From NCBI GenBank assembly GCA_965207885.1, contig OZ242311.1, positions 5,664,001 through 5,728,000 on the forward strand: DNA of 64,000 nucleotides, in the 5' to 3' direction. Below, one piece after another: positions 1-64,000 of the stretch. The stretch comes from Candidatus Latescibacterota bacterium (lineage in GTDB: Bacteria; Latescibacterota; UBA2968). The position numbers were made by a program, and so were the translations under genes. The notes beneath the pieces are model-generated. The model was not told the origin of the DNA and ran no database searches. It saw nothing but the letters and a program-made list of their open reading frames with translations. Position 1 is the stretch's first letter. Each line of letters opens with the position of its first letter.

Positions 1-423
1 ACTCTCAGCGGTCTTCTTCCCGAACCCGCGCAATTTTTCGACCTCACCCGCCTCGCAGGCTTTTGCCAGCGCATCCACATCGGCAATACCCAATTGCTCG
101 TAAATAGACCGCACCCGCTTCGCGCCCAAACCGGGCACCTCAATCATCTCCAATAACCCTTCGGGCAGAGTGGAACGCAAATCGCCCATACCCGGCAACT
201 GCCCCGTATCAATAAGTACTGCAATATTTGCCGCCATCTTCGCGCCAATACCGCGCACAGATTCCAATTCACCGCGCGCGCTCAAATCCGAAGCGGGCTT
301 CCGCAACAGCTCAATCTGCCGCGCTGCATTGACATAAGACCGAATGCGAAACGCATTCTCGCCATTCAGTTCCATCAGCGTAGTCATCTTTTCCAATGCC
401 GCGGCAATATCTTTATTATCCAT
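1..423 (-). CDS. polX: DNA polymerase X family (PolX/PHP), N-terminal part; truncated by window edge
   Basis: Manual translation from ATG at 423: MDNKDIAAALEKMTTLMELNGENAFRIRSYVNAARQIE...VRGIGAK...VPGLGAKRV...LRGFGKKT, with the GENxFR motif and HhH repeats of bacterial PolX. Absent from the ORF track because there is no stop in the window. Confidence 0.9.
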   Translation of the reverse strand, partial: MDNKDIAAALEKMTTLMELNGENAFRIRSYVNAARQIELLRKPASDLSARGELESVRGIGAKMAANIAVLIDTGQLPGMGDLRSTLPEGLLEMIEVPGLGAKRVRSIYEQLGIADVDALAKACEAGEVEKLRGFGKKTAES

Positions 424-532
424 TCAAAACCACCGGGAAATGTAGTGGACATTTAGCAATCTACATGGTTATTTTAACTTCAATCGCCTGCGCAAATTTT
501 GGAGAATATAGATACAGAATGGAGCTAAGTCA

Positions 533-1561
533 ATGAACCAAACCACAAAAATCGCCATCGTCGGACTGGGTCGCATCGGCTGGCGATTTCACTTTCAGCA
601 AGCCCTCTCATCCAACCAATTTGAACTCACCGCTGTTGTCGATCCCCTGCCCGAACGCTTATCCGAAGCACGCGCAGCAGCGGGTTGTGAAACCCACACC
701 GATTTTGAATCTCTCTGGTCCGGCCCATTGCCCGACGTAGTCGCCATTGCCACGCCGACCACATTGCACGAAGACATGACCATTCGCGCCCTCAACGAAG
801 GTTGTCACGTCATCCTCGAAAAACCCATGACCACCTCCCTCGCCTCGGCAGATCGCCTGATCGCCCAGGCCCAAAAAAATAACCGCCGCATCTTTCTCTA
901 TCAACCCCACCGCCTCACACCCGAAACGCAAACCGCGCGAGAAATTATTCAAAGCGGCATGCTGGGACCTATCTACTTCATACACCGGGGCGTATATCGC
1001 TATGTGCGCCGAAACGACTGGCAGAGCTTGCGAAAAAACGGCGGCGGCATGCTCAACAACTACGGCGCGCATTACCTCGACCAACTCATCTATCTCTCGG
1101 ACGACTCGGCAATCACAGAAGTCGATTGCAAACGCTGGGCAATAGCCACCCGGGGGGATGCCGACGACGTAGTCAAAGCCTGGGTAAAAAAAGACTCTGG
1201 ACAGCTCTTAGACGTGCATATCAATCAGGCCACTGCCCATATCATGCCCCTCTGGCATATCTGTGGAAAATACGGCACAGCCATCCGCGACGACAACGTA
1301 TTCAAAGTACGATACTACGACCCCGCAGAAGCACCCCCGCTAAACATCGTCGAAGGCGCAGCACCCGAACGCAGCTACGACAATAAGGACCGATTGCCCT
1401 GGCGGGAAGAAGATATCCCGATCACCCGGGACAAACAGCGCGACTTCTACGCCAACATCTACGACGTAATCGTCAACAACGCCACGCCCTATATTCGCAT
1501 AGAAGAATCGCGCGAACTCATGCGCGTCATGGACTTATGCCGCCAAAGTGCCAAATTCTGA
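533..1561 (+). CDS. Gfo/Idh/MocA family oxidoreductase
   Basis: GLGRIG Rossmann motif, EKP motif, GGMLNNYGAHYLD; GGAG RBS. Confidence 0.9.
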   Translation: MNQTTKIAIVGLGRIGWRFHFQQALSSNQFELTAVVDPLPERLSEARAAAGCETHTDFESLWSGPLPDVVAIATPTTLHEDMTIRALNEGCHVILEKPMTTSLASADRLIAQAQKNNRRIFLYQPHRLTPETQTAREIIQSGMLGPIYFIHRGVYRYVRRNDWQSLRKNGGGMLNNYGAHYLDQLIYLSDDSAITEVDCKRWAIATRGDADDVVKAWVKKDSGQLLDVHINQATAHIMPLWHICGKYGTAIRDDNVFKVRYYDPAEAPPLNIVEGAAPERSYDNKDRLPWREEDIPITRDKQRDFYANIYDVIVNNATPYIRIEESRELMRVMDLCRQSAKF

Positions 1562-1643
1562 TCAGGATGTGCCGGATTAAAGGATATACAGGATAAAATC
1601 CGTAGATCGAACCAACGATACAATCAAACTATCAGGAGACACG

Positions 1644-2498
1644 ATGAAACTTTCACTCACCTCTGTCATGCTTCCCCGATGGGATTTGGAAACCACATTC
1701 AAAAAATTGGAAAAACACGGTTACGAAGGCATTGAACTCCGCTGCCGATACAATCCCGAAGACCCCAATGCCGAATTGTTCTATTGGGGACGCCACCTCA
1801 CGGATGTCAGCCCAGACAATATCCTGGACAAGGCAGCGCAGATACGCGACCTCTCAAACCAAACCGGCGTGCGCGTTTGCACCCTCGCATCCAATTTCAC
1901 TTATGATAAGATCGAAATCATCGAAAAAATATTCAAAGGCGCGCGTGCAATCGACTCCGATAACCCACCCCTCATTCGCGTTGGTGCCCAGAGCCACGAC
2001 CGCCAGGCGCCCTATATTCCCCAATTCCTCAAAGCGCGCGCGAGTTTTGCCGACCTGGTCGAAATGGCGCGCGATTACGGCGTCAAAATCATCTATGAAA
2101 TTCACGTTGGCACCATCGCTGTGAGCGCATCTCGCACCATCGCCCTCTTAGAAAACCTCGATCCCAATCACATCGGTGCCATCTGGGATGTGCCCAACAT
2201 GATCCGCGTGGGACTTGAAGACAGCAAAATGGGCCTCGAACTACTCGGCCCGTATCTCGCCCATGTACACATCGGCAATGCCACACCCGTGCAAACCGAG
2301 CGCGACGAGACCGGAAGCATGCAATGGGAATGGAATTTTAGCGACCTGCGAGAAGGCATGGCAGATATTCCCCAAATTATCCAGGACCTCAAAGACGTCG
2401 GATATCGGGGTTATATCTCACTTGAAGAATTTGGTCCCGGCGATGACGAAGAAAAAATCAGTTCCCAGGGCAACTATTTGAAATCCCTCATCAATTAA
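1644..2498 (+). CDS. Sugar phosphate isomerase/epimerase (AP endonuclease 2-type TIM barrel)
   Basis: GYEGIEL, YEIH, WDVPN, HVH and GYISLE metal-binding motifs; AGGAG RBS. Confidence 0.85.
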   Translation: MKLSLTSVMLPRWDLETTFKKLEKHGYEGIELRCRYNPEDPNAELFYWGRHLTDVSPDNILDKAAQIRDLSNQTGVRVCTLASNFTYDKIEIIEKIFKGARAIDSDNPPLIRVGAQSHDRQAPYIPQFLKARASFADLVEMARDYGVKIIYEIHVGTIAVSASRTIALLENLDPNHIGAIWDVPNMIRVGLEDSKMGLELLGPYLAHVHIGNATPVQTERDETGSMQWEWNFSDLREGMADIPQIIQDLKDVGYRGYISLEEFGPGDDEEKISSQGNYLKSLIN

Positions 2499-2511
2499 CA
2501 AGGAGCACACT

Positions 2512-3402
2512 ATGGTCCCCCTCATCAGCAGTCTCGTCTATGGCCCGCTCGGCGCGTGCCAATTGCCCCGCACATGGTGGAAAGTACTCACGCGCAACGC
2601 CGGTATTTTAGACGACGAATACCCCGACATGACGGATAATGGCCTCGACCCCCGTGTACTGCGCGCATTGAATCTGGATATCGAAACCACATTGGCCTAC
2701 TTGCGCGAAAACATGCCCTCATACCTCGAATTTGAAGCGTGGATACTCGAACAGAGAGGCGACGACTTCTGGGGCTTTGAACAGCAAGACGCCATCGTCC
2801 GATGGAACGCGTTTATCCGCGCACGGCGACACCGCGGGGAAAAAATCGAAGAAACGTACACAGACACGGGCCTGCCTCGGGATGCGGGCATTGATTCTGC
2901 AACCGTACTCAACTGCCTTCAGGATATGCAGTTATTTTACAAGCGCGACCTGTCCGAACTGCGCGGAAACATCGTCCCCCTCATCGCCACAATCGACTTC
3001 GGACCCCTCGGCGTGCGCCAATTGCCCCGCACCTGGTACAAAATCCTCCTCCGCGCAAAAGGCCTGCTACACCCCGACTATCCCGACATGACAGAGAGCG
3101 GCCTGGACCCCCGCGTACTGCGCGCATTAAATCTGGGCATCGACGCCACATTAAACCACATCCGCACAAACCTCCCATCCTATCTCGAATTTGAAGGCTG
3201 GGTACTCGAACAGTGCGGCGGTCAAATTCCCGTACAAGCCGTTGACGAATGGAACGACTACTTGTGCAATCGCATCCACAACGACGCCAAACGCGCAGAA
3301 ATCCGCGCAACCGTGGGATGTGGCGACATATCCTCAGCCGTCGTACTCAACCACATCGAAGACTGGCATCTGGCACATCAGTGGCTCTTAAGTGCCGTGT
3401 GA
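2512..3402 (+). CDS. Hypothetical protein with two tandem DUF5069-like domains
   Basis: VPLI..GPLG..QLPRTW.K...YPDMT..GLDPRVLRALNL.I..TL...R.N.PSYLEFE.W.LEQ occurs twice; AGGAG RBS. Confidence 0.7.
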   Translation: MVPLISSLVYGPLGACQLPRTWWKVLTRNAGILDDEYPDMTDNGLDPRVLRALNLDIETTLAYLRENMPSYLEFEAWILEQRGDDFWGFEQQDAIVRWNAFIRARRHRGEKIEETYTDTGLPRDAGIDSATVLNCLQDMQLFYKRDLSELRGNIVPLIATIDFGPLGVRQLPRTWYKILLRAKGLLHPDYPDMTESGLDPRVLRALNLGIDATLNHIRTNLPSYLEFEGWVLEQCGGQIPVQAVDEWNDYLCNRIHNDAKRAEIRATVGCGDISSAVVLNHIEDWHLAHQWLLSAV

Positions 3403-3417
3403 AAAGGAGAAAAAACA

Positions 3418-4527
3418 ATGTCTATTGAACTTGGCGAATTGTCCAATGGCGTGTCACTTACACAAGTGACCACAGACGCACTTGAAAAATCCAACATCTA
3501 CTGCGAACTGCCCTACTGCTCTGCTGACTCGCGTGTCTTTGTCTATGAACAAAAAAATTCAGACACCGCGCCCAACACCACCGAATACGTCGCCTGCGAA
3601 TTTGGCACATGGGAAACCGAAGTCATCGGGCGCGGTCTGGGCGGACCCGGAATGACCCACAGCGGCATCTTCTTTTATAAGCGCATTATCCCCAACAAAT
3701 GCCAGGAACTCGTGCGCGTTGACCTGCGCACGGGAAAACAGCGCGTCATCCATGAATTTCCCGAAGACCTTCAAACGCGCGGCCTGGGCACCCTATCGCC
3801 CGATGAACGCTATTACGCCTATGGCGTCACCATCAGCTATCACCCCAAAATGTTTGGCATTGAACTCGTCGATCTCGAAAAGGGAACGCGAGAAATCATC
3901 AATACCGACCCCGACATCTGCAACCCACACACGCAATTTGAACCCACAGAAGGCAAACAAATCATGGTTCAGCACAACCGGGGCTGCGAATTTAAACCCG
4001 ATGGCACCCGCGTCAAACTCGTCGGCGACGAAGGCGCCACCGAATACCTCGTCGATATACCCGACGGCAGAGTCACACGCCTTCAGGTCGGACTACCCCA
4101 TACGCCGAGCATCACCGGACACGAAGCTTGGATCGCGGGCGCAAATGAAATCCTCCTATCCGTCCGCGCAGAAGGGGAGTATGCACCCGACAAGGGCAAC
4201 CTCGTCAAAGTATCGGCAAATAAACCCGCAGAGCGCGTCGGCACGCCGGGCTATCGCTTCAACCACGTCGGCACCTCCCCCTGTGGTCAATACTTCTTCT
4301 GCGACGACTGGCAGGGCGCCAGCAAACTCGTCGTCGGCAATATCCAGACCGGCAAAACCGCGGTCGTATGCGAAGCTCATACATCCATGAGCACCGAGCA
4401 AAACACACACGGGCATCCCTATCTCTCGCCCGACCTCAAATGGCTCGTCTTCAACTCCGACCGCTCGGGACATCCCCAAATCCACGTCGCATCCGTGCCT
4501 TCTGAGCTCATTGCTCAATTGAATTAG
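3418..4527 (+). CDS. Beta-propeller protein, oligogalacturonate lyase/TolB-like
   Basis: NIYCELPYCS, GHEAW and HGHPYLSPDLKWLVFNSDRSG (PD40-like repeat). Confidence 0.7.
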   Translation: MSIELGELSNGVSLTQVTTDALEKSNIYCELPYCSADSRVFVYEQKNSDTAPNTTEYVACEFGTWETEVIGRGLGGPGMTHSGIFFYKRIIPNKCQELVRVDLRTGKQRVIHEFPEDLQTRGLGTLSPDERYYAYGVTISYHPKMFGIELVDLEKGTREIINTDPDICNPHTQFEPTEGKQIMVQHNRGCEFKPDGTRVKLVGDEGATEYLVDIPDGRVTRLQVGLPHTPSITGHEAWIAGANEILLSVRAEGEYAPDKGNLVKVSANKPAERVGTPGYRFNHVGTSPCGQYFFCDDWQGASKLVVGNIQTGKTAVVCEAHTSMSTEQNTHGHPYLSPDLKWLVFNSDRSGHPQIHVASVPSELIAQLN

Positions 4528-4848
4528 GAGTGTGCATAATTCATTTGTTGTGGTGCAAAGACGTATAGAGATTTTTTTAATATTTTTCTTTTCATGCCTT
4601 CGGCGACCTACTTTTTGTCACCAGCAACAAAAAGTAGGCAAAAAATGCCGCTCTCAAACGCCGAGGGGCTATGCACAGCGCAAATCGCTTCTATAGTAAT
4701 ACACCCTGCTGTGGCCTGCACAGTTGGGATGCCATAAAGATGTCCGCTGCGAAACGGACTCACACGCTGTGCATAATGGCTTTGATTGATGGCGTTTTGC
4801 AATGGTGCGTTTTGTGATGCCTTATCTGAAGTAATGCGTAACATCAGT
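4528..4848. repeat. Multi-hairpin intergenic element (MITE/REP-like or ncRNA)
   Basis: Inverted repeats CCTACTTTTTGT/ACAAAAAGTAGG (4607-4638), TATGCACAGCG/CGCTGTGCATA (4670-4775) and GTCCG/CGGAC (4742-4759). Confidence 0.5.
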
Positions 4849-4859
4849 CACAAATTCAA

Positions 4860-4897
4860 CAGGCACATTGTATTGGTTTCAATGTGCCTGTTTTTTT
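4860..4897 (+). terminator. Rho-independent terminator
   Basis: CAGGCACATTG/CAATGTGCCTG stem followed by a T7 tract. Confidence 0.8.
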
Positions 4898-4903
4898 ATA
4901 AAA

Positions 4904-4940
4904 TGTTCATTTTCGGACACCACTGTATCAAAATCGGACA
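4904..4940 (+). promoter_or_regulatory. Tandem putative enhancer-binding-protein sites (UAS)
   Basis: TGT-N10-ACA (4904-4919) and TGT-N11-ACA (4924-4940), both ending TCGGACAC, 65-100 bp upstream of a sigma54 box. Confidence 0.55.
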
Positions 4941-5003
4941 CTTATTACAATGCATTCATGGCACGAATTTTTATAACTACTTGTAAAACATAGAAAAGAA
5001 ATT

Positions 5004-5020
5004 TTGGCACAGAAATTGCG
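5004..5020 (+). promoter_or_regulatory. Sigma54 (-24/-12) promoter
   Basis: TTGGCACAGAAATTGCG matches YTGGCACRNNNNTTGC, with GG and GC separated by 10 nt. Confidence 0.75.
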
Positions 5021-5074
5021 TACCTTTTTACCACACATTCACTTCACTCTATAAATCATTTCAGAGGATAACCG

Positions 5075-7561
5075 ATGATTGCCAATTATTTTCGAACATG
5101 GTTTCGCAATGTAATCAAGTACAGAACGTATGCCGCCATTAACCTGTTGGGTTTGGGGATAGGGATTGCCTGCTGCTATCTTTGCGTGCTTTACCTTCTT
5201 TACGATTGGAGCTTTGACAGATTCCATCAAGACCATCATCGCATATACCGCGTTACTGGGAAAATGCAGTACTGGAAAAGAATGGGTGGCCCTATAGCGG
5301 GCACCTGGGCTGAGACGGTCCATTTTCCGGTCCCATTGGCATCGGTGATGCCTGTTGAGATTCCAGAAATCGAGATTGCCACCAGTATAAAAGATATCAA
5401 TTCTCCTCTAAATAAGACGACGTGGCGCGTGGGTACTCACAAAAATTCTCTGCGGGATATAGAAGACGTCATATTCGTAGATAGCAATTTTGTGGAGATT
5501 TTTTCGTTTCCTATCATCAGTGGTACATTCCTCTCAAGTCCAAATCAAGTTGTGATCACACGCGCATTCGCTCAGACACTTACCAATGATATTATCAGTT
5601 TGGTGGGCAAAACTTTATGGATACAACCCCCTGAGCGACCATTTTCCAGAAATCAGCAAAGTGCAGTCGCCGTTGAAATCGGAGGCATTGTGGAAACCCC
5701 TCCCCGCAATTCGAGTCTGACGTTCGAGATTCTTGTGCCTTTTACTATGTATTCAACCTTTCGTACTAAAAGAAAGCGAGAATGGGATTGGGCCTTTACT
5801 GCCAATCATTACATTCGCTTATCAGAAGAATCGCCTGTAAATGTCGTAGAGGAAAAGCTCACGCAGGTCATCCAGAAGCGATCAGCCTTCAACTCGCTAC
5901 GGGATGCATCTACCTTTGAGGCCAAACTGCAACCTATAACTGATTTGCACCACATAGTTAAGGGAATCGGTGGTGATGGCGTGCGTCCAGGTACCAACCC
6001 GATATATGGCTACATTCTCAGCGGCATGGGTGTCCTGGTCCTGTCTGTCGCGTGTTTGAATTACGTTCTACTCTACGTAGCGCGGTTCAATTCGCGTACA
6101 AAAGAACTGGGCATAAGACAAATCTTTGGCGCAAACCGACGGCAACTCAGATACCAGCTATTGGTCGAATGCTTTGGATACAGCCTGTTGGCGTGCGTCA
6201 TAGGCCTGGTAGTCGCAGAATTGGCATCAGGTCCTCTTGAAGGCGTTTTGAAAACCTCACTCGTGTCCTCGACAGACCCCATTCAGACCGCGATCATTCT
6301 CCTATCGCTTGCCTGTCTAATAGGTCTGGGCACAGCTCTTTACCCGGCAGCCTTTATGTCGTCTGTTTCTGCGGTCAGCGTTCTAAACAAAACAGCAAAA
6401 GCCGTCAGGTCTGGACCTTTTTTGAAAATATTAATGGCCATCCAATCCGGTGTGACATTGGTATTTGTATTTTGCACAATAATTATCTTTCAACAGACCT
6501 ATTTCGTTGTCACAGCGGATCCGGGATTTGAACCCGCGAATCTGGTCAGACTCAGCATCAGAGGATTGACGAAAAATGAGGTTGCTCGCCTGCAAGCATC
6601 CCTATCTGAGCATCCGCTCGTAGCCACATGCGTCCGGAAAATTGGATCAGCAGGCATACAGATGAAGGACAGCAATGGCAACTTGATTGATGAGGTGATT
6701 ACCTATGAAGCAGATGGTGACTTTCTCAAGACTTTGGGGTTGAAACTCCTACAGGGAAAATCCTTGTACCCAAACCCCACTCAGGGTGATGTGATCGTGA
6801 ATGAAGCCTTCTTAAAACGCCTGAAATCGGAACAACCTCTTGGACAGTTGATCACTCAGGCAGATGAAAATACAAGCTCACGCGTGTTTGGGCGCAATGT
6901 CAGTGGCCGCATCGCAGGTGTGGTCAAAGACTTTCACTTCCGAGACTTGCGCCACACAACTCCGCCTACCGTCATCGCCATTGCCGATGATGCGACCACA
7001 TATTTATTTAAAGAAAAACACATCACTGGAGAAATATTAATTCGCATCCAGGAGAACAGTGCCGATAAATTTGTCCCTTACCTCGAAAAGCTCTGGAAAG
7101 ACCTGAAAATTGGCGGGTTGCTGACATTCTCCTTCGTAGAAGATGAAAGACAAAAATTTTACGCCAAAGAAATCAGTTGGAGCAAAATCGTCTCTGGTGC
7201 TGCCTTGTGTGCTGTCCTCATCGCATCAATGGGTGCCCTGGGCATGATCTCCCTATCCGTGGCACGCAGAAGAAAGGAAATAGCCATCCGAAGGGTCATG
7301 GGTGCCGTGCCATCCAAAATAGCCAGTGAGATTGTGCTGAACTACGCGCTGCCTGGATTTACAGCCGCCGTCATCGCGCTTCCGCTCTCCTACTTCTTTA
7401 TGGACGAATGGCTCTCAATATTTGCCTACCGCTTTCAATTTGGTCTTGGCACGATTTTGACAGCGATCTTATTGGGTATCCTGCTTCCTCTCACAGGCGG
7501 TTTCTTACACGCGATAAAGATCGCTTCAGAGAGTCCCAGCGCAGCCCTTCGAGAGGACTGA
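5075..7561 (+). CDS. ABC transporter permease, MacB/FtsX family (duplicated architecture)
   Basis: INLLGLGIG N-terminal TM, FDRFH..IYRV, R.KE.GIR, GVVKDFHF, RRKEIAIRRVMGA, ends ALRED. Confidence 0.9.
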   Translation: MIANYFRTWFRNVIKYRTYAAINLLGLGIGIACCYLCVLYLLYDWSFDRFHQDHHRIYRVTGKMQYWKRMGGPIAGTWAETVHFPVPLASVMPVEIPEIEIATSIKDINSPLNKTTWRVGTHKNSLRDIEDVIFVDSNFVEIFSFPIISGTFLSSPNQVVITRAFAQTLTNDIISLVGKTLWIQPPERPFSRNQQSAVAVEIGGIVETPPRNSSLTFEILVPFTMYSTFRTKRKREWDWAFTANHYIRLSEESPVNVVEEKLTQVIQKRSAFNSLRDASTFEAKLQPITDLHHIVKGIGGDGVRPGTNPIYGYILSGMGVLVLSVACLNYVLLYVARFNSRTKELGIRQIFGANRRQLRYQLLVECFGYSLLACVIGLVVAELASGPLEGVLKTSLVSSTDPIQTAIILLSLACLIGLGTALYPAAFMSSVSAVSVLNKTAKAVRSGPFLKILMAIQSGVTLVFVFCTIIIFQQTYFVVTADPGFEPANLVRLSIRGLTKNEVARLQASLSEHPLVATCVRKIGSAGIQMKDSNGNLIDEVITYEADGDFLKTLGLKLLQGKSLYPNPTQGDVIVNEAFLKRLKSEQPLGQLITQADENTSSRVFGRNVSGRIAGVVKDFHFRDLRHTTPPTVIAIADDATTYLFKEKHITGEILIRIQENSADKFVPYLEKLWKDLKIGGLLTFSFVEDERQKFYAKEISWSKIVSGAALCAVLIASMGALGMISLSVARRRKEIAIRRVMGAVPSKIASEIVLNYALPGFTAAVIALPLSYFFMDEWLSIFAYRFQFGLGTILTAILLGILLPLTGGFLHAIKIASESPSAALRED

Positions 7562-7582
7562 TTAACGAGAAGGGAATACAAT

Positions 7583-10078
7583 ATGTTTCGCAACTATCTC
7601 CTTGCCACCCTGCGGAATTTACGCCACCAGAAGCCCTATGCCTTGATCAATCTGATCGGCTTGGGCCTGGGTATTGGTTGCTGTTATCTCTGTGTGCTGT
7701 ATATCCTGCATGATTGGAGTTTTGATAGGTTTCACCAAAACTCTGACCGCATTTATCGAATTACGATGCATGCAAAATATAGAGCAATTGAAAATATGGG
7801 ACCTCTGGCAGGAAAGGATGACCTCATCACTGCTTTCCCTTCAGCTTTGTCACAGGTAGTGATTTCTCAGATCCCAGAAGTTGAAACCACAACTCGCATT
7901 GTGCCTGCGTCTATAAAATGGCCCCATTGGAATATCAAATTTGAAAGAGAAAATTTTCACAGCATAGATGAAATTCGCGTCAATGAAATTATTCTGGTAG
8001 ATGAAAGTTTCTACGAGCTATTTTCCTTTCCCCTCATAAGCGGTAGCTTCCCTGCCAGGTCGAACGGCATTGTGTTAAGCGAAGATATGGCTGCAATGCT
8101 GTCGAATAACGCAAACGAGTTGATTGGCAAAACATTGTCCATTCAGTCTGAACGATACAAAGACGAAGCGTCAATGCAGTCCGTGGAGGTCACCGGCATC
8201 ATTGAATCGCCTCCGAGCAACTCCAGCTTGCGCTTCAAAGCACTGTTGCCATTTCACCTGGGGCCAAAGCTGCTTGGGCAAAAAAACGAAGGATGGAGTT
8301 GGTGGAACAATGGCGGTATCTATTTTGTCCGCCTGAAACCGGAAGCCAATATTGATGGCATAGAAAAAAAACTCACACAAATCATAAAAAAACATCCTTT
8401 CGACTTATATGATCCCGATGCCTTTCGCATAAAGCTACAATCTATCTCCGAACTCCACTACGATGACTTTCGCGGTGCTTATCGAGGCACAGGATTGCTG
8501 CCCGGTACAAATCCCCTCTATGCCTACATTCTTCTCGGCATTAGCGTACTTATTTTATCCGTCGCCTGTGTGAATTATTCGCTGCTCTACGCCGGAAGAT
8601 TTAGCGCACGCGTGAAGGAATTTGGTCTCAGGCAAATTCTGGGTGCTGCGCGCAACCACCTCGGCTATCAACTTTTATTCGAATGCTTCAGTTTCAGTCT
8701 TCTCGCCTGTATTGTCGGCTTGAGTTTCGCCGAGTTGATGGCACCAACACTTGAGGGGATTCTCCAAACGCAATTCACGTCCTTCGCCAACCCATTCACA
8801 GCAGCTATCATCCTCCTGACAATCGCATCTATAACCGGCCTCTCAACCTCCCTCTATCCCGCTGCACTAATCTCATCCCTCTCGCCCTTAAGCATTGTTC
8901 GCAGAGACGCAAAATTTGGCCGATCTGGTCCCTTCTTGAAAGTCCTCATGGGCATTCAGTGTGGCATCACATTAAGCCTTGTATTTTCCGCGCTTGTCAT
9001 GGCTCGGCAAGTCTATTTTTTAACAACAAATGACCTCGGCTTCAACATCCACAACCTGATCAGCGTAAATATCGAAGACCTGCGTTCAACAGGGGATCAA
9101 GCAGACGTATTACAGCAATCTCTTGACACTATTCCCGGTGTTATCTCTATTGCAAAAACCCGTCAGTCCATTGGATGGTCAAATTTCGCAAAATTGCGAG
9201 ACGATAGCGGCAACACCATCGAAGAAGTAAATTATTTTCAGGTGGATGATAACTTTGTAAAAACAGTGGGATTGGAGATCTTGCTCGGAAGAGAATTTGA
9301 GGAAGGAGAGCAAACGGGTCACGTCATCATCAATGAGTCATTGCAAAAACGGATGGGAATAACCAACCCCCTTGGACAAAGCCTATCTCCGGCGGAGAAT
9401 CGCTCGCGGTTATTTGGAAACGCCTCCAGTGGTCAGATTGTGGGTGTTGTGAAAGATTTCCACTTTCGGGACCTGCACCACAGTGTCTCACCAACTGTGA
9501 TCACCATTGCCGAACCGGGACAGAGACGCACGGATAGATTTCGAGAAATGTTGATCCGAATTGATGCGGAAAGAACAGCGGGAGTGCTGAATCACCTCCG
9601 CATTGCATGGGAAGCTCTGGAAACTGGAAAACCACTGCGGTTTTCGTTTGTAGAAGAAAAATTAAAAAACGCTTATACCCATGAAACGAGGTGGAGTGCT
9701 CTCGTTGCAGGCGCGTCTCTATGTGCCATTCTCATCGCATCAATGGGTACACTCGGCATGGTCTCATTATCTGTTGCACGCAGAGAAAAAGAGATCGCAC
9801 TGAGAAAAATCCTGGGCGCATCCCCCTCCAAAATTGCGGAAGGCATTGTCTTCAGCCTGACTGCTCCCGGCTTCCTGTCTGTGATTGTAGCCTTGCCCCT
9901 GGCCTATTTCTCAATGGAACACTGGTGGTTATCAAATTTTCCGTATCGAATCGAAATGGGCGTTGGCACCGCCTTGAGCGCGATTCTCGTGGGCGTCCTC
10001 CTTCCCATCGCAGGGGGATTCTTACATTCTTTCCGCGTCGCATCTCGAAGTCCCATCGACGCTCTTCGCGAGGACTGA
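7583..10078 (+). CDS. ABC transporter permease, MacB/FtsX family (paralog of upstream gene)
   Basis: Same motifs (INLIGLGLGIGCC, GVVKDFHF, REKEIALRKILGA, ALRED). Confidence 0.9.
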   Translation: MFRNYLLATLRNLRHQKPYALINLIGLGLGIGCCYLCVLYILHDWSFDRFHQNSDRIYRITMHAKYRAIENMGPLAGKDDLITAFPSALSQVVISQIPEVETTTRIVPASIKWPHWNIKFERENFHSIDEIRVNEIILVDESFYELFSFPLISGSFPARSNGIVLSEDMAAMLSNNANELIGKTLSIQSERYKDEASMQSVEVTGIIESPPSNSSLRFKALLPFHLGPKLLGQKNEGWSWWNNGGIYFVRLKPEANIDGIEKKLTQIIKKHPFDLYDPDAFRIKLQSISELHYDDFRGAYRGTGLLPGTNPLYAYILLGISVLILSVACVNYSLLYAGRFSARVKEFGLRQILGAARNHLGYQLLFECFSFSLLACIVGLSFAELMAPTLEGILQTQFTSFANPFTAAIILLTIASITGLSTSLYPAALISSLSPLSIVRRDAKFGRSGPFLKVLMGIQCGITLSLVFSALVMARQVYFLTTNDLGFNIHNLISVNIEDLRSTGDQADVLQQSLDTIPGVISIAKTRQSIGWSNFAKLRDDSGNTIEEVNYFQVDDNFVKTVGLEILLGREFEEGEQTGHVIINESLQKRMGITNPLGQSLSPAENRSRLFGNASSGQIVGVVKDFHFRDLHHSVSPTVITIAEPGQRRTDRFREMLIRIDAERTAGVLNHLRIAWEALETGKPLRFSFVEEKLKNAYTHETRWSALVAGASLCAILIASMGTLGMVSLSVARREKEIALRKILGASPSKIAEGIVFSLTAPGFLSVIVALPLAYFSMEHWWLSNFPYRIEMGVGTALSAILVGVLLPIAGGFLHSFRVASRSPIDALRED

Positions 10079-10157
10079 TACACAAATCTCTGTCTTTCAT
10101 TCTCTCGATAACTATATTATACAGTCTTCAAATAATCCATAACCAAAAGGAGCGCAC

Positions 10158-11561
10158 ATGAGTGAAAGACCCAATATCCTATTTATCATGACTGATGATC
10201 ACGCATCGCATGCCATGAGTTGTTATAACAGTCGGATTAACGAAACGCCCAATCTGGACCGCATCGCTGAAGGTGGCATGCGCTTTAACAACTGCTTTTG
10301 CACCAACTCGATCTGCGCGCCGAGCCGGGCGGTAATCTTGACCGGCACGTACAATCACATCAACGGCGTCACCACATTGCGCACAAACCTGGACGGCCGA
10401 CAGGTCACATTTCCCAAACTCCTGCAAGCCGCGGGATATCAAACCGCAATGGTGGGCAAATGGCATCTCGGGCACGGCGGACACAATGACCCCACCGGAT
10501 TTGACTACTGGAACGTACTGCCCGGACAAGGCGCATATCACAACCCCCTGATGTACGACATGGGCAAAGAAGTTCACTACGAGGGATATACCACAGACAT
10601 CATAACCGACCTCGCACTGGACTGGCTAAAAGACCGCGACAAAAACAAACCATTCATGCTCATGTATCACCACAAAGCGCCCCATCGCCCCTGGGAGCCA
10701 GATGACAAACACGCGGACATGTACGAAGACATCGACATCCCCGAACCCGAAACACTGTGGGACGACTACAGCAACCGCGCCACAGCGGCATCGCAGGCTG
10801 AAATGCGCGTCAACCGGGACCTGAACCCCCGCGATCTGAAACAACCCGTACCCGAAGGCTTAAGCCCCGAAGAAGACATGCGATGGAAATACCAGCGCTA
10901 CATCAAAGACTACCTGCGCTGCGTGGCATCCGTCGATGACAATGTCGGCCGCGTATTGGACTACCTGGACGAAGAAGAACTAACCGACAACACCATCGTC
11001 GTCTATACATCGGACCAGGGCTTTTACCTGGGCGACCACGGCTGGTACGACAAGCGATTCATGTACGAAGAATCCCTCCGCATGCCATTCCTCATCCGGT
11101 ACCCCAAAGAAATCAAAGCGGGTAGCGTTTGTGACGACATGATCCTCAACGTAGATTTCGCATCCACATTCCTGGACTATGCCGGAATAAATATCCCCAG
11201 CCATTTTCAAGGACACAGCATGCGCCCCCTGTTAAATGGCGACCGACCCGCCTACTGGCGCGCCTCAATGTATTACCGGTACTGGATGCACCTCAACGGG
11301 CATAATATCTACGCGCACTACGGAGTCAGAACACACCGGCACAAACTCATCTACTATTACGCCGACGGATGTGGACAAGAAGGCGCCTCGGACGACGCCC
11401 GAGAACCAGAATGGGAATTATTTGACCTGGACAAAGACCCGTATGAACTGAACAGTGTCTATCACAATCCAGAATACGCAGAAATAGTCGCCGAACTAAA
11501 AGACGAACTCCACCGCTTGCAGGACGAAGTGGGGGATGAGCGATACGAAAAAGACGTGTAA
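10158..11561 (+). CDS. Sulfatase (Cys-type; N-acetylglucosamine-6-sulfatase-like)
   Basis: [29 protein letters not shown]. Confidence 0.92.
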
Positions 11562-11573
11562 GAGGAATCTTTA

Positions 11574-12920
11574 ATGTCTAATGTAGTATTCATCATGACC
11601 GACAACCAGGGCGCATGGACCCTGGGCTGTTATGGCAACCCGGACATACAAACCCCCAACATCGACAGACTCGCAGATGAAGGGATTCGGTTCTCAAACG
11701 CCTATTGCGTAAACTCGGTCTGCTCGCCCAGCCGCGCCACATTCATGACCGGACTGATCCCCTCTCAGCACGGCGTACACTGCTACCTCGGCGGAGAAAG
11801 ACCAGATGCTCAGATGGGACCAGACGCGTACTGCACCATTCGGGAATTTGCAAACCTCCCCCGCGTAATGGCAGACGCGGGACATGTATGCGGACTGAGC
11901 GGAAAGTGGCACCTCGGAGACAGCCTGCGGCCCCAGGAGGGATTCTCATACTGGTTTACCCGCCCGAAGGGACACACCACGACATTTTACGACGATGAAT
12001 GGATCTGGCAAAACCGGGTATATACCGAACCTCGATACACAACCGAAGCCATAACAGAACACGCTCTGGAATTCCTGCGACAAAACCACCACCAGCCATT
12101 CTTCCTCTACGTAGCGTACAACGGTCCCTATGGCCTGGGAACAAGCATGCTGGAAACACATCTCAACCGACATACCGAATACTACGCGGACAAAGAACTG
12201 CCGAGCTTCCCCAGAGAGCCAGTACATCCATGGCTACGCAGCAATCGGGACATGATCAACAACCCGATAAGCATTCGCGGATATGCCGCAGCGGTCAGCG
12301 GCGTAGATGACGGGGTAGGCGAAATAACAAACGCCTTAAAAGAATACGGATTGGAAGAAGACACACTGGTAATTTTCACAGCAGATCAGGGCTGGTGCGG
12401 CGGACATCACGGAATGTGGGGCATGGGAGACCACTCCCGACCCCTGCATACTTATGAAGAAACCATCCACATCCCGCTGATATTCCGCCAGCCCGGACGG
12501 ATACCGGCAGGCAGAGTATTTGAAGGGCGAACATGCAATTACGATTTCTTCCCCTCCGTACTGGACCATCTGGAATTGCGGGAACGGATCGCCGACAACC
12601 CCAATCTCCCCGGCACAAGTTATGCCCCAGCACTTATAGGAAAAGAAATGACCTGGAATAATGAAATATTCCACGAATTTGAAAACACGCGCCTGGTGCG
12701 AAATGACCTCTGGAAATACACCTGGCGTCACCTAGATGGCCCGGATGAGCTATACGATATGCAGGCCGACCCGGGAGAACGCAACAACCTGGCGAACCGC
12801 TCCCACGCAACAGTCATCAACGAATGTCGCAACCGCATCCAGAACTTCTTTAACCAGTATGCAGACCCCCAGTACGACCTGTGGCGCGGGGGACGCTCCA
12901 AAGCGGGGCGAATCGGATAA
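11574..12920 (+). CDS. Sulfatase (Cys-type)
   Basis: NVVFIMTDN, CSPSRATFMTG, GKWH, ADQG. Confidence 0.92.
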   Translation: MSNVVFIMTDNQGAWTLGCYGNPDIQTPNIDRLADEGIRFSNAYCVNSVCSPSRATFMTGLIPSQHGVHCYLGGERPDAQMGPDAYCTIREFANLPRVMADAGHVCGLSGKWHLGDSLRPQEGFSYWFTRPKGHTTTFYDDEWIWQNRVYTEPRYTTEAITEHALEFLRQNHHQPFFLYVAYNGPYGLGTSMLETHLNRHTEYYADKELPSFPREPVHPWLRSNRDMINNPISIRGYAAAVSGVDDGVGEITNALKEYGLEEDTLVIFTADQGWCGGHHGMWGMGDHSRPLHTYEETIHIPLIFRQPGRIPAGRVFEGRTCNYDFFPSVLDHLELRERIADNPNLPGTSYAPALIGKEMTWNNEIFHEFENTRLVRNDLWKYTWRHLDGPDELYDMQADPGERNNLANRSHATVINECRNRIQNFFNQYADPQYDLWRGGRSKAGRIG

Positions 12921-12932
12921 GGGTAAAGCACC

Positions 12933-12968
12933 ACAAAAAAAGACACCGATATATGGTGTCTTTTTTGT
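12933..12968. terminator. Bidirectional terminator between convergent genes
   Basis: AAAAAAAGACACC-loop-GGTGTCTTTTTT. Confidence 0.8.
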
Positions 12969-12985
12969 ATCAACCGTAAAACGCC

Positions 12986-15900
12986 TTAGTCGGCCGCCTG
13001 CGCGTCCATTCCTCCAGTGGGTCGGGCTCGACGGAAAGCCACCACCGCGATCTGTCGCAATATCCCCCGCAGATCGTCCAGAAAGGTGTAGAAAAGCGGT
13101 ACCACAAACAGAGTGAGAAGCGTAGAACAGAGCAGCCCACCCATCATGGTGCGACCCAGAGGCGCGTAAGGTGTCCCCAGCATAGAACTGTTCCCCAGTG
13201 CCATGGGCATCAAACCAAACACCGTGGTAAACGTCGTCATCAAAATCGGCCGGAACCGATTAAACCCGGCTTCCAGAATGGCCTCGTCACGTGCCATCCC
13301 CTCCGCGCGAAGTCGATTAATCATATCCACCAGCACAATGGCATTGTTCACCACTACCCCAACCAATACAATAAGTCCCACCTGCGCCATCGGATTCATC
13401 GCTGTATCCCACAAGTAGAGCGTCCAATAGACCCCCAGAAAAGAAAATGGGACAGCCAGTAACACTGAAAAGGGCAGGATAATGGATTCGAAGAGCACCC
13501 CCATGAGCAAAAATACGAAGGTGATGGCCAGAATGATTGCAAAATTCATCATGTCATTTTCTTCTCGATACCGCTGTCCCTCCGTACCCCGATCCCAAGA
13601 ATACCCATAGGGAAGCGACATGCCGTCCATCACTCGATCAATATCTGTGAAGAGCGTCTTTAGATCATCCTCCATGGTAAAACACTTCAGCCTAATTCGC
13701 ATCTTTCCGTCAATCCGCCGAATGGTCCCTGGCCCTTCGGTCACCTTGAATGAAGCAAAGGCGGACAGGGGAATACTCTGCCCGTCCCTGGAAGTAAACA
13801 TATAATTTTTCAACTGCGCCACCTGCTGCCGGTCCACCTCTCGCAACCGGAGCCGAACTTCCACTTCCCGGTCGTCCGACTTGTAACGCGGCAGAAAGGT
13901 CCCCCGAAGTTGAAATCCGATACTCTGCCCCACTTCCTGCGCATTAATCCCGTATTTTTTAGCCCGATCCCGATTGATCACGACCTGCACCTCCGGTTCG
14001 GCCCGCTCCAGATCGTTTTCGATGTTCACAATCTCAGGGATGGTCTGTAGCCGACGTTCCGCCTCCTCCACCAGGGGGATCAGCCCCTCCTGATCTTCAC
14101 CGTAGAGAAACACCTTGATATTGGCATCGGTGTTCACCGCCTGTGAATTGTTGGTATTCACAGACCTTCGGACGCCCACATGCTTGGGGAAGTTCTCCTT
14201 CATATCTTTGATCACGTCCTTTTTGCTCATGCGCTGGTCCAGAGGAAAACCAATTTTCGCCCTCGCATCTCGATAAACCGTGTACCACCATTCCTCGGCG
14301 TCCTGATGATGGAGAAAAGCCTGGATACGCAGACCCGTTTTCCAGTAACTCAGCCGGATCGTTCGAACCCCATAGAGTTCCCGTCTGGCTTCAAAATAGG
14401 CCTCGTATTCGGCCCCCAGCTTGCCGATATCCTCAAAGGTGAAAAAAGGCGGCGGATAGGCCCGAACATAGACCTCGTTGAGGTTAAATCCGCCCGCGTT
14501 GGCCGTCTTCACCTTTTCCAGCGGATAAAGCATGGTGGCCATCATCCCCACCACAATCAAGGTCGTATCTCGCCGGTGTGTCACGGTCCAGGATAACATG
14601 CGGTGATAAGTGTCTCGCATCCAGCGAATCACCCTCAGGTCTGCCTTAATATCGCGCCCGCCAAATCGCTTGGCCGCAAGTGGGATAAACAACAAGGCGA
14701 CAAACAAAGATCCGACAAGCGCCACCACCACGGGCATTCCGATGCGGGCGAGTTGGAAGGTGAGGTTCCTGCTTCCACCCATTAAGATCAGGGGCAAAAA
14801 CACGACCACGGTGGTTAAGGTGGCCATTGTAATGGCCAGCCCCACCTCACTGGCCCCACCAATAGACGCTTCGTAGGGCGCGTCACCCTTTGCCCGCCTC
14901 CGGTAGATATTTTCAACAATCACAATCGCATTATCGACCACCATCCCCACCCCCACCATCAGCCCCATCATCGTGAAGAGATTGAGCGTCCATCCCACAA
15001 AATACAACGCTGTCGTCGTGATCATCAAACAAAGCGGAATAGCCAGCGTGATCAACGCGGTCATGCGCATAGACCGAAGGAATAACAGCAGCACCAGGGC
15101 GGCGAAAAATCCGCCCCAGAGGCCGGTGTTCCGCAGATTGCGGATCGACTCTCCGACCACCTTGCCCTGGTTAAAAAAAGCGTCAAATTCGATATCCGTT
15201 CTGCTCTCGATCTGGTCTAAAGCGGCCTGGACCCGGTTGCACACATCCACCAAATTTTCGCCGGGTTCCCGAAACACGCCAAGATTGATGGCGGGCTTGC
15301 CGTCGATGCGCTGATACCACTGCCGATCGGGCACATCGTAAGCCACTCGGGCCACATCTTTTAAGCGAACCTCACTGTCCTGGGTCGGGATCAGGATATT
15401 TTCTATCTCCGACAGGCTGTGGTATTTCGCCATGGAGCGGACGAAAAATTTCTTGCCACCTTCCTGGACATACCCTCCCGTGAGCGAGAAATTGTCTGAT
15501 CGCAGCCCCATCACCAGTTGGAAGGGCTGCACCCCTCGCGTCACCATCTTTTCCACATCGATCTCCACCAGTACCTCGTTGCGATTCACCCCCCACAACT
15601 GCACCTGAGCTACCCCTTCCAGTCGCTCCAGGGGCCTTTTGATGTGGAGATCGGAAAAATAATACGGATCTTCTATCCCATCGGGCAGTGCCACCCCCAC
15701 CCACATCACCTCCATGTCGGTATCTGGATTCCACTTCCACACAAAAGTGTGATCCCGCACCTCCTCGGGCAGGTCGATCTTGGCACGATCCAGGCGATCC
15801 ACCAGTTGATTATACGCCAATTGTATATTTGCATCTTCCCGCAGCCAGACCCCCATCCACAGGCCCCACTGAGAACTTGCGAAACTTTCAAAGCCTCTGA

Positions 15901-16147
15901 CCCCCTTCACCGTGCGGATGTGCTCCTCAACGGGCCTTCGAATTTGCCGGTCAATCTCCTGGGGCGCCAGGCCCGGAAAATCTACCCCGACCCAGAGCCA
16001 TCGGTTCTCCCAGCCACTGGGGAAGGCCTGCGACTGAAGTCGAACATAAGACACCAGACCCACCACCAGCAGCGCCACAAGCGTCACCGTGACCATCACC
16101 GGACGCGTGACCGAGATGCGTGGCAGAAAAGAGGAATGGGTTTTCAA
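12986..16147 (-). CDS. RND efflux transporter permease (AcrB/AcrD/AcrF family)
   Basis: 1053 aa; GMVVDNAIVIVENI, GVVVNNAIVLVD, RFRPILMTT. Confidence 0.93.
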   Translation of the reverse strand: MKTHSSFLPRISVTRPVMVTVTLVALLVVGLVSYVRLQSQAFPSGWENRWLWVGVDFPGLAPQEIDRQIRRPVEEHIRTVKGVRGFESFASSQWGLWMGVWLREDANIQLAYNQLVDRLDRAKIDLPEEVRDHTFVWKWNPDTDMEVMWVGVALPDGIEDPYYFSDLHIKRPLERLEGVAQVQLWGVNRNEVLVEIDVEKMVTRGVQPFQLVMGLRSDNFSLTGGYVQEGGKKFFVRSMAKYHSLSEIENILIPTQDSEVRLKDVARVAYDVPDRQWYQRIDGKPAINLGVFREPGENLVDVCNRVQAALDQIESRTDIEFDAFFNQGKVVGESIRNLRNTGLWGGFFAALVLLLFLRSMRMTALITLAIPLCLMITTTALYFVGWTLNLFTMMGLMVGVGMVVDNAIVIVENIYRRRAKGDAPYEASIGGASEVGLAITMATLTTVVVFLPLILMGGSRNLTFQLARIGMPVVVALVGSLFVALLFIPLAAKRFGGRDIKADLRVIRWMRDTYHRMLSWTVTHRRDTTLIVVGMMATMLYPLEKVKTANAGGFNLNEVYVRAYPPPFFTFEDIGKLGAEYEAYFEARRELYGVRTIRLSYWKTGLRIQAFLHHQDAEEWWYTVYRDARAKIGFPLDQRMSKKDVIKDMKENFPKHVGVRRSVNTNNSQAVNTDANIKVFLYGEDQEGLIPLVEEAERRLQTIPEIVNIENDLERAEPEVQVVINRDRAKKYGINAQEVGQSIGFQLRGTFLPRYKSDDREVEVRLRLREVDRQQVAQLKNYMFTSRDGQSIPLSAFASFKVTEGPGTIRRIDGKMRIRLKCFTMEDDLKTLFTDIDRVMDGMSLPYGYSWDRGTEGQRYREENDMMNFAIILAITFVFLLMGVLFESIILPFSVLLAVPFSFLGVYWTLYLWDTAMNPMAQVGLIVLVGVVVNNAIVLVDMINRLRAEGMARDEAILEAGFNRFRPILMTTFTTVFGLMPMALGNSSMLGTPYAPLGRTMMGGLLCSTLLTLFVVPLFYTFLDDLRGILRQIAVVAFRRARPTGGMDAQAAD

Positions 16148-16377
16148 GACATTTCTCCTTAGTCCAGGGCTCGGTTTTCTGACCTATCTATTCATCCGAC
16201 AAAGTAATACATCCAAAAGTTTCGCAATCAGGCCATTTACATCAGCTTCCGGGATGCCTCCTGCTCCAATAAGGAGAAAAAAGAAAAACCCATTATTAAA
16301 TGGGTTGTGTTAAATACCTCTGATATGGATAGGACAGACCGATGGGTCTGTCCTTTTTGATGGGCGCAAGCGCCCCT

Positions 16378-17553
16378 TTACGCCTCCCAAATCAGTGCCA
16401 GCGCGCCCGTATAGCTATGCACAAAATTGCGTCCACCCACAGGTGCCAGTTCTGAATTGCCAAAAAAGCCAGCCATTGGAAAAGCGCCCAGGTGTTTTCG
16501 AATCACCAGAACATCGTGATCGGGCTGTCCGTAAAGCCCAAATCCGCGTCCCATACAGTTAAAATACAAACCACATGTATTGGACGGGCGCCCGACAGAC
16601 TGACGCAACTCCTGCATCACCTTCACCATATCTTCGTGCCCCGCGTGGGGCGTGCGCCGATTAAATTGAATGGTCTGCCCCACAGACACCTGTTCATTAA
16701 CCGCAATCGCGCCCGAATGCTCGTCGATATGCGTCAGACCGCGAATCAAAAAATCGCCTCGTCCCCGTTCAATTGCGTATTCATCCATCGCCAGACCCAC
16801 AAAAACATTGTTGCGCAAATCGGCCCTTTCCTCTGCCGAAAGCGTATTGAGCGCCTCCTTCAGCGCATCAATAGCTGGAACAAATGCAATCTGCTGAATC
16901 ACATTGCCCTCGGCTCTGGTAATCGCATAAGCCTGCCCAAACGGCTGGCAACCTTGTGCCACCCCCGTAGCCACCTTTACCCCGGTCAGCAAAGCCCCCA
17001 CCACCCCGTGTTCACCAATCCACCGACCACACCATTGCAATGTCCGCGGCGACGTTGAACCCCACGGCCACGGATTGCCCGATGCGACACCTCCCACAAC
17101 GGGCACATTGCCTGCTATCTCGGCAATCTGTTCCAGACAAGCCGCCGGATTGGAGTAAATCCCACACATAAGCACCAGTAACGCATCCTCTGTTCCCTGG
17201 GCTATCATCTGCTCGCCAATACGAACCCCTGCATCGTCACCCTCAACCACAAGAGATGTCACCTCAAGATGATCTCCCCCCAACACCAGCACAGCCACGC
17301 CTGGCTCGCGATCATTCTCTCGGGCATCCGTCAAAACACCCATGCCACTGCATCCAAATACAGCCTCTGTCTCCACCCGATCAATAACCACATCGACCAT
17401 GGCAGCGGCATCGCCCATGTGGTGATAGGTCAAAAAAAGAAACGCAGCATCAACCGCGACATCGCCCAGCCCCTTCATCGCTTCGGACAAAGCGGCCTCA
17501 ACAGCGTACATGCCATCGGCATCATTTGAATGTCCAGCCCCGGATCGCAGCAT
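16378..17553 (-). CDS. FIST domain signal transduction protein
   Basis: GCSGMGV, VVGGVASG, QGCQPFG, YFNCMGRG, GFFGNSE and HSYT motifs. Confidence 0.88.
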   Translation of the reverse strand: MLRSGAGHSNDADGMYAVEAALSEAMKGLGDVAVDAAFLFLTYHHMGDAAAMVDVVIDRVETEAVFGCSGMGVLTDARENDREPGVAVLVLGGDHLEVTSLVVEGDDAGVRIGEQMIAQGTEDALLVLMCGIYSNPAACLEQIAEIAGNVPVVGGVASGNPWPWGSTSPRTLQWCGRWIGEHGVVGALLTGVKVATGVAQGCQPFGQAYAITRAEGNVIQQIAFVPAIDALKEALNTLSAEERADLRNNVFVGLAMDEYAIERGRGDFLIRGLTHIDEHSGAIAVNEQVSVGQTIQFNRRTPHAGHEDMVKVMQELRQSVGRPSNTCGLYFNCMGRGFGLYGQPDHDVLVIRKHLGAFPMAGFFGNSELAPVGGRNFVHSYTGALALIWEA

Positions 17554-17783
17554 ATCTTCTCCACGACAAAAACAAATTTAAAAAATAGTGTCAGGCAATA
17601 TAGAAACAAAAAACCGCAGATCAAACGATTTCCGAACCGATCTTTTTGAGCAGATGTATTGGACTTGCTTCCCATGCTATATTACTATAACAATACTTGC
17701 CACACACATGTAAATACCTTATATTAAATTGCTCTAAAATTATATCCCCAAATCCCTATAAAACTCCCCAAAGAGCCTACCCA

Positions 17784-18251
17784 ATGAACCTGAATCACAG
17801 CCTCCACAACGACACAGTAAAACACGTTGATCTCTCTTTTTACGTCGAAGTACAAAAAGACAATTCCGTTGATCAGGTCATCACCAAAATGCAGAATAGT
17901 CAGCGCAAATGCGCGCTGGTCATGGACCAGGGCAAACTAATCGGCATCTTTACAGCACACGATATTGCCCGCCGCGTGATCGACCAATCCGAAGTAATCA
18001 ACGAGCCTATAGAAACGATCATGACCCCCGATCCACTCACCCTGCAATCGGATACCACATTAATCGAAGCCATCCGATTTATGAGCGACAAGCCCCACCG
18101 CTACATGCCCGTTGTAGATACAGAAGGGCGCGTATTGGGCACACTGACGCACTATGCCATCATCAAATACATGAGCGATCACTTTCCAGAAGAAATCTAC
18201 AACCTACCGCCAACCCCCGACCACTTTGCCAGCGCTCGGGCTGGTGCTTAA
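17784..18251 (+). CDS. Stand-alone CBS-domain protein
   Basis: Two CBS repeats (LIGIFT..DI; IMTPDP...RYMPVVD...GTLT); start taken at MNLNHS. Confidence 0.85.
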   Translation: MNLNHSLHNDTVKHVDLSFYVEVQKDNSVDQVITKMQNSQRKCALVMDQGKLIGIFTAHDIARRVIDQSEVINEPIETIMTPDPLTLQSDTTLIEAIRFMSDKPHRYMPVVDTEGRVLGTLTHYAIIKYMSDHFPEEIYNLPPTPDHFASARAGA

Positions 18252-18269
18252 AATACTTCAGGAGGATTT

Positions 18270-20162
18270 ATGGCCGAAATAGACATTGAGGAAACGGCCG
18301 AATCGGCGCTTTTCGAACTGTCCGAAATCGAATCAATTGCCATCCGCTTTGCAGGTGATTCCGGCGATGGCAGTCAGCTCATCGGCAACGAATTTGCCAA
18401 CACCTCGGCAATCGTCGGCAATGACATCAGCACCCTGCCGGACTTTCCCGCTGAAATCCGCGCACCTGCCGGCACATTGCCCGGCGTTAGCGGGTTTCAA
18501 ATTCACATATCCAGCGAAGACATATACACCCCCGGCGATGAACCCCAGGTCCTCGTTGCCATGAACCCGGCAGCACTCAAAGCCAATGTCAACGACCTTC
18601 CAGACGGCGGCATCATCATTGCCAACACAGACAACTTCACGCGCAACAACCTGCGCAAAGCTGGATACGATGGCGACCCCCTCGAAGGCAATGACCTCTC
18701 CAATTACCGCGTGGTTAAAGTACCCCTCACCACGTTGCACAAAGAAGCCGTCGCACACGTTGAGGGCCTGAGCAATCGCCAGATTGACATGATGAAAAAC
18801 TTCTTCGCACTGGGCCTGTCCTACTGGATATTTGACCGCCCGATCGAGCCGACCATTCGCATGCTCGAAAAGAAATTTCAGGGCAAAGACGAAATCATCG
18901 ACGGCAATGTGAGCACCCTGAAAGCCGGCTACAACTTTGGTGAAACAGTCGAAGAATTTCAGGTTCAGTACCAGATCAAAAAAGCCGTCGTCGCACCGGG
19001 CACTTATCGCGCCGTCACGGGTACACAAGCCACGGCAATAGGCATGGTCACCGCGGCACACAAAGCGGGCAAAACCCTCTTTTACGGCAGCTATCCCATC
19101 ACGCCGGCCAGCGCGGTGCTCGAAGAATTGGCCGCATTGAAAAATTTTGACGTGCGAACCTTTCAGGCAGAAGATGAAATTTCCGCATTGGGCTCAGTCA
19201 TTGGCGCTGCTTTTGGAGGCGCGTTTGCCGCCACGGGCACCAGTGGCCCTGGCATCGCACTGAAAAGCGAAGCCATGAACCTCGCCCTGATGATGGAATT
19301 GCCCCTCGTTATCTGCGACTTTCAGCGCGGCGGCCCCAGCACGGGTATGCCCACCAAAACAGAGCAATCAGACCTGCTCCAATGCATGTTTGGTCGCAAT
19401 GGCGACAGTCCCATCCCCATTGTCTCACCGGCCACGCCCTCAGACTGCTTTGACATGGTCATCGAAGCGTTTCGCATCGCCGTTGAAACCATGAGCCCGG
19501 TCATTTTCCTCTCCGATGGATACCTCAACACCAGCGCTGAACCGTGGAAAATTCCCGATCCGGATGATATTCCGACCATACAGACCGAGCACAGAACCGA
19601 TCCCGAGGGCTTCTTGCCCTATCTACGAGATCCAAAAACGCTATCTCGCCCCTGGGTATTGCCGGGCACGCCGGGCCTTGAACACAGACTGGGTGGACTG
19701 GGCAAAGAAGACGGCACGGGCAATGTATCCTACGACCCGGATGACAACCAGCACATGGCGAACATACGCGCCGAACGCCTGGCGCGCATCGCCGACCGCA
19801 TTCCCCTCCAGCACGTCATGGGGCCCAAATCGGGCGATCTGCTCGTCCTGGGCTGGGGGTGTACTTATGGTGCGATCCGGTCGGGAGTGCGCCGAATGCG
19901 ACAGCAGGGCTATTCGGTTGCTGCGGCGCATCTGCGCTACCTCAACCCATTCCCCAAAAACCTGGGCGCAATACTATCGAGTTACAAAACCGTACTCGTG
20001 CCCGAACTCAACATGGGACAGTTGTCTTTGCTGCTCCAGGCCAGATATCCCACACAGGTCATCGTCCCCTTCAATAAAGTTCAGGGATTGCCCTTCAAAA
20101 TTACAGAAATCTCCGGCAAAATTGCCGAAATACTGGGTGCTCCAAAGAGCGCATCGTTATAG
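18270..20162 (+). CDS. korA: 2-oxoacid:ferredoxin oxidoreductase alpha subunit
   Basis: FAGDSGDG, YPITP, AEDE, TSGPG, QRGGPSTGMPTK. Confidence 0.93.
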   Translation: MAEIDIEETAESALFELSEIESIAIRFAGDSGDGSQLIGNEFANTSAIVGNDISTLPDFPAEIRAPAGTLPGVSGFQIHISSEDIYTPGDEPQVLVAMNPAALKANVNDLPDGGIIIANTDNFTRNNLRKAGYDGDPLEGNDLSNYRVVKVPLTTLHKEAVAHVEGLSNRQIDMMKNFFALGLSYWIFDRPIEPTIRMLEKKFQGKDEIIDGNVSTLKAGYNFGETVEEFQVQYQIKKAVVAPGTYRAVTGTQATAIGMVTAAHKAGKTLFYGSYPITPASAVLEELAALKNFDVRTFQAEDEISALGSVIGAAFGGAFAATGTSGPGIALKSEAMNLALMMELPLVICDFQRGGPSTGMPTKTEQSDLLQCMFGRNGDSPIPIVSPATPSDCFDMVIEAFRIAVETMSPVIFLSDGYLNTSAEPWKIPDPDDIPTIQTEHRTDPEGFLPYLRDPKTLSRPWVLPGTPGLEHRLGGLGKEDGTGNVSYDPDDNQHMANIRAERLARIADRIPLQHVMGPKSGDLLVLGWGCTYGAIRSGVRRMRQQGYSVAAAHLRYLNPFPKNLGAILSSYKTVLVPELNMGQLSLLLQARYPTQVIVPFNKVQGLPFKITEISGKIAEILGAPKSASL

Positions 20163-20174
20163 AGGAATCCAAAC

Positions 20175-21716
20175 ATGGCAGACGCTATTGAAACACTGAC
20201 GCGAAAAGACTTCGTATCCGACCAGGAAGTGCGCTGGTGCCCCGGTTGTGGTGATTACGCCATCCTCGCACAGATGCAGCGCGTGTTGCCCGAAATGGGC
20301 ATTGCGCGGGAAGACATGGTCTTTATATCGGGCATCGGTTGCTCCAGCCGCTTCCCCTATTACATGAACACGTACGGTCTGCACACCATTCACGGTCGTG
20401 CGGCAACCGTGGCGACTGGCCTCAAAGTGGCCAATCCCGACCTGCATGTGTGGGTAATCACCGGCGATGGCGACAGCCTATCCATAGGTGGCAATCACCT
20501 GTTGCATGTGCTGCGTCGCAACGTCGATCTCAACATCATACTCTTCAACAATGCGATCTACGGCCTCACCAAAGGACAATACTCACCTACATCGCCGCCG
20601 GGCACGCGCACCTATTCGTCGCCCATGGGCTCTGTGGAACAGGACTTCAATGCCATCTCCGTTGCCCTGGCAGCCGAAGCCACCTTTGTCGCCCGCAGTG
20701 TTGACCGCAACACCAAGCACATGGCCGAGATTCTCAAACGCGCCACCGAACACCGCGGCACATCCTTTGTCGAAATTTACCAGAACTGCAACATCTACAA
20801 CGACGGTGCCTGGTTTTTTGCAACTGAGGCAGATGTCAAAGACGATCAGACCGTCATTCTGGAACACGGCCAACCCATCATTTTTGGCAAAGACCGCGAC
20901 AAGGGCATCCGCGTCAATGGACTCGCACCCGAAGTCGTAACCCTGGGCAATGGCGTATCGGAAAGCGACTTGCTCACACACGACGAAACCCTGGACAATC
21001 CAGCCCAGGCATATTTGCTCAGCCGCCTCACACATCCGGAATATCCCGTACCATTCGGCGTATTTCGCTGTGTAGAACGTCCAATTTACGAAGAGCAAAT
21101 CATCGCACAGGGCCGCCAGGCGGTTGAAGAACGCGGCGCAGGCGACCTCAATGCACTGTATCACGCGGCAGACACCTGGATTGTTCCCGAAGGTCCCGAC
21201 GCCGAAACCGTGCAAGAAGTCCACGAAGAATTGTCCACATCGAATATCATTCCCGATATCGAACAAGAAGACCCCATGGCACCGCGCACCGCGCTTCAGC
21301 AACTGCTCTACGACCCCATCTCATCCCTCGACCTGCCAGCACCCGAATGCGTATCCGCTGAGACCTCGGTAGCCGATGCCGTCGAGACCATGCGCAGCAA
21401 AAATCTGGGATGTTTGCTGGTCGTTGACAAACAGGGCTTGTTGCGCGGCATATTCGCACAGGGCGATCTCTTTGAAAAAGTTGCCGGGCGCGATATAGAC
21501 CTGACAAAAATAACGGTCGATAGCCTGATGACCAAAGACCCCACCGCATTGAAAACATCTGATCCCATCGGTCACCTCCTGCACCTGATGTCTCTGCACG
21601 GCTTTCGCCACATACCCATTGTAGATCCCGATGGATGTCCCGTGGGCCTGGCATCCTTTAAAGTCATGCTCAAGTTCACCGGCGGTCTCTTCTCAGACAA
21701 CATATCGCCCAACTAA
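20175..21716 (+). CDS. korB: 2-oxoacid:ferredoxin oxidoreductase beta subunit with C-terminal CBS pair
   Basis: WCPGCGD, GIGCS and GDGD...N TPP motif; extra ~170 aa with CBS motifs (GCLLVVD..GIF, LMTKDP, FRHIPIVD). Confidence 0.9.
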   Translation: MADAIETLTRKDFVSDQEVRWCPGCGDYAILAQMQRVLPEMGIAREDMVFISGIGCSSRFPYYMNTYGLHTIHGRAATVATGLKVANPDLHVWVITGDGDSLSIGGNHLLHVLRRNVDLNIILFNNAIYGLTKGQYSPTSPPGTRTYSSPMGSVEQDFNAISVALAAEATFVARSVDRNTKHMAEILKRATEHRGTSFVEIYQNCNIYNDGAWFFATEADVKDDQTVILEHGQPIIFGKDRDKGIRVNGLAPEVVTLGNGVSESDLLTHDETLDNPAQAYLLSRLTHPEYPVPFGVFRCVERPIYEEQIIAQGRQAVEERGAGDLNALYHAADTWIVPEGPDAETVQEVHEELSTSNIIPDIEQEDPMAPRTALQQLLYDPISSLDLPAPECVSAETSVADAVETMRSKNLGCLLVVDKQGLLRGIFAQGDLFEKVAGRDIDLTKITVDSLMTKDPTALKTSDPIGHLLHLMSLHGFRHIPIVDPDGCPVGLASFKVMLKFTGGLFSDNISPN

Positions 21717-21737
21717 CGCGCGTCAACATCACAGCGC

Positions 21738-21773
21738 AAAAAGAGTCCGCAAGCACCCCGCGGACTCTTTTTT
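21738..21773 (+). terminator. Rho-independent terminator
   Basis: AAAGAGTCCGC/GCGGACTCTTT followed by T tract. Confidence 0.85.
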
Positions 21774-21774
21774 A

Positions 21775-21825
21775 TTGGAGAAAAAATGAACGATGGCATC
21801 ATCGGCTCGGGCGGTATGGCGAGTC
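21775..21825 (+). repeat. Degenerate copy of the RBS and 5' end of the gene at 22675 (second copy 22664-22723)
   Basis: TTGGAG.AAAAATGAACGA[9-bp gap]TGGCATCATCGGCTC(G/A)GGCGGTATGGCGAGTC. Confidence 0.85.
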
Positions 21826-21848
21826 ATAATAAAAGAGGAAAACATGTC

Positions 21849-22661
21849 TTGGGCACCGCTGCCGAACGCGACTATCTGTTGGGAACAAATGACGAGGAAC
21901 TGCACCGCCTGCAAGCGCAACACAATACATGGCAGGCCGAAACCACAGACTTGTGGGATCGCGCCACCTTTCGCGCTGGGCAAACGATTCTCGACCTCGG
22001 TTGTGGCCCGGGCTTTACGAGTTTAGAACTGGGCGAGCGCGTGGGCGCAGGTGGGCGCGTTCTGGCCGTGGATGGATCAAAGAAATTCGCAGATTTTCTC
22101 CGACACCGCGCTGCATCAGCCAGTATGACGCAAATCGAGGTCGTCGTAGCGGATGTCCGTACCCTTGACCTGCCAGCCGCTTCTATAGACGCTGTGTTCG
22201 CTCGTTGGCTACTCTGCTTCATAGAAGAGCCACAAAAGGTGATTGAGCAAATAGCCCGCACGCTTAAAAGAGGTGGGCACCTGCTCGTTATGGATTACTG
22301 CGCTTATGGGACATTTGTCGCCCAGATCCAATACCCCCACTTGCAGCGCGTACTGCAGGCAGTACACAGGAGCTTCGGCGATGGACTCAAAATCGGCGAT
22401 AAGCTACCGCACCTCATGGAACGTTGTGGCCTGGAGGTCGTGGAAGTCATTCCCATCGGCGGCATTGCCCGCCCAGGCAACCGCATCTGGTGCTGGATAG
22501 AAGATTTCTTGCGCATGTATTTGCCTGAACTCGTGGCACGCGGCGCATTGCGCGAAGAAGATTGCGCGGCGCATTGGGAAGAATGGCAAACAAATGCCCG
22601 CGATCCACAAGCCACTATTTCATCGCCATCAATGGTCGGCGTAATTGGCGTCAAGATCTAA
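21849..22661 (+). CDS. Class I SAM-dependent methyltransferase
   Basis: ILDLGCGPG motif I; YLLG..EELHRL N-terminus; start likely TTG 21849 after AGAGGA (alternative ATG 21786). Confidence 0.85.
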   Translation: MGTAAERDYLLGTNDEELHRLQAQHNTWQAETTDLWDRATFRAGQTILDLGCGPGFTSLELGERVGAGGRVLAVDGSKKFADFLRHRAASASMTQIEVVVADVRTLDLPAASIDAVFARWLLCFIEEPQKVIEQIARTLKRGGHLLVMDYCAYGTFVAQIQYPHLQRVLQAVHRSFGDGLKIGDKLPHLMERCGLEVVEVIPIGGIARPGNRIWCWIEDFLRMYLPELVARGALREEDCAAHWEEWQTNARDPQATISSPSMVGVIGVKI

Positions 22662-22674
22662 GTTTGGAGGAAAA

Positions 22675-23649
22675 ATGAACGACATTCGCATTGGCATCAT
22701 CGGCTCAGGCGGTATGGCGAGTCGCCATGCCCAGCACTTTTCCCGAACAGATGGCTTTGAACTCATTGCCATTGCTGCGCGAAACATAGAAACCGGGCCA
22801 GCACTCGCCAACAAGCACGCTGTAGATTACCTGCCAACCTATCGGAAAATACTCAAACGCGACGACATCGACGCCATCGCAATATGCACCTACAACGACA
22901 CCCACAGTGAAATCGCCCTTGCCGCGCTCGATGCAAACAAACACGTTTTTACCGAATATCCCGCGGCGCGCAATATCGATGAAGCGCAACAATTGCTTTC
23001 CAGAATCGACCAGTCGTCCCACGTCCTCCGCGTTGGACACAACGAAGTACTCTCGCCATCTCACCGGGCACTCAAGCGACAAACAGCCCAAACGGGAAAT
23101 CTCATAACCGCACTATTCACCCGCCTCACCCCGGGCCGAGGTCAACGCCCTGAAATCCTCTTTAATATTTCCATATCGGGTCCACCCGCCCTCTTTTTTG
23201 TCTATAACATCTATCCACTCGTCGATTGTTTTGGTCCCGCCACCTGGGTTGAAGCCGCAGCCCACTACGAAAATCTGCGCGATGACAGCACCTACGATAG
23301 CTTTGCAAATTCTGTCACAGTCGGTTTTGAAAACGGCGGTATTGGGCAATGGAACTGGGCTGGTGGCATCGAAATTTCCGATGCCGAAGAATATCGCCAT
23401 ATTGTCATGACAGACGGGACACTCATCAACAGAGGCGATGGCTGGCACCTCTCGACAAAATCAAGCGAACACGACCTGCCCGCAGCCGAACCATCGGACG
23501 TCACAATCCAAACCCAATTCCTCAAAGACATCCACAATGGCAACTGGCAAACCGACGCCCGCACAGCCCTCAACGCCGCGCTGATCGGCCTCGTAGCCGA
23601 ACGATCAATAGAAGAAAACCGCCGCGTGACCCTCTCAGAACCGACCTAA
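22675..23649 (+). CDS. Gfo/Idh/MocA family oxidoreductase
   Basis: IGIIGSGGMA, HVFTEYP; GGAGG RBS. Confidence 0.85.
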   Translation: MNDIRIGIIGSGGMASRHAQHFSRTDGFELIAIAARNIETGPALANKHAVDYLPTYRKILKRDDIDAIAICTYNDTHSEIALAALDANKHVFTEYPAARNIDEAQQLLSRIDQSSHVLRVGHNEVLSPSHRALKRQTAQTGNLITALFTRLTPGRGQRPEILFNISISGPPALFFVYNIYPLVDCFGPATWVEAAAHYENLRDDSTYDSFANSVTVGFENGGIGQWNWAGGIEISDAEEYRHIVMTDGTLINRGDGWHLSTKSSEHDLPAAEPSDVTIQTQFLKDIHNGNWQTDARTALNAALIGLVAERSIEENRRVTLSEPT

Positions 23650-23745
23650 ACGCTACACCTTCGGAACCTGCATCCCACAAGGACGTTTAATCCTACGAAA
23701 AAGTCATTAGAAAATTTCTACACTAAACCAGAGAAAGGCACGCTA

Positions 23746-25443
23746 ATGAGATCGTTTTCCAGGATTTTATGCCTCGTCTGCATCGTGTTTACTGCTACCA
23801 GCATTCGGGCCGAGACTGCATTACTACAGGCCATGCAGGAAGAATTGACCCGCTCCTTCAGTTCGCTCCAGAAGCAGCCGGTCCCACCCTACTACCTCAG
23901 CTATGAAATCACCGAGACGGAGGGGGTCCGCGTCGAAGCCTCCTTCGGCGTGCTGACCTACAGCAACGAATCGCGCCGCAGGCAACTCGACATTGATCTG
24001 CGCGTGGGAGACTACGCCTTCGACAATACGCATCAGGTCCGCGGTGGCCTCCGCAATTGGTCCGATCGCTATTCGAGAATCAGAATTCCCATTGAGGATG
24101 ATCCAGACGCCATCCGCAGTGTGCTCTGGTACCACACCGACAAAAAGTACAAACGCGCCATTGAACAACTGACCACGGTCAAAACCAATGTCCGGGTCAA
24201 GGTAGAAGAGGAAGACCAGTCGGACGATTTCTCCAAAGAGCCAGTTGAGCACTACATAGAAGACATCGCCTCCTTCGACATCTCCCGCGACGAATGGGGG
24301 GCCAGACTCAAGAAATACACGGCCCCCTTCGCCCAATACGGAGATATCTATGAAGCCGAAGCCAGCCTCTCGGCCAGTATCTCGACTCGCCAATACGTCA
24401 ACAGCGAAGGCAGCAAGATCCAGACCTCACAGGTACTCTACCGCCTGTTCATCTACGCCTTTACCAAGGCCGACGACGGCATGGAATTGCCGCGCTACGA
24501 ATCCTTCTCGGCCTTTACCCCGGAGGGTTTGCCCAGCGACGATGAGGTCCTCGCTCTGGTAGAGCGCATAATTGCCGACTTGCACGCCCTGCGCGACGCC
24601 CCTATAGTAGCCCCCTACACCGGTCCAGCGATTCTCTCGGGCCGCGCCAGCGGCGTCCTCTTCCACGAAATTTTCGGGCATCGCATCGAAGGTCACCGAC
24701 AGAAGCGCGAGGACGAGGGGCAGACTTTTAAAAAGAAAATAGGGGAAAAAGTCCTGCCTGAGACCTTCTCAGTTTACTTCGATCCCACCCAGACGAGCAG
24801 CGCTGACAAGGATCTGGTGGGGGCCTACGCATACGACAATCAGGGCGTCAGGGCGCAGCGGGTGGCCGTCGTCGAAAACGGGATTTTCCACCGCTTCCTC
24901 ATGTCGCGTTCCCCGATCGAGAACTTCCCCAACTCCAACGGCCACGGACGCAAGCAGCCGGGCTATGCCCCCGTGGCGCGCCAGTCCAACCTCATCGTCG
25001 AGACCTCGGACCCGCTGACCCGGGACCAACTCAAAAAAATGCTCATCGAACAGTGCCGCATGGAGGGCAAGGAGTTTGGTCTCTACTTCGAAGACATCCA
25101 GGGGGGCTTCACCATCACGGGCCGCACCTTCCCCAACGCCTTCAACGTGCTTCCCATCATGGTGTACCGCATTTACACCGACGGGCGTGAAGAACTCGTG
25201 CGCGGAGTTGACCTGATCGGCACGCCGCTCACTGCCTTCAGCCAGATCGCCGCTGCCGACGATCAGATCGGCGTGTTCAACGGTATATGCGGCGCCGAGT
25301 CGGGAGGCGTACCCGTAGCTGCGGTCTCTCCCGGCATATTCATCTCGCAGATTGAAGTACAGAAAAAAGAAAAATCCCAGGAGCGCCGTCCCGTCCTCGA
25401 AGCACCTTTCTCCGAGTCCGCTGAAGAATCAGACCTCCCTTAA
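23746..25443 (+). CDS. TldD/PmbA family metalloprotease (catalytic TldD-like), signal peptide
   Basis: HEIFGH zinc motif, YDNQGV, SNGHGR, C-terminal CGAESG. Confidence 0.85.
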   Translation: MRSFSRILCLVCIVFTATSIRAETALLQAMQEELTRSFSSLQKQPVPPYYLSYEITETEGVRVEASFGVLTYSNESRRRQLDIDLRVGDYAFDNTHQVRGGLRNWSDRYSRIRIPIEDDPDAIRSVLWYHTDKKYKRAIEQLTTVKTNVRVKVEEEDQSDDFSKEPVEHYIEDIASFDISRDEWGARLKKYTAPFAQYGDIYEAEASLSASISTRQYVNSEGSKIQTSQVLYRLFIYAFTKADDGMELPRYESFSAFTPEGLPSDDEVLALVERIIADLHALRDAPIVAPYTGPAILSGRASGVLFHEIFGHRIEGHRQKREDEGQTFKKKIGEKVLPETFSVYFDPTQTSSADKDLVGAYAYDNQGVRAQRVAVVENGIFHRFLMSRSPIENFPNSNGHGRKQPGYAPVARQSNLIVETSDPLTRDQLKKMLIEQCRMEGKEFGLYFEDIQGGFTITGRTFPNAFNVLPIMVYRIYTDGREELVRGVDLIGTPLTAFSQIAAADDQIGVFNGICGAESGGVPVAAVSPGIFISQIEVQKKEKSQERRPVLEAPFSESAEESDLP

Positions 25444-25470
25444 GCCTTTCCATCTGGCAGGAGCCATCCC

Positions 25471-27231
25471 ATGTACAAAAGAACCTTCATCCACGTTATA
25501 ACTATCTTCCTGGTGTTTTCCGCGGTCCACGCCAAAGACGACATTCTGCAACGCGCCCTGCGCGACGAACTGGCGCGCTCGATACAGCAACTCCAGCTAG
25601 AAGACCTGGAGCGCCCCTACTTTATTTCCTATCGCGTGCGCGAAGTGAAATCTAAAAGCAGTTCAGCGACCTTCGGCAGTCTGCTCAGCAGCGGCGAGGG
25701 ACACTCGCGCGAACTCAGTGTTGAAGTGCGGGTCGGAGACTATGCCCTCGACAACACCAACTTCCGCTCGTTCTCCTTCGGCCGTACGGGAGTAGTGTAC
25801 ATGTACGGGGGCAGTGTGCAATTGCCCCTTGAGGACAACTACAACGAGTTGCGGCGACAAATCTGGCTGGCCACTGACGCTGCCTACAAGAAGGCGCTCG
25901 AAGACCTGGCCAGGAAGCGCGCCACCTTGCAAAACAAAACCCGCACCGAAGAAATTCCCGATTTCAGCAGGGAAGAGCCAGCCATCAAAGTACACAAAAT
26001 GGCACCCGCCATTCTTGATCTCGACGCGATGGAACAGCGAGCGCGCCAGCTCTCGGACCTGTTCCGCGAGATGTCTGACATCTACACTTCAAGGGTCCGT
26101 TTCAACGGGTCCAACACCTCGATCTACTACCTCAACAGCGAAGGATCTTCCTTTTCTCGCACGAGTTCGTCACTATCTTTCACCGCGGTCGCCGCCACCC
26201 AGGCTCCAGACGGAATGCCGCTACAGGACTTCGTCGCTGTGTACGCCCGTTCACCGGAAAATCTTCCCGGTGACGACGAGTTGGCCGCGAAGATCAATAC
26301 CATGGGCGAGCGTCTGAAGCAGCTACGCCAGGCACCGCGGGTCGAGCGCTTTACCGGACCCGTGATATTCACGAGCCAGGCGACCACAGAGTTGTTCAAC
26401 CAGGGATTTGTGCCCTACATGCTATCGACGCGCCGGACACTGTCCGACAATCCGGATTACGAGAGTTTCTACCCCCAGAAAAAGGAAAATCCTTTCCTGG
26501 ACAAGATTGGCGTACGCGTCCTGCCCGAATTCCTCAGCGTGCGCGCTGAACCGCTCATGGACGCCTATAAAAAGCAACCCTTGTTCGGCGGCTACAGAGT
26601 TGACGACGAAGGCGTGCCAGCGCGTCCAGTCCACCTGGTGCGGGAAGGCGTATTGGAGACCTTGCTGACGACGCGCACACCTGTGCGCGGCATTGACCAG
26701 AGCACGGGCAGTCGCCGAGGTCCGGGCGTCGCCCCCAGCAATATCCTGGTCGAGGCGGAGAAGGGCTTGAGCGAAAAGCAGATCCGTGAGGAATTTTTCA
26801 AACTAATCAAAAGGCAAAAAAAACAGTACGGCTACATCGTCACCCACATCGCCAACCCTTCGTACAATGTTTCTGAATCTCCGGTTATCTACTATTCCTC
26901 TCGTTCCTCTGACGACGAGAACAAGTTGAAAAACGCGATCTTCGTCTATAAAGTCTATCTCGACGGCCGCGAGGAACTCGTGCGCAACGCGGAATTTTCG
27001 GGCATCGGCCTCTATACCTTCAAGGACATTGTGAAGGTGTCTAAGACACACGCGGTCAACACCGTTCCCTTTCGCTCGCAGGACAACTCCTCTCCCTTCG
27101 GACGGGGTGAGTCAGTCCTCGTAAGCATCGTCACTCCTCGCATGGTCCTGTTCGAGGACATCACGATCAAGCCGCCGAGCGGCGAGATTCCCAGAGCACC
27201 CGTGTCCCTACATCCCTTCTTCGACAAGTGA
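25471..27231 (+). CDS. TldD/PmbA-related protein (non-catalytic partner), signal peptide
   Basis: Paralogous to the upstream gene (ALRDELARS, PYFISY, RVGDY, DDEGV, GREELVR) but lacks HExxxH. Confidence 0.8.
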   Translation: MYKRTFIHVITIFLVFSAVHAKDDILQRALRDELARSIQQLQLEDLERPYFISYRVREVKSKSSSATFGSLLSSGEGHSRELSVEVRVGDYALDNTNFRSFSFGRTGVVYMYGGSVQLPLEDNYNELRRQIWLATDAAYKKALEDLARKRATLQNKTRTEEIPDFSREEPAIKVHKMAPAILDLDAMEQRARQLSDLFREMSDIYTSRVRFNGSNTSIYYLNSEGSSFSRTSSSLSFTAVAATQAPDGMPLQDFVAVYARSPENLPGDDELAAKINTMGERLKQLRQAPRVERFTGPVIFTSQATTELFNQGFVPYMLSTRRTLSDNPDYESFYPQKKENPFLDKIGVRVLPEFLSVRAEPLMDAYKKQPLFGGYRVDDEGVPARPVHLVREGVLETLLTTRTPVRGIDQSTGSRRGPGVAPSNILVEAEKGLSEKQIREEFFKLIKRQKKQYGYIVTHIANPSYNVSESPVIYYSSRSSDDENKLKNAIFVYKVYLDGREELVRNAEFSGIGLYTFKDIVKVSKTHAVNTVPFRSQDNSSPFGRGESVLVSIVTPRMVLFEDITIKPPSGEIPRAPVSLHPFFDK

Positions 27232-27336
27232 GGGTCGTGCCGCTGAGAATAAGCACAGAATATGCGTGACAGTTTGTGTTGCTTCGTGTATCATGAGGGT
27301 CAAAGCGTCCTCTCTCACAACTTTCAGCAAAAAATC

Positions 27337-28206
27337 ATGACCCAAACCATCTCTATAGGCGACCTGGACTTCCAGTCCAAAGACATCGACCTACAACAAG
27401 CAGCCGAGACATTCAAAACCCATGGTGCGATAGTCGTGCGGGGATTGCTCCGAGAATACATCGACGCGCTTCACCGCGACATCGAAGCCACAGCAAGGCA
27501 ATCCCTCGCCCTGCTCGATCAAGCCAGCGCAATACCCGAAGGATGGCGCACGCCCAACAACACCCTCTTTATACCCGCGCCTGAAAATTACGAACGCGAC
27601 CGACAAATTATGGTCCTGGGCATCAACTACCACACCAGCGCCACCTTCTTTCGCTCGGCATTTCACCCGCCCACCCTCGACATAGTCGAAGCCATACTCG
27701 GCCCCAACATCGAACTCTACGGCAACGGCCAATGCCTGTACAAAGAACCCGTCGGAGGCCACCCCAAACACCTGCACCAGGACTCGGCGTATTTTGAACA
27801 CCGGTACGAAGGACCCGTTGGCATCCTCACCTACGTCGTCCCCACCGACCTCAAAAACGGCGCCCTCCACGTCGTCCCCGGCTCTCACAAACTGGGACAA
27901 CTCGACCACATCGACACCTTCTCGCACCTGGGACTCGCAGACCGCGAATGGCCCTGGGAGCGCGCCCTCCCAATACCCGGTCAACCCGGCGACGCCATCT
28001 TCTTCCACGTCAAAACCGTTCACGGCTCCAAACAGAACCACTCGGACAAACCCCGCCCCGTCTTCATACACCGCTATCGCAGAGCCGATGACTACGTCGT
28101 CATACGCGGCACCACCACAAAAAACCGCGCAGAATCGGCAAAACGCGCGGCAGAGGCAAAAAAAGAAAATGGATTCATGGTGCGCGGTTTCCGCCCATAT
28201 AATTAA
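27337..28206 (+). CDS. Phytanoyl-CoA dioxygenase family (Fe/2-OG)
   Basis: HQD...NGALHVVPGSH...HGS...N.S..R. Confidence 0.88.
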   Translation: MTQTISIGDLDFQSKDIDLQQAAETFKTHGAIVVRGLLREYIDALHRDIEATARQSLALLDQASAIPEGWRTPNNTLFIPAPENYERDRQIMVLGINYHTSATFFRSAFHPPTLDIVEAILGPNIELYGNGQCLYKEPVGGHPKHLHQDSAYFEHRYEGPVGILTYVVPTDLKNGALHVVPGSHKLGQLDHIDTFSHLGLADREWPWERALPIPGQPGDAIFFHVKTVHGSKQNHSDKPRPVFIHRYRRADDYVVIRGTTTKNRAESAKRAAEAKKENGFMVRGFRPYN

Positions 28207-28346
28207 CTAATGTTACGCAGTCGTACAAAAATTGGTTGTATGTACAAAAAAATGTATGCTCAAACTAATTTAGAAGTCAAAATAATAGCTGAGTACCAGG
28301 GTTCTGCCAGATAAATCCCGCTGAACCAAATGTACCAGAAACATAC

Positions 28347-30308
28347 ATGATGAGATTTGCTGAAGAAATACTACTACTCCTCCACGACGAAGACCGGGGC
28401 GATTTCGCACCCGGTCTTGCACAGCACTCGTTGAATATCGCTCTCGCCGGTGCCGTGTTGATGGATTTGGCCCTGGAAAACCGCATCGATACCGATATCG
28501 AGCATCTCTTTTTAGTTGATGCCACGCCTCTCGAAGACGACCTGCTCGACCCCACCCTTGCCGACATCGCGCGGGATACGGACACACGAGACGCCAGCTA
28601 TTGGGTCGCACAAACGGTCAAACGGGGCGACGAAATCCGTGACAAGGCACTTGCACGGTTAGTCAACCGGGGCATATTGGAAGCCGAGTCCGAAGATATC
28701 TTCCTCCTTTCGCACCTGGTATCGCGCTCCCGCCGCTATCCAACCATTGATGGAAAAACATTAGAAGAAGTCCGGTTGCGCATTATGCGCGTACTGTTCA
28801 CCGATGAAATTCCGGACCCGCGCGACATTGTTATTATCTGTCTGGCAGATGCCTGCGGCGTTTTCAAGAATATTCTGTCCCAGTCGGAACTATCGGAGGT
28901 ACAAGAACGGATCGAACTGATTCGAAAAATGGACCTGATCGGGCAATCGGTCACCAGAGAGATCCGTGAGCATGAGCCTCCTATCCCTGCCCCACGCAAA
29001 GAAATACCCCAAGCACCGGGGTTGCCGCTTATTGGCAACACCATCGGCATGACGCGCGATTTGCGCTCGCTTCTCGTCAAACAATACCGAAACTTAGGTC
29101 CGATTTTTCGCATCAAGGCATTCAATCGCCGCTTCATCGCCCTCGTAGGTCCCGAGGCGAATACCTTCGTAAAGCGAGGGAGTAAGTACTTTCGCACGCT
29201 TGAAAACTGGGTGGATTACAACAAAGCTGGGGGAGTCGGACGCAACATAATCAGCATGGATGGCCCCGAACATATTCGCCTGCGCAAAGAACTGGCGGAT
29301 GTGTACACCCACCGCCTCATTGAAGGCCGCGTGGCAGACGTTGTCCGCGTTCTTCAACAAGACATCGCCGGATGGCCCCAGGACAAGCCGCTGCCGGGCT
29401 TATACACCTGGCAGCGCATCGTCTTAGATCAGATCGGTGTGCTGGCCCTCAGCATGCCTGTACACGACTACTTAGACGACATTATGGTTTATTTTCACAG
29501 CAAGATGAAAACGTATATCATGCGGCAGCAACCCAGGCTGATGCTATATCGACCACGCGTCCGGCGTGCCTTCAAGCGGATGGAAGAACTGACTCAGCGC
29601 ATTCTGGCAGATCACGAACCAGAAAAACGCCGCAACAAGCCACTGGATGCTATTGACCTTTTGCTGGAACTGCACCGCAGGGATCCGCAATTTCTTCCCG
29701 AGACCGATTTAGACATGCTGGGTCCTCTCACGGCCGGTCTCGATACCGTGGCAAATACCTGTGCCTTCATGTTATATGAACTGTTGAAGCGACCCGATCT
29801 GCGCGAGCAGGTAATTGCTGAAGCAGACGCCCTCTTTGACCAGGGTATGCCTGAGGTGAGCGATCTGCGTCAACTCGACGTCCTGCACCGCACGGCACTG
29901 GAAACCTTGCGCCTCTATCCCCTTGCACCGGTAATGTCATTGCGCACGGTAGCCAACTCATTTGAATTTGAGGGCTATAAGGTCCCTGCTGGCGAGACCC
30001 TTCTTATTGGATTCACAGTACCGCACCTGATGTCAGAATATTTCCCCAATCCGGAGCACTTCGATATCGACCGCTACACCGCAGAACGCGCTGAGCACCG
30101 ACAGCACGGGGTCTATGCGCCCTTCGGCTTAGGAGCGCATCGGTGCCTGGGTAGCAATCTCGCCGAAGCGCTCATTGCGCTCAACATAGCGGCCATCCTC
30201 CACGAGACCGAATTGGTTCTCGATCCGCCCAATTGCGAATTAAAGACCAAACAGACCTATTCCCTTCTACCCTACTTCAAGTTCCGCCTGGTGCGTCGGC
30301 ACCGATAG
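28347..30308 (+). CDS. GOLPH3/Vps74 (GPP34)-domain::cytochrome P450 fusion
   Basis: N-terminal ~210 aa GPP34-like (AEEILLLLHD...LAGAVLMDLALENRI...L...GIL...RYP); P450 motifs AGLDT, ETLR, F.IDRY, FGLGAHRCLG. Confidence 0.85.
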   Translation: MMRFAEEILLLLHDEDRGDFAPGLAQHSLNIALAGAVLMDLALENRIDTDIEHLFLVDATPLEDDLLDPTLADIARDTDTRDASYWVAQTVKRGDEIRDKALARLVNRGILEAESEDIFLLSHLVSRSRRYPTIDGKTLEEVRLRIMRVLFTDEIPDPRDIVIICLADACGVFKNILSQSELSEVQERIELIRKMDLIGQSVTREIREHEPPIPAPRKEIPQAPGLPLIGNTIGMTRDLRSLLVKQYRNLGPIFRIKAFNRRFIALVGPEANTFVKRGSKYFRTLENWVDYNKAGGVGRNIISMDGPEHIRLRKELADVYTHRLIEGRVADVVRVLQQDIAGWPQDKPLPGLYTWQRIVLDQIGVLALSMPVHDYLDDIMVYFHSKMKTYIMRQQPRLMLYRPRVRRAFKRMEELTQRILADHEPEKRRNKPLDAIDLLLELHRRDPQFLPETDLDMLGPLTAGLDTVANTCAFMLYELLKRPDLREQVIAEADALFDQGMPEVSDLRQLDVLHRTALETLRLYPLAPVMSLRTVANSFEFEGYKVPAGETLLIGFTVPHLMSEYFPNPEHFDIDRYTAERAEHRQHGVYAPFGLGAHRCLGSNLAEALIALNIAAILHETELVLDPPNCELKTKQTYSLLPYFKFRLVRRHR

Positions 30309-30325
30309 CAAAATGGAGCGTCAAA

Positions 30326-31456
30326 ATACCTGCTAAGAAGCCACAGTCCAGGAATGCAGATCACCCCAACACGACCGCACCGCTGCGCGTTTGGGCGAGG
30401 CTCCTCTGGGGTCAGGACGGGGTGAAGATTGCGCCCCAGCACCGGGGACGAGTGAGGCAAATTCTCCTTGGCTCGGCCCTGATGGTGCCGCTACGCTTGA
30501 TCGAAAAGATGCGCTACGGGCGCGCCGTGGCTCGGACGAAGATCGCGCATCCACCGATCTTTATCATCGGCCATGCCCGCACGGGCACGACGCACTTGCA
30601 CTATCTCCTGACGCGCGATCCTCAGTTCGCAATCGTCTCGCTGTTCCAATCCATCGCCCCGACATTCTTTCTGATCGGTCGCGGTTGGATCAAGCGTTTC
30701 ATGGCCAAGCAACTCGATCCAAAACGTCCGCAGGATGATGTCAAATTGGCGATGGACATGCCAAACGAGGAAGAATTCGCGATTGCCAATTCCTCTGACC
30801 TATCCATCGTTCACTTCCTTACATTCCCATCCAGGGCGACGGAATACTTTGAAAAATATGTCTTCATGAAGGGGCTGACCGATCGGCAACTGGCGCGCTG
30901 GGATACCGTCATCACGGACATCATTAAAAAAGCCACACTTGCGGGCGGTGGAAAACAGTTGGTACTCAAAAGCCCCTCCAACACCGGCCGAATCCCCCAC
31001 CTCCTGCGCCTTTTCCCCAATGCCAGGTTCGTTCATATCGCAAGAAATCCATGCGATGTCTATTACTCGACAAACCATACATTCAAAAAACTGTTCGAGA
31101 TATTCCCGCTGGAGGAGCATCCGGGCGATTTCTCGGATTTCGTCATCACCGAGTACAAGGCTCTAATGGAACAATACCTGAAAGACAGAGCTTTGATCCC
31201 AGAAGGCAATCTGGCGGAAGTGAAGTACGAGGACCTCATATCCGATCCGTTGGGCGAACTGGAACGCATCTACGCGACACTCGGATTGTCTGGTTGGGAA
31301 AGCGGAGGAAAGCAGGCGGTCGTCGAGTATCTGGGCACACTCTCGGACTACCAAAAAAATACATTCGAGCCGGACCCTGACGCTATGGAGCGCATCTCAC
31401 AAGCCTGGCGGTTTGCTTTCGAAGAATGGAATTATGAACTACCAATAAAGCTATAG
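30326..31456 (+). CDS. PAPS-dependent sulfotransferase; start uncertain
   Basis: PIFIIGHARTGTTHLH (5'-PSB), PNEEE, LKSP, FPNARFVHIARNP (3'-PB), YEDL..DP. Confidence 0.85.
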   Translation: MPAKKPQSRNADHPNTTAPLRVWARLLWGQDGVKIAPQHRGRVRQILLGSALMVPLRLIEKMRYGRAVARTKIAHPPIFIIGHARTGTTHLHYLLTRDPQFAIVSLFQSIAPTFFLIGRGWIKRFMAKQLDPKRPQDDVKLAMDMPNEEEFAIANSSDLSIVHFLTFPSRATEYFEKYVFMKGLTDRQLARWDTVITDIIKKATLAGGGKQLVLKSPSNTGRIPHLLRLFPNARFVHIARNPCDVYYSTNHTFKKLFEIFPLEEHPGDFSDFVITEYKALMEQYLKDRALIPEGNLAEVKYEDLISDPLGELERIYATLGLSGWESGGKQAVVEYLGTLSDYQKNTFEPDPDAMERISQAWRFAFEEWNYELPIKL

Positions 31457-31481
31457 ACCGACCTCAATCTATGTGCCAGTT

Positions 31482-32225
31482 TTAGATGAAATCCCTCGCA
31501 TTAGCCTCCACCATCACCTCAACCGCTGCCAGATGCGCCGCCACGCGCACATCCATCGGCTGTGCTGTCGGGCTTTCTGACGTCACCAGATGCCCTGTAT
31601 GGCCTCTCTGATACAAAGCGATCGGTATGCCCTCCCCGTACTTCCGCCTCGACACCTCCATATTGGGATGAATCACCCCATTGACCGCAACCTCGTCCTC
31701 AATCTCGGACTGTTTGTTAATCGGACACACCTGTGCCACCCGCGCCACCATCTCTCGCCCCAGAGATCCCCGGTCTCCAAACATCTCGTACAAATAAAAA
31801 CCCGGACTCTCCCAATCCTCGTGCAAATCGATCACACCTGCAAAAACCCGTCCTTCCACAAACCCCTTCAAAATCTCAATCTCGGGCACATCATCGCGCA
31901 AAAACGCCCAATTCACATCCACCTCCTGTGCATTGAGCCGCGCATTGTGAACATAGCTCCACGGGCACAAACACGGAATAACCTCAAAACGCACCCGATC
32001 AGCCCAGCGATCCCACTCCCTCTCCAAAAAAGCGAGCGCAGCCTCCACGCCAGCCGGTTCATCGCCGTGCGTCCCCCCATTGATATACACAACAGGCGCG
32101 TCTCCCTTGCCAGCAGACACGCACAAAACCGGCAAACCATCAACCTCCCCCAATATCTGCACATCAACACCAGACACCGCTTCCACGCGCCTGACAACAG
32201 CATCGTAATCCCGTTGAACCATCAC
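31482..32225 (-). CDS. M14/succinylglutamate desuccinylase-family Zn hydrolase
   Basis: GTHGDEPAG, DVNWAF, IDLHED, TSESP. Confidence 0.82.
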   Translation of the reverse strand: MMVQRDYDAVVRRVEAVSGVDVQILGEVDGLPVLCVSAGKGDAPVVYINGGTHGDEPAGVEAALAFLEREWDRWADRVRFEVIPCLCPWSYVHNARLNAQEVDVNWAFLRDDVPEIEILKGFVEGRVFAGVIDLHEDWESPGFYLYEMFGDRGSLGREMVARVAQVCPINKQSEIEDEVAVNGVIHPNMEVSRRKYGEGIPIALYQRGHTGHLVTSESPTAQPMDVRVAAHLAAVEVMVEANARDFI

Positions 32226-33187
32226 ATATCCCGAAGCGCATCAATCACCCGCGCGTGAATCTCACGGGCACTCACCACCACCCCGCGATTGTCCTCCATC
32301 TGAGCAGCAGATACAAAATCCAGCGGCCTGCCAAACATATCGCTCACCTTCCCACCGGCTTCCTCAACAATAAGAGCACCCGCAGCGTGATCCCAGATAT
32401 TCTCGCGATAACCCGGATATTCTGGCGACGGCAACCTCAAATACAACGCCGCATCGCCGCGTGCCACCGCACCGTATTTCACCTGACTATCCATCCTGAG
32501 CGACGGCGATTCAATACCCACCGCCCGAGCCACAGCTTTGTGTGCATCGTGATCACCGTGTGACGACTCCACACTCTCGGCAAACCGCCACGCAGGTTCA
32601 TCAATCCGAACAGCAGCAGCATCTCCACCCGCAAGAAGCATCGCCTGCGTCCCCTCTCCTCGCACCGCCACAAATAACACCCCACAATCACCCTCTACCT
32701 CCTCCATATCCACAGGCAGAGCCGGACACGCCAGCGCGGCAACCTTCACCTCACCGCAATCGATAAGAGCTAGAGCCACCGCGTATTGATCCCCGCGCAA
32801 AAAACCCTTTGTACCATCAATGGGATCGAGTGTCCAGAAACGCTCTGCAACATCCCCATTACCCGCATCAATCCAATCGCAAATTGTACCCTCATCCGCC
32901 TGTGCATACGCCCGAACAAACTCGCACACAGTCTTCCGCATCGCCGTTTGCTCTCCACCCCGAAGCACCGACGCATCTTCCTCCGCCACAATCGGATCAT
33001 TGGGAAAAACCGACTTTAATCGTCTGCACACAAGCGCCTGCGAGCCAAAATCCGCAACCGTCACCGGACTGCGATCCTCCTTCTCCATCGCCCCAACAAG
33101 TGATTTTCGCACATCCACACAAAGCCGAGCCGCCTCGCGCACAGCCTCAACAGCGACCTCGCGCTCCCGATCATATCCCATAAACAC
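32222..33187 (-). CDS. 3'(2'),5'-bisphosphate nucleotidase (HAL2-type PAP phosphatase)
   Basis: KEDRSPVTVADFGSQ, AEE, DPIDGTKGFLRGDQYAVAL, DSQVKY, ENIWDHAAG. Confidence 0.9.
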   Translation of the reverse strand: MFMGYDREREVAVEAVREAARLCVDVRKSLVGAMEKEDRSPVTVADFGSQALVCRRLKSVFPNDPIVAEEDASVLRGGEQTAMRKTVCEFVRAYAQADEGTICDWIDAGNGDVAERFWTLDPIDGTKGFLRGDQYAVALALIDCGEVKVAALACPALPVDMEEVEGDCGVLFVAVRGEGTQAMLLAGGDAAAVRIDEPAWRFAESVESSHGDHDAHKAVARAVGIESPSLRMDSQVKYGAVARGDAALYLRLPSPEYPGYRENIWDHAAGALIVEEAGGKVSDMFGRPLDFVSAAQMEDNRGVVVSAREIHARVIDALRDM

Positions 33188-33189
33188 CC

Positions 33190-34089
33190 CTATTTCTTTT
33201 GTGCACCAAAATGATCCATCTCGCCGCGATCAATCCAACCCGGCAATCTAATCTTCTCCGACATCTTCCACGCCGTCAAATAAAGTGAAACCGTAAAACC
33301 CGCAGCCCTCTTTGCATGCTTCTCTGCAAAAGCGCGCACCGCAGGCTCATTCTTCCAATCCACATCTTTTGGAACGAGATACTGCTCCATAGACAACGCA
33401 GACTCAACCTCTCCGTAACTCTCGTGCATCTGTGCCACAATACCCGTCATCAAACTATCCACGGGCGCGGCAGTCAAACCCTCGGCAATCTCTTCGGGTC
33501 TCAAATCCAAATTCTGAAGCAACCCATCAATCTTCTCGTGAATACGCGTCCTCGACGACTTGCCATCTACCACGCGACCATTCCAATGAATCGTCAAATT
33601 CAGAGGCTGACAAACCTCCTGAGCAAAATGCGCCACATACCCGGCGTATATCAAACACTTATTCTGAATATGTGGATTATCGGGCCACTTGCGAAACTCT
33701 GCAAAAGAAAGAGCGAGTTGCCCGGTATATTCCGCTGTCACGTACGGCAACAACCCCACCTGCTCTGGCTTCTTCCCCAACTCTGCACATAGCCTTGCAA
33801 ACGCGTACCGCGACGCGGGCAAATCCGCCACCTCAAACAACTCCATATTAAAATAATGAACCGGATGACCAGCCTTCTCCAGATGAAGCGTACCGCGATT
33901 CTTCGCAACATCCGGATCAACCGCCGCATGAGCCACCATACCTGCGCCAGCCCTGAGAAAAGCAGGCGCATCTGCCGGAAGAGCCTGAACAGCCGCCCAT
34001 GTCAAAATGCCGTGCCCTCGCGGCCACCAGCCCCAGGCGGACGACCCGAATACAAACAGTACCAATAAAACCATACCCAATCGACGCAT
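33190..34089 (-). CDS. Secreted S1/P1 nuclease / Zn-phospholipase C-like protein with altered ligands
   Basis: Signal peptide then WWPRGH; DPD; HFAQEVCQPLN; IHEKID. Confidence 0.7.
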   Translation of the reverse strand: MRRLGMVLLVLFVFGSSAWGWWPRGHGILTWAAVQALPADAPAFLRAGAGMVAHAAVDPDVAKNRGTLHLEKAGHPVHYFNMELFEVADLPASRYAFARLCAELGKKPEQVGLLPYVTAEYTGQLALSFAEFRKWPDNPHIQNKCLIYAGYVAHFAQEVCQPLNLTIHWNGRVVDGKSSRTRIHEKIDGLLQNLDLRPEEIAEGLTAAPVDSLMTGIVAQMHESYGEVESALSMEQYLVPKDVDWKNEPAVRAFAEKHAKRAAGFTVSLYLTAWKMSEKIRLPGWIDRGEMDHFGAQKK

Positions 34090-34108
34090 CGATAATCTCC
34101 TTTCTTTT

Positions 34109-35002
34109 CTACTCCCCGTCCCAAACCTCTCGCTTCACATAATCTGCAATCTCCAAACGCTCGGACAATCGCCAGGCAGTCAAATAAAGCCGCGCGGTAA
34201 ACCGCGTCGCAGCGCGGGCGCGATCTTTTGCAAAAGCGATCACCTCGGCATTCGGTACCCAATTCTCCTCATCATATCTGGGAATATTCGGTCCCATTTC
34301 ATAAACCCGGTCAACCAGTGCAAACCCCTCCTCAAACTCCCGCATAATCTCAGACATCGTGTTTTCAAAAGGCGTCACATCCTGATTGCGCGACAAATCC
34401 CCTGGCTCCATCTTCAAAAACTGCACCAGGCCATCCACCTTCAGGTGAATACCCCTCTGCAACTTTTCGCCCCCCTCCTGCACGCGTCCATCATAGTGAA
34501 TCGTCAAATGCAAAGGCTGGCACATATCCTCGGCATAGTGCGCGAGAAAACCCGCATAAATCAGGCACTTACTCTGAATATGCGGATTATCGGGCCACTT
34601 GCGAAACTCAGCAAAAGCCACCGCCAGCCGCTCTGTCCACTCATTCACCGCATAAGGCACAAAACCCATCTTCTCGGGCGACACCCCATGCTCATAACAC
34701 AACTTCACAAACGCATAGCGACTCTCGGGCAACGCCTCCACATCGAGCATCTCGCGATCCAAAAAATGCTCTGGATACTCTGCGCCTCGCACCTGCGGCG
34801 TACCCCGGTTCTTACCCATATCGGGATCAATACTCAAATGCGCCACCGTCTTTGCCCCCTGCCTGAAAAACGCGGGAACCTCATCAGGCAAAGCCGCCAC
34901 AGCGGACAAAGTCAGAATATGATGCCCCTCCAGCAACCAGCCTCGAGCAGGAGAACACACCCCTGCGAGGAGTAAAACGGCAATAGCAAATCGTTTGATC
35001 AT
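34109..35002 (-). CDS. Secreted S1/P1 nuclease / Zn-phospholipase C-like protein
   Basis: Signal peptide then WLLEGH; DPD; HF.D; HYAEDMCQPLH; IHLKVD, the complete W/H/D Zn-ligand pattern. Confidence 0.75.
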   Translation of the reverse strand: MIKRFAIAVLLLAGVCSPARGWLLEGHHILTLSAVAALPDEVPAFFRQGAKTVAHLSIDPDMGKNRGTPQVRGAEYPEHFLDREMLDVEALPESRYAFVKLCYEHGVSPEKMGFVPYAVNEWTERLAVAFAEFRKWPDNPHIQSKCLIYAGFLAHYAEDMCQPLHLTIHYDGRVQEGGEKLQRGIHLKVDGLVQFLKMEPGDLSRNQDVTPFENTMSEIMREFEEGFALVDRVYEMGPNIPRYDEENWVPNAEVIAFAKDRARAATRFTARLYLTAWRLSERLEIADYVKREVWDGE

Positions 35003-35025
35003 TAATACCTCCTGGAGTCACACAT

Positions 35026-35064
35026 AAAGAAAGACAGCGGAGAAACTCAGAAAGTTTCTCCGCT
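35026..35064 (-). terminator. Terminator downstream of tRNA-Sec
   Basis: AGCGGAGAAACT/AGTTTCTCCGCT 12-bp stem followed by GTCTTTCTTT on the - strand. Confidence 0.75.
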
Positions 35065-35072
35065 ATCAAAAA

Positions 35073-35170
35073 TGGCGGGAATGTGTGGGAATCGAACCCA
35101 CCAAGCGTGGGGTTAGCACGCAACAACGGGTTTGAAGCCCGCGGGGGACACCAGTTCCCCATCCACTCCC
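35073..35170 (-). tRNA. selC: tRNA-Sec (anticodon UCA)
   Basis: GGGAGTGG...GCGGG-CTTCAAA-CCCGT anticodon arm, long variable arm (GCGTG/CACGC), GTGGG-TTCGATT-CCCAC T arm, ends ACATTCCC-G-CCA; 98 nt; adjacent to selD. Confidence 0.96.
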
Positions 35171-35172
35171 AA

Positions 35173-36216
35173 TCACGCTCGTACCTCAATCTCACCGGGA
35201 TGTTCTGCAACCACCTCGCCAATATCTCGAGCCATCACACCGCGCTCAATTAATGCCCCAAGAAAAGCATCAGCCACATCGGGCGCAAGTGCAATTAACA
35301 GGCCACCAGAAGTCTGCGGATCAAAAAACAAACGCCTCAAAGCCTCATCAACATCATCGGCAAATCTCACCGCATGCCCTCGCGCCGCCCGATTGCGCCG
35401 CAAACCACCGCCCTCGCGCCCCTCTGCAATCTGCAAAGCCAGATCAAAACGCGGCACATCAGAAGCCCGAATGCAAAACCCGACGCCACTCGCCTGCGCC
35501 ATCTCCAACCCGTGACCGAGCAACCCAAACCCCGTAATATCCGTACACCCATGCGCTTTATATGCAACCATCTCCTCAGCTGCAATGCGATTCAACTGCA
35601 CCATAGAATCTACGGCAATCTGCAAAGCATCTTCATCGATCTCGCCATTTTGATAGGCATCCGACATCAAACCCGTACCCAGCGGCTTGGTCAAAATGAG
35701 ACGATCGCCCACCCGGGCACCTGCATTGGTCTTCACATCATCTGGATGCACAACCCCCGTCACAGACAACCCGAACTTGGGCTCCACATCCTCCACAGAA
35801 TGTCCACCCACCAAAACCGCGCCAGACTCTGCCACCTTCTCCTGTGCCCCTCTTAAAACCTCGGCAATCACCTCTGGGGCGACATCATCACTCGGAAACC
35901 CGCAAATATTCAGCGCAGTAATCGGGCGCCCCCCCATCGCATACACATCGCTCAGCGAATTGGCTGCCGCAATCTGTCCATACGCATTCGGATCATCGAC
36001 AATAGGCGTAAAAAAATCCACCGTCTGAATAAGCGCCACATCCTCAGAAATCCGAAACACCCCGGCATCATCAGCCGTATTCATCCCCACCATCAAATCG
36101 GGATGCGCCACAGGCGACAACTTTTTTAAAATCACATCCAGCACCGCTGGATCGAGTTTCGATGCTCAACCACCGCAACTGACGAGCTGCGTCAATCTTT
36201 TAGCGCGATACTTCAT
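35173..36216 (-). CDS. selD: Selenide, water dikinase (selenophosphate synthetase), selenocysteine-containing
   Basis: MKYRAKRLTQLVSCGG-UGA(36168-36166)-ASKLDPAVLDVIL continues in frame into the ORF with DDAGV, QTVDFFTP, NSLSDVYAMGG, TDITGFG, DPQTSGGLL; 347 aa. Confidence 0.95.
36136..36152 (-). promoter_or_regulatory. Putative bacterial SECIS hairpin of selD
   Basis: ATCCAGC-GGT-GCTGGAT perfect stem with a G-containing loop, 13 nt after the UGA. Confidence 0.7.
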
Positions 36217-37025
36217 TTTTTCAACTCCTCATCTTCTCTCGCCATCTGTTCCTTTTGCCAGCGATAATCGACCTTGCCATCGTAAAACATCCCGGGGTTC
36301 TCTATCGCCCACAACTGCTTTCGAATCAACCAATTCTTGGGATCCAGAACATACGCGCGCTTTAACTCTGCAATCGCGTCTTCCCGCTTCCCCTGTTTGA
36401 GCAACGCGATAGCGCGCTGAAATTTCGCATCGGCCTCCTGCTCATCCGCAGTCAGTGCGCGGGGTTTCGCACCCTTATCCCCATTGCGCCATGCGCCAGG
36501 AATAGCCCCCGATGTTATCCACTCGACCAGTTCTCCGCGCAGAGTTCCCTTGTCAATATTAACACTACCAACACTGCGGACAAGTCGCCCTTCTTCATCC
36601 ACAAAAATCCCAACCGGCACGAATTTGACATTATACGCTTTGCCAATCGCATTGTGCTGATCCAGCAATGCGCGATATGTGCCACCGGCCTTTTCAACCC
36701 AGGGTCTGGCAACCTCGGCACCCTGTGCATCCTGGGCAATGACCACCACCTCAACCTGTTCACCGTACTCCTGATAAAACGCTTGCCATCCAGGCAACTG
36801 AGCGCGGCACCCTCACCAGGACGCCCACATAAAAAACGCCGTCTTCTTCCCGCGAAAATCACTCGAAGAAATCAGTTCCCCAGTGTACAAATCTGGCAGT
36901 GTAAACACAGGCGGCGCGTGCCCAATACCCAGACCCACAGCAGTGTCATTCGGCACTTCTTCACCAAACAGGGTATGAGCCGCCCCACTCATCACCAGGA
37001 CCAATACAAATACTATTTTTTTCAT
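36213..37025 (-). CDS. ResA/TlpA-like redoxin selenoprotein (WASW-U-GC), signal peptide, C-terminal TPR-like helices
   Basis: ORFs 36813-37025 and 36213-36797 share a frame and are joined by TGA 36815-36813: ...FRGKKTAFFMWASW-U-GCRAQLPGWQAFY...; 270 aa; stop overlaps the selD ATG (ATGA). Confidence 0.9.
36780..36804 (-). promoter_or_regulatory. Putative SECIS hairpin of the redoxin
   Basis: CGC-TCAG-TTGCC-TGGAT-GGCAA-GCG; upper stem starts 15 nt after the UGA. Confidence 0.55.
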
Positions 37026-37103
37026 CTCGTATCCAATCTAACAGAATTTGAACAATGTGCAACACACAAGCCCGTATTCATCTCGTATCCGAACCCGTGA
37101 ACA

Positions 37104-37140
37104 TCAAACCGCTCGGCAATCATCTCACCGAGCGGTTTGA
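37104..37140. terminator. Strong hairpin downstream of msrP (terminator-like)
   Basis: TCAAACCGCTCGG/CCGAGCGGTTTGA 13-bp stem. Confidence 0.6.
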
Positions 37141-37163
37141 CATGCAGCAAGTATTGTATTCCA

Positions 37164-38123
37164 CTAACCGTACAGATGCGCCACATAATCGCCATACCCA
37201 TTGTACATCCGGGTCGGCACGCGATCCATCGTCCCGATCAACCGCTCTGTTGCCTGAGACCAGCGCGGGTGTGGCACATTGGGATTTACATTAGACCAAA
37301 AATCGTACTCAGCAGGTGCCACCTTGTTCCAGAACGTCGGAGGTTGTCGTTTCGTGAACTCGATCTTCACAATGGACTTAATACTCTTATACCCGTATTT
37401 CCACGGCGTGACCAACCGAATGGGTGCCCCGTGCTGTTTGGGCAACGCATGACCGTAAATACCCGTCGTGAGCAACGTCAGTTCATTCGTCGCCTCTTCC
37501 ATTGTCAGCCCCTCAAAATAAGGCCACGGATACCAGGACTGCGTCTTGATACCCGGCGCCTGATCCGGGCGATTGAACGTCACCATCCGCACGTACTTTG
37601 CCGACGACGTGGGCTGCACATAATCGATCAATGCCTTCATTGGAAACCCCGTCCACGGCACCGTCATCGCCCATGCTTCCACGCACCGAAACCGGTACAC
37701 GCGCTCTTCCAGCGCGAACCGCTTGAGCAAATCGTCCAGATCATACGTCCCGGCCTTCTCCACATAACCCGAAATCTCAATCTCCCAGGGGCGCACCTCA
37801 AACTTATCCGTCAACTCGTGAACCTTACCCTTATTCGTGGTAAACTCGTAAAAATTATTGTACCGCGCGGCAACCTTCTCCTCCGTCAATTCCCGCTCCA
37901 CCGTGTACTTTTCATTGCGCTTTGCCGGATACAAACCCGGCAGCGACGGGGGAACTTCCACCTCAAACTCATCTTCTGCCATCGCGCAACCCGCACCAAT
38001 CACCGCACTCGCGCCCGCAACACCTATAGCCTGCATAAAGCGCCGACGATTCAGGTAAATGTCTTCAGGCGTAACCTCACCTTCGGACAACTGCCAGCCT
38101 TTGGGAATATGGATAAAAGCCAT
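37164..38123 (-). CDS. msrP: Protein-methionine-sulfoxide reductase catalytic subunit (Mo, Tat-exported)
   Basis: NRRRFM Tat motif, YNNFYEF, RCVEAW, HGAPIRL..PWKYGYKSIKSI, HPRWSQA. Confidence 0.95.
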   Translation of the reverse strand: MAFIHIPKGWQLSEGEVTPEDIYLNRRRFMQAIGVAGASAVIGAGCAMAEDEFEVEVPPSLPGLYPAKRNEKYTVERELTEEKVAARYNNFYEFTTNKGKVHELTDKFEVRPWEIEISGYVEKAGTYDLDDLLKRFALEERVYRFRCVEAWAMTVPWTGFPMKALIDYVQPTSSAKYVRMVTFNRPDQAPGIKTQSWYPWPYFEGLTMEEATNELTLLTTGIYGHALPKQHGAPIRLVTPWKYGYKSIKSIVKIEFTKRQPPTFWNKVAPAEYDFWSNVNPNVPHPRWSQATERLIGTMDRVPTRMYNGYGDYVAHLYG

Positions 38124-38151
38124 CGCATGCCTCCATTTTTTTTACGGAGAA

Positions 38152-39459
38152 TTACCGCTGATCCATCGCCACATAATCGCGTTTATCTGATCCGGTATAA
38201 ATCTGGCGCGGACGGGCGATCTTCTGTTCGCTATCCCCCAGCATCTCTTTCCACTGCGCCAGCCAGCCGCACGACCGTCCCACTGCAAATAACACCGTCA
38301 TCATCCGCGTGGGCAATCCAATCGCCTGATAAATAATACCCGAATAAAAATCCACATTGGGATACAACTGACGCGAAATAAAATACTCCTCCTGCAGGGC
38401 AATCCGCTCCAACTCCAGCGCAATATCAATCAGGGGATTTTTACCCGTCACCTCAAACACACTATACGCGGTCTCTTTGACAATCGCCGCCCTGGGATCG
38501 TAATTCTTGTAAACCCGATGCCCAAACCCCTGCAACACCACCTCTTTGTTCTCCACCCGTTCGATATAAGCCGGCACCTTATCCACAGAGCCGATCTCAT
38601 TGAGCATATTGAGCACGGCTTCATTCGCGCCCCCGTGTGCCGGACCGTAAAGCGCCGCTGCTGCACCGGCCATAGATGAATACGGATCTGCCCCTCCACT
38701 GGCAATACCCCGCATGATACTGGTAGATAAATTCTGACCGTGATCGGCGTGCAAAATGAGCAACACTTCCAGCGCGCGCTCGAGCACCGGATCAGCCCGG
38801 TACGCCTCCCCCTCTGCCCCAAACAACATATTCAAAAAATTGCCGTAAAACCCCAACCCGGGATCTGACGACACATAAGGCGAGCCAGCACTGCGGCGAT
38901 GCACCGCAGCACCTATGGTCGCAACATTGCCGATCAACCGACAAATATGACGAATCTGTGCCTCTTCGGTTCCAAAATCTCCCTCATCGTCGTAAAAAAC
39001 CGACAGTGCCCCCAGCGCACCCACCAGCATACCCATCGTATGAGACCCTTTGGGAAAACCATCGATAAAAGACAAAATATCGTCTGAAATCACCGTTTGA
39101 GAATTTACCTGCTCGGAAAATCCATCCAATTGATCGCGGCTGGGCAACTCGCCATAAACCAGCAAATAAGCCACTTCGAGATAAGAAGACGCCGCCACCA
39201 ACTGCTCAATGGGATACCCGCGATAGCGCAAAATCCCCTTCGCCCCATCGATATACGTAACCGCACTGCTGCAAGACGCCGTATTGACATACGACGGGTC
39301 GTATCCCAACAGGCCAAAATCATTATCCGAACCCTTGATTTGGTTCAAATCTGCCGAACGCACATGGGCACCGTCCTCAGAATACGTGCCATAAGTAATA
39401 GGTAAATCATACTTTTTATCTGTCCGATTATCAATAACTTTAAGTGAATCCTTGCTCAT
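38152..39459 (-). CDS. gltA: Citrate synthase
   Basis: LRYRGYPIE, HADH, GPAHGGANE, GFGHRVYKNYDPRA, PNVDFYSG, RPRQIY. Confidence 0.95.
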   Translation of the reverse strand: MSKDSLKVIDNRTDKKYDLPITYGTYSEDGAHVRSADLNQIKGSDNDFGLLGYDPSYVNTASCSSAVTYIDGAKGILRYRGYPIEQLVAASSYLEVAYLLVYGELPSRDQLDGFSEQVNSQTVISDDILSFIDGFPKGSHTMGMLVGALGALSVFYDDEGDFGTEEAQIRHICRLIGNVATIGAAVHRRSAGSPYVSSDPGLGFYGNFLNMLFGAEGEAYRADPVLERALEVLLILHADHGQNLSTSIMRGIASGGADPYSSMAGAAAALYGPAHGGANEAVLNMLNEIGSVDKVPAYIERVENKEVVLQGFGHRVYKNYDPRAAIVKETAYSVFEVTGKNPLIDIALELERIALQEEYFISRQLYPNVDFYSGIIYQAIGLPTRMMTVLFAVGRSCGWLAQWKEMLGDSEQKIARPRQIYTGSDKRDYVAMDQR

Positions 39460-39507
39460 CACAAGCCCCTTTCTCATAATCCACCCATTTGGAGGAGAAT
39501 TGTTCTG

Positions 39508-40173
39508 CTATTGCGCTATAACCTGATAAACTCTACGCGAAATGCTCTCATCTGCAGGATCGGACGCCACAGAAACCGCATCAAAAACGCGCTGCAATGC
39601 CCGTTCATAAGATGCCCCACCCGCACAAATCGCAAGTGCCCCGCCCACCCGAAGTCGCATTTGCAACACGCGCAACATCGACAAACTGTAAGCCTGACGA
39701 TTCCCTGCTCGCGCCACCTGATCTGGCCCAACATCAATATGCATCGCAATACCGTGATAATTGCGCGGAGAACCCTGCACATAAGAACAAAAATCGCCCA
39801 CAATAAGCTCGACTCGTGCGTCATTCAGCAAATCGGCATTGGTCAAAAAGGTGCGATTCCATTCTACAATTTGCGGTTCAATTTCCACCACACAAACGGA
39901 CTGCACAGCCCTGTGCTTCAGCACCTGCCGCAACGTCACGCCCAATCCAAGCCCACCGATCAACACATCGGCATAGCTCTGACCTGGAGAAATGCCAGAT
40001 AGCGCGAGATCGGCAAGTGCGATCTCCAAATTGGAACTGCTACTCGCAATCACACACCCATTTATAGAAAGCACATGATGCACCTGCTCGTCAACCGTCA
40101 CCGCGTCAAGCCGAAAATTTCCATTTTGCGTCTGGACCGATGCCACATGACCTGACGTACTATCGCTCTGCAT
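39508..40173 (-). CDS. Spermidine synthase-like SAM-binding protein
   Basis: VLIGGLGLGVTL, VVEIEP.IVEWNR, DVGP. Confidence 0.7.
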   Translation of the reverse strand: MQSDSTSGHVASVQTQNGNFRLDAVTVDEQVHHVLSINGCVIASSSSNLEIALADLALSGISPGQSYADVLIGGLGLGVTLRQVLKHRAVQSVCVVEIEPQIVEWNRTFLTNADLLNDARVELIVGDFCSYVQGSPRNYHGIAMHIDVGPDQVARAGNRQAYSLSMLRVLQMRLRVGGALAICAGGASYERALQRVFDAVSVASDPADESISRRVYQVIAQ

Positions 40174-40336
40174 TCATCGCGCCTTTTTTTCTAAAAAACC
40201 AATTTGAGCCAGTGTTACAATATAACGGAGATTCCAAAATTTTCAAACACATTTGGTCGGAAAACGGGATCATTACCCACTTGATTTTTCAAACGCGAAT
40301 CCCTTTATTGACGCACCGCCCAACAGGAATACATTT

Positions 40337-41158
40337 ATGAGTCAACACATCGGCAACATTGAAATCATTGCAACACACATCCCCCGGGGGCATTATCGCT
40401 CAGTGCTCTTTGATTTTGACGGCACATTGTCGCTCATTCGCCAGGGCTGGCGCGAAATCATGATCCCCATGATGGTCGAAGTACTCTCCGAACTCAACAC
40501 CGGCGAAACCGAAGCGGAACACCGCGTTCTGGTCACCGAATTTATCGACCGCCTCACCGGCAGACAAACCATCTACCAGATGATTCAGCTCTGTGAAGAA
40601 ATCCAGAAACGCGGTGGCATTCCAGATGATCCCCTGACCTACAAACAGCGCTTTCACGACCTGCTCAACGCCCACATAGCCCATCGCATTCGCGGCCTCG
40701 AAACCGGCGAAATTGATCCCAACGACCTCATGCTACCCCATACCCGCGCACTGCTCGACAATCTATCCAACCGCGGCCTGGCACTTTATTTAGCCAGCGG
40801 CACCGACCTCGTCTTTGTCCGCCGCGAAGTCGAATTACTGGGCCTTACGACCTACTTTGAAGACCGCGTCTTTGGCGCATTGGACCAGCACGAAAATTTT
40901 TCCAAAGCTATGGTCATTCAGAACATGCTCAAAACCCACGCCATAGACGGCTCCGAACTCCTCGGTTTTGGCGATGGATACGTCGAAATCGAAAACGTAA
41001 AAGCCGTGGGCGGCACCGCAGTCGGCGTTGCATCAGACGAAGTCAAACGCAAAGGCATCAACGCCTGGAAGCGAAACCGCCTCATCGAAGTCGGTGCAGA
41101 TATCATCATCCCGGAATACCGCGAGCAAAAAACCCTCATCGCATATCTGTGTGATTAA
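40337..41158 (+). CDS. HAD-superfamily hydrolase
   Basis: FDFDGTLS, LASGT, FGDG..E. Confidence 0.88.
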   Translation: MSQHIGNIEIIATHIPRGHYRSVLFDFDGTLSLIRQGWREIMIPMMVEVLSELNTGETEAEHRVLVTEFIDRLTGRQTIYQMIQLCEEIQKRGGIPDDPLTYKQRFHDLLNAHIAHRIRGLETGEIDPNDLMLPHTRALLDNLSNRGLALYLASGTDLVFVRREVELLGLTTYFEDRVFGALDQHENFSKAMVIQNMLKTHAIDGSELLGFGDGYVEIENVKAVGGTAVGVASDEVKRKGINAWKRNRLIEVGADIIIPEYREQKTLIAYLCD

Positions 41159-41177
41159 CCACCCTAAAGGAGTTGCC

Positions 41178-42302
41178 ATGAAAATCACCAAACTCGAAAC
41201 CTTTCTCGTCAAACCGCGCTGGCTCTTTCTCAAAATGCACACAGACGAGGGCCTCATTGGCCTTGGCGAACCCATCCTCGAAGGACGCGCCCGTACCTGC
41301 GCTCAAGCCGTAGCAGAACTCGAACCCTATCTCATCGGCAAAGACCCCCGTCGCGTGGTGCATCACTGGCAGGCCATGTATCGCCATGCATTTTATCGCG
41401 GCGGACCCATTCTCACCAGCGCCCTATCCGGTGTTGAACAAGCACTTTGGGACCTCGCCGGAAAAGCCGCGAACATGCCCGTCTATGAAATGCTCGGCGG
41501 GCCCCTGCGCGACCGCATAAAAATGTACAAAGGCACGGGAGGAGGCGGCACGCCCGAACAGGCCGCTGCCGCAGTCAAAGAACGCAAAAAGCAGGGATTT
41601 ATCGCCATAAAGACCGGACCGGCCAAAATTCGCCCGGCGCGCATTGTCGAATCCCCGGCCTTTATCGATCACGCCGTCGAAACATTTGCCGCCATGCGCG
41701 AAGCGGGCGGGCCGGACTTTGACATCGCCATCGACTTTCACGGCGCCATATCACCGCAAACCGCCGCCATACTCATCAAAGCACTGGAACCCTATCAGCC
41801 GATGTTTGTCGAAGAACCCATCCAGTGTCAAGACATAGAAGGCATGGCAGAACTTGCACGCAAAACCCACTTGCCCATCGCAACAGGCGAACGCATCTTC
41901 ACCAAATGGGGCTTCCGCGACCTCCTCGAAAAACGCGCCTGTTCCATCATACAGCCCGACCTGTCACACGCTGGCGGCATCTTCGAGACCCGTCTGATCG
42001 CAGGCATGGCAGAATCCTATTACGCAGCCGTTGCCCCGCACTGTCCGCTCGGCCCCATTTCATTAGCCGCCTGCATCCAGCTCGACGCCAGCATACCCAA
42101 CTTTCTCGCGCAAGAACACACCATGTTTGGCGAAGACTATCTCAAAGAACCGTTCCGATTCAAAGACGGCTACGTCGAATTGCCCAAAGGTCCCGGCCTT
42201 GGCATTGAACTGGACGACGACAAAATGGAAGACAAAATTGGCCACGACTGGACCAATCAAAGATCCCTTCATCCCGATGACGGATCGGTCGTTGATTGGT
42301 AA
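41178..42302 (+). CDS. dgoD: Galactonate dehydratase (enolase superfamily)
   Basis: PRWLFLK..TDEG..G.GEP.LEG, FYRGGP, DFHG, EEP, GER, QPD, HCPLG. Confidence 0.85.
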   Translation: MKITKLETFLVKPRWLFLKMHTDEGLIGLGEPILEGRARTCAQAVAELEPYLIGKDPRRVVHHWQAMYRHAFYRGGPILTSALSGVEQALWDLAGKAANMPVYEMLGGPLRDRIKMYKGTGGGGTPEQAAAAVKERKKQGFIAIKTGPAKIRPARIVESPAFIDHAVETFAAMREAGGPDFDIAIDFHGAISPQTAAILIKALEPYQPMFVEEPIQCQDIEGMAELARKTHLPIATGERIFTKWGFRDLLEKRACSIIQPDLSHAGGIFETRLIAGMAESYYAAVAPHCPLGPISLAACIQLDASIPNFLAQEHTMFGEDYLKEPFRFKDGYVELPKGPGLGIELDDDKMEDKIGHDWTNQRSLHPDDGSVVDW

Positions 42303-42324
42303 AATAGTTTCTTAAGGAGACCGC

Positions 42325-43062
42325 ATGTCACAACTCACCGGAAAAGTCGCGCTCGTCACCGGCAGTGGGCGGGGTATTGGTCGCGCTATTGCCATCGCCT
42401 TTGCCACAGAGGGAGCCGACCTCATACTCGCCGCACGCACCGCAGAACAACTCGACGCCGTTGCCGAAGAAATTCGCGCCCTCGGTCGCAAAGTTCTGTC
42501 CGTACCCACCGATGTCACAAATCGCCAGAGCGTAGATGCATTGGCAGAAAAAGTCCGCGGAAAATTTGACCGCCTGGACATCCTCGTCAACAACGCGGGC
42601 GGCGGCATAGAGCGCAACAGCATCCTCGACAGCGACCCCGATGTCTGGATCGAAGACGTCACGGTAAACTGCATCAGCGCCTACCTCGTCTCGCACGCCC
42701 TGCTACCCCTCATGATTGACTCCGGCGGTGGCAGAGTCATCAACGTGGGATCGGGCATGGGCCACCGCCCCACAGCGAGCAGTTCTGCGTATCACGTTGG
42801 CAAAGCCGGCATGTGGATGTTCACCCAATGTCTATCAGAAGAAGTCTGGGAACACAATATCACAGTCAACGAACTCATCCCCGGGCCGGTAGCCACACAT
42901 CTTACCGGCGGTCGCATGAGAGTGGGCGGTCCACCACCCTTCGCCCCCAGCGAAGTCGTCAAAGCACCCGAAGACGTCGTCCCACTCGCGCTCTTCTTAG
43001 CCACCCAACCCGACGGGGGACCGACCGCTCAAACCTTCAGCCTGACCCGTCGCCCGATTTAA
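42325..43062 (+). CDS. SDR family oxidoreductase
   Basis: TGSGRGIG, NNAG, YHVGK. Confidence 0.9.
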   Translation: MSQLTGKVALVTGSGRGIGRAIAIAFATEGADLILAARTAEQLDAVAEEIRALGRKVLSVPTDVTNRQSVDALAEKVRGKFDRLDILVNNAGGGIERNSILDSDPDVWIEDVTVNCISAYLVSHALLPLMIDSGGGRVINVGSGMGHRPTASSSAYHVGKAGMWMFTQCLSEEVWEHNITVNELIPGPVATHLTGGRMRVGGPPPFAPSEVVKAPEDVVPLALFLATQPDGGPTAQTFSLTRRPI

Positions 43063-43084
43063 CCTCATCCCAAAAGGAACAACT

Positions 43085-45037
43085 ATGTCAAAAAAAATCA
43101 TCGCCTATGGCATGGACGGATTCATCACCCCCATGATGAAATACTTTGCCGACGAAGGCGTTATCCCAACTTTTAAACGCATGCTCGACGAGGGCGCAGT
43201 CAACGAAACCTTTCCCTCCTTCCCGGTCTGGACACCCACCAACTGGGCAACCCTCTCCACTGGCGCGCACACCGGCACCCACAGCGTCACGCGCTGGCGC
43301 GTCGAAGTAGGTCCCGGCGAACGCATCAACTCTTTTCACGGCCGCGCCAACAATGCCCAGCGCCTGTGGAACGCCCTCGAGCGAGAAGACCTCAAAGGCG
43401 TTGCCCTGCACTATCCGGCAGCGCATCCATCAGGCGTGGAAAAAGGGTATGTAATCGACGGATTTGGTCACCCCGGACACGCCAGCACCGACTATGAAAT
43501 CGCAGCCGCACAGGCTTATACCACCGCCGAGCACGTCGAAGAAATCGTGGAAATGGACCACGACGGCACAGCCGTGCGCCGGAGACAGCGAAGCATAGAA
43601 CCCATCCCCGCACTATCGCCTGCGGATGGCTGGACCAATCTTCCACAAAGCGCTGCCCCGCCCCTCGCTTCCACCATTGAAATCCACGCGCGCCTCGGCG
43701 GAGACATCAACCGCTTTCACCTGCTCGTCTTCGCCAGCGCCAACAGCGGATACGACACCCTGCGCGTCTCCCGATCTCAAAATGGCAACGACCACATCGC
43801 CGAAGCCAGCACGGGATCGTGGAGCAACTGGGCCATCGAACCCTTCAGCATTGAAAGCCGCGAACAACGCGCCTCTGTGCGCTTCAAACTCCTCGAACTC
43901 GAACCCGATGGCTCCCATCTCAAGCTCTACCGCTCTCAGATCACATATAGCGATGGCTTCACATATCCAGATGACCTCGCCGACGAACTCATCCAGCGAT
44001 TTGGCCCCTATCAAGAACACGCCTCCATGACACCCTACACGTCTGGCATGACCGACTTTGACACCGCCCTTGAAGAATGCGAATACCAGGGCCTCTGGTT
44101 TGCCGACGTCGCCAATTACATGCTCCACGAAAAAGATGCCAGTTTCTTTATCTGTCACTGGCACCTCTACGACTACATCAACCACATCCACCTCGACGGC
44201 GTCGATCCGGTTTGCCCGGCTTACGACCCCGACAAAGCCGACGACGTCATGCACCTCTTCCGCAAAGCCTACATCGTTGGCGACAAAATTTTAAAACGCA
44301 TGTGGGATGCCGCCGATGACACCACTTATGTCGGCGTGCTTTCCGACCACGGCGCATCGCCAGATGTGCGCATCGCCAATATCCGAAAATTCCTGCACGA
44401 CACAGGATTCACCGTCCTGAAAGAAGACGCCAGCGACAGCGTCGAGCGCGATGAAGTCCTCGAAAGAGAAATCGACTTTGAAAAAACCCGCGCCTACCTC
44501 AAAGACGACAAGGGATTCGACATCTGGATCAACGCCGAACCCGGTCCCAAATTCGACGAAATCGAACGCGATGTCCTCCTCGCCCTTCGCACCTGGGTCG
44601 ATGAAGAAATCGGTCGCAATGTCGTTGCCATCGCCCTGCCCAGGCGCGACGCGTACATACTCGGGCAATGGGGCGACCAGTGCGGCGACGTCATCTTCGC
44701 ATGGGATCACGGATTCGTCAGCGGGTACTACGGCCAGTGGAAAGGTATTGTGGGTGGCGGCTGCGTAGGTGCTCCCGAAGTCTTCGGCGCACACCACGGC
44801 GGCTTCATCCCCACGCGCAGCGACATCTCATCGAGCTTTGGTTCTTTTTTCCTATCGGGTCCCGGCATCAAAAAAGGCTACGAACGCCCCACCGACAAAC
44901 TCGGCTACATCCACGCCGCAGACGTCGTCCCCACGCTTTGCCACATCTTCGGCATTGCTCCCCCGGACCAGAGCCAGGGTGCGGTTGCCTACGATATTTT
45001 GGAAGGTCATGAGATGGTGCGGGAACGACCTGAATAA
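43085..45037 (+). CDS. Alkaline phosphatase superfamily / type I phosphodiesterase
   Basis: GMDG, TPTNWATLSTG, D...H, SDHG, DVVPT. Confidence 0.85.
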   Translation: MSKKIIAYGMDGFITPMMKYFADEGVIPTFKRMLDEGAVNETFPSFPVWTPTNWATLSTGAHTGTHSVTRWRVEVGPGERINSFHGRANNAQRLWNALEREDLKGVALHYPAAHPSGVEKGYVIDGFGHPGHASTDYEIAAAQAYTTAEHVEEIVEMDHDGTAVRRRQRSIEPIPALSPADGWTNLPQSAAPPLASTIEIHARLGGDINRFHLLVFASANSGYDTLRVSRSQNGNDHIAEASTGSWSNWAIEPFSIESREQRASVRFKLLELEPDGSHLKLYRSQITYSDGFTYPDDLADELIQRFGPYQEHASMTPYTSGMTDFDTALEECEYQGLWFADVANYMLHEKDASFFICHWHLYDYINHIHLDGVDPVCPAYDPDKADDVMHLFRKAYIVGDKILKRMWDAADDTTYVGVLSDHGASPDVRIANIRKFLHDTGFTVLKEDASDSVERDEVLEREIDFEKTRAYLKDDKGFDIWINAEPGPKFDEIERDVLLALRTWVDEEIGRNVVAIALPRRDAYILGQWGDQCGDVIFAWDHGFVSGYYGQWKGIVGGGCVGAPEVFGAHHGGFIPTRSDISSSFGSFFLSGPGIKKGYERPTDKLGYIHAADVVPTLCHIFGIAPPDQSQGAVAYDILEGHEMVRERPE

Positions 45038-45044
45038 AGAAAAT

Positions 45045-45788
45045 ATGACACAACAATTTGCTCTTATTCTTATTGCCTGCCTGACGATTACATCCTGTAC
45101 CGCCACAAAGGGTGCAACCGAGGCTGAGTTCAGCTTTACTTTTCAAAGTGATGCCGAAGGCTGGACAGCCGGATTTGCCGATCTTCCCGCCAACTTCGAG
45201 CCATCAATCTACGAACTCGACTCCGGTTATCGCCCTCTTCCACCAGGTCTCGAAGGCAATGGTCTCTACATCCAGGGACATAATCGCAGCGACGACCTTT
45301 TCATGTTTTTCAAGAGGCGGATTGATGGGCTTAAGGCAGATGCGACCTACGCGGTATTCGCGTCCCTCGACCTGGCGACCAACGTCCCATCCAACTTAGT
45401 TGGTATCGGTGGCTCTCCCGGCGAGAGCGTGTACGTAAAAGCGGGCGCATCTACCGTTGAACCCGTAGCAGAGGGGGCAAACCTCAGACTGAACATCGAC
45501 AAGGGAAACCAGTCCAACGGCGGCGCGTCCATGGTCGTTCTGGGAAACGTCGCTCATCCCGAGGTCGTCGGCAGAGAGTTTCGGCTCAAGTCTCTTGACA
45601 ACGCCGACAATCCAGTGCATGTCACCACTGACAGCAAGGGCGGGCTCTGGCTAATCGTCGGTACCGACTCTGGCTTTGAGGGACTGAGCACGTTCTACTA
45701 CGCCCGCATTGCCTACACACTCAAAGTAGTGGAATCCCCTAACTCGGGGGCTTCTCTTCTCGGGCCGAGTAGCCGGGGTTTGGATTAG
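45045..45788 (+). CDS. Hypothetical lipoprotein
   Basis: Lipobox-like ITSC; GW..GFAD.P, G.NRSDDLFMF, IDKGNQ, WLIVGTDSGFEG. Confidence 0.7.
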   Translation: MTQQFALILIACLTITSCTATKGATEAEFSFTFQSDAEGWTAGFADLPANFEPSIYELDSGYRPLPPGLEGNGLYIQGHNRSDDLFMFFKRRIDGLKADATYAVFASLDLATNVPSNLVGIGGSPGESVYVKAGASTVEPVAEGANLRLNIDKGNQSNGGASMVVLGNVAHPEVVGREFRLKSLDNADNPVHVTTDSKGGLWLIVGTDSGFEGLSTFYYARIAYTLKVVESPNSGASLLGPSSRGLD

Positions 45789-45871
45789 GTTTGCACAGTA
45801 CTCAATATTCATTTGTTGTGCGGGAACGACCGGTTTAGATCACGGTTTTTGAAAGCTAATAGCGATAGATG

Positions 45872-45900
45872 TTGACATAAGTCCGGCAGAATGCGATACT
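45872..45900 (+). promoter_or_regulatory. Sigma70 promoter for hicBA
   Basis: TTGACA-N17-GATACT with extended -10 TG. Confidence 0.6.
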
Positions 45901-45932
45901 TTCCACACATTGCGCCAGAGGAGGAGTACAAG

Positions 45933-46178
45933 ATGGTAGAAGGATATCGATTACATCTTCAGATCACGCGAGTAGAAAACGGCCAACACCTCGCTACCTC
46001 TGATGATTTTCCCGGTCTTGTGGCACAAGGAAGAACCGTGTCTGAAGCGATTGAAATTGCTCAAGACGTGGCAAGGAAACTAATTGAATCCTATCGGGAA
46101 CATGGCGACATTCTGCCAAAGGGTTTGCAGGCTATAAATACAGAGAGCGTTGAATTGGACGTTCTCGTAGGCGTGTGA
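45933..46178 (+). CDS. hicB: Type II TA antitoxin HicB
   Basis: FPGLVAQGRTVSEAIEIAQD; GAGGAG RBS. Confidence 0.85.
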   Translation: MVEGYRLHLQITRVENGQHLATSDDFPGLVAQGRTVSEAIEIAQDVARKLIESYREHGDILPKGLQAINTESVELDVLVGV

Positions 46179-46402
46179 TGGGTCGGCTGGCAGGTTTTAC
46201 GTATCGACAAGTGACCCGCAAATTGCGGCGGTTGGGATTCGAGTTTGATCGGCAAGCACGGGGAAGTCATGAGATCTGGTGGAACCCTGAGACGCGATAT
46301 CGAACTACTATTCCCAATCATCCTGGAGACTTACCAGAAGGAACTTTATCCGCAGTTCTGAAGCAAGCGGGTATAACCGCGGAAGAATTCCTTAGAGCTT
46401 AG
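46175..46402 (+). CDS. hicA: Type II TA toxin HicA
   Basis: LRRLGFEFDRQARGSHEIW...TIPNHPGDLPEGTL. Confidence 0.9.
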   Translation: MMGRLAGFTYRQVTRKLRRLGFEFDRQARGSHEIWWNPETRYRTTIPNHPGDLPEGTLSAVLKQAGITAEEFLRA

Positions 46403-46444
46403 GATGTGCGTATATCTCGCTATCTCCGTTAAATGAGGCCCATC

Positions 46445-46705
46445 ATGAAAACAGGATGTGCTTTCTGTGGTCATAAAGAACTCCGGTCTTGCCAAACGCA
46501 ATACATTTACCGGCACGATGGCAAATTTCTTATTGTAGATGATGTGCCCTGTCTCCAGTGTGCATATTGCGGCGAGCAATATTTTGAAGGTCGGGTATTG
46601 CGGAATATTGAAAAACGATTCAACGAACTCCATGTTCAGGGTCAGAAAGCGAGCAAGGAAGTTCAGATTCCCGTAGAACACTTCGCGGACCTTTGTCAGA
46701 CCTAA
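46445..46705 (+). CDS. YgiT-type zinc finger protein (MqsA-like antitoxin domain)
   Basis: CAFC...IVDDVPCLQCAYCGEQY. Confidence 0.82.
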   Translation: MKTGCAFCGHKELRSCQTQYIYRHDGKFLIVDDVPCLQCAYCGEQYFEGRVLRNIEKRFNELHVQGQKASKEVQIPVEHFADLCQT

Positions 46706-46756
46706 AGTAGTTGGCAGATAAAGAGAGCGCAAGAGTTGGCGCAAGGAGAATAAATC

Positions 46757-47128
46757 ATGGCAGACTATATCCGTAGTTCGGGAAACGTTTTTAAGGATTT
46801 GGAGATTCCTTCTTCTGATGAAAGGTTGGCAAAAGCGAAGTTAGCATATAAGATCAACCGCTTGATCGCCGATCAGGGAATGAGCCAAAAGAAAGCCGCG
46901 GATTTTTTGGGAATAAGTCGATCAAAAATGACGGAACTGAGAAATGGTCGCTTAAAGGGTTTCACCATCGACTGTCTGTTCTCCCTGTTGGGAAAACTGG
47001 ATCACCCTTCTCCCACTCGACATCGAACAAACAAATCCGTAAAAGACCATGAAGCTTTTGGGATGTGGCGAGACAAAAAAGATATGGCAGATGTCGATGC
47101 TTACGTCCGCAATTCGAGAAAGGTATAG
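46757..47128 (+). CDS. XRE-family HTH antitoxin (HigA-like) with C-terminal extension
   Basis: SSGNVFKDL...AKAKL...SQKKAADFLGISRSKMTELRNG.L.GFTID.L. Confidence 0.8.
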   Translation: MADYIRSSGNVFKDLEIPSSDERLAKAKLAYKINRLIADQGMSQKKAADFLGISRSKMTELRNGRLKGFTIDCLFSLLGKLDHPSPTRHRTNKSVKDHEAFGMWRDKKDMADVDAYVRNSRKV

Positions 47129-47415
47129 CTCATAAACACAGGGCACAGAAAAGGGCGTGCAAAATCGAATCGCACGCCCTTTTGTATTAAAATGAGACTG
47201 TTTTTCAGATCATGATTCCCACTTGAGCTTTTTTTAGTCTGGACGCAATCACGGAGATACAGATTGATCAAACTCTGGTATGGAATACCTGTTTCGTCCG
47301 CCAAATCTTTAAAATATGCAATCACATCCGTTCCCAAACGAAGCGTGACCTGCTTTGTAAGATGTTTTGCATAGGGATTCTTGACGGATTTTGAGAAATC
47401 GTATTCTTTTTTCAT
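47101..47415 (-). CDS. BrnA-type (CopG/RHH) antitoxin, probably frameshifted near the C-terminus
   Basis: MKKEYDFSKSVKNPY...VTLRL...YFK..A.ETGIPYQSLINLYLRDC. Confidence 0.8.
   Translation of the reverse strand: MKKEYDFSKSVKNPYAKHLTKQVTLRLGTDVIAYFKDLADETGIPYQSLINLYLRDCVQTKKSSSGNHDLKNSLILIQKGVRFDFARPFLCPVFMSYTFLELRT
47149..47183. terminator. Bidirectional terminator
   Basis: AAAAGGGCGTGC/GCACGCCCTTTT. Confidence 0.8.
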
Positions 47416-47449
47416 TTTATGTAACATACAACCTCATTGTGCTAACGGA

Positions 47450-47686
47450 CTATAATTTATCATATTCTTCCGGCTCTACATCTGGCACATTTGCTAAAAC
47501 AGATTCAAACTTCTGGCGGCTACCCCGCTTAGCACGCTCTTCCAGATACTCAACCGTTGCCAGAGCCGACACCTTCTCTGCTACAGCCAGAGTAATAAAC
47601 TGATTTATAGAAATCCCCTCTGCCGCCGCCATTTGCTTAATACGCTTATGCAGTGAATCGGGCAGTCGAATGCTCAACGTTCTCAT
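47450..47686 (-). CDS. Ribbon-helix-helix antitoxin (HicB-like/CopG)
   Basis: TLSIRLPDSLHKRIKQMAAAEGISINQFITLAVAEK. Confidence 0.82.
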   Translation of the reverse strand: MRTLSIRLPDSLHKRIKQMAAAEGISINQFITLAVAEKVSALATVEYLEERAKRGSRQKFESVLANVPDVEPEEYDKL

Positions 47687-47696
47687 GATAAAGCTC

Positions 47697-48752
47697 CTAT
47701 TCTAAACTGTTCTTTACCACTCTTATTCCTATCTTTTGTATCTCTGTTAATAATTCGTAGTTTATTTTTTCGGTGGACCAGTGTGCGATTGCGTCTCTGT
47801 GCTCCTTCAGCTCTTTGTATTGTTCCGTCTCTCTTTCTTCCTCTAAATCTATTCCTTTATTACTACAATACTCTCGCCCAAAATCCACCAGTGCTTGCCA
47901 TAAATTTAGATACCACAGTCTGAAATATTCTTCGTTCTTTGAATCTCCCAGTAACAATGCGTTCAATACCTCCCGTACGCTTATTTCTTCTCCTTCCTTT
48001 TTTAATTGGATTATTCTGTCTTCCAACTTCTGTATTGTTTCCTTTATCTCTGTACCCTTTGCTCTTCTCACTAAGTGCGCCCCACCATACGCAATCGATA
48101 TTTTTGGTTCCAGCCCATATACCGTCTTTCCGTCTGTCGTTTCGTAACAGAAGCATCTTGCCTCTTGTTTTAGATTATGTGTTGCTTCAGTCTCTAACTT
48201 TATTGCTGCCAATATCACCCTTTCTGCTGTTATGTTCTCCTTACCTCCAGGCCAATTTCCGCCTATTGTTTTGAAAATTATAATAGTATCTTCTTTTCCT
48301 TCTGTCGGATTCTTCCAGCATTCTCCTCGATTGAATTCTTTCTCTTCAGTCTCTCCCTCCTCTTCCATTACAACAAATACGCTTCTCCCGCAACGTTCAT
48401 TGATTTTCTTGCATGTCTCTCTCAATCCTGCATCTCTTGCATATTGTCCATATCTGCTTTTCTTCTTTAGATATTCTTCTATATCGTCCGTAATTGCTGC
48501 TACAAATCCTTTTTCATAGTGAAGTATTTTACTCTTTCTTTCCTCTTCTGTACCATCCCACTGTATCGGTATATTGTATATCTTCGTTACTCTGAATTTT
48601 TCGATCTTGCAGTCGATTCTTTCCGCTTTCCCTTCTCCTCCTGCTAGTCCGTCTGCCATGAGTTTTACGCCTGCCAGAGTAACACCACCTGTTTCTTTTT
48701 CTGCCAGACTCAAATCTCTCAAACTCTCTCTCTCTTGAGCATTCATTTTCAC
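47697..48752 (-). CDS. Hypothetical protein with C-terminal HEPN-like RxxxxH motif
   Basis: 351-aa AT-rich ORF; YLNLWQAL...HRDAIAH. Confidence 0.6.
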   Translation of the reverse strand: MKMNAQERESLRDLSLAEKETGGVTLAGVKLMADGLAGGEGKAERIDCKIEKFRVTKIYNIPIQWDGTEEERKSKILHYEKGFVAAITDDIEEYLKKKSRYGQYARDAGLRETCKKINERCGRSVFVVMEEEGETEEKEFNRGECWKNPTEGKEDTIIIFKTIGGNWPGGKENITAERVILAAIKLETEATHNLKQEARCFCYETTDGKTVYGLEPKISIAYGGAHLVRRAKGTEIKETIQKLEDRIIQLKKEGEEISVREVLNALLLGDSKNEEYFRLWYLNLWQALVDFGREYCSNKGIDLEEERETEQYKELKEHRDAIAHWSTEKINYELLTEIQKIGIRVVKNSLE

Positions 48753-49001
48753 CTCTCCGTTTTTAGTTCTTTATTTGTCTTCACCTTTCTTGTTCCCTGC
48801 TTCTGAATCCCTACTGAAGGTGCGAACTAAGCCTTCCATTTGGATTTGGCTGTCCTAAACAGATTTCGGCACCATCATGCAGAGTATTTGCTCTTGAAAA
48901 AAATAGAGTACCATTTTCGGCATTCTCTGTCAAGCAGTCGCAAAGTGTACAATGCTTTTGAAGGGTTCTCTCACTACTATTATCATTTGATCTTTATCAC
49001 A

Positions 49002-49763
49002 TCACCGACAACATCGGAACCCGATCCCCTTCCCCTGCCACCTGGGATTGAGACGTCCGCGCTCCTGCACCCGCACGGCTGGTGCGCCATTTACCCAACT
49101 GCCGCCGCGCATCACGCGCAAGCCCCCGCTCTCTGGTCCCTGGGGATTTTCCCGCGGACTATTGCGATAATAATCCACGCGGTGCCAATCCGCCACCCAC
49201 TCCCACACATTACCCGACAAATCCGCCACCTCAAAAGGACTCACACCATTGGGAAAACTACCCACAGTCGAGGGCTTGCCCACTTGCCCATTAAAATTCA
49301 ACCGCGTCGGATCGGGATCCTCATTGCCCCAGGGATAAATACGCCCATCTCCACCCGCGGCCTTTTCCCACTCCGCCTCGGAACACAACCGCTTGCCTGC
49401 CCACGCGCAAAAATCCTGTGCATCAAACCAGGTCACACCAACCACTGGTTGCCGCGCGGCATTAAACCCCACAGAATCGGCACACGCCGAAGGATCGCGT
49501 CCTGTCGTCGCAACGAATAATCTGTAATCCGCGTTCACCACCTCAAAGCGATCAATCCAGAACGCATCTAAAAACACCACATGCTCGGGACCTTCATCCC
49601 GCCCAAACTCATTGGTCCCCATCACAAATTCGCCCGCTGGAATTTCGACCATCTCCTCAACCAACTCGCCCTCTGATTCTGGCTGAACGGGATAATCATC
49701 GCCACAATTAGCTATCAGCCCCATCCCAATGAGCACGCACAAAAATTTTAAAATATCGCTCAT
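49002..49763 (-). CDS. FGE-sulfatase (SUMF1/EgtB/PvdO) domain lipoprotein
   Basis: IPAGEFVMG, QPVVGVTW, RL.SEAEWEKAA, GNVWEW, RGGSW, GFRC. Confidence 0.88.
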   Translation of the reverse strand: MSDILKFLCVLIGMGLIANCGDDYPVQPESEGELVEEMVEIPAGEFVMGTNEFGRDEGPEHVVFLDAFWIDRFEVVNADYRLFVATTGRDPSACADSVGFNAARQPVVGVTWFDAQDFCAWAGKRLCSEAEWEKAAGGDGRIYPWGNEDPDPTRLNFNGQVGKPSTVGSFPNGVSPFEVADLSGNVWEWVADWHRVDYYRNSPRENPQGPESGGLRVMRGGSWVNGAPAVRVQERGRLNPRWQGKGIGFRCCR

Positions 49764-49845
49764 CTCAGCCTCCTGATGAGACCGCTAAAACAGCGGCATC
49801 CGAAAGAGGTTGTTTGTTCTCAAAATCGCGTGTATTTTTGCGTCT

Positions 49846-49905
49846 TGGATCGCGGCTCAACATCATAGCCTGCCCCGTAGTGCTTTTATACGGGGCCGCG
49901 ATGAC
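49846..49905. repeat. REP-like palindrome copy 1 with nested 28-nt hairpin
   Basis: TGGATCGCGGC...CCGCGATGAC; insert at 49868-49895. Confidence 0.8.
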
Positions 49906-49954
49906 ATCTGCACTCCCCTTATTCATCTCTATCCCCATCTGGACGGGAAATTCA

Positions 49955-50455
49955 ATGAACAAAGTCACCACATATTACCTCGAAATGAAAACGCCATCTT
50001 TGCTAAAAGAAAAAACAGAATCGAACGGACTGGATGTACATGAATGCGAAATCAAACAATATCAATTTAACAAATTCCTGTATCAATTCATAGGCGGACC
50101 CTGGGATTGGACAAACAAACTCTCATTGTCAGATGAACAATGGAAAGCACACGTAGAAAACGACAACCTGAGAACATGGCTTGCCCAGTACAAAGGCGCA
50201 CCTGCTGGATACTACGAACTCCAAAAGCAAGACGATGGCAACGTCGAAATCCTCTATTTTGGTCTGGCCACCAAATTCATCGGACAGGGCTTTGGGGGTT
50301 ATCTCTTATCTCATGCAATAAAATCCGCCTGGAAGTGGGGACAAACAAAAAGAGTATGGGTGCATACCTGCACCCTTGACCATCCACATGCACTGCAAAA
50401 TTACAAAGCACGGGGCATGGAAGTCTATCACATAGAAACCACTGACCATGAGTAG
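49955..50455 (+). CDS. GNAT family N-acetyltransferase
   Basis: EILYFGL...FIGQGFGGYLL, RVWVHTCTLDHPHALQNY. Confidence 0.88.
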   Translation: MNKVTTYYLEMKTPSLLKEKTESNGLDVHECEIKQYQFNKFLYQFIGGPWDWTNKLSLSDEQWKAHVENDNLRTWLAQYKGAPAGYYELQKQDDGNVEILYFGLATKFIGQGFGGYLLSHAIKSAWKWGQTKRVWVHTCTLDHPHALQNYKARGMEVYHIETTDHE

Positions 50456-50471
50456 TGACACCAAAACCTTC

Positions 50472-50502
50472 TGGATCGCGGCTAAAACCACGCCGCGATG
50501 AC
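50472..50502. repeat. REP-like palindrome copy 2
   Basis: TGGATCGCGGC-TAAAACCAC-GCCGCGATGAC. Confidence 0.8.
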
Positions 50503-50506
50503 AAAC

Positions 50507-50532
50507 GGGACGACACGGGGGCCGTTCCCTAC
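50507..50532 (-). repeat. GTAG-type REP-like hairpin
   Basis: GTAGGGAACGGCCCCCGTGTCGTCCC on the - strand. Confidence 0.45.
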
Positions 50533-50559
50533 AACACGCGAACAAACCAAGGAGAACTT

Positions 50560-51294
50560 ATGAGACTTGAAAACAAAAACATCGTCGTAACGGGCGGTGC
50601 ATCGGGCATAGGGCAGGCGGCAGCGCGATGCTGTGCCCGGGAAGGCGCGCGCGTAGCCGTCGTAGATCTGGACGGAGCGGGGGTGGACCGCACAGTTAGA
50701 GAAATCGAAAACGCGGGTGGGAATGCAGCGGGATATCACGCAGACATAAAAGAAGAAACTCAGGTACGCGCGCTCTTTGAAAATATCGGCAACGCCTTTG
50801 GACACATCGACGGCTTAATCAACGCCGCTGGCATACTCGAAGGCGCGCTCGTACCCGTCGATGAATTTGAAGAATTCACCTGGGACAGAGTCATAGACAT
50901 CAATCTGAAAGGCAGCTTTCTCGCCTCAAAATACACCGTACCCTTAATGGAAAAAGCCAGCAAAGGCGTCATCGTACTCATCGCCTCTGGCGCAGGTGTC
51001 AGAGGTGGCAGCTCATCCGTCGCCTATGGCTCCAGCAAAGGCGGTGTCCACGGCCTCTCCCTCGTATTGGCAACCCAACTTTCCAACCGCAACATCCGCG
51101 TCCACGGCGTATGCCCGGGCGGTATCGAAACACCACTCAAAATGCGCGTCGTACAAAAACAAGCCGACGCCGCGGGGCGCGACGTCACAAAAATGGCAAC
51201 CGGACTCGGCGACCCCGAAGGCGTGGGCAAAATACTGTCCTTCCTCGTATCTGACGACGCCGATTATCTTCGCGGCAGCATCTTCACGCGATAG
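50560..51294 (+). CDS. SDR family oxidoreductase
   Basis: TGGASGIG, NAAG, YGSSK. Confidence 0.9.
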   Translation: MRLENKNIVVTGGASGIGQAAARCCAREGARVAVVDLDGAGVDRTVREIENAGGNAAGYHADIKEETQVRALFENIGNAFGHIDGLINAAGILEGALVPVDEFEEFTWDRVIDINLKGSFLASKYTVPLMEKASKGVIVLIASGAGVRGGSSSVAYGSSKGGVHGLSLVLATQLSNRNIRVHGVCPGGIETPLKMRVVQKQADAAGRDVTKMATGLGDPEGVGKILSFLVSDDADYLRGSIFTR

Positions 51295-51305
51295 GAGACC
51301 AGACC

Positions 51306-52169
51306 ATGCGCTTAGGTGTCGTAGGCCTTTTACCCCGGGATTTTCGCACCCTGCAATCGCCACATCTTCAAACCATCCAAAACCTCGGATTCACCGGCGG
51401 AGCCTTTCACTTCCCCGCAGAACTCTGCGAAGAAATCACAACCGCCGACACAGACCGGTGCCGCGCACTTTTTGCCGAACACAACCTCGACCTCGCACAA
51501 TTCTCCATCACATACCCCGAATGCCTCTTTGATCCCGATCCAGAAATCCGAAACGCAATCATCCACAAAATGAAAAAAGGCACAGAAATCGCCGCGGGCC
51601 TATCCGCACAAACCTATCTCCTGCGCCCGGGCAGCCGCAACCCCGCCGGAGGCTGGACGCCCCATCGCCAAAACCACACACCAGAAGCATGGGATCGCCT
51701 CATTGAAACCCTGCGAGAAATCGCCCCCACCCTCGAACAAAACGGCGTCACAGTCGTCATGGAAACCCACCTCGTCTCCATCCTCAAAAACCCGGAAACA
51801 TGCCGCCAAATGGTCGAAAGCGTCGGATCGCCCAACCTGCGCCTGGTCATGGACTACGTCAACCACTTTGAAACCCTGAGCCAGGTCTATGCCAGCACCG
51901 ACCGCCTGGACCACATCTTTTCCGAAATGGGCGCTTATTCCCCGGTCATGCACATCAAAGACATCGCCATCGGCAGAGGGCTTGTGGTCCACCTCGACGA
52001 AACCGTACCTGGCAACGGCGAACTCGACCTCGCCCACTGCTTCCGGCATTTCCAGAACCACCACCCCAACAACTACGGCCTCATCGAACACCTCAAACCC
52101 GACCTCATACCCGAAGCCGCCGCAAACACCCGCACCATCGCCACCCGTGCCGGTGTTCCGATAACATAA
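51306..52169 (+). CDS. Sugar phosphate isomerase/epimerase (TIM barrel)
   Basis: VMETH, MDYVN, HIKD, PG.G.LD, IEH. Confidence 0.85.
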   Translation: MRLGVVGLLPRDFRTLQSPHLQTIQNLGFTGGAFHFPAELCEEITTADTDRCRALFAEHNLDLAQFSITYPECLFDPDPEIRNAIIHKMKKGTEIAAGLSAQTYLLRPGSRNPAGGWTPHRQNHTPEAWDRLIETLREIAPTLEQNGVTVVMETHLVSILKNPETCRQMVESVGSPNLRLVMDYVNHFETLSQVYASTDRLDHIFSEMGAYSPVMHIKDIAIGRGLVVHLDETVPGNGELDLAHCFRHFQNHHPNNYGLIEHLKPDLIPEAAANTRTIATRAGVPIT

Positions 52170-52211
52170 AAAACGGCGTCCAATCAAAAGATCGGACGCC
52201 GCAAAAACCAT

Positions 52212-52334
52212 TCAATTCGGACAAATCCAGCGTTTTTTCCACTCCCGCATAATGTGAAAATGCTGTTGCACCTTATGATAACGGCGTAAAATCTCGAGCA
52301 CCTTTAACCGCAAAATATACTTTTCCTGATCCAT
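52212..52334 (-). CDS. Possible 40-aa small basic protein
   Basis: GGGGAGAGG RBS just upstream of the ATG; MDQEKYILRLKVLEILRRYHKVQQHFHIMREWKKRWICPN; hairpin at 52174-52202 downstream. Confidence 0.35.
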   Translation of the reverse strand: MDQEKYILRLKVLEILRRYHKVQQHFHIMREWKKRWICPN

Positions 52335-52388
52335 AACGCCTCTCCCCATTGTGATAGTTGAGCGATTGCCCATTCTCCCAGCCCCCTC

Positions 52389-52420
52389 TGGATCGCGGCT
52401 CAACACCATGCCGCGATGAC
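52389..52420. repeat. REP-like palindrome copy 3
   Basis: TGGATCGCGGC-TCAACACCAT-GCCGCGATGAC. Confidence 0.8.
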
Positions 52421-52425
52421 GGGTT

Positions 52426-53877
52426 TCATCCTTCGCATTTCTCAGTGAACTGGTCTGGACTGCGACCAGTTGTACCCCGTTCCACACTCCTATCTCCTTC
52501 CCGATACCGATCTAAAATCCCCAGCAATTCCTCTGCCACCTCCGACTTTTCCAAGAATAAATTATACTGCTCTTCCGGATCGGATACCATATCGTAAAGC
52601 TGCATCGGCGGTGCATCTTCTGGCACATCTGCCTCCCGCAAACTCCAGCCCCCCGACCCGCGACAAGTCACCAGCTTCCATTGATCTTTGCGAATCGCAA
52701 ACTCCCCGCTAATCGAATGATGCACCGTCGCCTCCCGAATCGTATCCTCCTGATCGCCTCGCATATACGGCAAAATATCATAACTATCCTCACCCGCATC
52801 CCCTGGCAACTCCACATCGCAAATCCCGGCAACAGTCGCCAGCAAATCCGTCAAACACACCGTCTTATCACAACGCGACCCCGGCTCAATCACCCCCGGC
52901 CACGAAGCGATAAACGGAATGCGATGCCCGCCATCCCACGCATCGGACTTCTGCCCCCGATAAATATAATTCCCCAAATGATCGTACTTCTCCTTCAGCC
53001 CGATCGGCTCTTCGTGACAGCCATTATCACTCGTCACAATAATCAGCGTATCATCTCCCAACCCATTGCGCTTCACCGCCGACAAAATCCGCCCAACACT
53101 CCAATCGTGCTCCGTCACATAATCCCCGTATTCCCCCGCCTGACTTCGCCCTGCAAACCGCCCCCGCGCAAAATGCGGCGTATGCGGCGAAGGCGCGGGA
53201 AAATACAAAAAGAACGGCTTATCCCCATTCTCCTTCGCGTGCTGATTGATAAACCCCTCGGCGCGAATCGTCAACTCCAGCAAACACGTATCATGCATAA
53301 ACCCCGGCGCACACGCACCCCCGCGCCAAAATTCTGGCCTCGGCGAATCCGCAGTCTCCTCAACCGGCTGCTCCACCACCACCCCATCTTCAATATAACA
53401 ATACGGAGCCATATCCAGCGACGCCGGAATAATAAACGAATAATCAAAACCCACCGTATGGGGTCCATCCGTCAACGGCGCAGAAAAATCCACCGTCTCT
53501 CCATTCACCCTCTCCGCCCCATCTCGTACCTGCCAGCCCAAACCCAAATGCCACTTGCCCACACAAGCCGTCGTATAACCCTCATCGCGCAACAGCGAGG
53601 GCACAGTCATCCGCCCATCTTCGATCAACGGCTCGGAATACCCATTCAAAACCCCGCGCTTCAACCGCGACCGCCAGCAATAACGCCCCGTCATCACCCC
53701 GTAACGCGTGGGCGTACACACCGCAGAATTGCTATGTGCATCCGCAAAAATCATCCCCTCAGACGCGAGTTGATCCGTATGCGGCGTTGGAATCTTCGAA
53801 TCGGGATTCAAACAACTCACATCTCCATATCCCCAGTCATCTGCCAAAAGGTAGATAATATTTGGCTTGCGCATCAT
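52426..53877 (-). CDS. Arylsulfatase (Cys-type)
   Basis: PNIIYLLADD.GYGD, CTPTRYGVMTG, GKWH, SDNG. Confidence 0.92.
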   Translation of the reverse strand: MMRKPNIIYLLADDWGYGDVSCLNPDSKIPTPHTDQLASEGMIFADAHSNSAVCTPTRYGVMTGRYCWRSRLKRGVLNGYSEPLIEDGRMTVPSLLRDEGYTTACVGKWHLGLGWQVRDGAERVNGETVDFSAPLTDGPHTVGFDYSFIIPASLDMAPYCYIEDGVVVEQPVEETADSPRPEFWRGGACAPGFMHDTCLLELTIRAEGFINQHAKENGDKPFFLYFPAPSPHTPHFARGRFAGRSQAGEYGDYVTEHDWSVGRILSAVKRNGLGDDTLIIVTSDNGCHEEPIGLKEKYDHLGNYIYRGQKSDAWDGGHRIPFIASWPGVIEPGSRCDKTVCLTDLLATVAGICDVELPGDAGEDSYDILPYMRGDQEDTIREATVHHSISGEFAIRKDQWKLVTCRGSGGWSLREADVPEDAPPMQLYDMVSDPEEQYNLFLEKSEVAEELLGILDRYREGDRSVERGTTGRSPDQFTEKCEG

Positions 53878-53948
53878 ACAAACTCCCTTCATCATGTCTA
53901 TTCAAAAGCCACAAAAATCATGATCACCATAATACACCCATCCATACC

Positions 53949-54986
53949 ATGACACAACCTCATTTTCTCCAAACACTCCAGCGCCACACGTCCAACCCCT
54001 TCTTGACCATCGAAGACATCACCTGGGACTACAAAAAAAAGCGATCCATCATGTTTCCCAGCGTCATCGACATGAGCGACAAACTCAACAGCCCCATTGA
54101 TCGCTACTACATGTATCTCGCCTCACACGGCGGCAGAGAAATCGGCTTTGCAACCGCGCCAACGCTCGAAGGCCCCTGGACAATGCAAAAAGAAGCCGTC
54201 CTCCACCTCGACAATTGCCCTGCCGTCAAGGGCCACCTCAGCTCGCCCGAAATCATTTATTACAACAACCGCTTCATCCTCTACTACCACGGCGGCTGTC
54301 CGCCAGAAGTCCTCGAAGAACAAAACCGCCGAATGCCGACCCACTATTATCGCCGCATTCAAAACTCAGGCGCCGCCACCTCAACCGACGGCATCCACTT
54401 CGACATACACCCCGACCCCCTCCTCCTCCCCATCACCACACCCGATCACTGGCGTGCGGCCACCAACATGTATCTGCGCGTCGTGCCCACAGAAAACGGA
54501 TGCCACGGCTTCTTCATGACCATGACCCGCGAAGAAGCGGATTACAATAATGAAACCAAAAAACTTCCCAAAGAACAACGGAGAGGTCGCCCCCATCCCA
54601 CAAGCATCGGCCATGCCTATTCGCCCGACGGATTAGATTGGACCCTCGACGAAACCGGTGCCATCCTCACCGCCGAAGAAATATATGGGGAACACCAGCG
54701 CATTCGCCATATTGGATGCACGCTCATCGACGACACACACATCCTGGCAACCTATTCTTGCTTTGCCAACATCAATGCAACCTTTGAAAGCATCTTCGCT
54801 GCCACATTACAAATCAACGGCCAGGCGGTACGCCTTGTTCACAAACACGGAACAATCCTAACACCCCAGGGAGAATGGGAAAAGCAAAATGTGCGCGATC
54901 CTTTTCCCATATTTCACGATAAAAAACTCTATCTCTATTACGCCGGTGGCGGAGAAAAAGGCATTGGGCTGGCTATCAGCGCGTGA
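53949..54986 (+). CDS. Five-bladed beta-propeller glycosidase-like protein
   Basis: FPSVI..YYMY, HLSSPE, S.DG..F/W Asp-box-like motifs, RDP...LYLYYAG. Confidence 0.6.
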   Translation: MTQPHFLQTLQRHTSNPFLTIEDITWDYKKKRSIMFPSVIDMSDKLNSPIDRYYMYLASHGGREIGFATAPTLEGPWTMQKEAVLHLDNCPAVKGHLSSPEIIYYNNRFILYYHGGCPPEVLEEQNRRMPTHYYRRIQNSGAATSTDGIHFDIHPDPLLLPITTPDHWRAATNMYLRVVPTENGCHGFFMTMTREEADYNNETKKLPKEQRRGRPHPTSIGHAYSPDGLDWTLDETGAILTAEEIYGEHQRIRHIGCTLIDDTHILATYSCFANINATFESIFAATLQINGQAVRLVHKHGTILTPQGEWEKQNVRDPFPIFHDKKLYLYYAGGGEKGIGLAISA

Positions 54987-55042
54987 TTGTTTTCTGAACG
55001 CAAAAACATCATTTCTTTTATTGTGTATAACACGAGGTCTTC

Positions 55043-56488
55043 ATGCCCAACAAACCAAACATCCTCTGGATCTGCACCGACCAGCAGCGCTTTGACACCC
55101 TCGGCTGTTATGGCAACCCTTATGTACACACCCCCAACCTGGACCGCCTCGCCGAACAAAGCGTCCTCTTCGAAACCGCCTTCTCTCAAAGCCCCGTCTG
55201 CACGCCCAGCCGATCCAGCTTTCTCACCGGACGCTACCCGCGCACTACGCGCTGCCGACAAAACGGCCAATCCATACCCGGCGACGAAATCCCCGTCACC
55301 AAACTACTCCACGACGCCGGATACGTATGCGGCCTATCCGGCAAACTCCACATCTCGGTCTGCAACCCCAGCGCGTGCCACGGCACAGAACGCCGTATAG
55401 ACGACGGCTATGACCAGTTCTTCTGGTCGCACGACCCCGCCCCCAGATGGCCCACCAATGACTATCACCAGTGGTTGCGCGACAAGGGCCTGAAACGCGA
55501 TGTCCAACCCTTCCCCGACTCCCGATACGTACAGACACTCCCCTCTGAAGAACACAGCCAGACCACCTACTGCATCCAGCGCGCCATCACCTTCATCCGC
55601 CGATGCGCTGAAGAAGGCATGCCCTGGACCTTCTCCCTCAACCCCTTTGACCCGCATCACGCCTTTGATCCCCCGCGCGAAGACCTCGAACGCTACCGCG
55701 ATATAATCGACGACATACCCCTGCCCAACTACACCGAAGGCGAACTCCACGACAAACCCATCTGGCAACGCATTGATCACGGCGGCTCTTACGGCGGCAA
55801 AGGCATGTATGCGTACGACCAAATGATCGACACCGATCACCGTTGGGTCACCGCGGCGTATTGGGCCATGGTCGATGTCATCGACCGGCAGACCGGCCAC
55901 CTGCTCGACTGCCTTGAAGAAACCGGTCAACGCGACAACACATACATCATCTTCACCTCTGACCACGGCGAAATGCTAGGCGACCACGGCATCTACCTCA
56001 AAGGTCCCTTCTTCTACGAACCCGCTGTGCGCGTCCCCCTCCTCATCTCAGGACCGGGCCTTCGCAACGACGGCTCGCGATCATCTGCACTCTTCGAACT
56101 CGTTGACCTCGCGCCCACTATCCTCGAATGGGTCGGCCTCGACCGCCATCCCGCCATGCAGGGCCGCACGCTCCAACCCATCCTGAAAGGTGACGCGCCC
56201 CTCAACCAGCACCGCGACGACATCTACTGCGAATATTACAACGCCATGCCGGGCCACAAAAATCCGCCAGCCCATGCCACCATGGTCCGCACCGACCGCT
56301 ACAAACTCGTCGCCGCACACGGCACTGGCGAAGGCGAACTCTACGACCTCGAAACCGACCCCACTGAAACGCACAACCAGTGGAACAACCCCAACTACAC
56401 CACCGTGCGCCTCGACCTCATGACCCGCCTTGCCGACCGCCTGGCCTGGACCGTTGATCCCCTGCCCCCGAGAGAAGCGGGATTTTAA
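55043..56488 (+). CDS. Sulfatase (Cys-type)
   Basis: PNILWICTDQQR, CTPSRSSFLTG, GKLH, SDHG. Confidence 0.92.
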   Translation: MPNKPNILWICTDQQRFDTLGCYGNPYVHTPNLDRLAEQSVLFETAFSQSPVCTPSRSSFLTGRYPRTTRCRQNGQSIPGDEIPVTKLLHDAGYVCGLSGKLHISVCNPSACHGTERRIDDGYDQFFWSHDPAPRWPTNDYHQWLRDKGLKRDVQPFPDSRYVQTLPSEEHSQTTYCIQRAITFIRRCAEEGMPWTFSLNPFDPHHAFDPPREDLERYRDIIDDIPLPNYTEGELHDKPIWQRIDHGGSYGGKGMYAYDQMIDTDHRWVTAAYWAMVDVIDRQTGHLLDCLEETGQRDNTYIIFTSDHGEMLGDHGIYLKGPFFYEPAVRVPLLISGPGLRNDGSRSSALFELVDLAPTILEWVGLDRHPAMQGRTLQPILKGDAPLNQHRDDIYCEYYNAMPGHKNPPAHATMVRTDRYKLVAAHGTGEGELYDLETDPTETHNQWNNPNYTTVRLDLMTRLADRLAWTVDPLPPREAGF

Positions 56489-56501
56489 TAAGGAGCATTT
56501 C

Positions 56502-58187
56502 ATGCCCGAAACACAACCGCGACCCGAACATCCTCGTCCGCAATTTCAGCGCAACACATGGTTGAACCTCAACGGCACCTATAACTTCGCCATAGACTCT
56601 GGAAAATCCGGCGAAGCCAAAGGTTGGCCCCAAAATCCCGCTGAGTTAGACTGCGCCATCACCGTCCCCTTCTGTCCTGAATCCAGCCTCTCAGGCATAC
56701 AATACACGGACTTCATGCCCTCGGTCTGGTATCACAGAACCCTCGACATCCCCGACGAATGGACGGACAAGCGCGTACTCCTGCACTTCGGCGCGGTCGA
56801 TTACCACTGCAAAGCCTGGGTCAACGGTCGGCTCATCGGACAGCATTACGGCGGCAGTTCATCCTTCACATTTGACATCACAGACGCGCTCACGTCTGGC
56901 GCGAACAACCTCGTCGTCTGCGCCAATGACGACACGCGCTCTGGCGACCAGCCATCGGGCAAACAATGCCCCGACCTCTATTCCCGCGGCTGCCACTACA
57001 CGCGTGTCACGGGAATATGGCAAACCGTCTGGCTCGAAGCCGTACCCGAATCGCGCATCGAAACGGTACGCATCGTACCCGACCTCGACAGCAGCCGCTT
57101 TGTACTCACCCCCACATTCAAAAACGCGCATCGCGGACACAGCTTTCGCGCCGTCCTCCTCAACGGCAAAGAAGAAGTCGCGGTCTCCACCATGCCCGCC
57201 ACGAGCGGCACTGCCATGTCCTTGCGCATCAAAAACCCGCAACCCTGGTCGCCAGACAACCCCCATCTCTACGACCTCCGCTTTGAACTCCGCGACAACG
57301 ACACCACCATCGACACAGCCAACAGCTATGCCGGCCTGCGAAAATTTCACATCGAAGGGCACAAATTCTACCTCAACAACACCCCCCTATTCCTGCGCCT
57401 TGTACTGGACCAGGGATTCTATCCCGACGGAATATGGACTGCCCCATCCGACGAAATGCTCAAAGGCGACATCGAAAAATCGCTCGCAGTAGGCTTCAAC
57501 GGCGCGCGCCTGCACCAGAAAGTATTCGAAGAACGCTTTCACTACTGGGCCGACAAACTCGGATATCTCACCTGGGGCGAATACTGCGACTGGGGCATGA
57601 ACTTCGGCTCACCCCAATCTATTCACAACCAGCAGCGCGAATGGCGAGAAATTGTCCAGCGAGACCTCAACCACCCCTCTATCCTCGCGTGGACCCCATA
57701 CAACGAAACCCGGGGCGGCGCGACCAACCACTTTGAAGCACACCGCCGGGCCGTACAGGAAACCTACGACCTCACCAGAGCACTCGACCCCTCTCGACCC
57801 TGCCACGACACCAGCGGCTACGTACACGTCTGCACAGACATCTACACCGTACACGACTACGAACAGGACCCCGTCAAATTCCAGGCAACTTATGCACCCG
57901 TATCTCCCGACGACTGGAAAAACACACCCATCCGCTTTCCCGAACTGAATGTGCCCTATCAGGGCCAACCCTATGTCGTCGATGAATACGGCGGCACATG
58001 GTGGGACCCCAATGCCGTCGAAACAGAACAGGACGCAGACCGCAAAAGCAGCTGGGGCTATGGCAAGCGCCCCACCGACATCGAACAAGAACAAAACGGC
58101 ATCTACACCTATGACCGCCGGGAAAAATTCGACGCAAAACGCCTGAAAAAATACTTCGGCGCCCCGGCGGCGATAGAAGAGGAGTAA
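56502..58187 (+). CDS. Glycoside hydrolase family 2, with probable in-frame deletion near the C-terminus
   Basis: RPEHPRPQ, LHFGAVDY, GIWQTVWLE, LDQG.YPDG, NHPSI..W..YNE, DEYGG. Confidence 0.88.
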   Translation: MPETQPRPEHPRPQFQRNTWLNLNGTYNFAIDSGKSGEAKGWPQNPAELDCAITVPFCPESSLSGIQYTDFMPSVWYHRTLDIPDEWTDKRVLLHFGAVDYHCKAWVNGRLIGQHYGGSSSFTFDITDALTSGANNLVVCANDDTRSGDQPSGKQCPDLYSRGCHYTRVTGIWQTVWLEAVPESRIETVRIVPDLDSSRFVLTPTFKNAHRGHSFRAVLLNGKEEVAVSTMPATSGTAMSLRIKNPQPWSPDNPHLYDLRFELRDNDTTIDTANSYAGLRKFHIEGHKFYLNNTPLFLRLVLDQGFYPDGIWTAPSDEMLKGDIEKSLAVGFNGARLHQKVFEERFHYWADKLGYLTWGEYCDWGMNFGSPQSIHNQQREWREIVQRDLNHPSILAWTPYNETRGGATNHFEAHRRAVQETYDLTRALDPSRPCHDTSGYVHVCTDIYTVHDYEQDPVKFQATYAPVSPDDWKNTPIRFPELNVPYQGQPYVVDEYGGTWWDPNAVETEQDADRKSSWGYGKRPTDIEQEQNGIYTYDRREKFDAKRLKKYFGAPAAIEEE

Positions 58188-58193
58188 TCCCCC

Positions 58194-60113
58194 ATGGACC
58201 CCCGATGGCAAAACCTCCCGCACACCAACACCGAATTTACGCCCGCAACATATCCCGACCGCGAAACCTGGGAACGAGAAAAGGCGAGACTCAAAAAGCA
58301 AATCCTCTTTGCCGCAGGACTCTGGCCAATGCCCGAAAAACCCCCGCTCGACATCCACATCTACGACCGCATTGAACGAGACGGGTACACCATCGAAAAA
58401 GCCTACTTTCAGAGCTTGCCCAACTTCTACGTGGGCGGCAGCCTCTTTCGCCCCCTCAACCCACAACCCAAAAGCCACCCCGGCATCTTAAGCCCACACG
58501 GACATGCACAACTGGGCCGCATACAACACGGGGACACATCCTATCCGGGCCGGGGCATCACCTTTGCCCGAATGGGCTGCACGGCCTTCATGTGGGACAT
58601 GGTCGATTACAACGACAGCGCCCGACATCTCTCCGGCGCATACCAGGAAGAAACCTACGGTGTTGTACACCGCGCCCCCTGGCCCCACAAACAAGATGAC
58701 CGCATGCTCTGGAACATCGGCATCCTGGGCTTTCAACTCTGGAACAGCATCCGCGCACTCGACTTCCTCTGCGAACTCCCCGAAGTCGATACCAACCGCC
58801 TGGGCTGCACGGGCGAATCGGGCGGAGGCACTCAAACCTATAACCTCTATGCCGTTGACGACCGCCTGCACGTCGCCGCACCCGTCTGCATGGTCTCCGC
58901 CTACATGCAAGGCGGCTGTGTCTGTGAAAACGCCCCCCTATTGCGCATCGACACCAACAACGTCGATATCGGCGCCACCTTCGCGCCCAAACCCCTCATC
59001 CTCGTCAGTTCCTCACAGGACTGGACGCAACACACCCCCGACGTCGAATACCCCGCCATCAAACGCATATACGACCTCTACGACGCCGACGACAGCATCT
59101 CTCAAATCCAGATAGACGCACCCCACGGCTACAACCTCGAAATGCGCGAAGCCGTGTACCGCTGGTTCGCCCGCTGGCTCGACCTGCCCTATGGCGACGA
59201 CTTTCGCGAACCCCCCTTTGAAGTTGAAGAACACAAAGACATGCTCGCCTTTTTCAATGGCCTGCCCGACGGCGCAATCACCCAACACGCAGACCTCATC
59301 CGCCAGTGCATCGCCGCATCCAAAACCGCACTGGAAACCTATCGCCCAAACACCCCCGACGCCCTCGCCGCAAATCGACGCACCCTGGGCGAAGCCCTGC
59401 GTATAACCGTTGGCTACGACCACAGCACCGTCACATATCAACACAACACTCAAAAAGACGGCACACTCATCGGCAACCGCCGCAATGTGCGCGTCCCCAT
59501 CCGCACCTTCACACCCGAAACCCCGTCCGACACATCCACCCTCTTAATTCACCCGCACGGCCTGGACGCCCTGTACTCACCCATCATCGAGGCCCTCCTC
59601 GACAAAAATCACACCGTCTATGCCATAGACCCCTTCGGCACGGGCCAAAACATCGGCGAAGAAAATCCCGAAGAACCGCGCGGAGGCGGGAAATTCTTCA
59701 ACACCTTTAACCGCACCGATGACGCCGAACGCATATACGACATCGCACTCGCATTGCGCCACATCCCCGATGGCCCGGTAAACATCGTCGGCTTTGGCAA
59801 TGCCGGACTCTGGACCATCATCGCAGGTGCAATCACAGAACGCACCGACCTGCAAATCGCATCCGACATCAACGCATTCAACACCGCAACCGAAAACGAC
59901 TATCTCAAACACCTGCCCATCCCCGGCATACTCAAAGCGGGTGGATTGCCAAACGCCGCAGCACTCATCGCCCCGAACAACTTGCTCTTACACAACACGG
60001 GCGATACCTTCGACACCTCCTGGGCAGAAGCGGCCTACGCGCTTTATCCCGAAGCAACGCTGACAATAAAAGATGACCTTGCAAAAAACGAGGACCTGAT
60101 CGATTTTTTGTAA
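58194..60113 (+). CDS. Alpha/beta hydrolase (acetyl xylan esterase-like)
   Basis: LSPHGH, IRALDFL, GESGGG nucleophile elbow, GGCVCE, FAPKP, HGY. Confidence 0.82.
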   Translation: MDPRWQNLPHTNTEFTPATYPDRETWEREKARLKKQILFAAGLWPMPEKPPLDIHIYDRIERDGYTIEKAYFQSLPNFYVGGSLFRPLNPQPKSHPGILSPHGHAQLGRIQHGDTSYPGRGITFARMGCTAFMWDMVDYNDSARHLSGAYQEETYGVVHRAPWPHKQDDRMLWNIGILGFQLWNSIRALDFLCELPEVDTNRLGCTGESGGGTQTYNLYAVDDRLHVAAPVCMVSAYMQGGCVCENAPLLRIDTNNVDIGATFAPKPLILVSSSQDWTQHTPDVEYPAIKRIYDLYDADDSISQIQIDAPHGYNLEMREAVYRWFARWLDLPYGDDFREPPFEVEEHKDMLAFFNGLPDGAITQHADLIRQCIAASKTALETYRPNTPDALAANRRTLGEALRITVGYDHSTVTYQHNTQKDGTLIGNRRNVRVPIRTFTPETPSDTSTLLIHPHGLDALYSPIIEALLDKNHTVYAIDPFGTGQNIGEENPEEPRGGGKFFNTFNRTDDAERIYDIALALRHIPDGPVNIVGFGNAGLWTIIAGAITERTDLQIASDINAFNTATENDYLKHLPIPGILKAGGLPNAAALIAPNNLLLHNTGDTFDTSWAEAAYALYPEATLTIKDDLAKNEDLIDFL

Positions 60114-60122
60114 AAAACCTTC

Positions 60123-60181
60123 TGGATCGCGGCTCAAGCATGCCCCTGCATGATTTAAGCAGGGGACCATACCGCGATGAC
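60123..60181. repeat. REP-like palindrome copy 4 with nested 28-nt hairpin
   Basis: TGGATCGCGG...CCGCGATGAC; insert at 60138-60165. Confidence 0.8.
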
Positions 60182-60236
60182 GGCTCTATAACGCCTGATT
60201 TGCTGACCGCTTAACATATAAAACAGGAAAACAACC

Positions 60237-61502
60237 ATGAACGACCAAATGCAACACGCCCGCGACGTCGCGCTCAACATCCTCAAACCGTCACAGCGCG
60301 ACATAGAACACGGCCTGGAACTTCACGAACACGCCCTCGTCATCGAATCCTACGGCCTTGGTCTGCGCTCACCCGTCGATCCCGACCCCGTCAACGCAGC
60401 CATAGCAGCAGGCGCATCTGACCGCGAACTGCAAGACCTCACCGAAGACATGGGCATGACCCGCTGGGCACTCACCCCTGAACTCCGACGAGAATACCGG
60501 GAAATCTGGCGTGCCTCTGGCGTCACCTGCACCTTTCAAAACGCAGGCGAAGAATGCAACGACCCCCTGCGCATCATCAAACGCCTTGCTCGACACACAT
60601 ACAACACCGACGCCATGCCCGACTTACTCCAGCGCGTCACCACACCCGACGACATCGCGGCAGCCCACAAAGCGGGCAAACGCTGCACCTATCTCACCTG
60701 CAACGGCATTCCACTCGCCGGCGACCAGGCCAATCCGGACGAAGAACTGCGCTATATCCGCGTCTTTGCACAACTGGGCGCGCGCATGATGCACCTCACG
60801 TACAACCGCCGCAACCCCATCGGAGATGGCTGCGGCGAACCCAACGACGCGGGCTTGAGCGACTTTGGACACGCCACAGTCGCCGAAATGAACCGCCTCG
60901 GCATCATCATAGACCTCGCCCACACCGGCTGGCAAACCTGCCTCGACACAGCAAAAGCATCCGCACAACCCGTCGTCGTCAGCCACTCCGTCGCCTGCAC
61001 AGTCAATGAACACATCCGAAGCAAACCCGACAACATCATCCGCGCGGTACTCGACACCGGAGGCACCATGGGCATCACCAATGTACCCGCATTCCTCGGC
61101 GGCAGCGGCGACATCAGTGCATTCCTCGACCACATCGACTACGTCGCCAAAACCTTTGGCACTGACGCCGTCACCATCGGCACGGATCGAGGCTACCCCT
61201 CAAAATACAGCGCCGAAGCCAACCGCAAACTCAACCCCCGTCCCAGACAGCGCAACCGCTGGGAGGCACTCTGGCCGCCCGGAGACCCGCTCCGTTCCCC
61301 CGAATGGCGACAACCCCACCAGGAACAAAGCCTCACCTGGACCAACTGGCCCCTCTTCACCGTCGGCCTTGTACAACGGGGCTACAGCGACGACGACATC
61401 GCAAAAATCATCGGCGGTAATATCCTTCGCGTAGCAAAAGACGTCTGGAAAGATTCGGCTTATGCCGTCTCAGCTGAAAATATCCAAAAGAGGCCGAAGT
61501 GA
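60237..61502 (+). CDS. Membrane dipeptidase family (M19)
   Basis: LTYNRRN..GDG..E, GLSDFG, IDLAH, SHS, HIDY, IGTD, GGN.LR. Confidence 0.85.
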   Translation: MNDQMQHARDVALNILKPSQRDIEHGLELHEHALVIESYGLGLRSPVDPDPVNAAIAAGASDRELQDLTEDMGMTRWALTPELRREYREIWRASGVTCTFQNAGEECNDPLRIIKRLARHTYNTDAMPDLLQRVTTPDDIAAAHKAGKRCTYLTCNGIPLAGDQANPDEELRYIRVFAQLGARMMHLTYNRRNPIGDGCGEPNDAGLSDFGHATVAEMNRLGIIIDLAHTGWQTCLDTAKASAQPVVVSHSVACTVNEHIRSKPDNIIRAVLDTGGTMGITNVPAFLGGSGDISAFLDHIDYVAKTFGTDAVTIGTDRGYPSKYSAEANRKLNPRPRQRNRWEALWPPGDPLRSPEWRQPHQEQSLTWTNWPLFTVGLVQRGYSDDDIAKIIGGNILRVAKDVWKDSAYAVSAENIQKRPK

Positions 61503-61573
61503 TGCGTGGAGTTTCTGTTGACTATAGGATTAGAAATTAATAAAATAGCGCGACAACAATAAAAAGGTAGAAG

Positions 61574-61978
61574 ATGCCAGCACGAATCGAGTTAAATCCG
61601 CCATGGCCGTGGGCAAGCAAATTCCGGATTGCCCAGGGCGTGCAGGTTGGAAACAGAGTATATGTCTCGGGACAGGTCGCTTTTGACCCACGGGGCAACG
61701 TGGTTGGCCGGGACAATATGGGCGCACAGGCAAGTCAAGTGTTCGAGAATATCCGAGCGGTTCTCGCCGAAGCGGGTGCGACAATGGATGACGTGGTAAA
61801 AATTACGGCGTTCATCACCGACATGAGCCGGTACGCGGACTATACTGCGGCGCGTGCAGAGGCGTTTCCGAATAATATCCCTGCCAGTGCCACAGTCGCA
61901 ACACCAACACTGGTAAGCCCCGATCTGCTCGTCGAGGTTGATGCGGTTGCGGAGATTGGCAGCGGGAAAAGAGCGTGA
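61574..61978 (+). CDS. RidA/YjgF family protein
   Basis: VYVSGQVA, DVVKI, R...F, PAS, LVEVDAVA. Confidence 0.88.
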   Translation: MPARIELNPPWPWASKFRIAQGVQVGNRVYVSGQVAFDPRGNVVGRDNMGAQASQVFENIRAVLAEAGATMDDVVKITAFITDMSRYADYTAARAEAFPNNIPASATVATPTLVSPDLLVEVDAVAEIGSGKRA

Positions 61979-62040
61979 TTGCAAACCGCTTTTCATTCCG
62001 CGGGCATCTTCATTGTGAAAGCATACTTTTAGGAGAAATC

Positions 62041-63174
62041 ATGGGCATCGACAAAGCGCGTCAAATCTACGAAGACCTGGGCGTTGTTCCTGTAATCAAC
62101 GCATCGGGATATCAAACAGTCATCGGCGGGTCGCGTGTGGGCACTGAAGTGCAAGCTGCAATGGACACAGCGAATCGCTACTTTGCGGACATGGACGAAC
62201 TACTCAAAAAAACCGGTACACTCATCGCCGACACCCTCGGCGCAGAAGCGGCAATGGTCACACCCGGATGCGCGGCGGCATTAGCTCTCAGCTCAGCCGC
62301 CTGCATGTCGGGTAGCGACCCCGAAAAAATGGAACAACTACCCGATACCACGGGCATGAAACACCACATTTTGATACAAAAAAAACAGCGCTATCACTAC
62401 GACCCGGTACTCACTGTTTTCGGCGCCAAACTCATAGAAGTCGGCGATGAAAACGGAACAACCGAAGCCCAACTCGAAGCCGCCATATCAGACCAGACCG
62501 CAGCCATCCACTATTTCGCCCCCGGAGGCCAGGAAGGCGTCCTATCCCCCGAAGACGTCGTCCGCATCGCCCACGCCAACGGGATACCCGTCATCGTCGA
62601 TGCAGCAAGCCAGGTCTATCCCCTCGAAACCATGCTAAAATATCCCGACATGGGCGCAGATCTGATCGGCTACGGCGCCAAATACATTGGCTCGTGTCAC
62701 TCCACGGGTATCCTATGCGGGCGCAAAGACCTGATCGACGCCGCCTTTCTCCACTCCTTCATCGGTTATGAAACCTCCCCCTACGACACCATAGGCCGCC
62801 CGCTAAAAGTGGATCGGCAAGAAGTCATCGCCGTCGTCGTTGCCCTGCGCGAATGGTTCAGCATGGACCACGGAGCGCGCCTATCCGCCTACAAACGCAA
62901 AGCCGAAGCACTACTCTCAAACCTGAAAGACATCCCCCACATCGCAGCCAAATTCTCGGCCGACTCACGAGGCCTGAGCGATGGCGTACACATCACCGTT
63001 GATGAAACCGCACTGGGCAAAACTGCGGTGCAAATAATCGAAGAACTTCGACAGGGCAATCCAGCCGTATGGACACGCGGCAGTGCAAACACCTTTCGCG
63101 TTGCCGTAACAAATCTCATCGAAGACGACCAGGAAATCGTCACCGCACGCCTGCGCGAAGTATTGACTGGATAA
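62041..63174 (+). CDS. SelA-related PLP-dependent enzyme (DgaE-like)
   Basis: VINASG.QT..GGS, IVDAA, GADL..YGAK, IGRPLKVDRQE; AGGAG RBS. Confidence 0.8.
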   Translation: MGIDKARQIYEDLGVVPVINASGYQTVIGGSRVGTEVQAAMDTANRYFADMDELLKKTGTLIADTLGAEAAMVTPGCAAALALSSAACMSGSDPEKMEQLPDTTGMKHHILIQKKQRYHYDPVLTVFGAKLIEVGDENGTTEAQLEAAISDQTAAIHYFAPGGQEGVLSPEDVVRIAHANGIPVIVDAASQVYPLETMLKYPDMGADLIGYGAKYIGSCHSTGILCGRKDLIDAAFLHSFIGYETSPYDTIGRPLKVDRQEVIAVVVALREWFSMDHGARLSAYKRKAEALLSNLKDIPHIAAKFSADSRGLSDGVHITVDETALGKTAVQIIEELRQGNPAVWTRGSANTFRVAVTNLIEDDQEIVTARLREVLTG

Positions 63175-63200
63175 TCTCGCGACACCAAATCCCAACACAA

Positions 63201-63234
63201 AAAACGCCATCAGCAAAATAGCTGATGGCGTTTT
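63201..63234. terminator. Bidirectional terminator
   Basis: AAAACGCCATCAGC/GCTGATGGCGTTTT. Confidence 0.85.
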
Positions 63235-63288
63235 ACTTACCTCCGCACCGTAATATTTTGAAGACCTGTAACGGAGACAAAATCTATA

Positions 63289-63942
63289 CTATTGCCCGAA
63301 TCTTACAATCTGAAAAAAGTTATCCGTTTGGATGATTTGTCCTCTGGTATTGGATTTTAGAGAATCCAAAAGAGAAGAGAATTTCTCTCCACTCATTGAC
63401 ATTACAACCGGTGTGACACTTATTGTATCGGATAAATTAAGCATCCCTCGAAGATAGGTTTCAGGCACACTGCGAAGTGTGAGAACACCGATAGTATCAG
63501 ACATACTCCCACTCACGCGAATACTATCAGTGAGTCTCGCCAAGTAAAAATAATATATATCTTCGGGAGGTGGCATCCACGCACCTTCGGGCAAATGCCT
63601 CACCGTTCTGAAACTGAGGGTGCCTCTTATAGCAAGATACGGATCATTGACGAAATATTCTCCAGAGAAACTCTCAAACTGTCTATACATTGGATTACCA
63701 GTATAACGAAAATAACGATCAGCACGGGTGCCAAAGGAATAAGTTAATAACGTCCATGTCGCCATCCAAGAACCAGCGAGGTTGTCATAACTCAGTTCTT
63801 TATACTGGGGTTCTGGTCTTGGTTCTGGCTTCTGTTCCGGTCCCGTTATCGATTCTGGCTCTGGCTCTATATCTGGTCCAGCACTTTTATTCCCGCAACT
63901 CAGGATGAAAAACGCAAGCAGAATACACCAAAAGCGGGTCAT
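63289..63942 (-). CDS. Hypothetical lipoprotein with Pro/Glu-rich linker
   Basis: ILSC lipobox; PEPE/KPEPRPEP linker; GGAGG RBS. Confidence 0.65.
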   Translation of the reverse strand: MTRFWCILLAFFILSCGNKSAGPDIEPEPESITGPEQKPEPRPEPQYKELSYDNLAGSWMATWTLLTYSFGTRADRYFRYTGNPMYRQFESFSGEYFVNDPYLAIRGTLSFRTVRHLPEGAWMPPPEDIYYFYLARLTDSIRVSGSMSDTIGVLTLRSVPETYLRGMLNLSDTISVTPVVMSMSGEKFSSLLDSLKSNTRGQIIQTDNFFQIVRFGQ

Positions 63943-64000
63943 GGCGACCTCCGCTTAAGTTTAGATAGTTATTTTATGGCTGCGAGACTTTTGGACCTTC

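Follow-up and report, generated by a model that had tools for sequence, protein, structure and literature searches.

Proteins that join an N-terminal GPP34 domain (PF05719) to a cytochrome P450 (PF00067) have already been named GPP34_L by Ferreira et al. (2025, Microbiome; PMC11706023), and the architecture of such fusions is thus known. As given there, 656 GPP34_L proteins were found in sponge symbionts only, in most sponge-symbiont genomes from about 14 phyla, whereas the free-living relatives that were examined had none, with a frequency of 92.6% of symbiont genomes in Latescibacterota and Gemmatimonadota alike (Table 1 of that paper). Its text further describes the GPP34 family as confined to sponge symbionts, among which it spans 16 of 20 phyla, as expressed in situ and as represented by 1-6 paralogues per genome, and notes for two actinobacterial clades that P450 genes lie in the vicinity of GPP34_S (PMC11706023). 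The main text of the paper holds no residue-level analysis, and the words "binding pocket", "sterol" and "sulfotransferase" are absent from it (PMC11706023); PI4P mimicry was the only functional idea for GPP34_L found in our literature search.

The idea was derived from the eukaryotic homologues. The PI4P pocket of Vps74 was defined by experiment and consists of W88, R97, K178, and R181, which correspond to W81, R90, R171, and R174 of GOLPH3; R97 is essential for the pocket, and a beta-hairpin of both proteins inserts into membranes (PMC2806290). Two further described systems bear on the locus studied here. In Mycobacterium tuberculosis, hydroxylation by a P450 followed by sulfation of an isoprenoid quinone has been proposed for the cyp128-stf3 operon (PMC6469627), and sterol gene clusters have been reported to occur widely in sponge-associated MAGs that belong to the phyla considered here (PMC9531527).

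Here we report an analysis of a GPP34-P450 fusion gene and its surroundings in a stretch of 64,000 nucleotides from a Candidatus Latescibacterota bacterium, referred to below as the window (Table 1). The fusion ORF starts with ATG-ATG and holds 653 open codons, and the GPP34-like N-domain, the EPPIPAPR linker and the intact P450 motifs of the original prediction were all recovered by ORF analysis, Pfam search and alignments. In the profile search that had been suggested as a check, PF05719 matched residues 5-208 (E 9.6e-36, 124.2 bits, cut-off 29.1), covering the profile almost end to end (positions 2-200 of 201), and PF00067 matched residues 222-636 (E 2.6e-53, 181.9 bits, cut-off 22.8). The linker between the two domains differs in length and sequence among fusion relatives. 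We assign the protein, as far as its sequence can tell, to the published GPP34_L family, with which it shares an identical PF05719 plus PF00067 architecture, the length class and the phyla, no structural difference being apparent from the published description (PMC11706023). The architecture is accordingly not new, and a claim of novelty finds no support. The same survey overtakes the view of bacterial GPP34 homologues as uncharacterised where the class as a whole is concerned; in the biochemical sense that view still holds.

Table 1. Features of the fusion gene and of its neighbours, in window coordinates
Feature	Position	Strand	Basis
GPP34-cytochrome P450 fusion gene, 653 aa	28347..30308	+	ORF, Pfam, relatives
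GPP34 (GOLPH3/Vps74-fold) domain, predicted, residues 5-208	28359..28970	+	Pfam, Vps74 alignment, AF2 model, Foldseek
Pro-rich interdomain linker, residues 209-221, including EPPIPAPR (residues 210-217)	28971..29009	+	
Cytochrome P450 domain, residues 222-636	29010..30254	+	Pfam, nearest solved sequences, Foldseek
I-helix AGLDT, residues 463-467	29733..29747	+	Family alignments
K-helix ExxR (ETLR), residues 519-522	29901..29912	+	E519 and R522 invariant
Heme-binding loop FGLGAHRCLG, residues 593-602, with Cys600 as thiolate ligand	30123..30152	+	G594, H598 and C600 invariant
Sulfotransferase (Sulfotransfer_3), likely partner enzyme	30233..31456	+	Pfam, alignment, adjacency
HAL2-type 3'(2'),5'-bisphosphate nucleotidase	32222..33187	-	NCBIfam TIGR01330, 303.7 bits (cut-off 267)
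PhyH-family Fe(II)/2-oxoglutarate dioxygenase, directly upstream of fusion	27262..28206	+	Pfam

The fusion is genuine, which confirms the earlier observation. Both Pfam domains are present in 118 of the 120 best database matches (55-94% identity, mostly 655-670 aa), and the fusion is therefore not peculiar to one assembly. Genome loci were collected from the best 80 of 587 matches to an alignment of 12 sequences (A2), with one genome per species and with ORFs called by our own script at a minimum of 100 aa. Among these best 80 matches, an intact two-domain ORF occurs in 44 of 67 loci, which represent at least eight phyla and lie in some cases on complete chromosomes; two fusion paralogues share one contig of 5,391,951 bases. 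The nearest genome to the window is a Latescibacterota MAG (L001) with about 94% nucleotide identity. Separate genes also occur in this set of the best 80 matches, with stand-alone GPP34 in 11 loci and stand-alone P450 in eight. Apart from their existence, nothing favours the view that two genes were merged by a frameshift or by contig chimerism. Such an assembly or annotation artefact has practically no probability left and is refuted by the recurrence of the same continuous ORF in the best matches and in 44 independent genome loci, complete chromosomes included, as well as by the independent report of the fusion (PMC11706023).

The P450 part is predicted from its motifs to be catalytically intact. 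In the 12-sequence alignment G464, T467, E519, R522, F593, G594, G596, H598, C600, and G602 are invariant, and C600, E519, and R522 remain so in 40 sequences reaching down to 28% identity. The AGLDT of the I-helix is the acid-alcohol pair involved in O2 activation. At E<=0.01 the Pfam search returned GPP34 and p450 as the only domains of the protein and no flavin, ferredoxin or iron-sulfur family, which agrees with the claim that this is not a fusion of the redox-partner type. Since no redox domain is fused, electrons must reach the P450 from separate proteins; in the loci from the best 80 of 587 matches, neither a ferredoxin nor a reductase gene is a recurrent neighbour of the fusion. BM3/CYP102 and CYP505 likewise combine a P450 with a second domain in one polypeptide, and the heme domains of BM3 rank among the top structural matches. 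In the window protein, by contrast, the extra domain precedes the P450 and matches no flavin or iron-sulfur family. Neither a signal peptide nor a transmembrane segment was detected in the fusion protein, whose GPP34 match begins already at residue 5 and whose peak 19-residue hydropathy (1.7) falls in the P450 L-helix. A complex prediction for GPP34 residues 1-210 and P450 residues 222-653 from alignment A1, run without controls, returned 0.00 twice and gave no answer.

The N-domain is predicted to adopt the GOLPH3/Vps74 fold, a helical core with a projecting beta-hairpin, in line with its identification as GPP34. Its AF2 model (pLDDT 91.2, pTM 0.89) gave eight Foldseek matches at E<=0.001, every one of them GOLPH3 or Vps74 (TMq 0.63-0.72; TM 0.71-0.72 with 3kn1 and 9qpq_B), and a search of the ESM Atlas returned GPP34 clusters only. 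Identity to GOLPH3/Vps74 is 16-18%, with a convincing motif alignment around Vps74 residues 91-106 and 180-194. The core and the hairpin, modeled as strands 111-115 and 118-121, are retained; unlike its eukaryotic counterparts, the window domain is fused to an enzyme, begins directly at the core fold (profile position 2 corresponds to residue 5), is acidic overall and has a client-site loop 2 shorter by about 10 residues than that of Vps74.

The PI4P pocket itself is not retained. The window protein carries A25, A34, D95, and R98 at the positions aligned with Vps74 W88, R97, K178, and R181. Alanine occupies the R97 position in 35 of 35 close relatives (alignment A3) and in 33 of 40 sequences of alignment A1, the rest having V, S, T or G; the W88 position is never Trp in relatives (Pro, Ser or Ala instead), the K178 position is mostly Asp, and the R181 position, mostly Arg, is the sole pocket site that is largely kept. 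The domain is also acidic: residues 1-215 sum to a net charge of -18 (family median -13), the pI is about 4.7, and Glu and Asp abound in its hairpin (LEAESEDIFLL). It is an unlikely phosphoinositide sensor, and the residue and charge data undercut the PI4P mimicry idea.

Two proposals depend on this pocket. According to the original prediction taken literally, GPP34 would serve as a PI4P-like membrane or lipid anchor, in place of the N-terminal one found in eukaryotic P450s, and would give access to membrane sterols. The predicted hairpin, membrane-inserting in Vps74 and GOLPH3, and the lipid or sterol gene context of three loci described below speak for it; the lost pocket, the acidic hairpin and a net charge of about -13, unfavourable to an electrostatic hold on anionic bacterial membranes, make it doubtful, and targeting in the eukaryotic PI4P manner finds no support in a domain whose essential Arg is replaced and whose Trp and Lys are not kept. 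Still less probable is the secreted effector of the published survey, in which symbiont GPP34 would bind host PI4P and stall phagosome maturation (PMC11706023), while the P450 part would somehow modulate phagocytosis. The restriction of the family to sponge symbionts, its expression in situ (PMC11706023) and the retained GOLPH3 fold agree with this reading; against it stand the same pocket substitutions, the acidic domain, the missing signal peptide (a dedicated secretion system would escape a view limited to sequence) and the position of the gene, which encodes a heme enzyme in need of cytoplasmic redox partners and adjoins, on the same strand, genes for PAPS- or ATP-dependent cytoplasmic enzymes.

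These neighbours form the most regular part of the genomic context. In the window, the conserved homology of the sulfotransferase starts 27 nt past the fusion stop codon; the sole canonical in-frame start is the TTG at 30233, which creates an overlap of 76 nt with the fusion and gives the enzyme a basic N-terminal extension (net +12). A transferase homology region was counted as adjacent if it shared the strand of the fusion ORF and was no more than 600 nt away, and most of those counted are no more than 60 nt away. By this measure, a transferase adjoins the fusion in 30 of 45 loci, i.e. the window and the 44 genome loci from the best 80 of 587 matches. The partner is a sulfotransferase in 13 loci including the window, an Acyl_transf_3 protein in 11 and an ecdysteroid-kinase-like (EcKL/APH) kinase in six. 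At least one of the three transferase types lies within 10 kb on either side of the fusion in 33 of the 44 genome loci, compared with 0 of 11 stand-alone GPP34 and one of eight stand-alone P450 loci from the same best 80 matches, both of them small control groups of narrow taxonomy. Five of the 11 fusion loci without such a transferase contain AMP-binding ligases, and two are near contig ends. An MFS transporter, drug-exporter-like with Pfam TRI12 matches, follows the kinase in six loci and precedes the fusion in one (L010), again among the best 80 of 587 matches. On a quick version of the fusion-protein tree, partner type is clustered, with 14 changes against a mean of 27.2 in shuffled data and no value as low in 200 shuffles. 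The clades of this tree mix phyla, and together with the clustering this suggests that fusion-partner pairs move together.

Stand-alone loci from the best 80 matches have no conserved neighbours. A P450 of the fusion family was absent within 10 kb of stand-alone GPP34 (0 of 11 loci), and a GPP34 gene was absent within 10 kb of stand-alone P450 (0 of 8); the P450 genes near GPP34_S, as reported in PMC11706023, were thus not reproduced in these mostly Chloroflexota loci.

Other genes of the window are less regularly associated with the fusion. HAL2-type nucleotidases clear PAP, the by-product of PAPS-dependent sulfation. The window gene of this type may be linked to the cassette, and it is common to the window and L001 only among the 67 loci from the best 80 of 587 matches. 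In four of 44 fusion loci from this set, a PhyH gene is found at a distance of up to 10 kb from the fusion, and the window dioxygenase is a possible but weak member of the cassette. Between 16 and 42 kb of the window, most of the 22 other ORFs have homologues in L001 only among the 67 loci (best 80 of 587 matches), which places the wider neighbourhood outside any conserved system. This also applies to two TldD/PmbA-like genes (23746-27231, Pfam) upstream of the fusion, with which GPP34 could act as a reader of leader peptides for a RiPP-modifying P450. In NCBIfam the fusion weakly matches the RiPP P450 ApyO, at 83.8 bits where the cut-off is 525, and short peptide tails are bound by Vps74. We consider this reading highly improbable and have dropped it: the TldD/PmbA pair has homologues in none of the 67 loci (best 80 of 587 matches), in comparison with L001 (94% identical) it is inserted, and no precursor-peptide or other RiPP gene recurs among the loci.

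The substrate class is suggested by three of the 44 fusion loci from the best 80 of 587 matches, in which triterpenoid or sterol genes lie beside the fusion. In L023 the fusion is followed by a squalene-hopene cyclase gene (NCBIfam equivalog, 547.6 bits against a cut-off of 431.1, with a DxDD motif) and a sulfotransferase gene; L050 has the order fusion, Rieske/KshA_C oxygenase, sterol methyltransferase; L053 contains two tandem fusions, an acyltransferase, a sterol methyltransferase and a 1128-aa protein joining a squalene epoxidase to an oxidosqualene-type cyclase with a VxDCTAE motif. The L053 fusion is in this respect comparable to CYP51 in published sponge-symbiont sterol clusters, as it likewise lies directly upstream of an oxidosqualene cyclase gene.

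Comparison with solved P450s points in the same direction. The nearest by sequence are CYP51, CYP184A1, CYP120, and BM3, of which CYP51, CYP184A1, and BM3 act on lipids and sterols; structural alignment gave 20-24% identity to CYP51 and BM3. CYP51, including the Methylococcus capsulatus CYP51-ferredoxin fusion (6mcw, 7jj1), is the best or near-best solved relative (TMt 0.81-0.82), although in the window protein the fused domain is no redox partner. The best CYP51 match (E 6.6e-32) is confined to the C-terminal half, and with about 23% identity in structural alignment and an I-helix AGLDT unlike what we take to be the CYP51 signature, the fusion P450 does not qualify as a CYP51 orthologue. Foldseek with the full-length model was dominated by the P450 part and resolved no substrate class, and NCBIfam P450 matches stayed far under their cut-offs (e.g. 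pentalenene oxygenase, 98 bits against 800). The idea of a lipophilic, sterol-type substrate in the original prediction draws its support from genomic context, with CYP51 among the nearest solved P450s, and that interpretation as a whole is partly supported.

Considering these data together, we propose, with a probability of roughly one half, that the fusion belongs to a cytoplasmic "hydroxylate, then conjugate" cassette, in which the substrate is lipophilic and probably sterol-like and GPP34 serves as an adaptor of a non-PI4P kind. The fusion would be a soluble cytoplasmic monooxygenase of the GPP34_L family, whose P450 domain most likely hydroxylates a lipophilic compound, probably a lipid of the isoprenoid type such as a sterol or hopanoid, and the new hydroxyl would then be conjugated by the enzyme of the adjoining gene. 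In the window this would be a PAPS-dependent sulfotransferase with a HAL2-type PAP phosphatase nearby; in other lineages, its place would be taken by an Acyl_transf_3 O-acyltransferase or else by an ecdysteroid-kinase-like phosphotransferase with an MFS exporter after it. Gene adjacency is evidence of linkage, not of the order of reactions. Acyl_transf_3 and Sulfotransfer_3 enzymes commonly use carbohydrate substrates, and the best NCBIfam match of the L002 acyltransferase is MdoC, below the MdoC cut-off. GPP34 may act as a non-catalytic adaptor that holds the P450 to a partner protein or, alternatively, to the lipid substrate. A possible partner is the strongly basic N-extension of the sulfotransferase (+12, complementary to the -18 of the GPP34 domain), by comparison with Vps74 and its basic client tails. 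Our functional reading differs in this from the secreted PI4P-binding effector of the GPP34_L paper (PMC11706023).

The closest described parallel to the proposed chemistry is cyp128-stf3, which leads to sulfomenaquinone (S881). Both systems pair P450 and sulfotransferase genes on one strand, as do the window and, in total, 13 of the 45 loci (best 80 of 587 matches), and the proposal for cyp128-stf3 likewise has a membrane isoprenoid lipid hydroxylated and then sulfated (PMC6469627). The mycobacterial system, however, has no GPP34 domain and belongs to another P450 family and to an actinobacterial pathogen; the likeness is one of gene arrangement and of proposed chemistry. The logic of oxidation, conjugation and export is also shared, by analogy only, with animal phase I/II metabolism (CYP plus cytosolic SULT) and insect EcKL kinases, whereas here bacterial Sulfotransfer_3 and APH/EcKL-like proteins are encoded by adjoining, apparently operonic genes.

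The same logic would fit a defence against toxic natural products of the sponge, with P450 oxidation, conjugation and MFS efflux as phase I, II, and III. We regard this as a possible alternative of clearly lower probability; it shares its core chemistry with the hydroxylate-conjugate cassette and differs in substrate alone. Three interchangeable types of conjugating enzyme, the TRI12-type exporter, the cassette clades that span phyla, the several paralogues per genome (PMC11706023), two of them on one contig, and the Pfam description of EcKL as a family named for steroid and detoxification kinases all agree with detoxification. On the other hand, the fusion lies inside apparent triterpenoid or sterol biosynthetic clusters in three loci, and a fixed, strongly conserved accessory domain would be atypical of detoxifying P450s with broad specificity.

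Few markers of the sponge-symbiont lifestyle are as widely shared as GPP34_L. The pairing with transferases, together with the occasional placement in sterol or hopanoid clusters, turns its role into a concrete enzymatic hypothesis, which, if true, would give bacterial GPP34 domains a function. It would also touch on the source of modified sterols in sponges, a matter relevant to the debates on sterane biomarkers (PMC10070321). In a more far-reaching and rather unlikely version of the cassette proposal, GPP34 would be a scaffold that binds the basic N-terminal tail of the transferase, in an ancestral form of the client-tail binding seen in Vps74/GOLPH3, and would form a P450-transferase metabolon within cassettes that have spread horizontally among sponge symbionts of many phyla and make sulfated, acylated or phosphorylated lipids of the sterol or hopanoid type. 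Sulfated sterols are known from sponges. If the scaffold version were true, bacteria would be a source of these compounds, and the products may serve as a lipid signal in host-symbiont recognition.

The gene encodes one uninterrupted protein in which a GPP34 domain is followed by a cytochrome P450 domain, both matched by their Pfam profiles, and the domains, the interdomain linker containing EPPIPAPR and the P450 motifs described in the original prediction proved correct in every detail. A family alignment of 40 sequences, with identity down to 28%, shows no variation at E519, R522, G594, H598 or C600. Only GPP34 and p450 were found by Pfam, and a fused redox partner is thus absent. Seven divergent GPP34-P450 proteins in this alignment (P0155, P0161, P0167, P0168, P0173, P0214 and P0246) lack the I-helix Asp-Thr pair and have a one-residue deletion at that place (e.g., AGHY-TG, AAIY-LG); their oxygen-activation chemistry may differ.

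Features of the GPP34-P450 gene, its protein, the window and two related loci (nucleotide positions unless residues are indicated)
Feature	Location	Strand	Details
Fusion ORF	28347..30308	+	653 codons, uninterrupted
GPP34 domain (PF05719)	residues 5-208		E 9.6e-36, 124.2 bits vs cut-off 29.1, profile positions 2-200 of 201
P450 domain (PF00067, p450)	residues 222-636		E 2.6e-53
I-helix motif AGLDT	residues 463-467
ExxR motif	residues 519-522
Cys loop FGLGAHRCLG	residues 593-602
PhyH-family dioxygenase	27262..28206	+
Sulfotransferase	30233..31456	+
HAL2-type nucleotidase	32222..33187	-	TIGR01330, 303.7 bits vs cut-off 267
TldD/PmbA-like pair	23642-27250		565 and 586 aa, insertion vs L001
AcrB-type RND pump	12924-16378	-	1053 aa, insertion vs L001
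Sulfatase and associated genes	10158-12920, 49002-49763 (-), 52426-53895 (-), 55043-56488
ORFs without family match	33190-34089, 34109-35002	-
tRNA-Sec	35073-35170	-	ARAGORN; Rfam RF01852, 70.1 bits
selD	35173-36144	-	TIGR00476, 348.5 bits
Acyltransferase with ankyrin repeats	L033, 12016-13698		Ank_2, E 6e-20
Candidate sterol cluster	L053, 5995-16984

The GPP34-P450 fusion is genuine and widespread. In a 5.8-billion-protein index, 1205 of 8000 scored candidates reached E<=0.001, and both Pfam domains were present in 118 of the 120 best listed relatives (identity 55-94%, mostly 655-670 aa), where the few named entries, from Gemmatimonadota MAGs and one Albidovulum MAG, are called merely 'cytochrome P450'. 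Among 1.84 billion cluster representatives, searched exhaustively, 30,946 matched at E<=0.001, of which 566 passed E<=1e-30; as read from the table, full-length two-domain proteins make up about 44 of the best 150 (identity down to 30%), and Pfam confirms both domains in four of these, the ones matching in more than one stretch. Among one-genome-per-species contigs, a relative is encoded at 587 of 619 pattern matches, and the best 80 of the 587 yielded 67 genomic loci. These hold an intact two-domain ORF in 44 cases, split or truncated copies in four (L017, L025, L031, L043), a stand-alone GPP34 gene in 11 (213-252 aa, 54-61% identical to the N-domain) and a stand-alone P450 in eight (about 50% identical to the C-domain). 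Host MAGs belong to Latescibacterota, Binatia, Gemmatimonadota, Acidobacteriota, Chloroflexota, Alpha- and Gammaproteobacteria, and Bacteroidota. Against these counts, an assembly artefact, with the fusion unique to one assembly, has practically no probability. Relatives with two GPP34 domains (P0125, 872 aa, GPP34-GPP34-P450; P0157, 444 aa, tandem GPP34) hint that the domain may work as a dimer, like GOLPH3/Vps74. In P0220, P0252, P0258 and P0267, among the closest GPP34-less P450 relatives (33-37% identity), the P450 is joined to two cyclic-nucleotide-binding domains (718-739 aa), another non-redox P450 fusion.

The architecture is not novel, having been in print since 2025 under the name GPP34_L (Ferreira et al., Microbiome 2025, PMC11706023). 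The main text of that paper reports GPP34 plus P450 in 656 of 663 long GPP34 proteins, in situ expression, and a restriction of GPP34_L to sponge symbionts, with 92.6% of Latescibacterota and 92.6% of Gemmatimonadota symbiont genomes encoding it; GPP34 is proposed there to be a secreted PI4P-binding effector that halts phagosome maturation. This main text never uses the terms 'sterol', 'sulfotransferase' or 'binding pocket', and a full-text literature search on GPP34 and sponge found no further study of GPP34_L.

The N-domain both matches and folds as GPP34: an AlphaFold2 model of residues 1-215 (from 35 sequences; pLDDT 91.2, pTM 0.89) had eight Foldseek matches at E<=0.001, exclusively to GOLPH3 (3kn1, 9qpq_B; TMq 0.71-0.72) and Vps74. 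Its fold is the same as in these proteins, but its sites are different. The PI4P pocket was defined by mutagenesis as Vps74 W88/R97/K178/R181, corresponding to GOLPH3 W81/R90/R171/R174 (PMC2806290), and client binding is described in later work as critically needing R97 and the beta-hairpin (PMC12478125). In a phmmer alignment that is clear at both sites (SLNIALAGAVLMDLAL vs SISYALRGCIIIELAL; IRDKALARLVNRGIL vs VRERLAKGLVDKGVL), the four Vps74 residues map to A25, A34, D95 and R98 of the fusion. The R97 position is Ala in 35/35 close relatives and in 33/40 members of the family alignment (V, S, T or G in the remainder), Trp never occurs at the W88 position, Asp predominates at the K178 position, and the R181 position is the sole one that is mostly Arg (31/35). 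The GPP34 domain is strongly acidic, with a net charge of -18 in the window protein (median -13, pI about 4.7, n=35), and the P450 domain is basic (median +8). Taken together, residues and charge speak against a eukaryotic-type mechanism of phosphoinositide binding, and they leave room for some other lipid- or protein-binding surface. The membrane-targeting role originally suggested for the N-domain, taken in the PI4P sense, finds no support in its residues, and a literal membrane anchor is unlikely. TM-like segments are absent from the fusion protein, whose hydropathy maximum (1.7, 19-residue) lies in the P450 L-helix. The published secreted effector, for which PI4P binding is likewise central, is very unlikely; the GPP34 match begins at residue 5, leaving no room for a signal peptide.

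The main new evidence on GPP34_L is the pattern of neighbouring genes, for which ORFs of at least 100 aa were called in all loci with our own script (a crude calling), HMMs were built from Pfam-verified neighbours, and homology envelopes were mapped. The wider context of the window is shared with L001 only, a Latescibacterota chromosome, but the gene immediately adjoining the fusion recurs across phyla. Among 45 loci (the 44 and the window), a Sulfotransfer_3 sulfotransferase lies on the same strand <=600 nt from the fusion ORF in 13, either downstream (the window, L001, L003, L020, L024, L048, L052) or upstream (L005, L007, L009, L027, L030, L037); an Acyl_transf_3 membrane acyltransferase is so placed in 11 and an APH/EcKL (ecdysteroid-kinase-like) kinase in six. 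One of the three types is directly adjacent in 30/45 loci, with gaps mostly <60 nt. Within +-10 kb, at least one occurs in 33/44 fusion loci vs 0/11 stand-alone-GPP34 and 1/8 stand-alone-P450 loci, both stand-alone sets being small and mostly from Chloroflexota or Acidobacteriota. Eleven fusion loci lack a transferase in this range: five from Vicinamibacteria/Vicinamibacterales beside AMP-binding ligases, L050, two near contig ends and three with nothing recognisable. In six loci an MFS transporter comes after the kinase. On a quick maximum-likelihood tree of 46 fusion proteins (midpoint root), partner type changes 14 times vs a shuffled mean of 27.2, a value as low in 0/200 shuffles, with near-copies inflating this clustering; well-supported clades mix phyla, one Gammaproteobacteria copy and one Longimicrobiales copy being, e.g., about 0.1 substitutions per site apart. 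Such clustering and mixing suggest joint inheritance and transfer of the fusion with its partner. In L033 (Gemmatimonadetes MAG), the acyltransferase partner has ankyrin repeats between its two acyltransferase-domain halves.

In the window, sulfotransferase homology starts 27 nt past the fusion stop codon, and a conserved, strongly basic N-terminal extension (about 70 residues, net +12) precedes the PAPS-binding GxxRxGTT motif. Between 30233 and 30335 there is no canonical in-frame start near the homology onset (about 30335), TTG 30233 being the sole upstream in-frame ATG/GTG/TTG, with a 76-nt overlap onto the fusion gene; the arrangement recurs in L001 and L003 and points to a long overlap or else to translational coupling at a non-canonical start. 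A 3'(2'),5'-bisphosphate nucleotidase of the HAL2 type, which disposes of the PAP that sulfotransferases make, is encoded on the opposite strand about 770 nt past the sulfotransferase stop codon. The PhyH-family gene lies directly upstream of the fusion, and PhyH genes follow it in L027 and L030. The window and L001 share about 94% nucleotide identity; the window has two insertions, and L001 has about 790 additional bases between the PhyH and fusion genes. Sulfate-ester metabolism is richly represented in the window: four sulfatase genes are accompanied by genes for two MacB/FtsX-type permeases, a GH2 glycosidase and a formylglycine-generating enzyme (FGE-sulfatase). The tRNA-Sec gene directly downstream of selD indicates, with selD, that the organism uses selenocysteine, and in-frame TGA codons might occur in the two ORFs without family match. 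In each 2-kb bin across 1-64000, the GC skew is below zero and the AT skew mostly above it (cumulative GC skew -5.46); GC content drops in two stretches (4-10 kb, 46-50 kb), and the segment 45788-47697 has no ORF reaching 150 aa.

The P450 domain, in a full-length model from 40 sequences (pLDDT 88.9, pTM 0.81), is nearest by structure to BM3, CYP51 and CYP184A1 (Foldseek, TMt about 0.8, identity 20-24%) and by sequence to Methylococcus CYP51 (E 6.6e-32), followed by mycobacterial CYP51B1, CYP184A1, CYP120, CYP11A1, CYP3A7 and BM3-type enzymes. All of them oxidise lipids, sterols or terpenoids, but the resemblance is far too low for assigning a substrate. The domain is not a CYP51 orthologue, and a RiPP-modifying enzyme is barely credible. 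The lipophilic or sterol substrate originally suggested does gain support from genomic context. In L023 (Acidobacteria MAG), the fusion is followed by a squalene-hopene cyclase (NCBIfam equivalog, 547.6 bits vs cut-off 431.1; DCDD motif) and a sulfotransferase. In L053 (Arenicellales MAG), two tandem fusion genes flank an Acyl_transf_3 gene that runs on the opposite strand; beyond them come one 1128-aa protein combining squalene epoxidase with an oxidosqualene-type cyclase (VTDCTAE motif; best NCBIfam family oxidosqualene cyclase, 714 bits, under its 851 cut-off) and, on the other strand, a sterol methyltransferase (Sterol_MT_C). The locus looks like a compact sterol cluster. We take DxDD to mark squalene-hopene-type and VxDCTAE oxidosqualene-type cyclases. 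In L050 (Vicinamibacterales), the fusion precedes a Rieske/KshA_C oxygenase, with sterol C4-methyl oxidase SdmA as weak best match, and a sterol methyltransferase. Of 537 Ircinia-associated MAGs, 115 are reported to carry ERG24-CYP51-LSS sterol clusters (PMC9531527); they represent 10 phyla, which overlap the host phyla of the fusion loci. Functional sterol methyltransferases are described from sponge symbionts (PMC10070321), and these bacteria therefore plausibly have access to a sterol-type substrate.

We propose, with a probability of about 0.5, a 'hydroxylate, then conjugate' cassette: the P450 would hydroxylate a lipophilic molecule, probably of sterol, hopanoid or isoprenoid type, and the adjoining enzyme would conjugate that hydroxyl by sulfation in the window and by acylation or phosphorylation elsewhere, with the MFS pump exporting the product of kinase-type cassettes. 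A bacterial precedent is the M. tuberculosis cyp128-stf3 operon, in which a P450 and then a sulfotransferase are proposed to modify an isoprenoid lipid (PMC6469627). That the substrate is specifically a sterol or triterpenoid is tentative. Acyl_transf_3 and Sulfotransfer_3 enzymes often act on sugars. Detoxification of sponge natural products, which would apply this chemistry to another kind of molecule, is a lesser possibility. The GPP34 domain would be an adaptor rather than a phosphoinositide sensor; that it binds the partner's tail is a speculative idea prompted by its acidity, which complements the basic sulfotransferase extension and recalls Vps74 with basic client tails. The recurrence of the transferase pairing gives the GPP34_L family a specific, testable candidate function.
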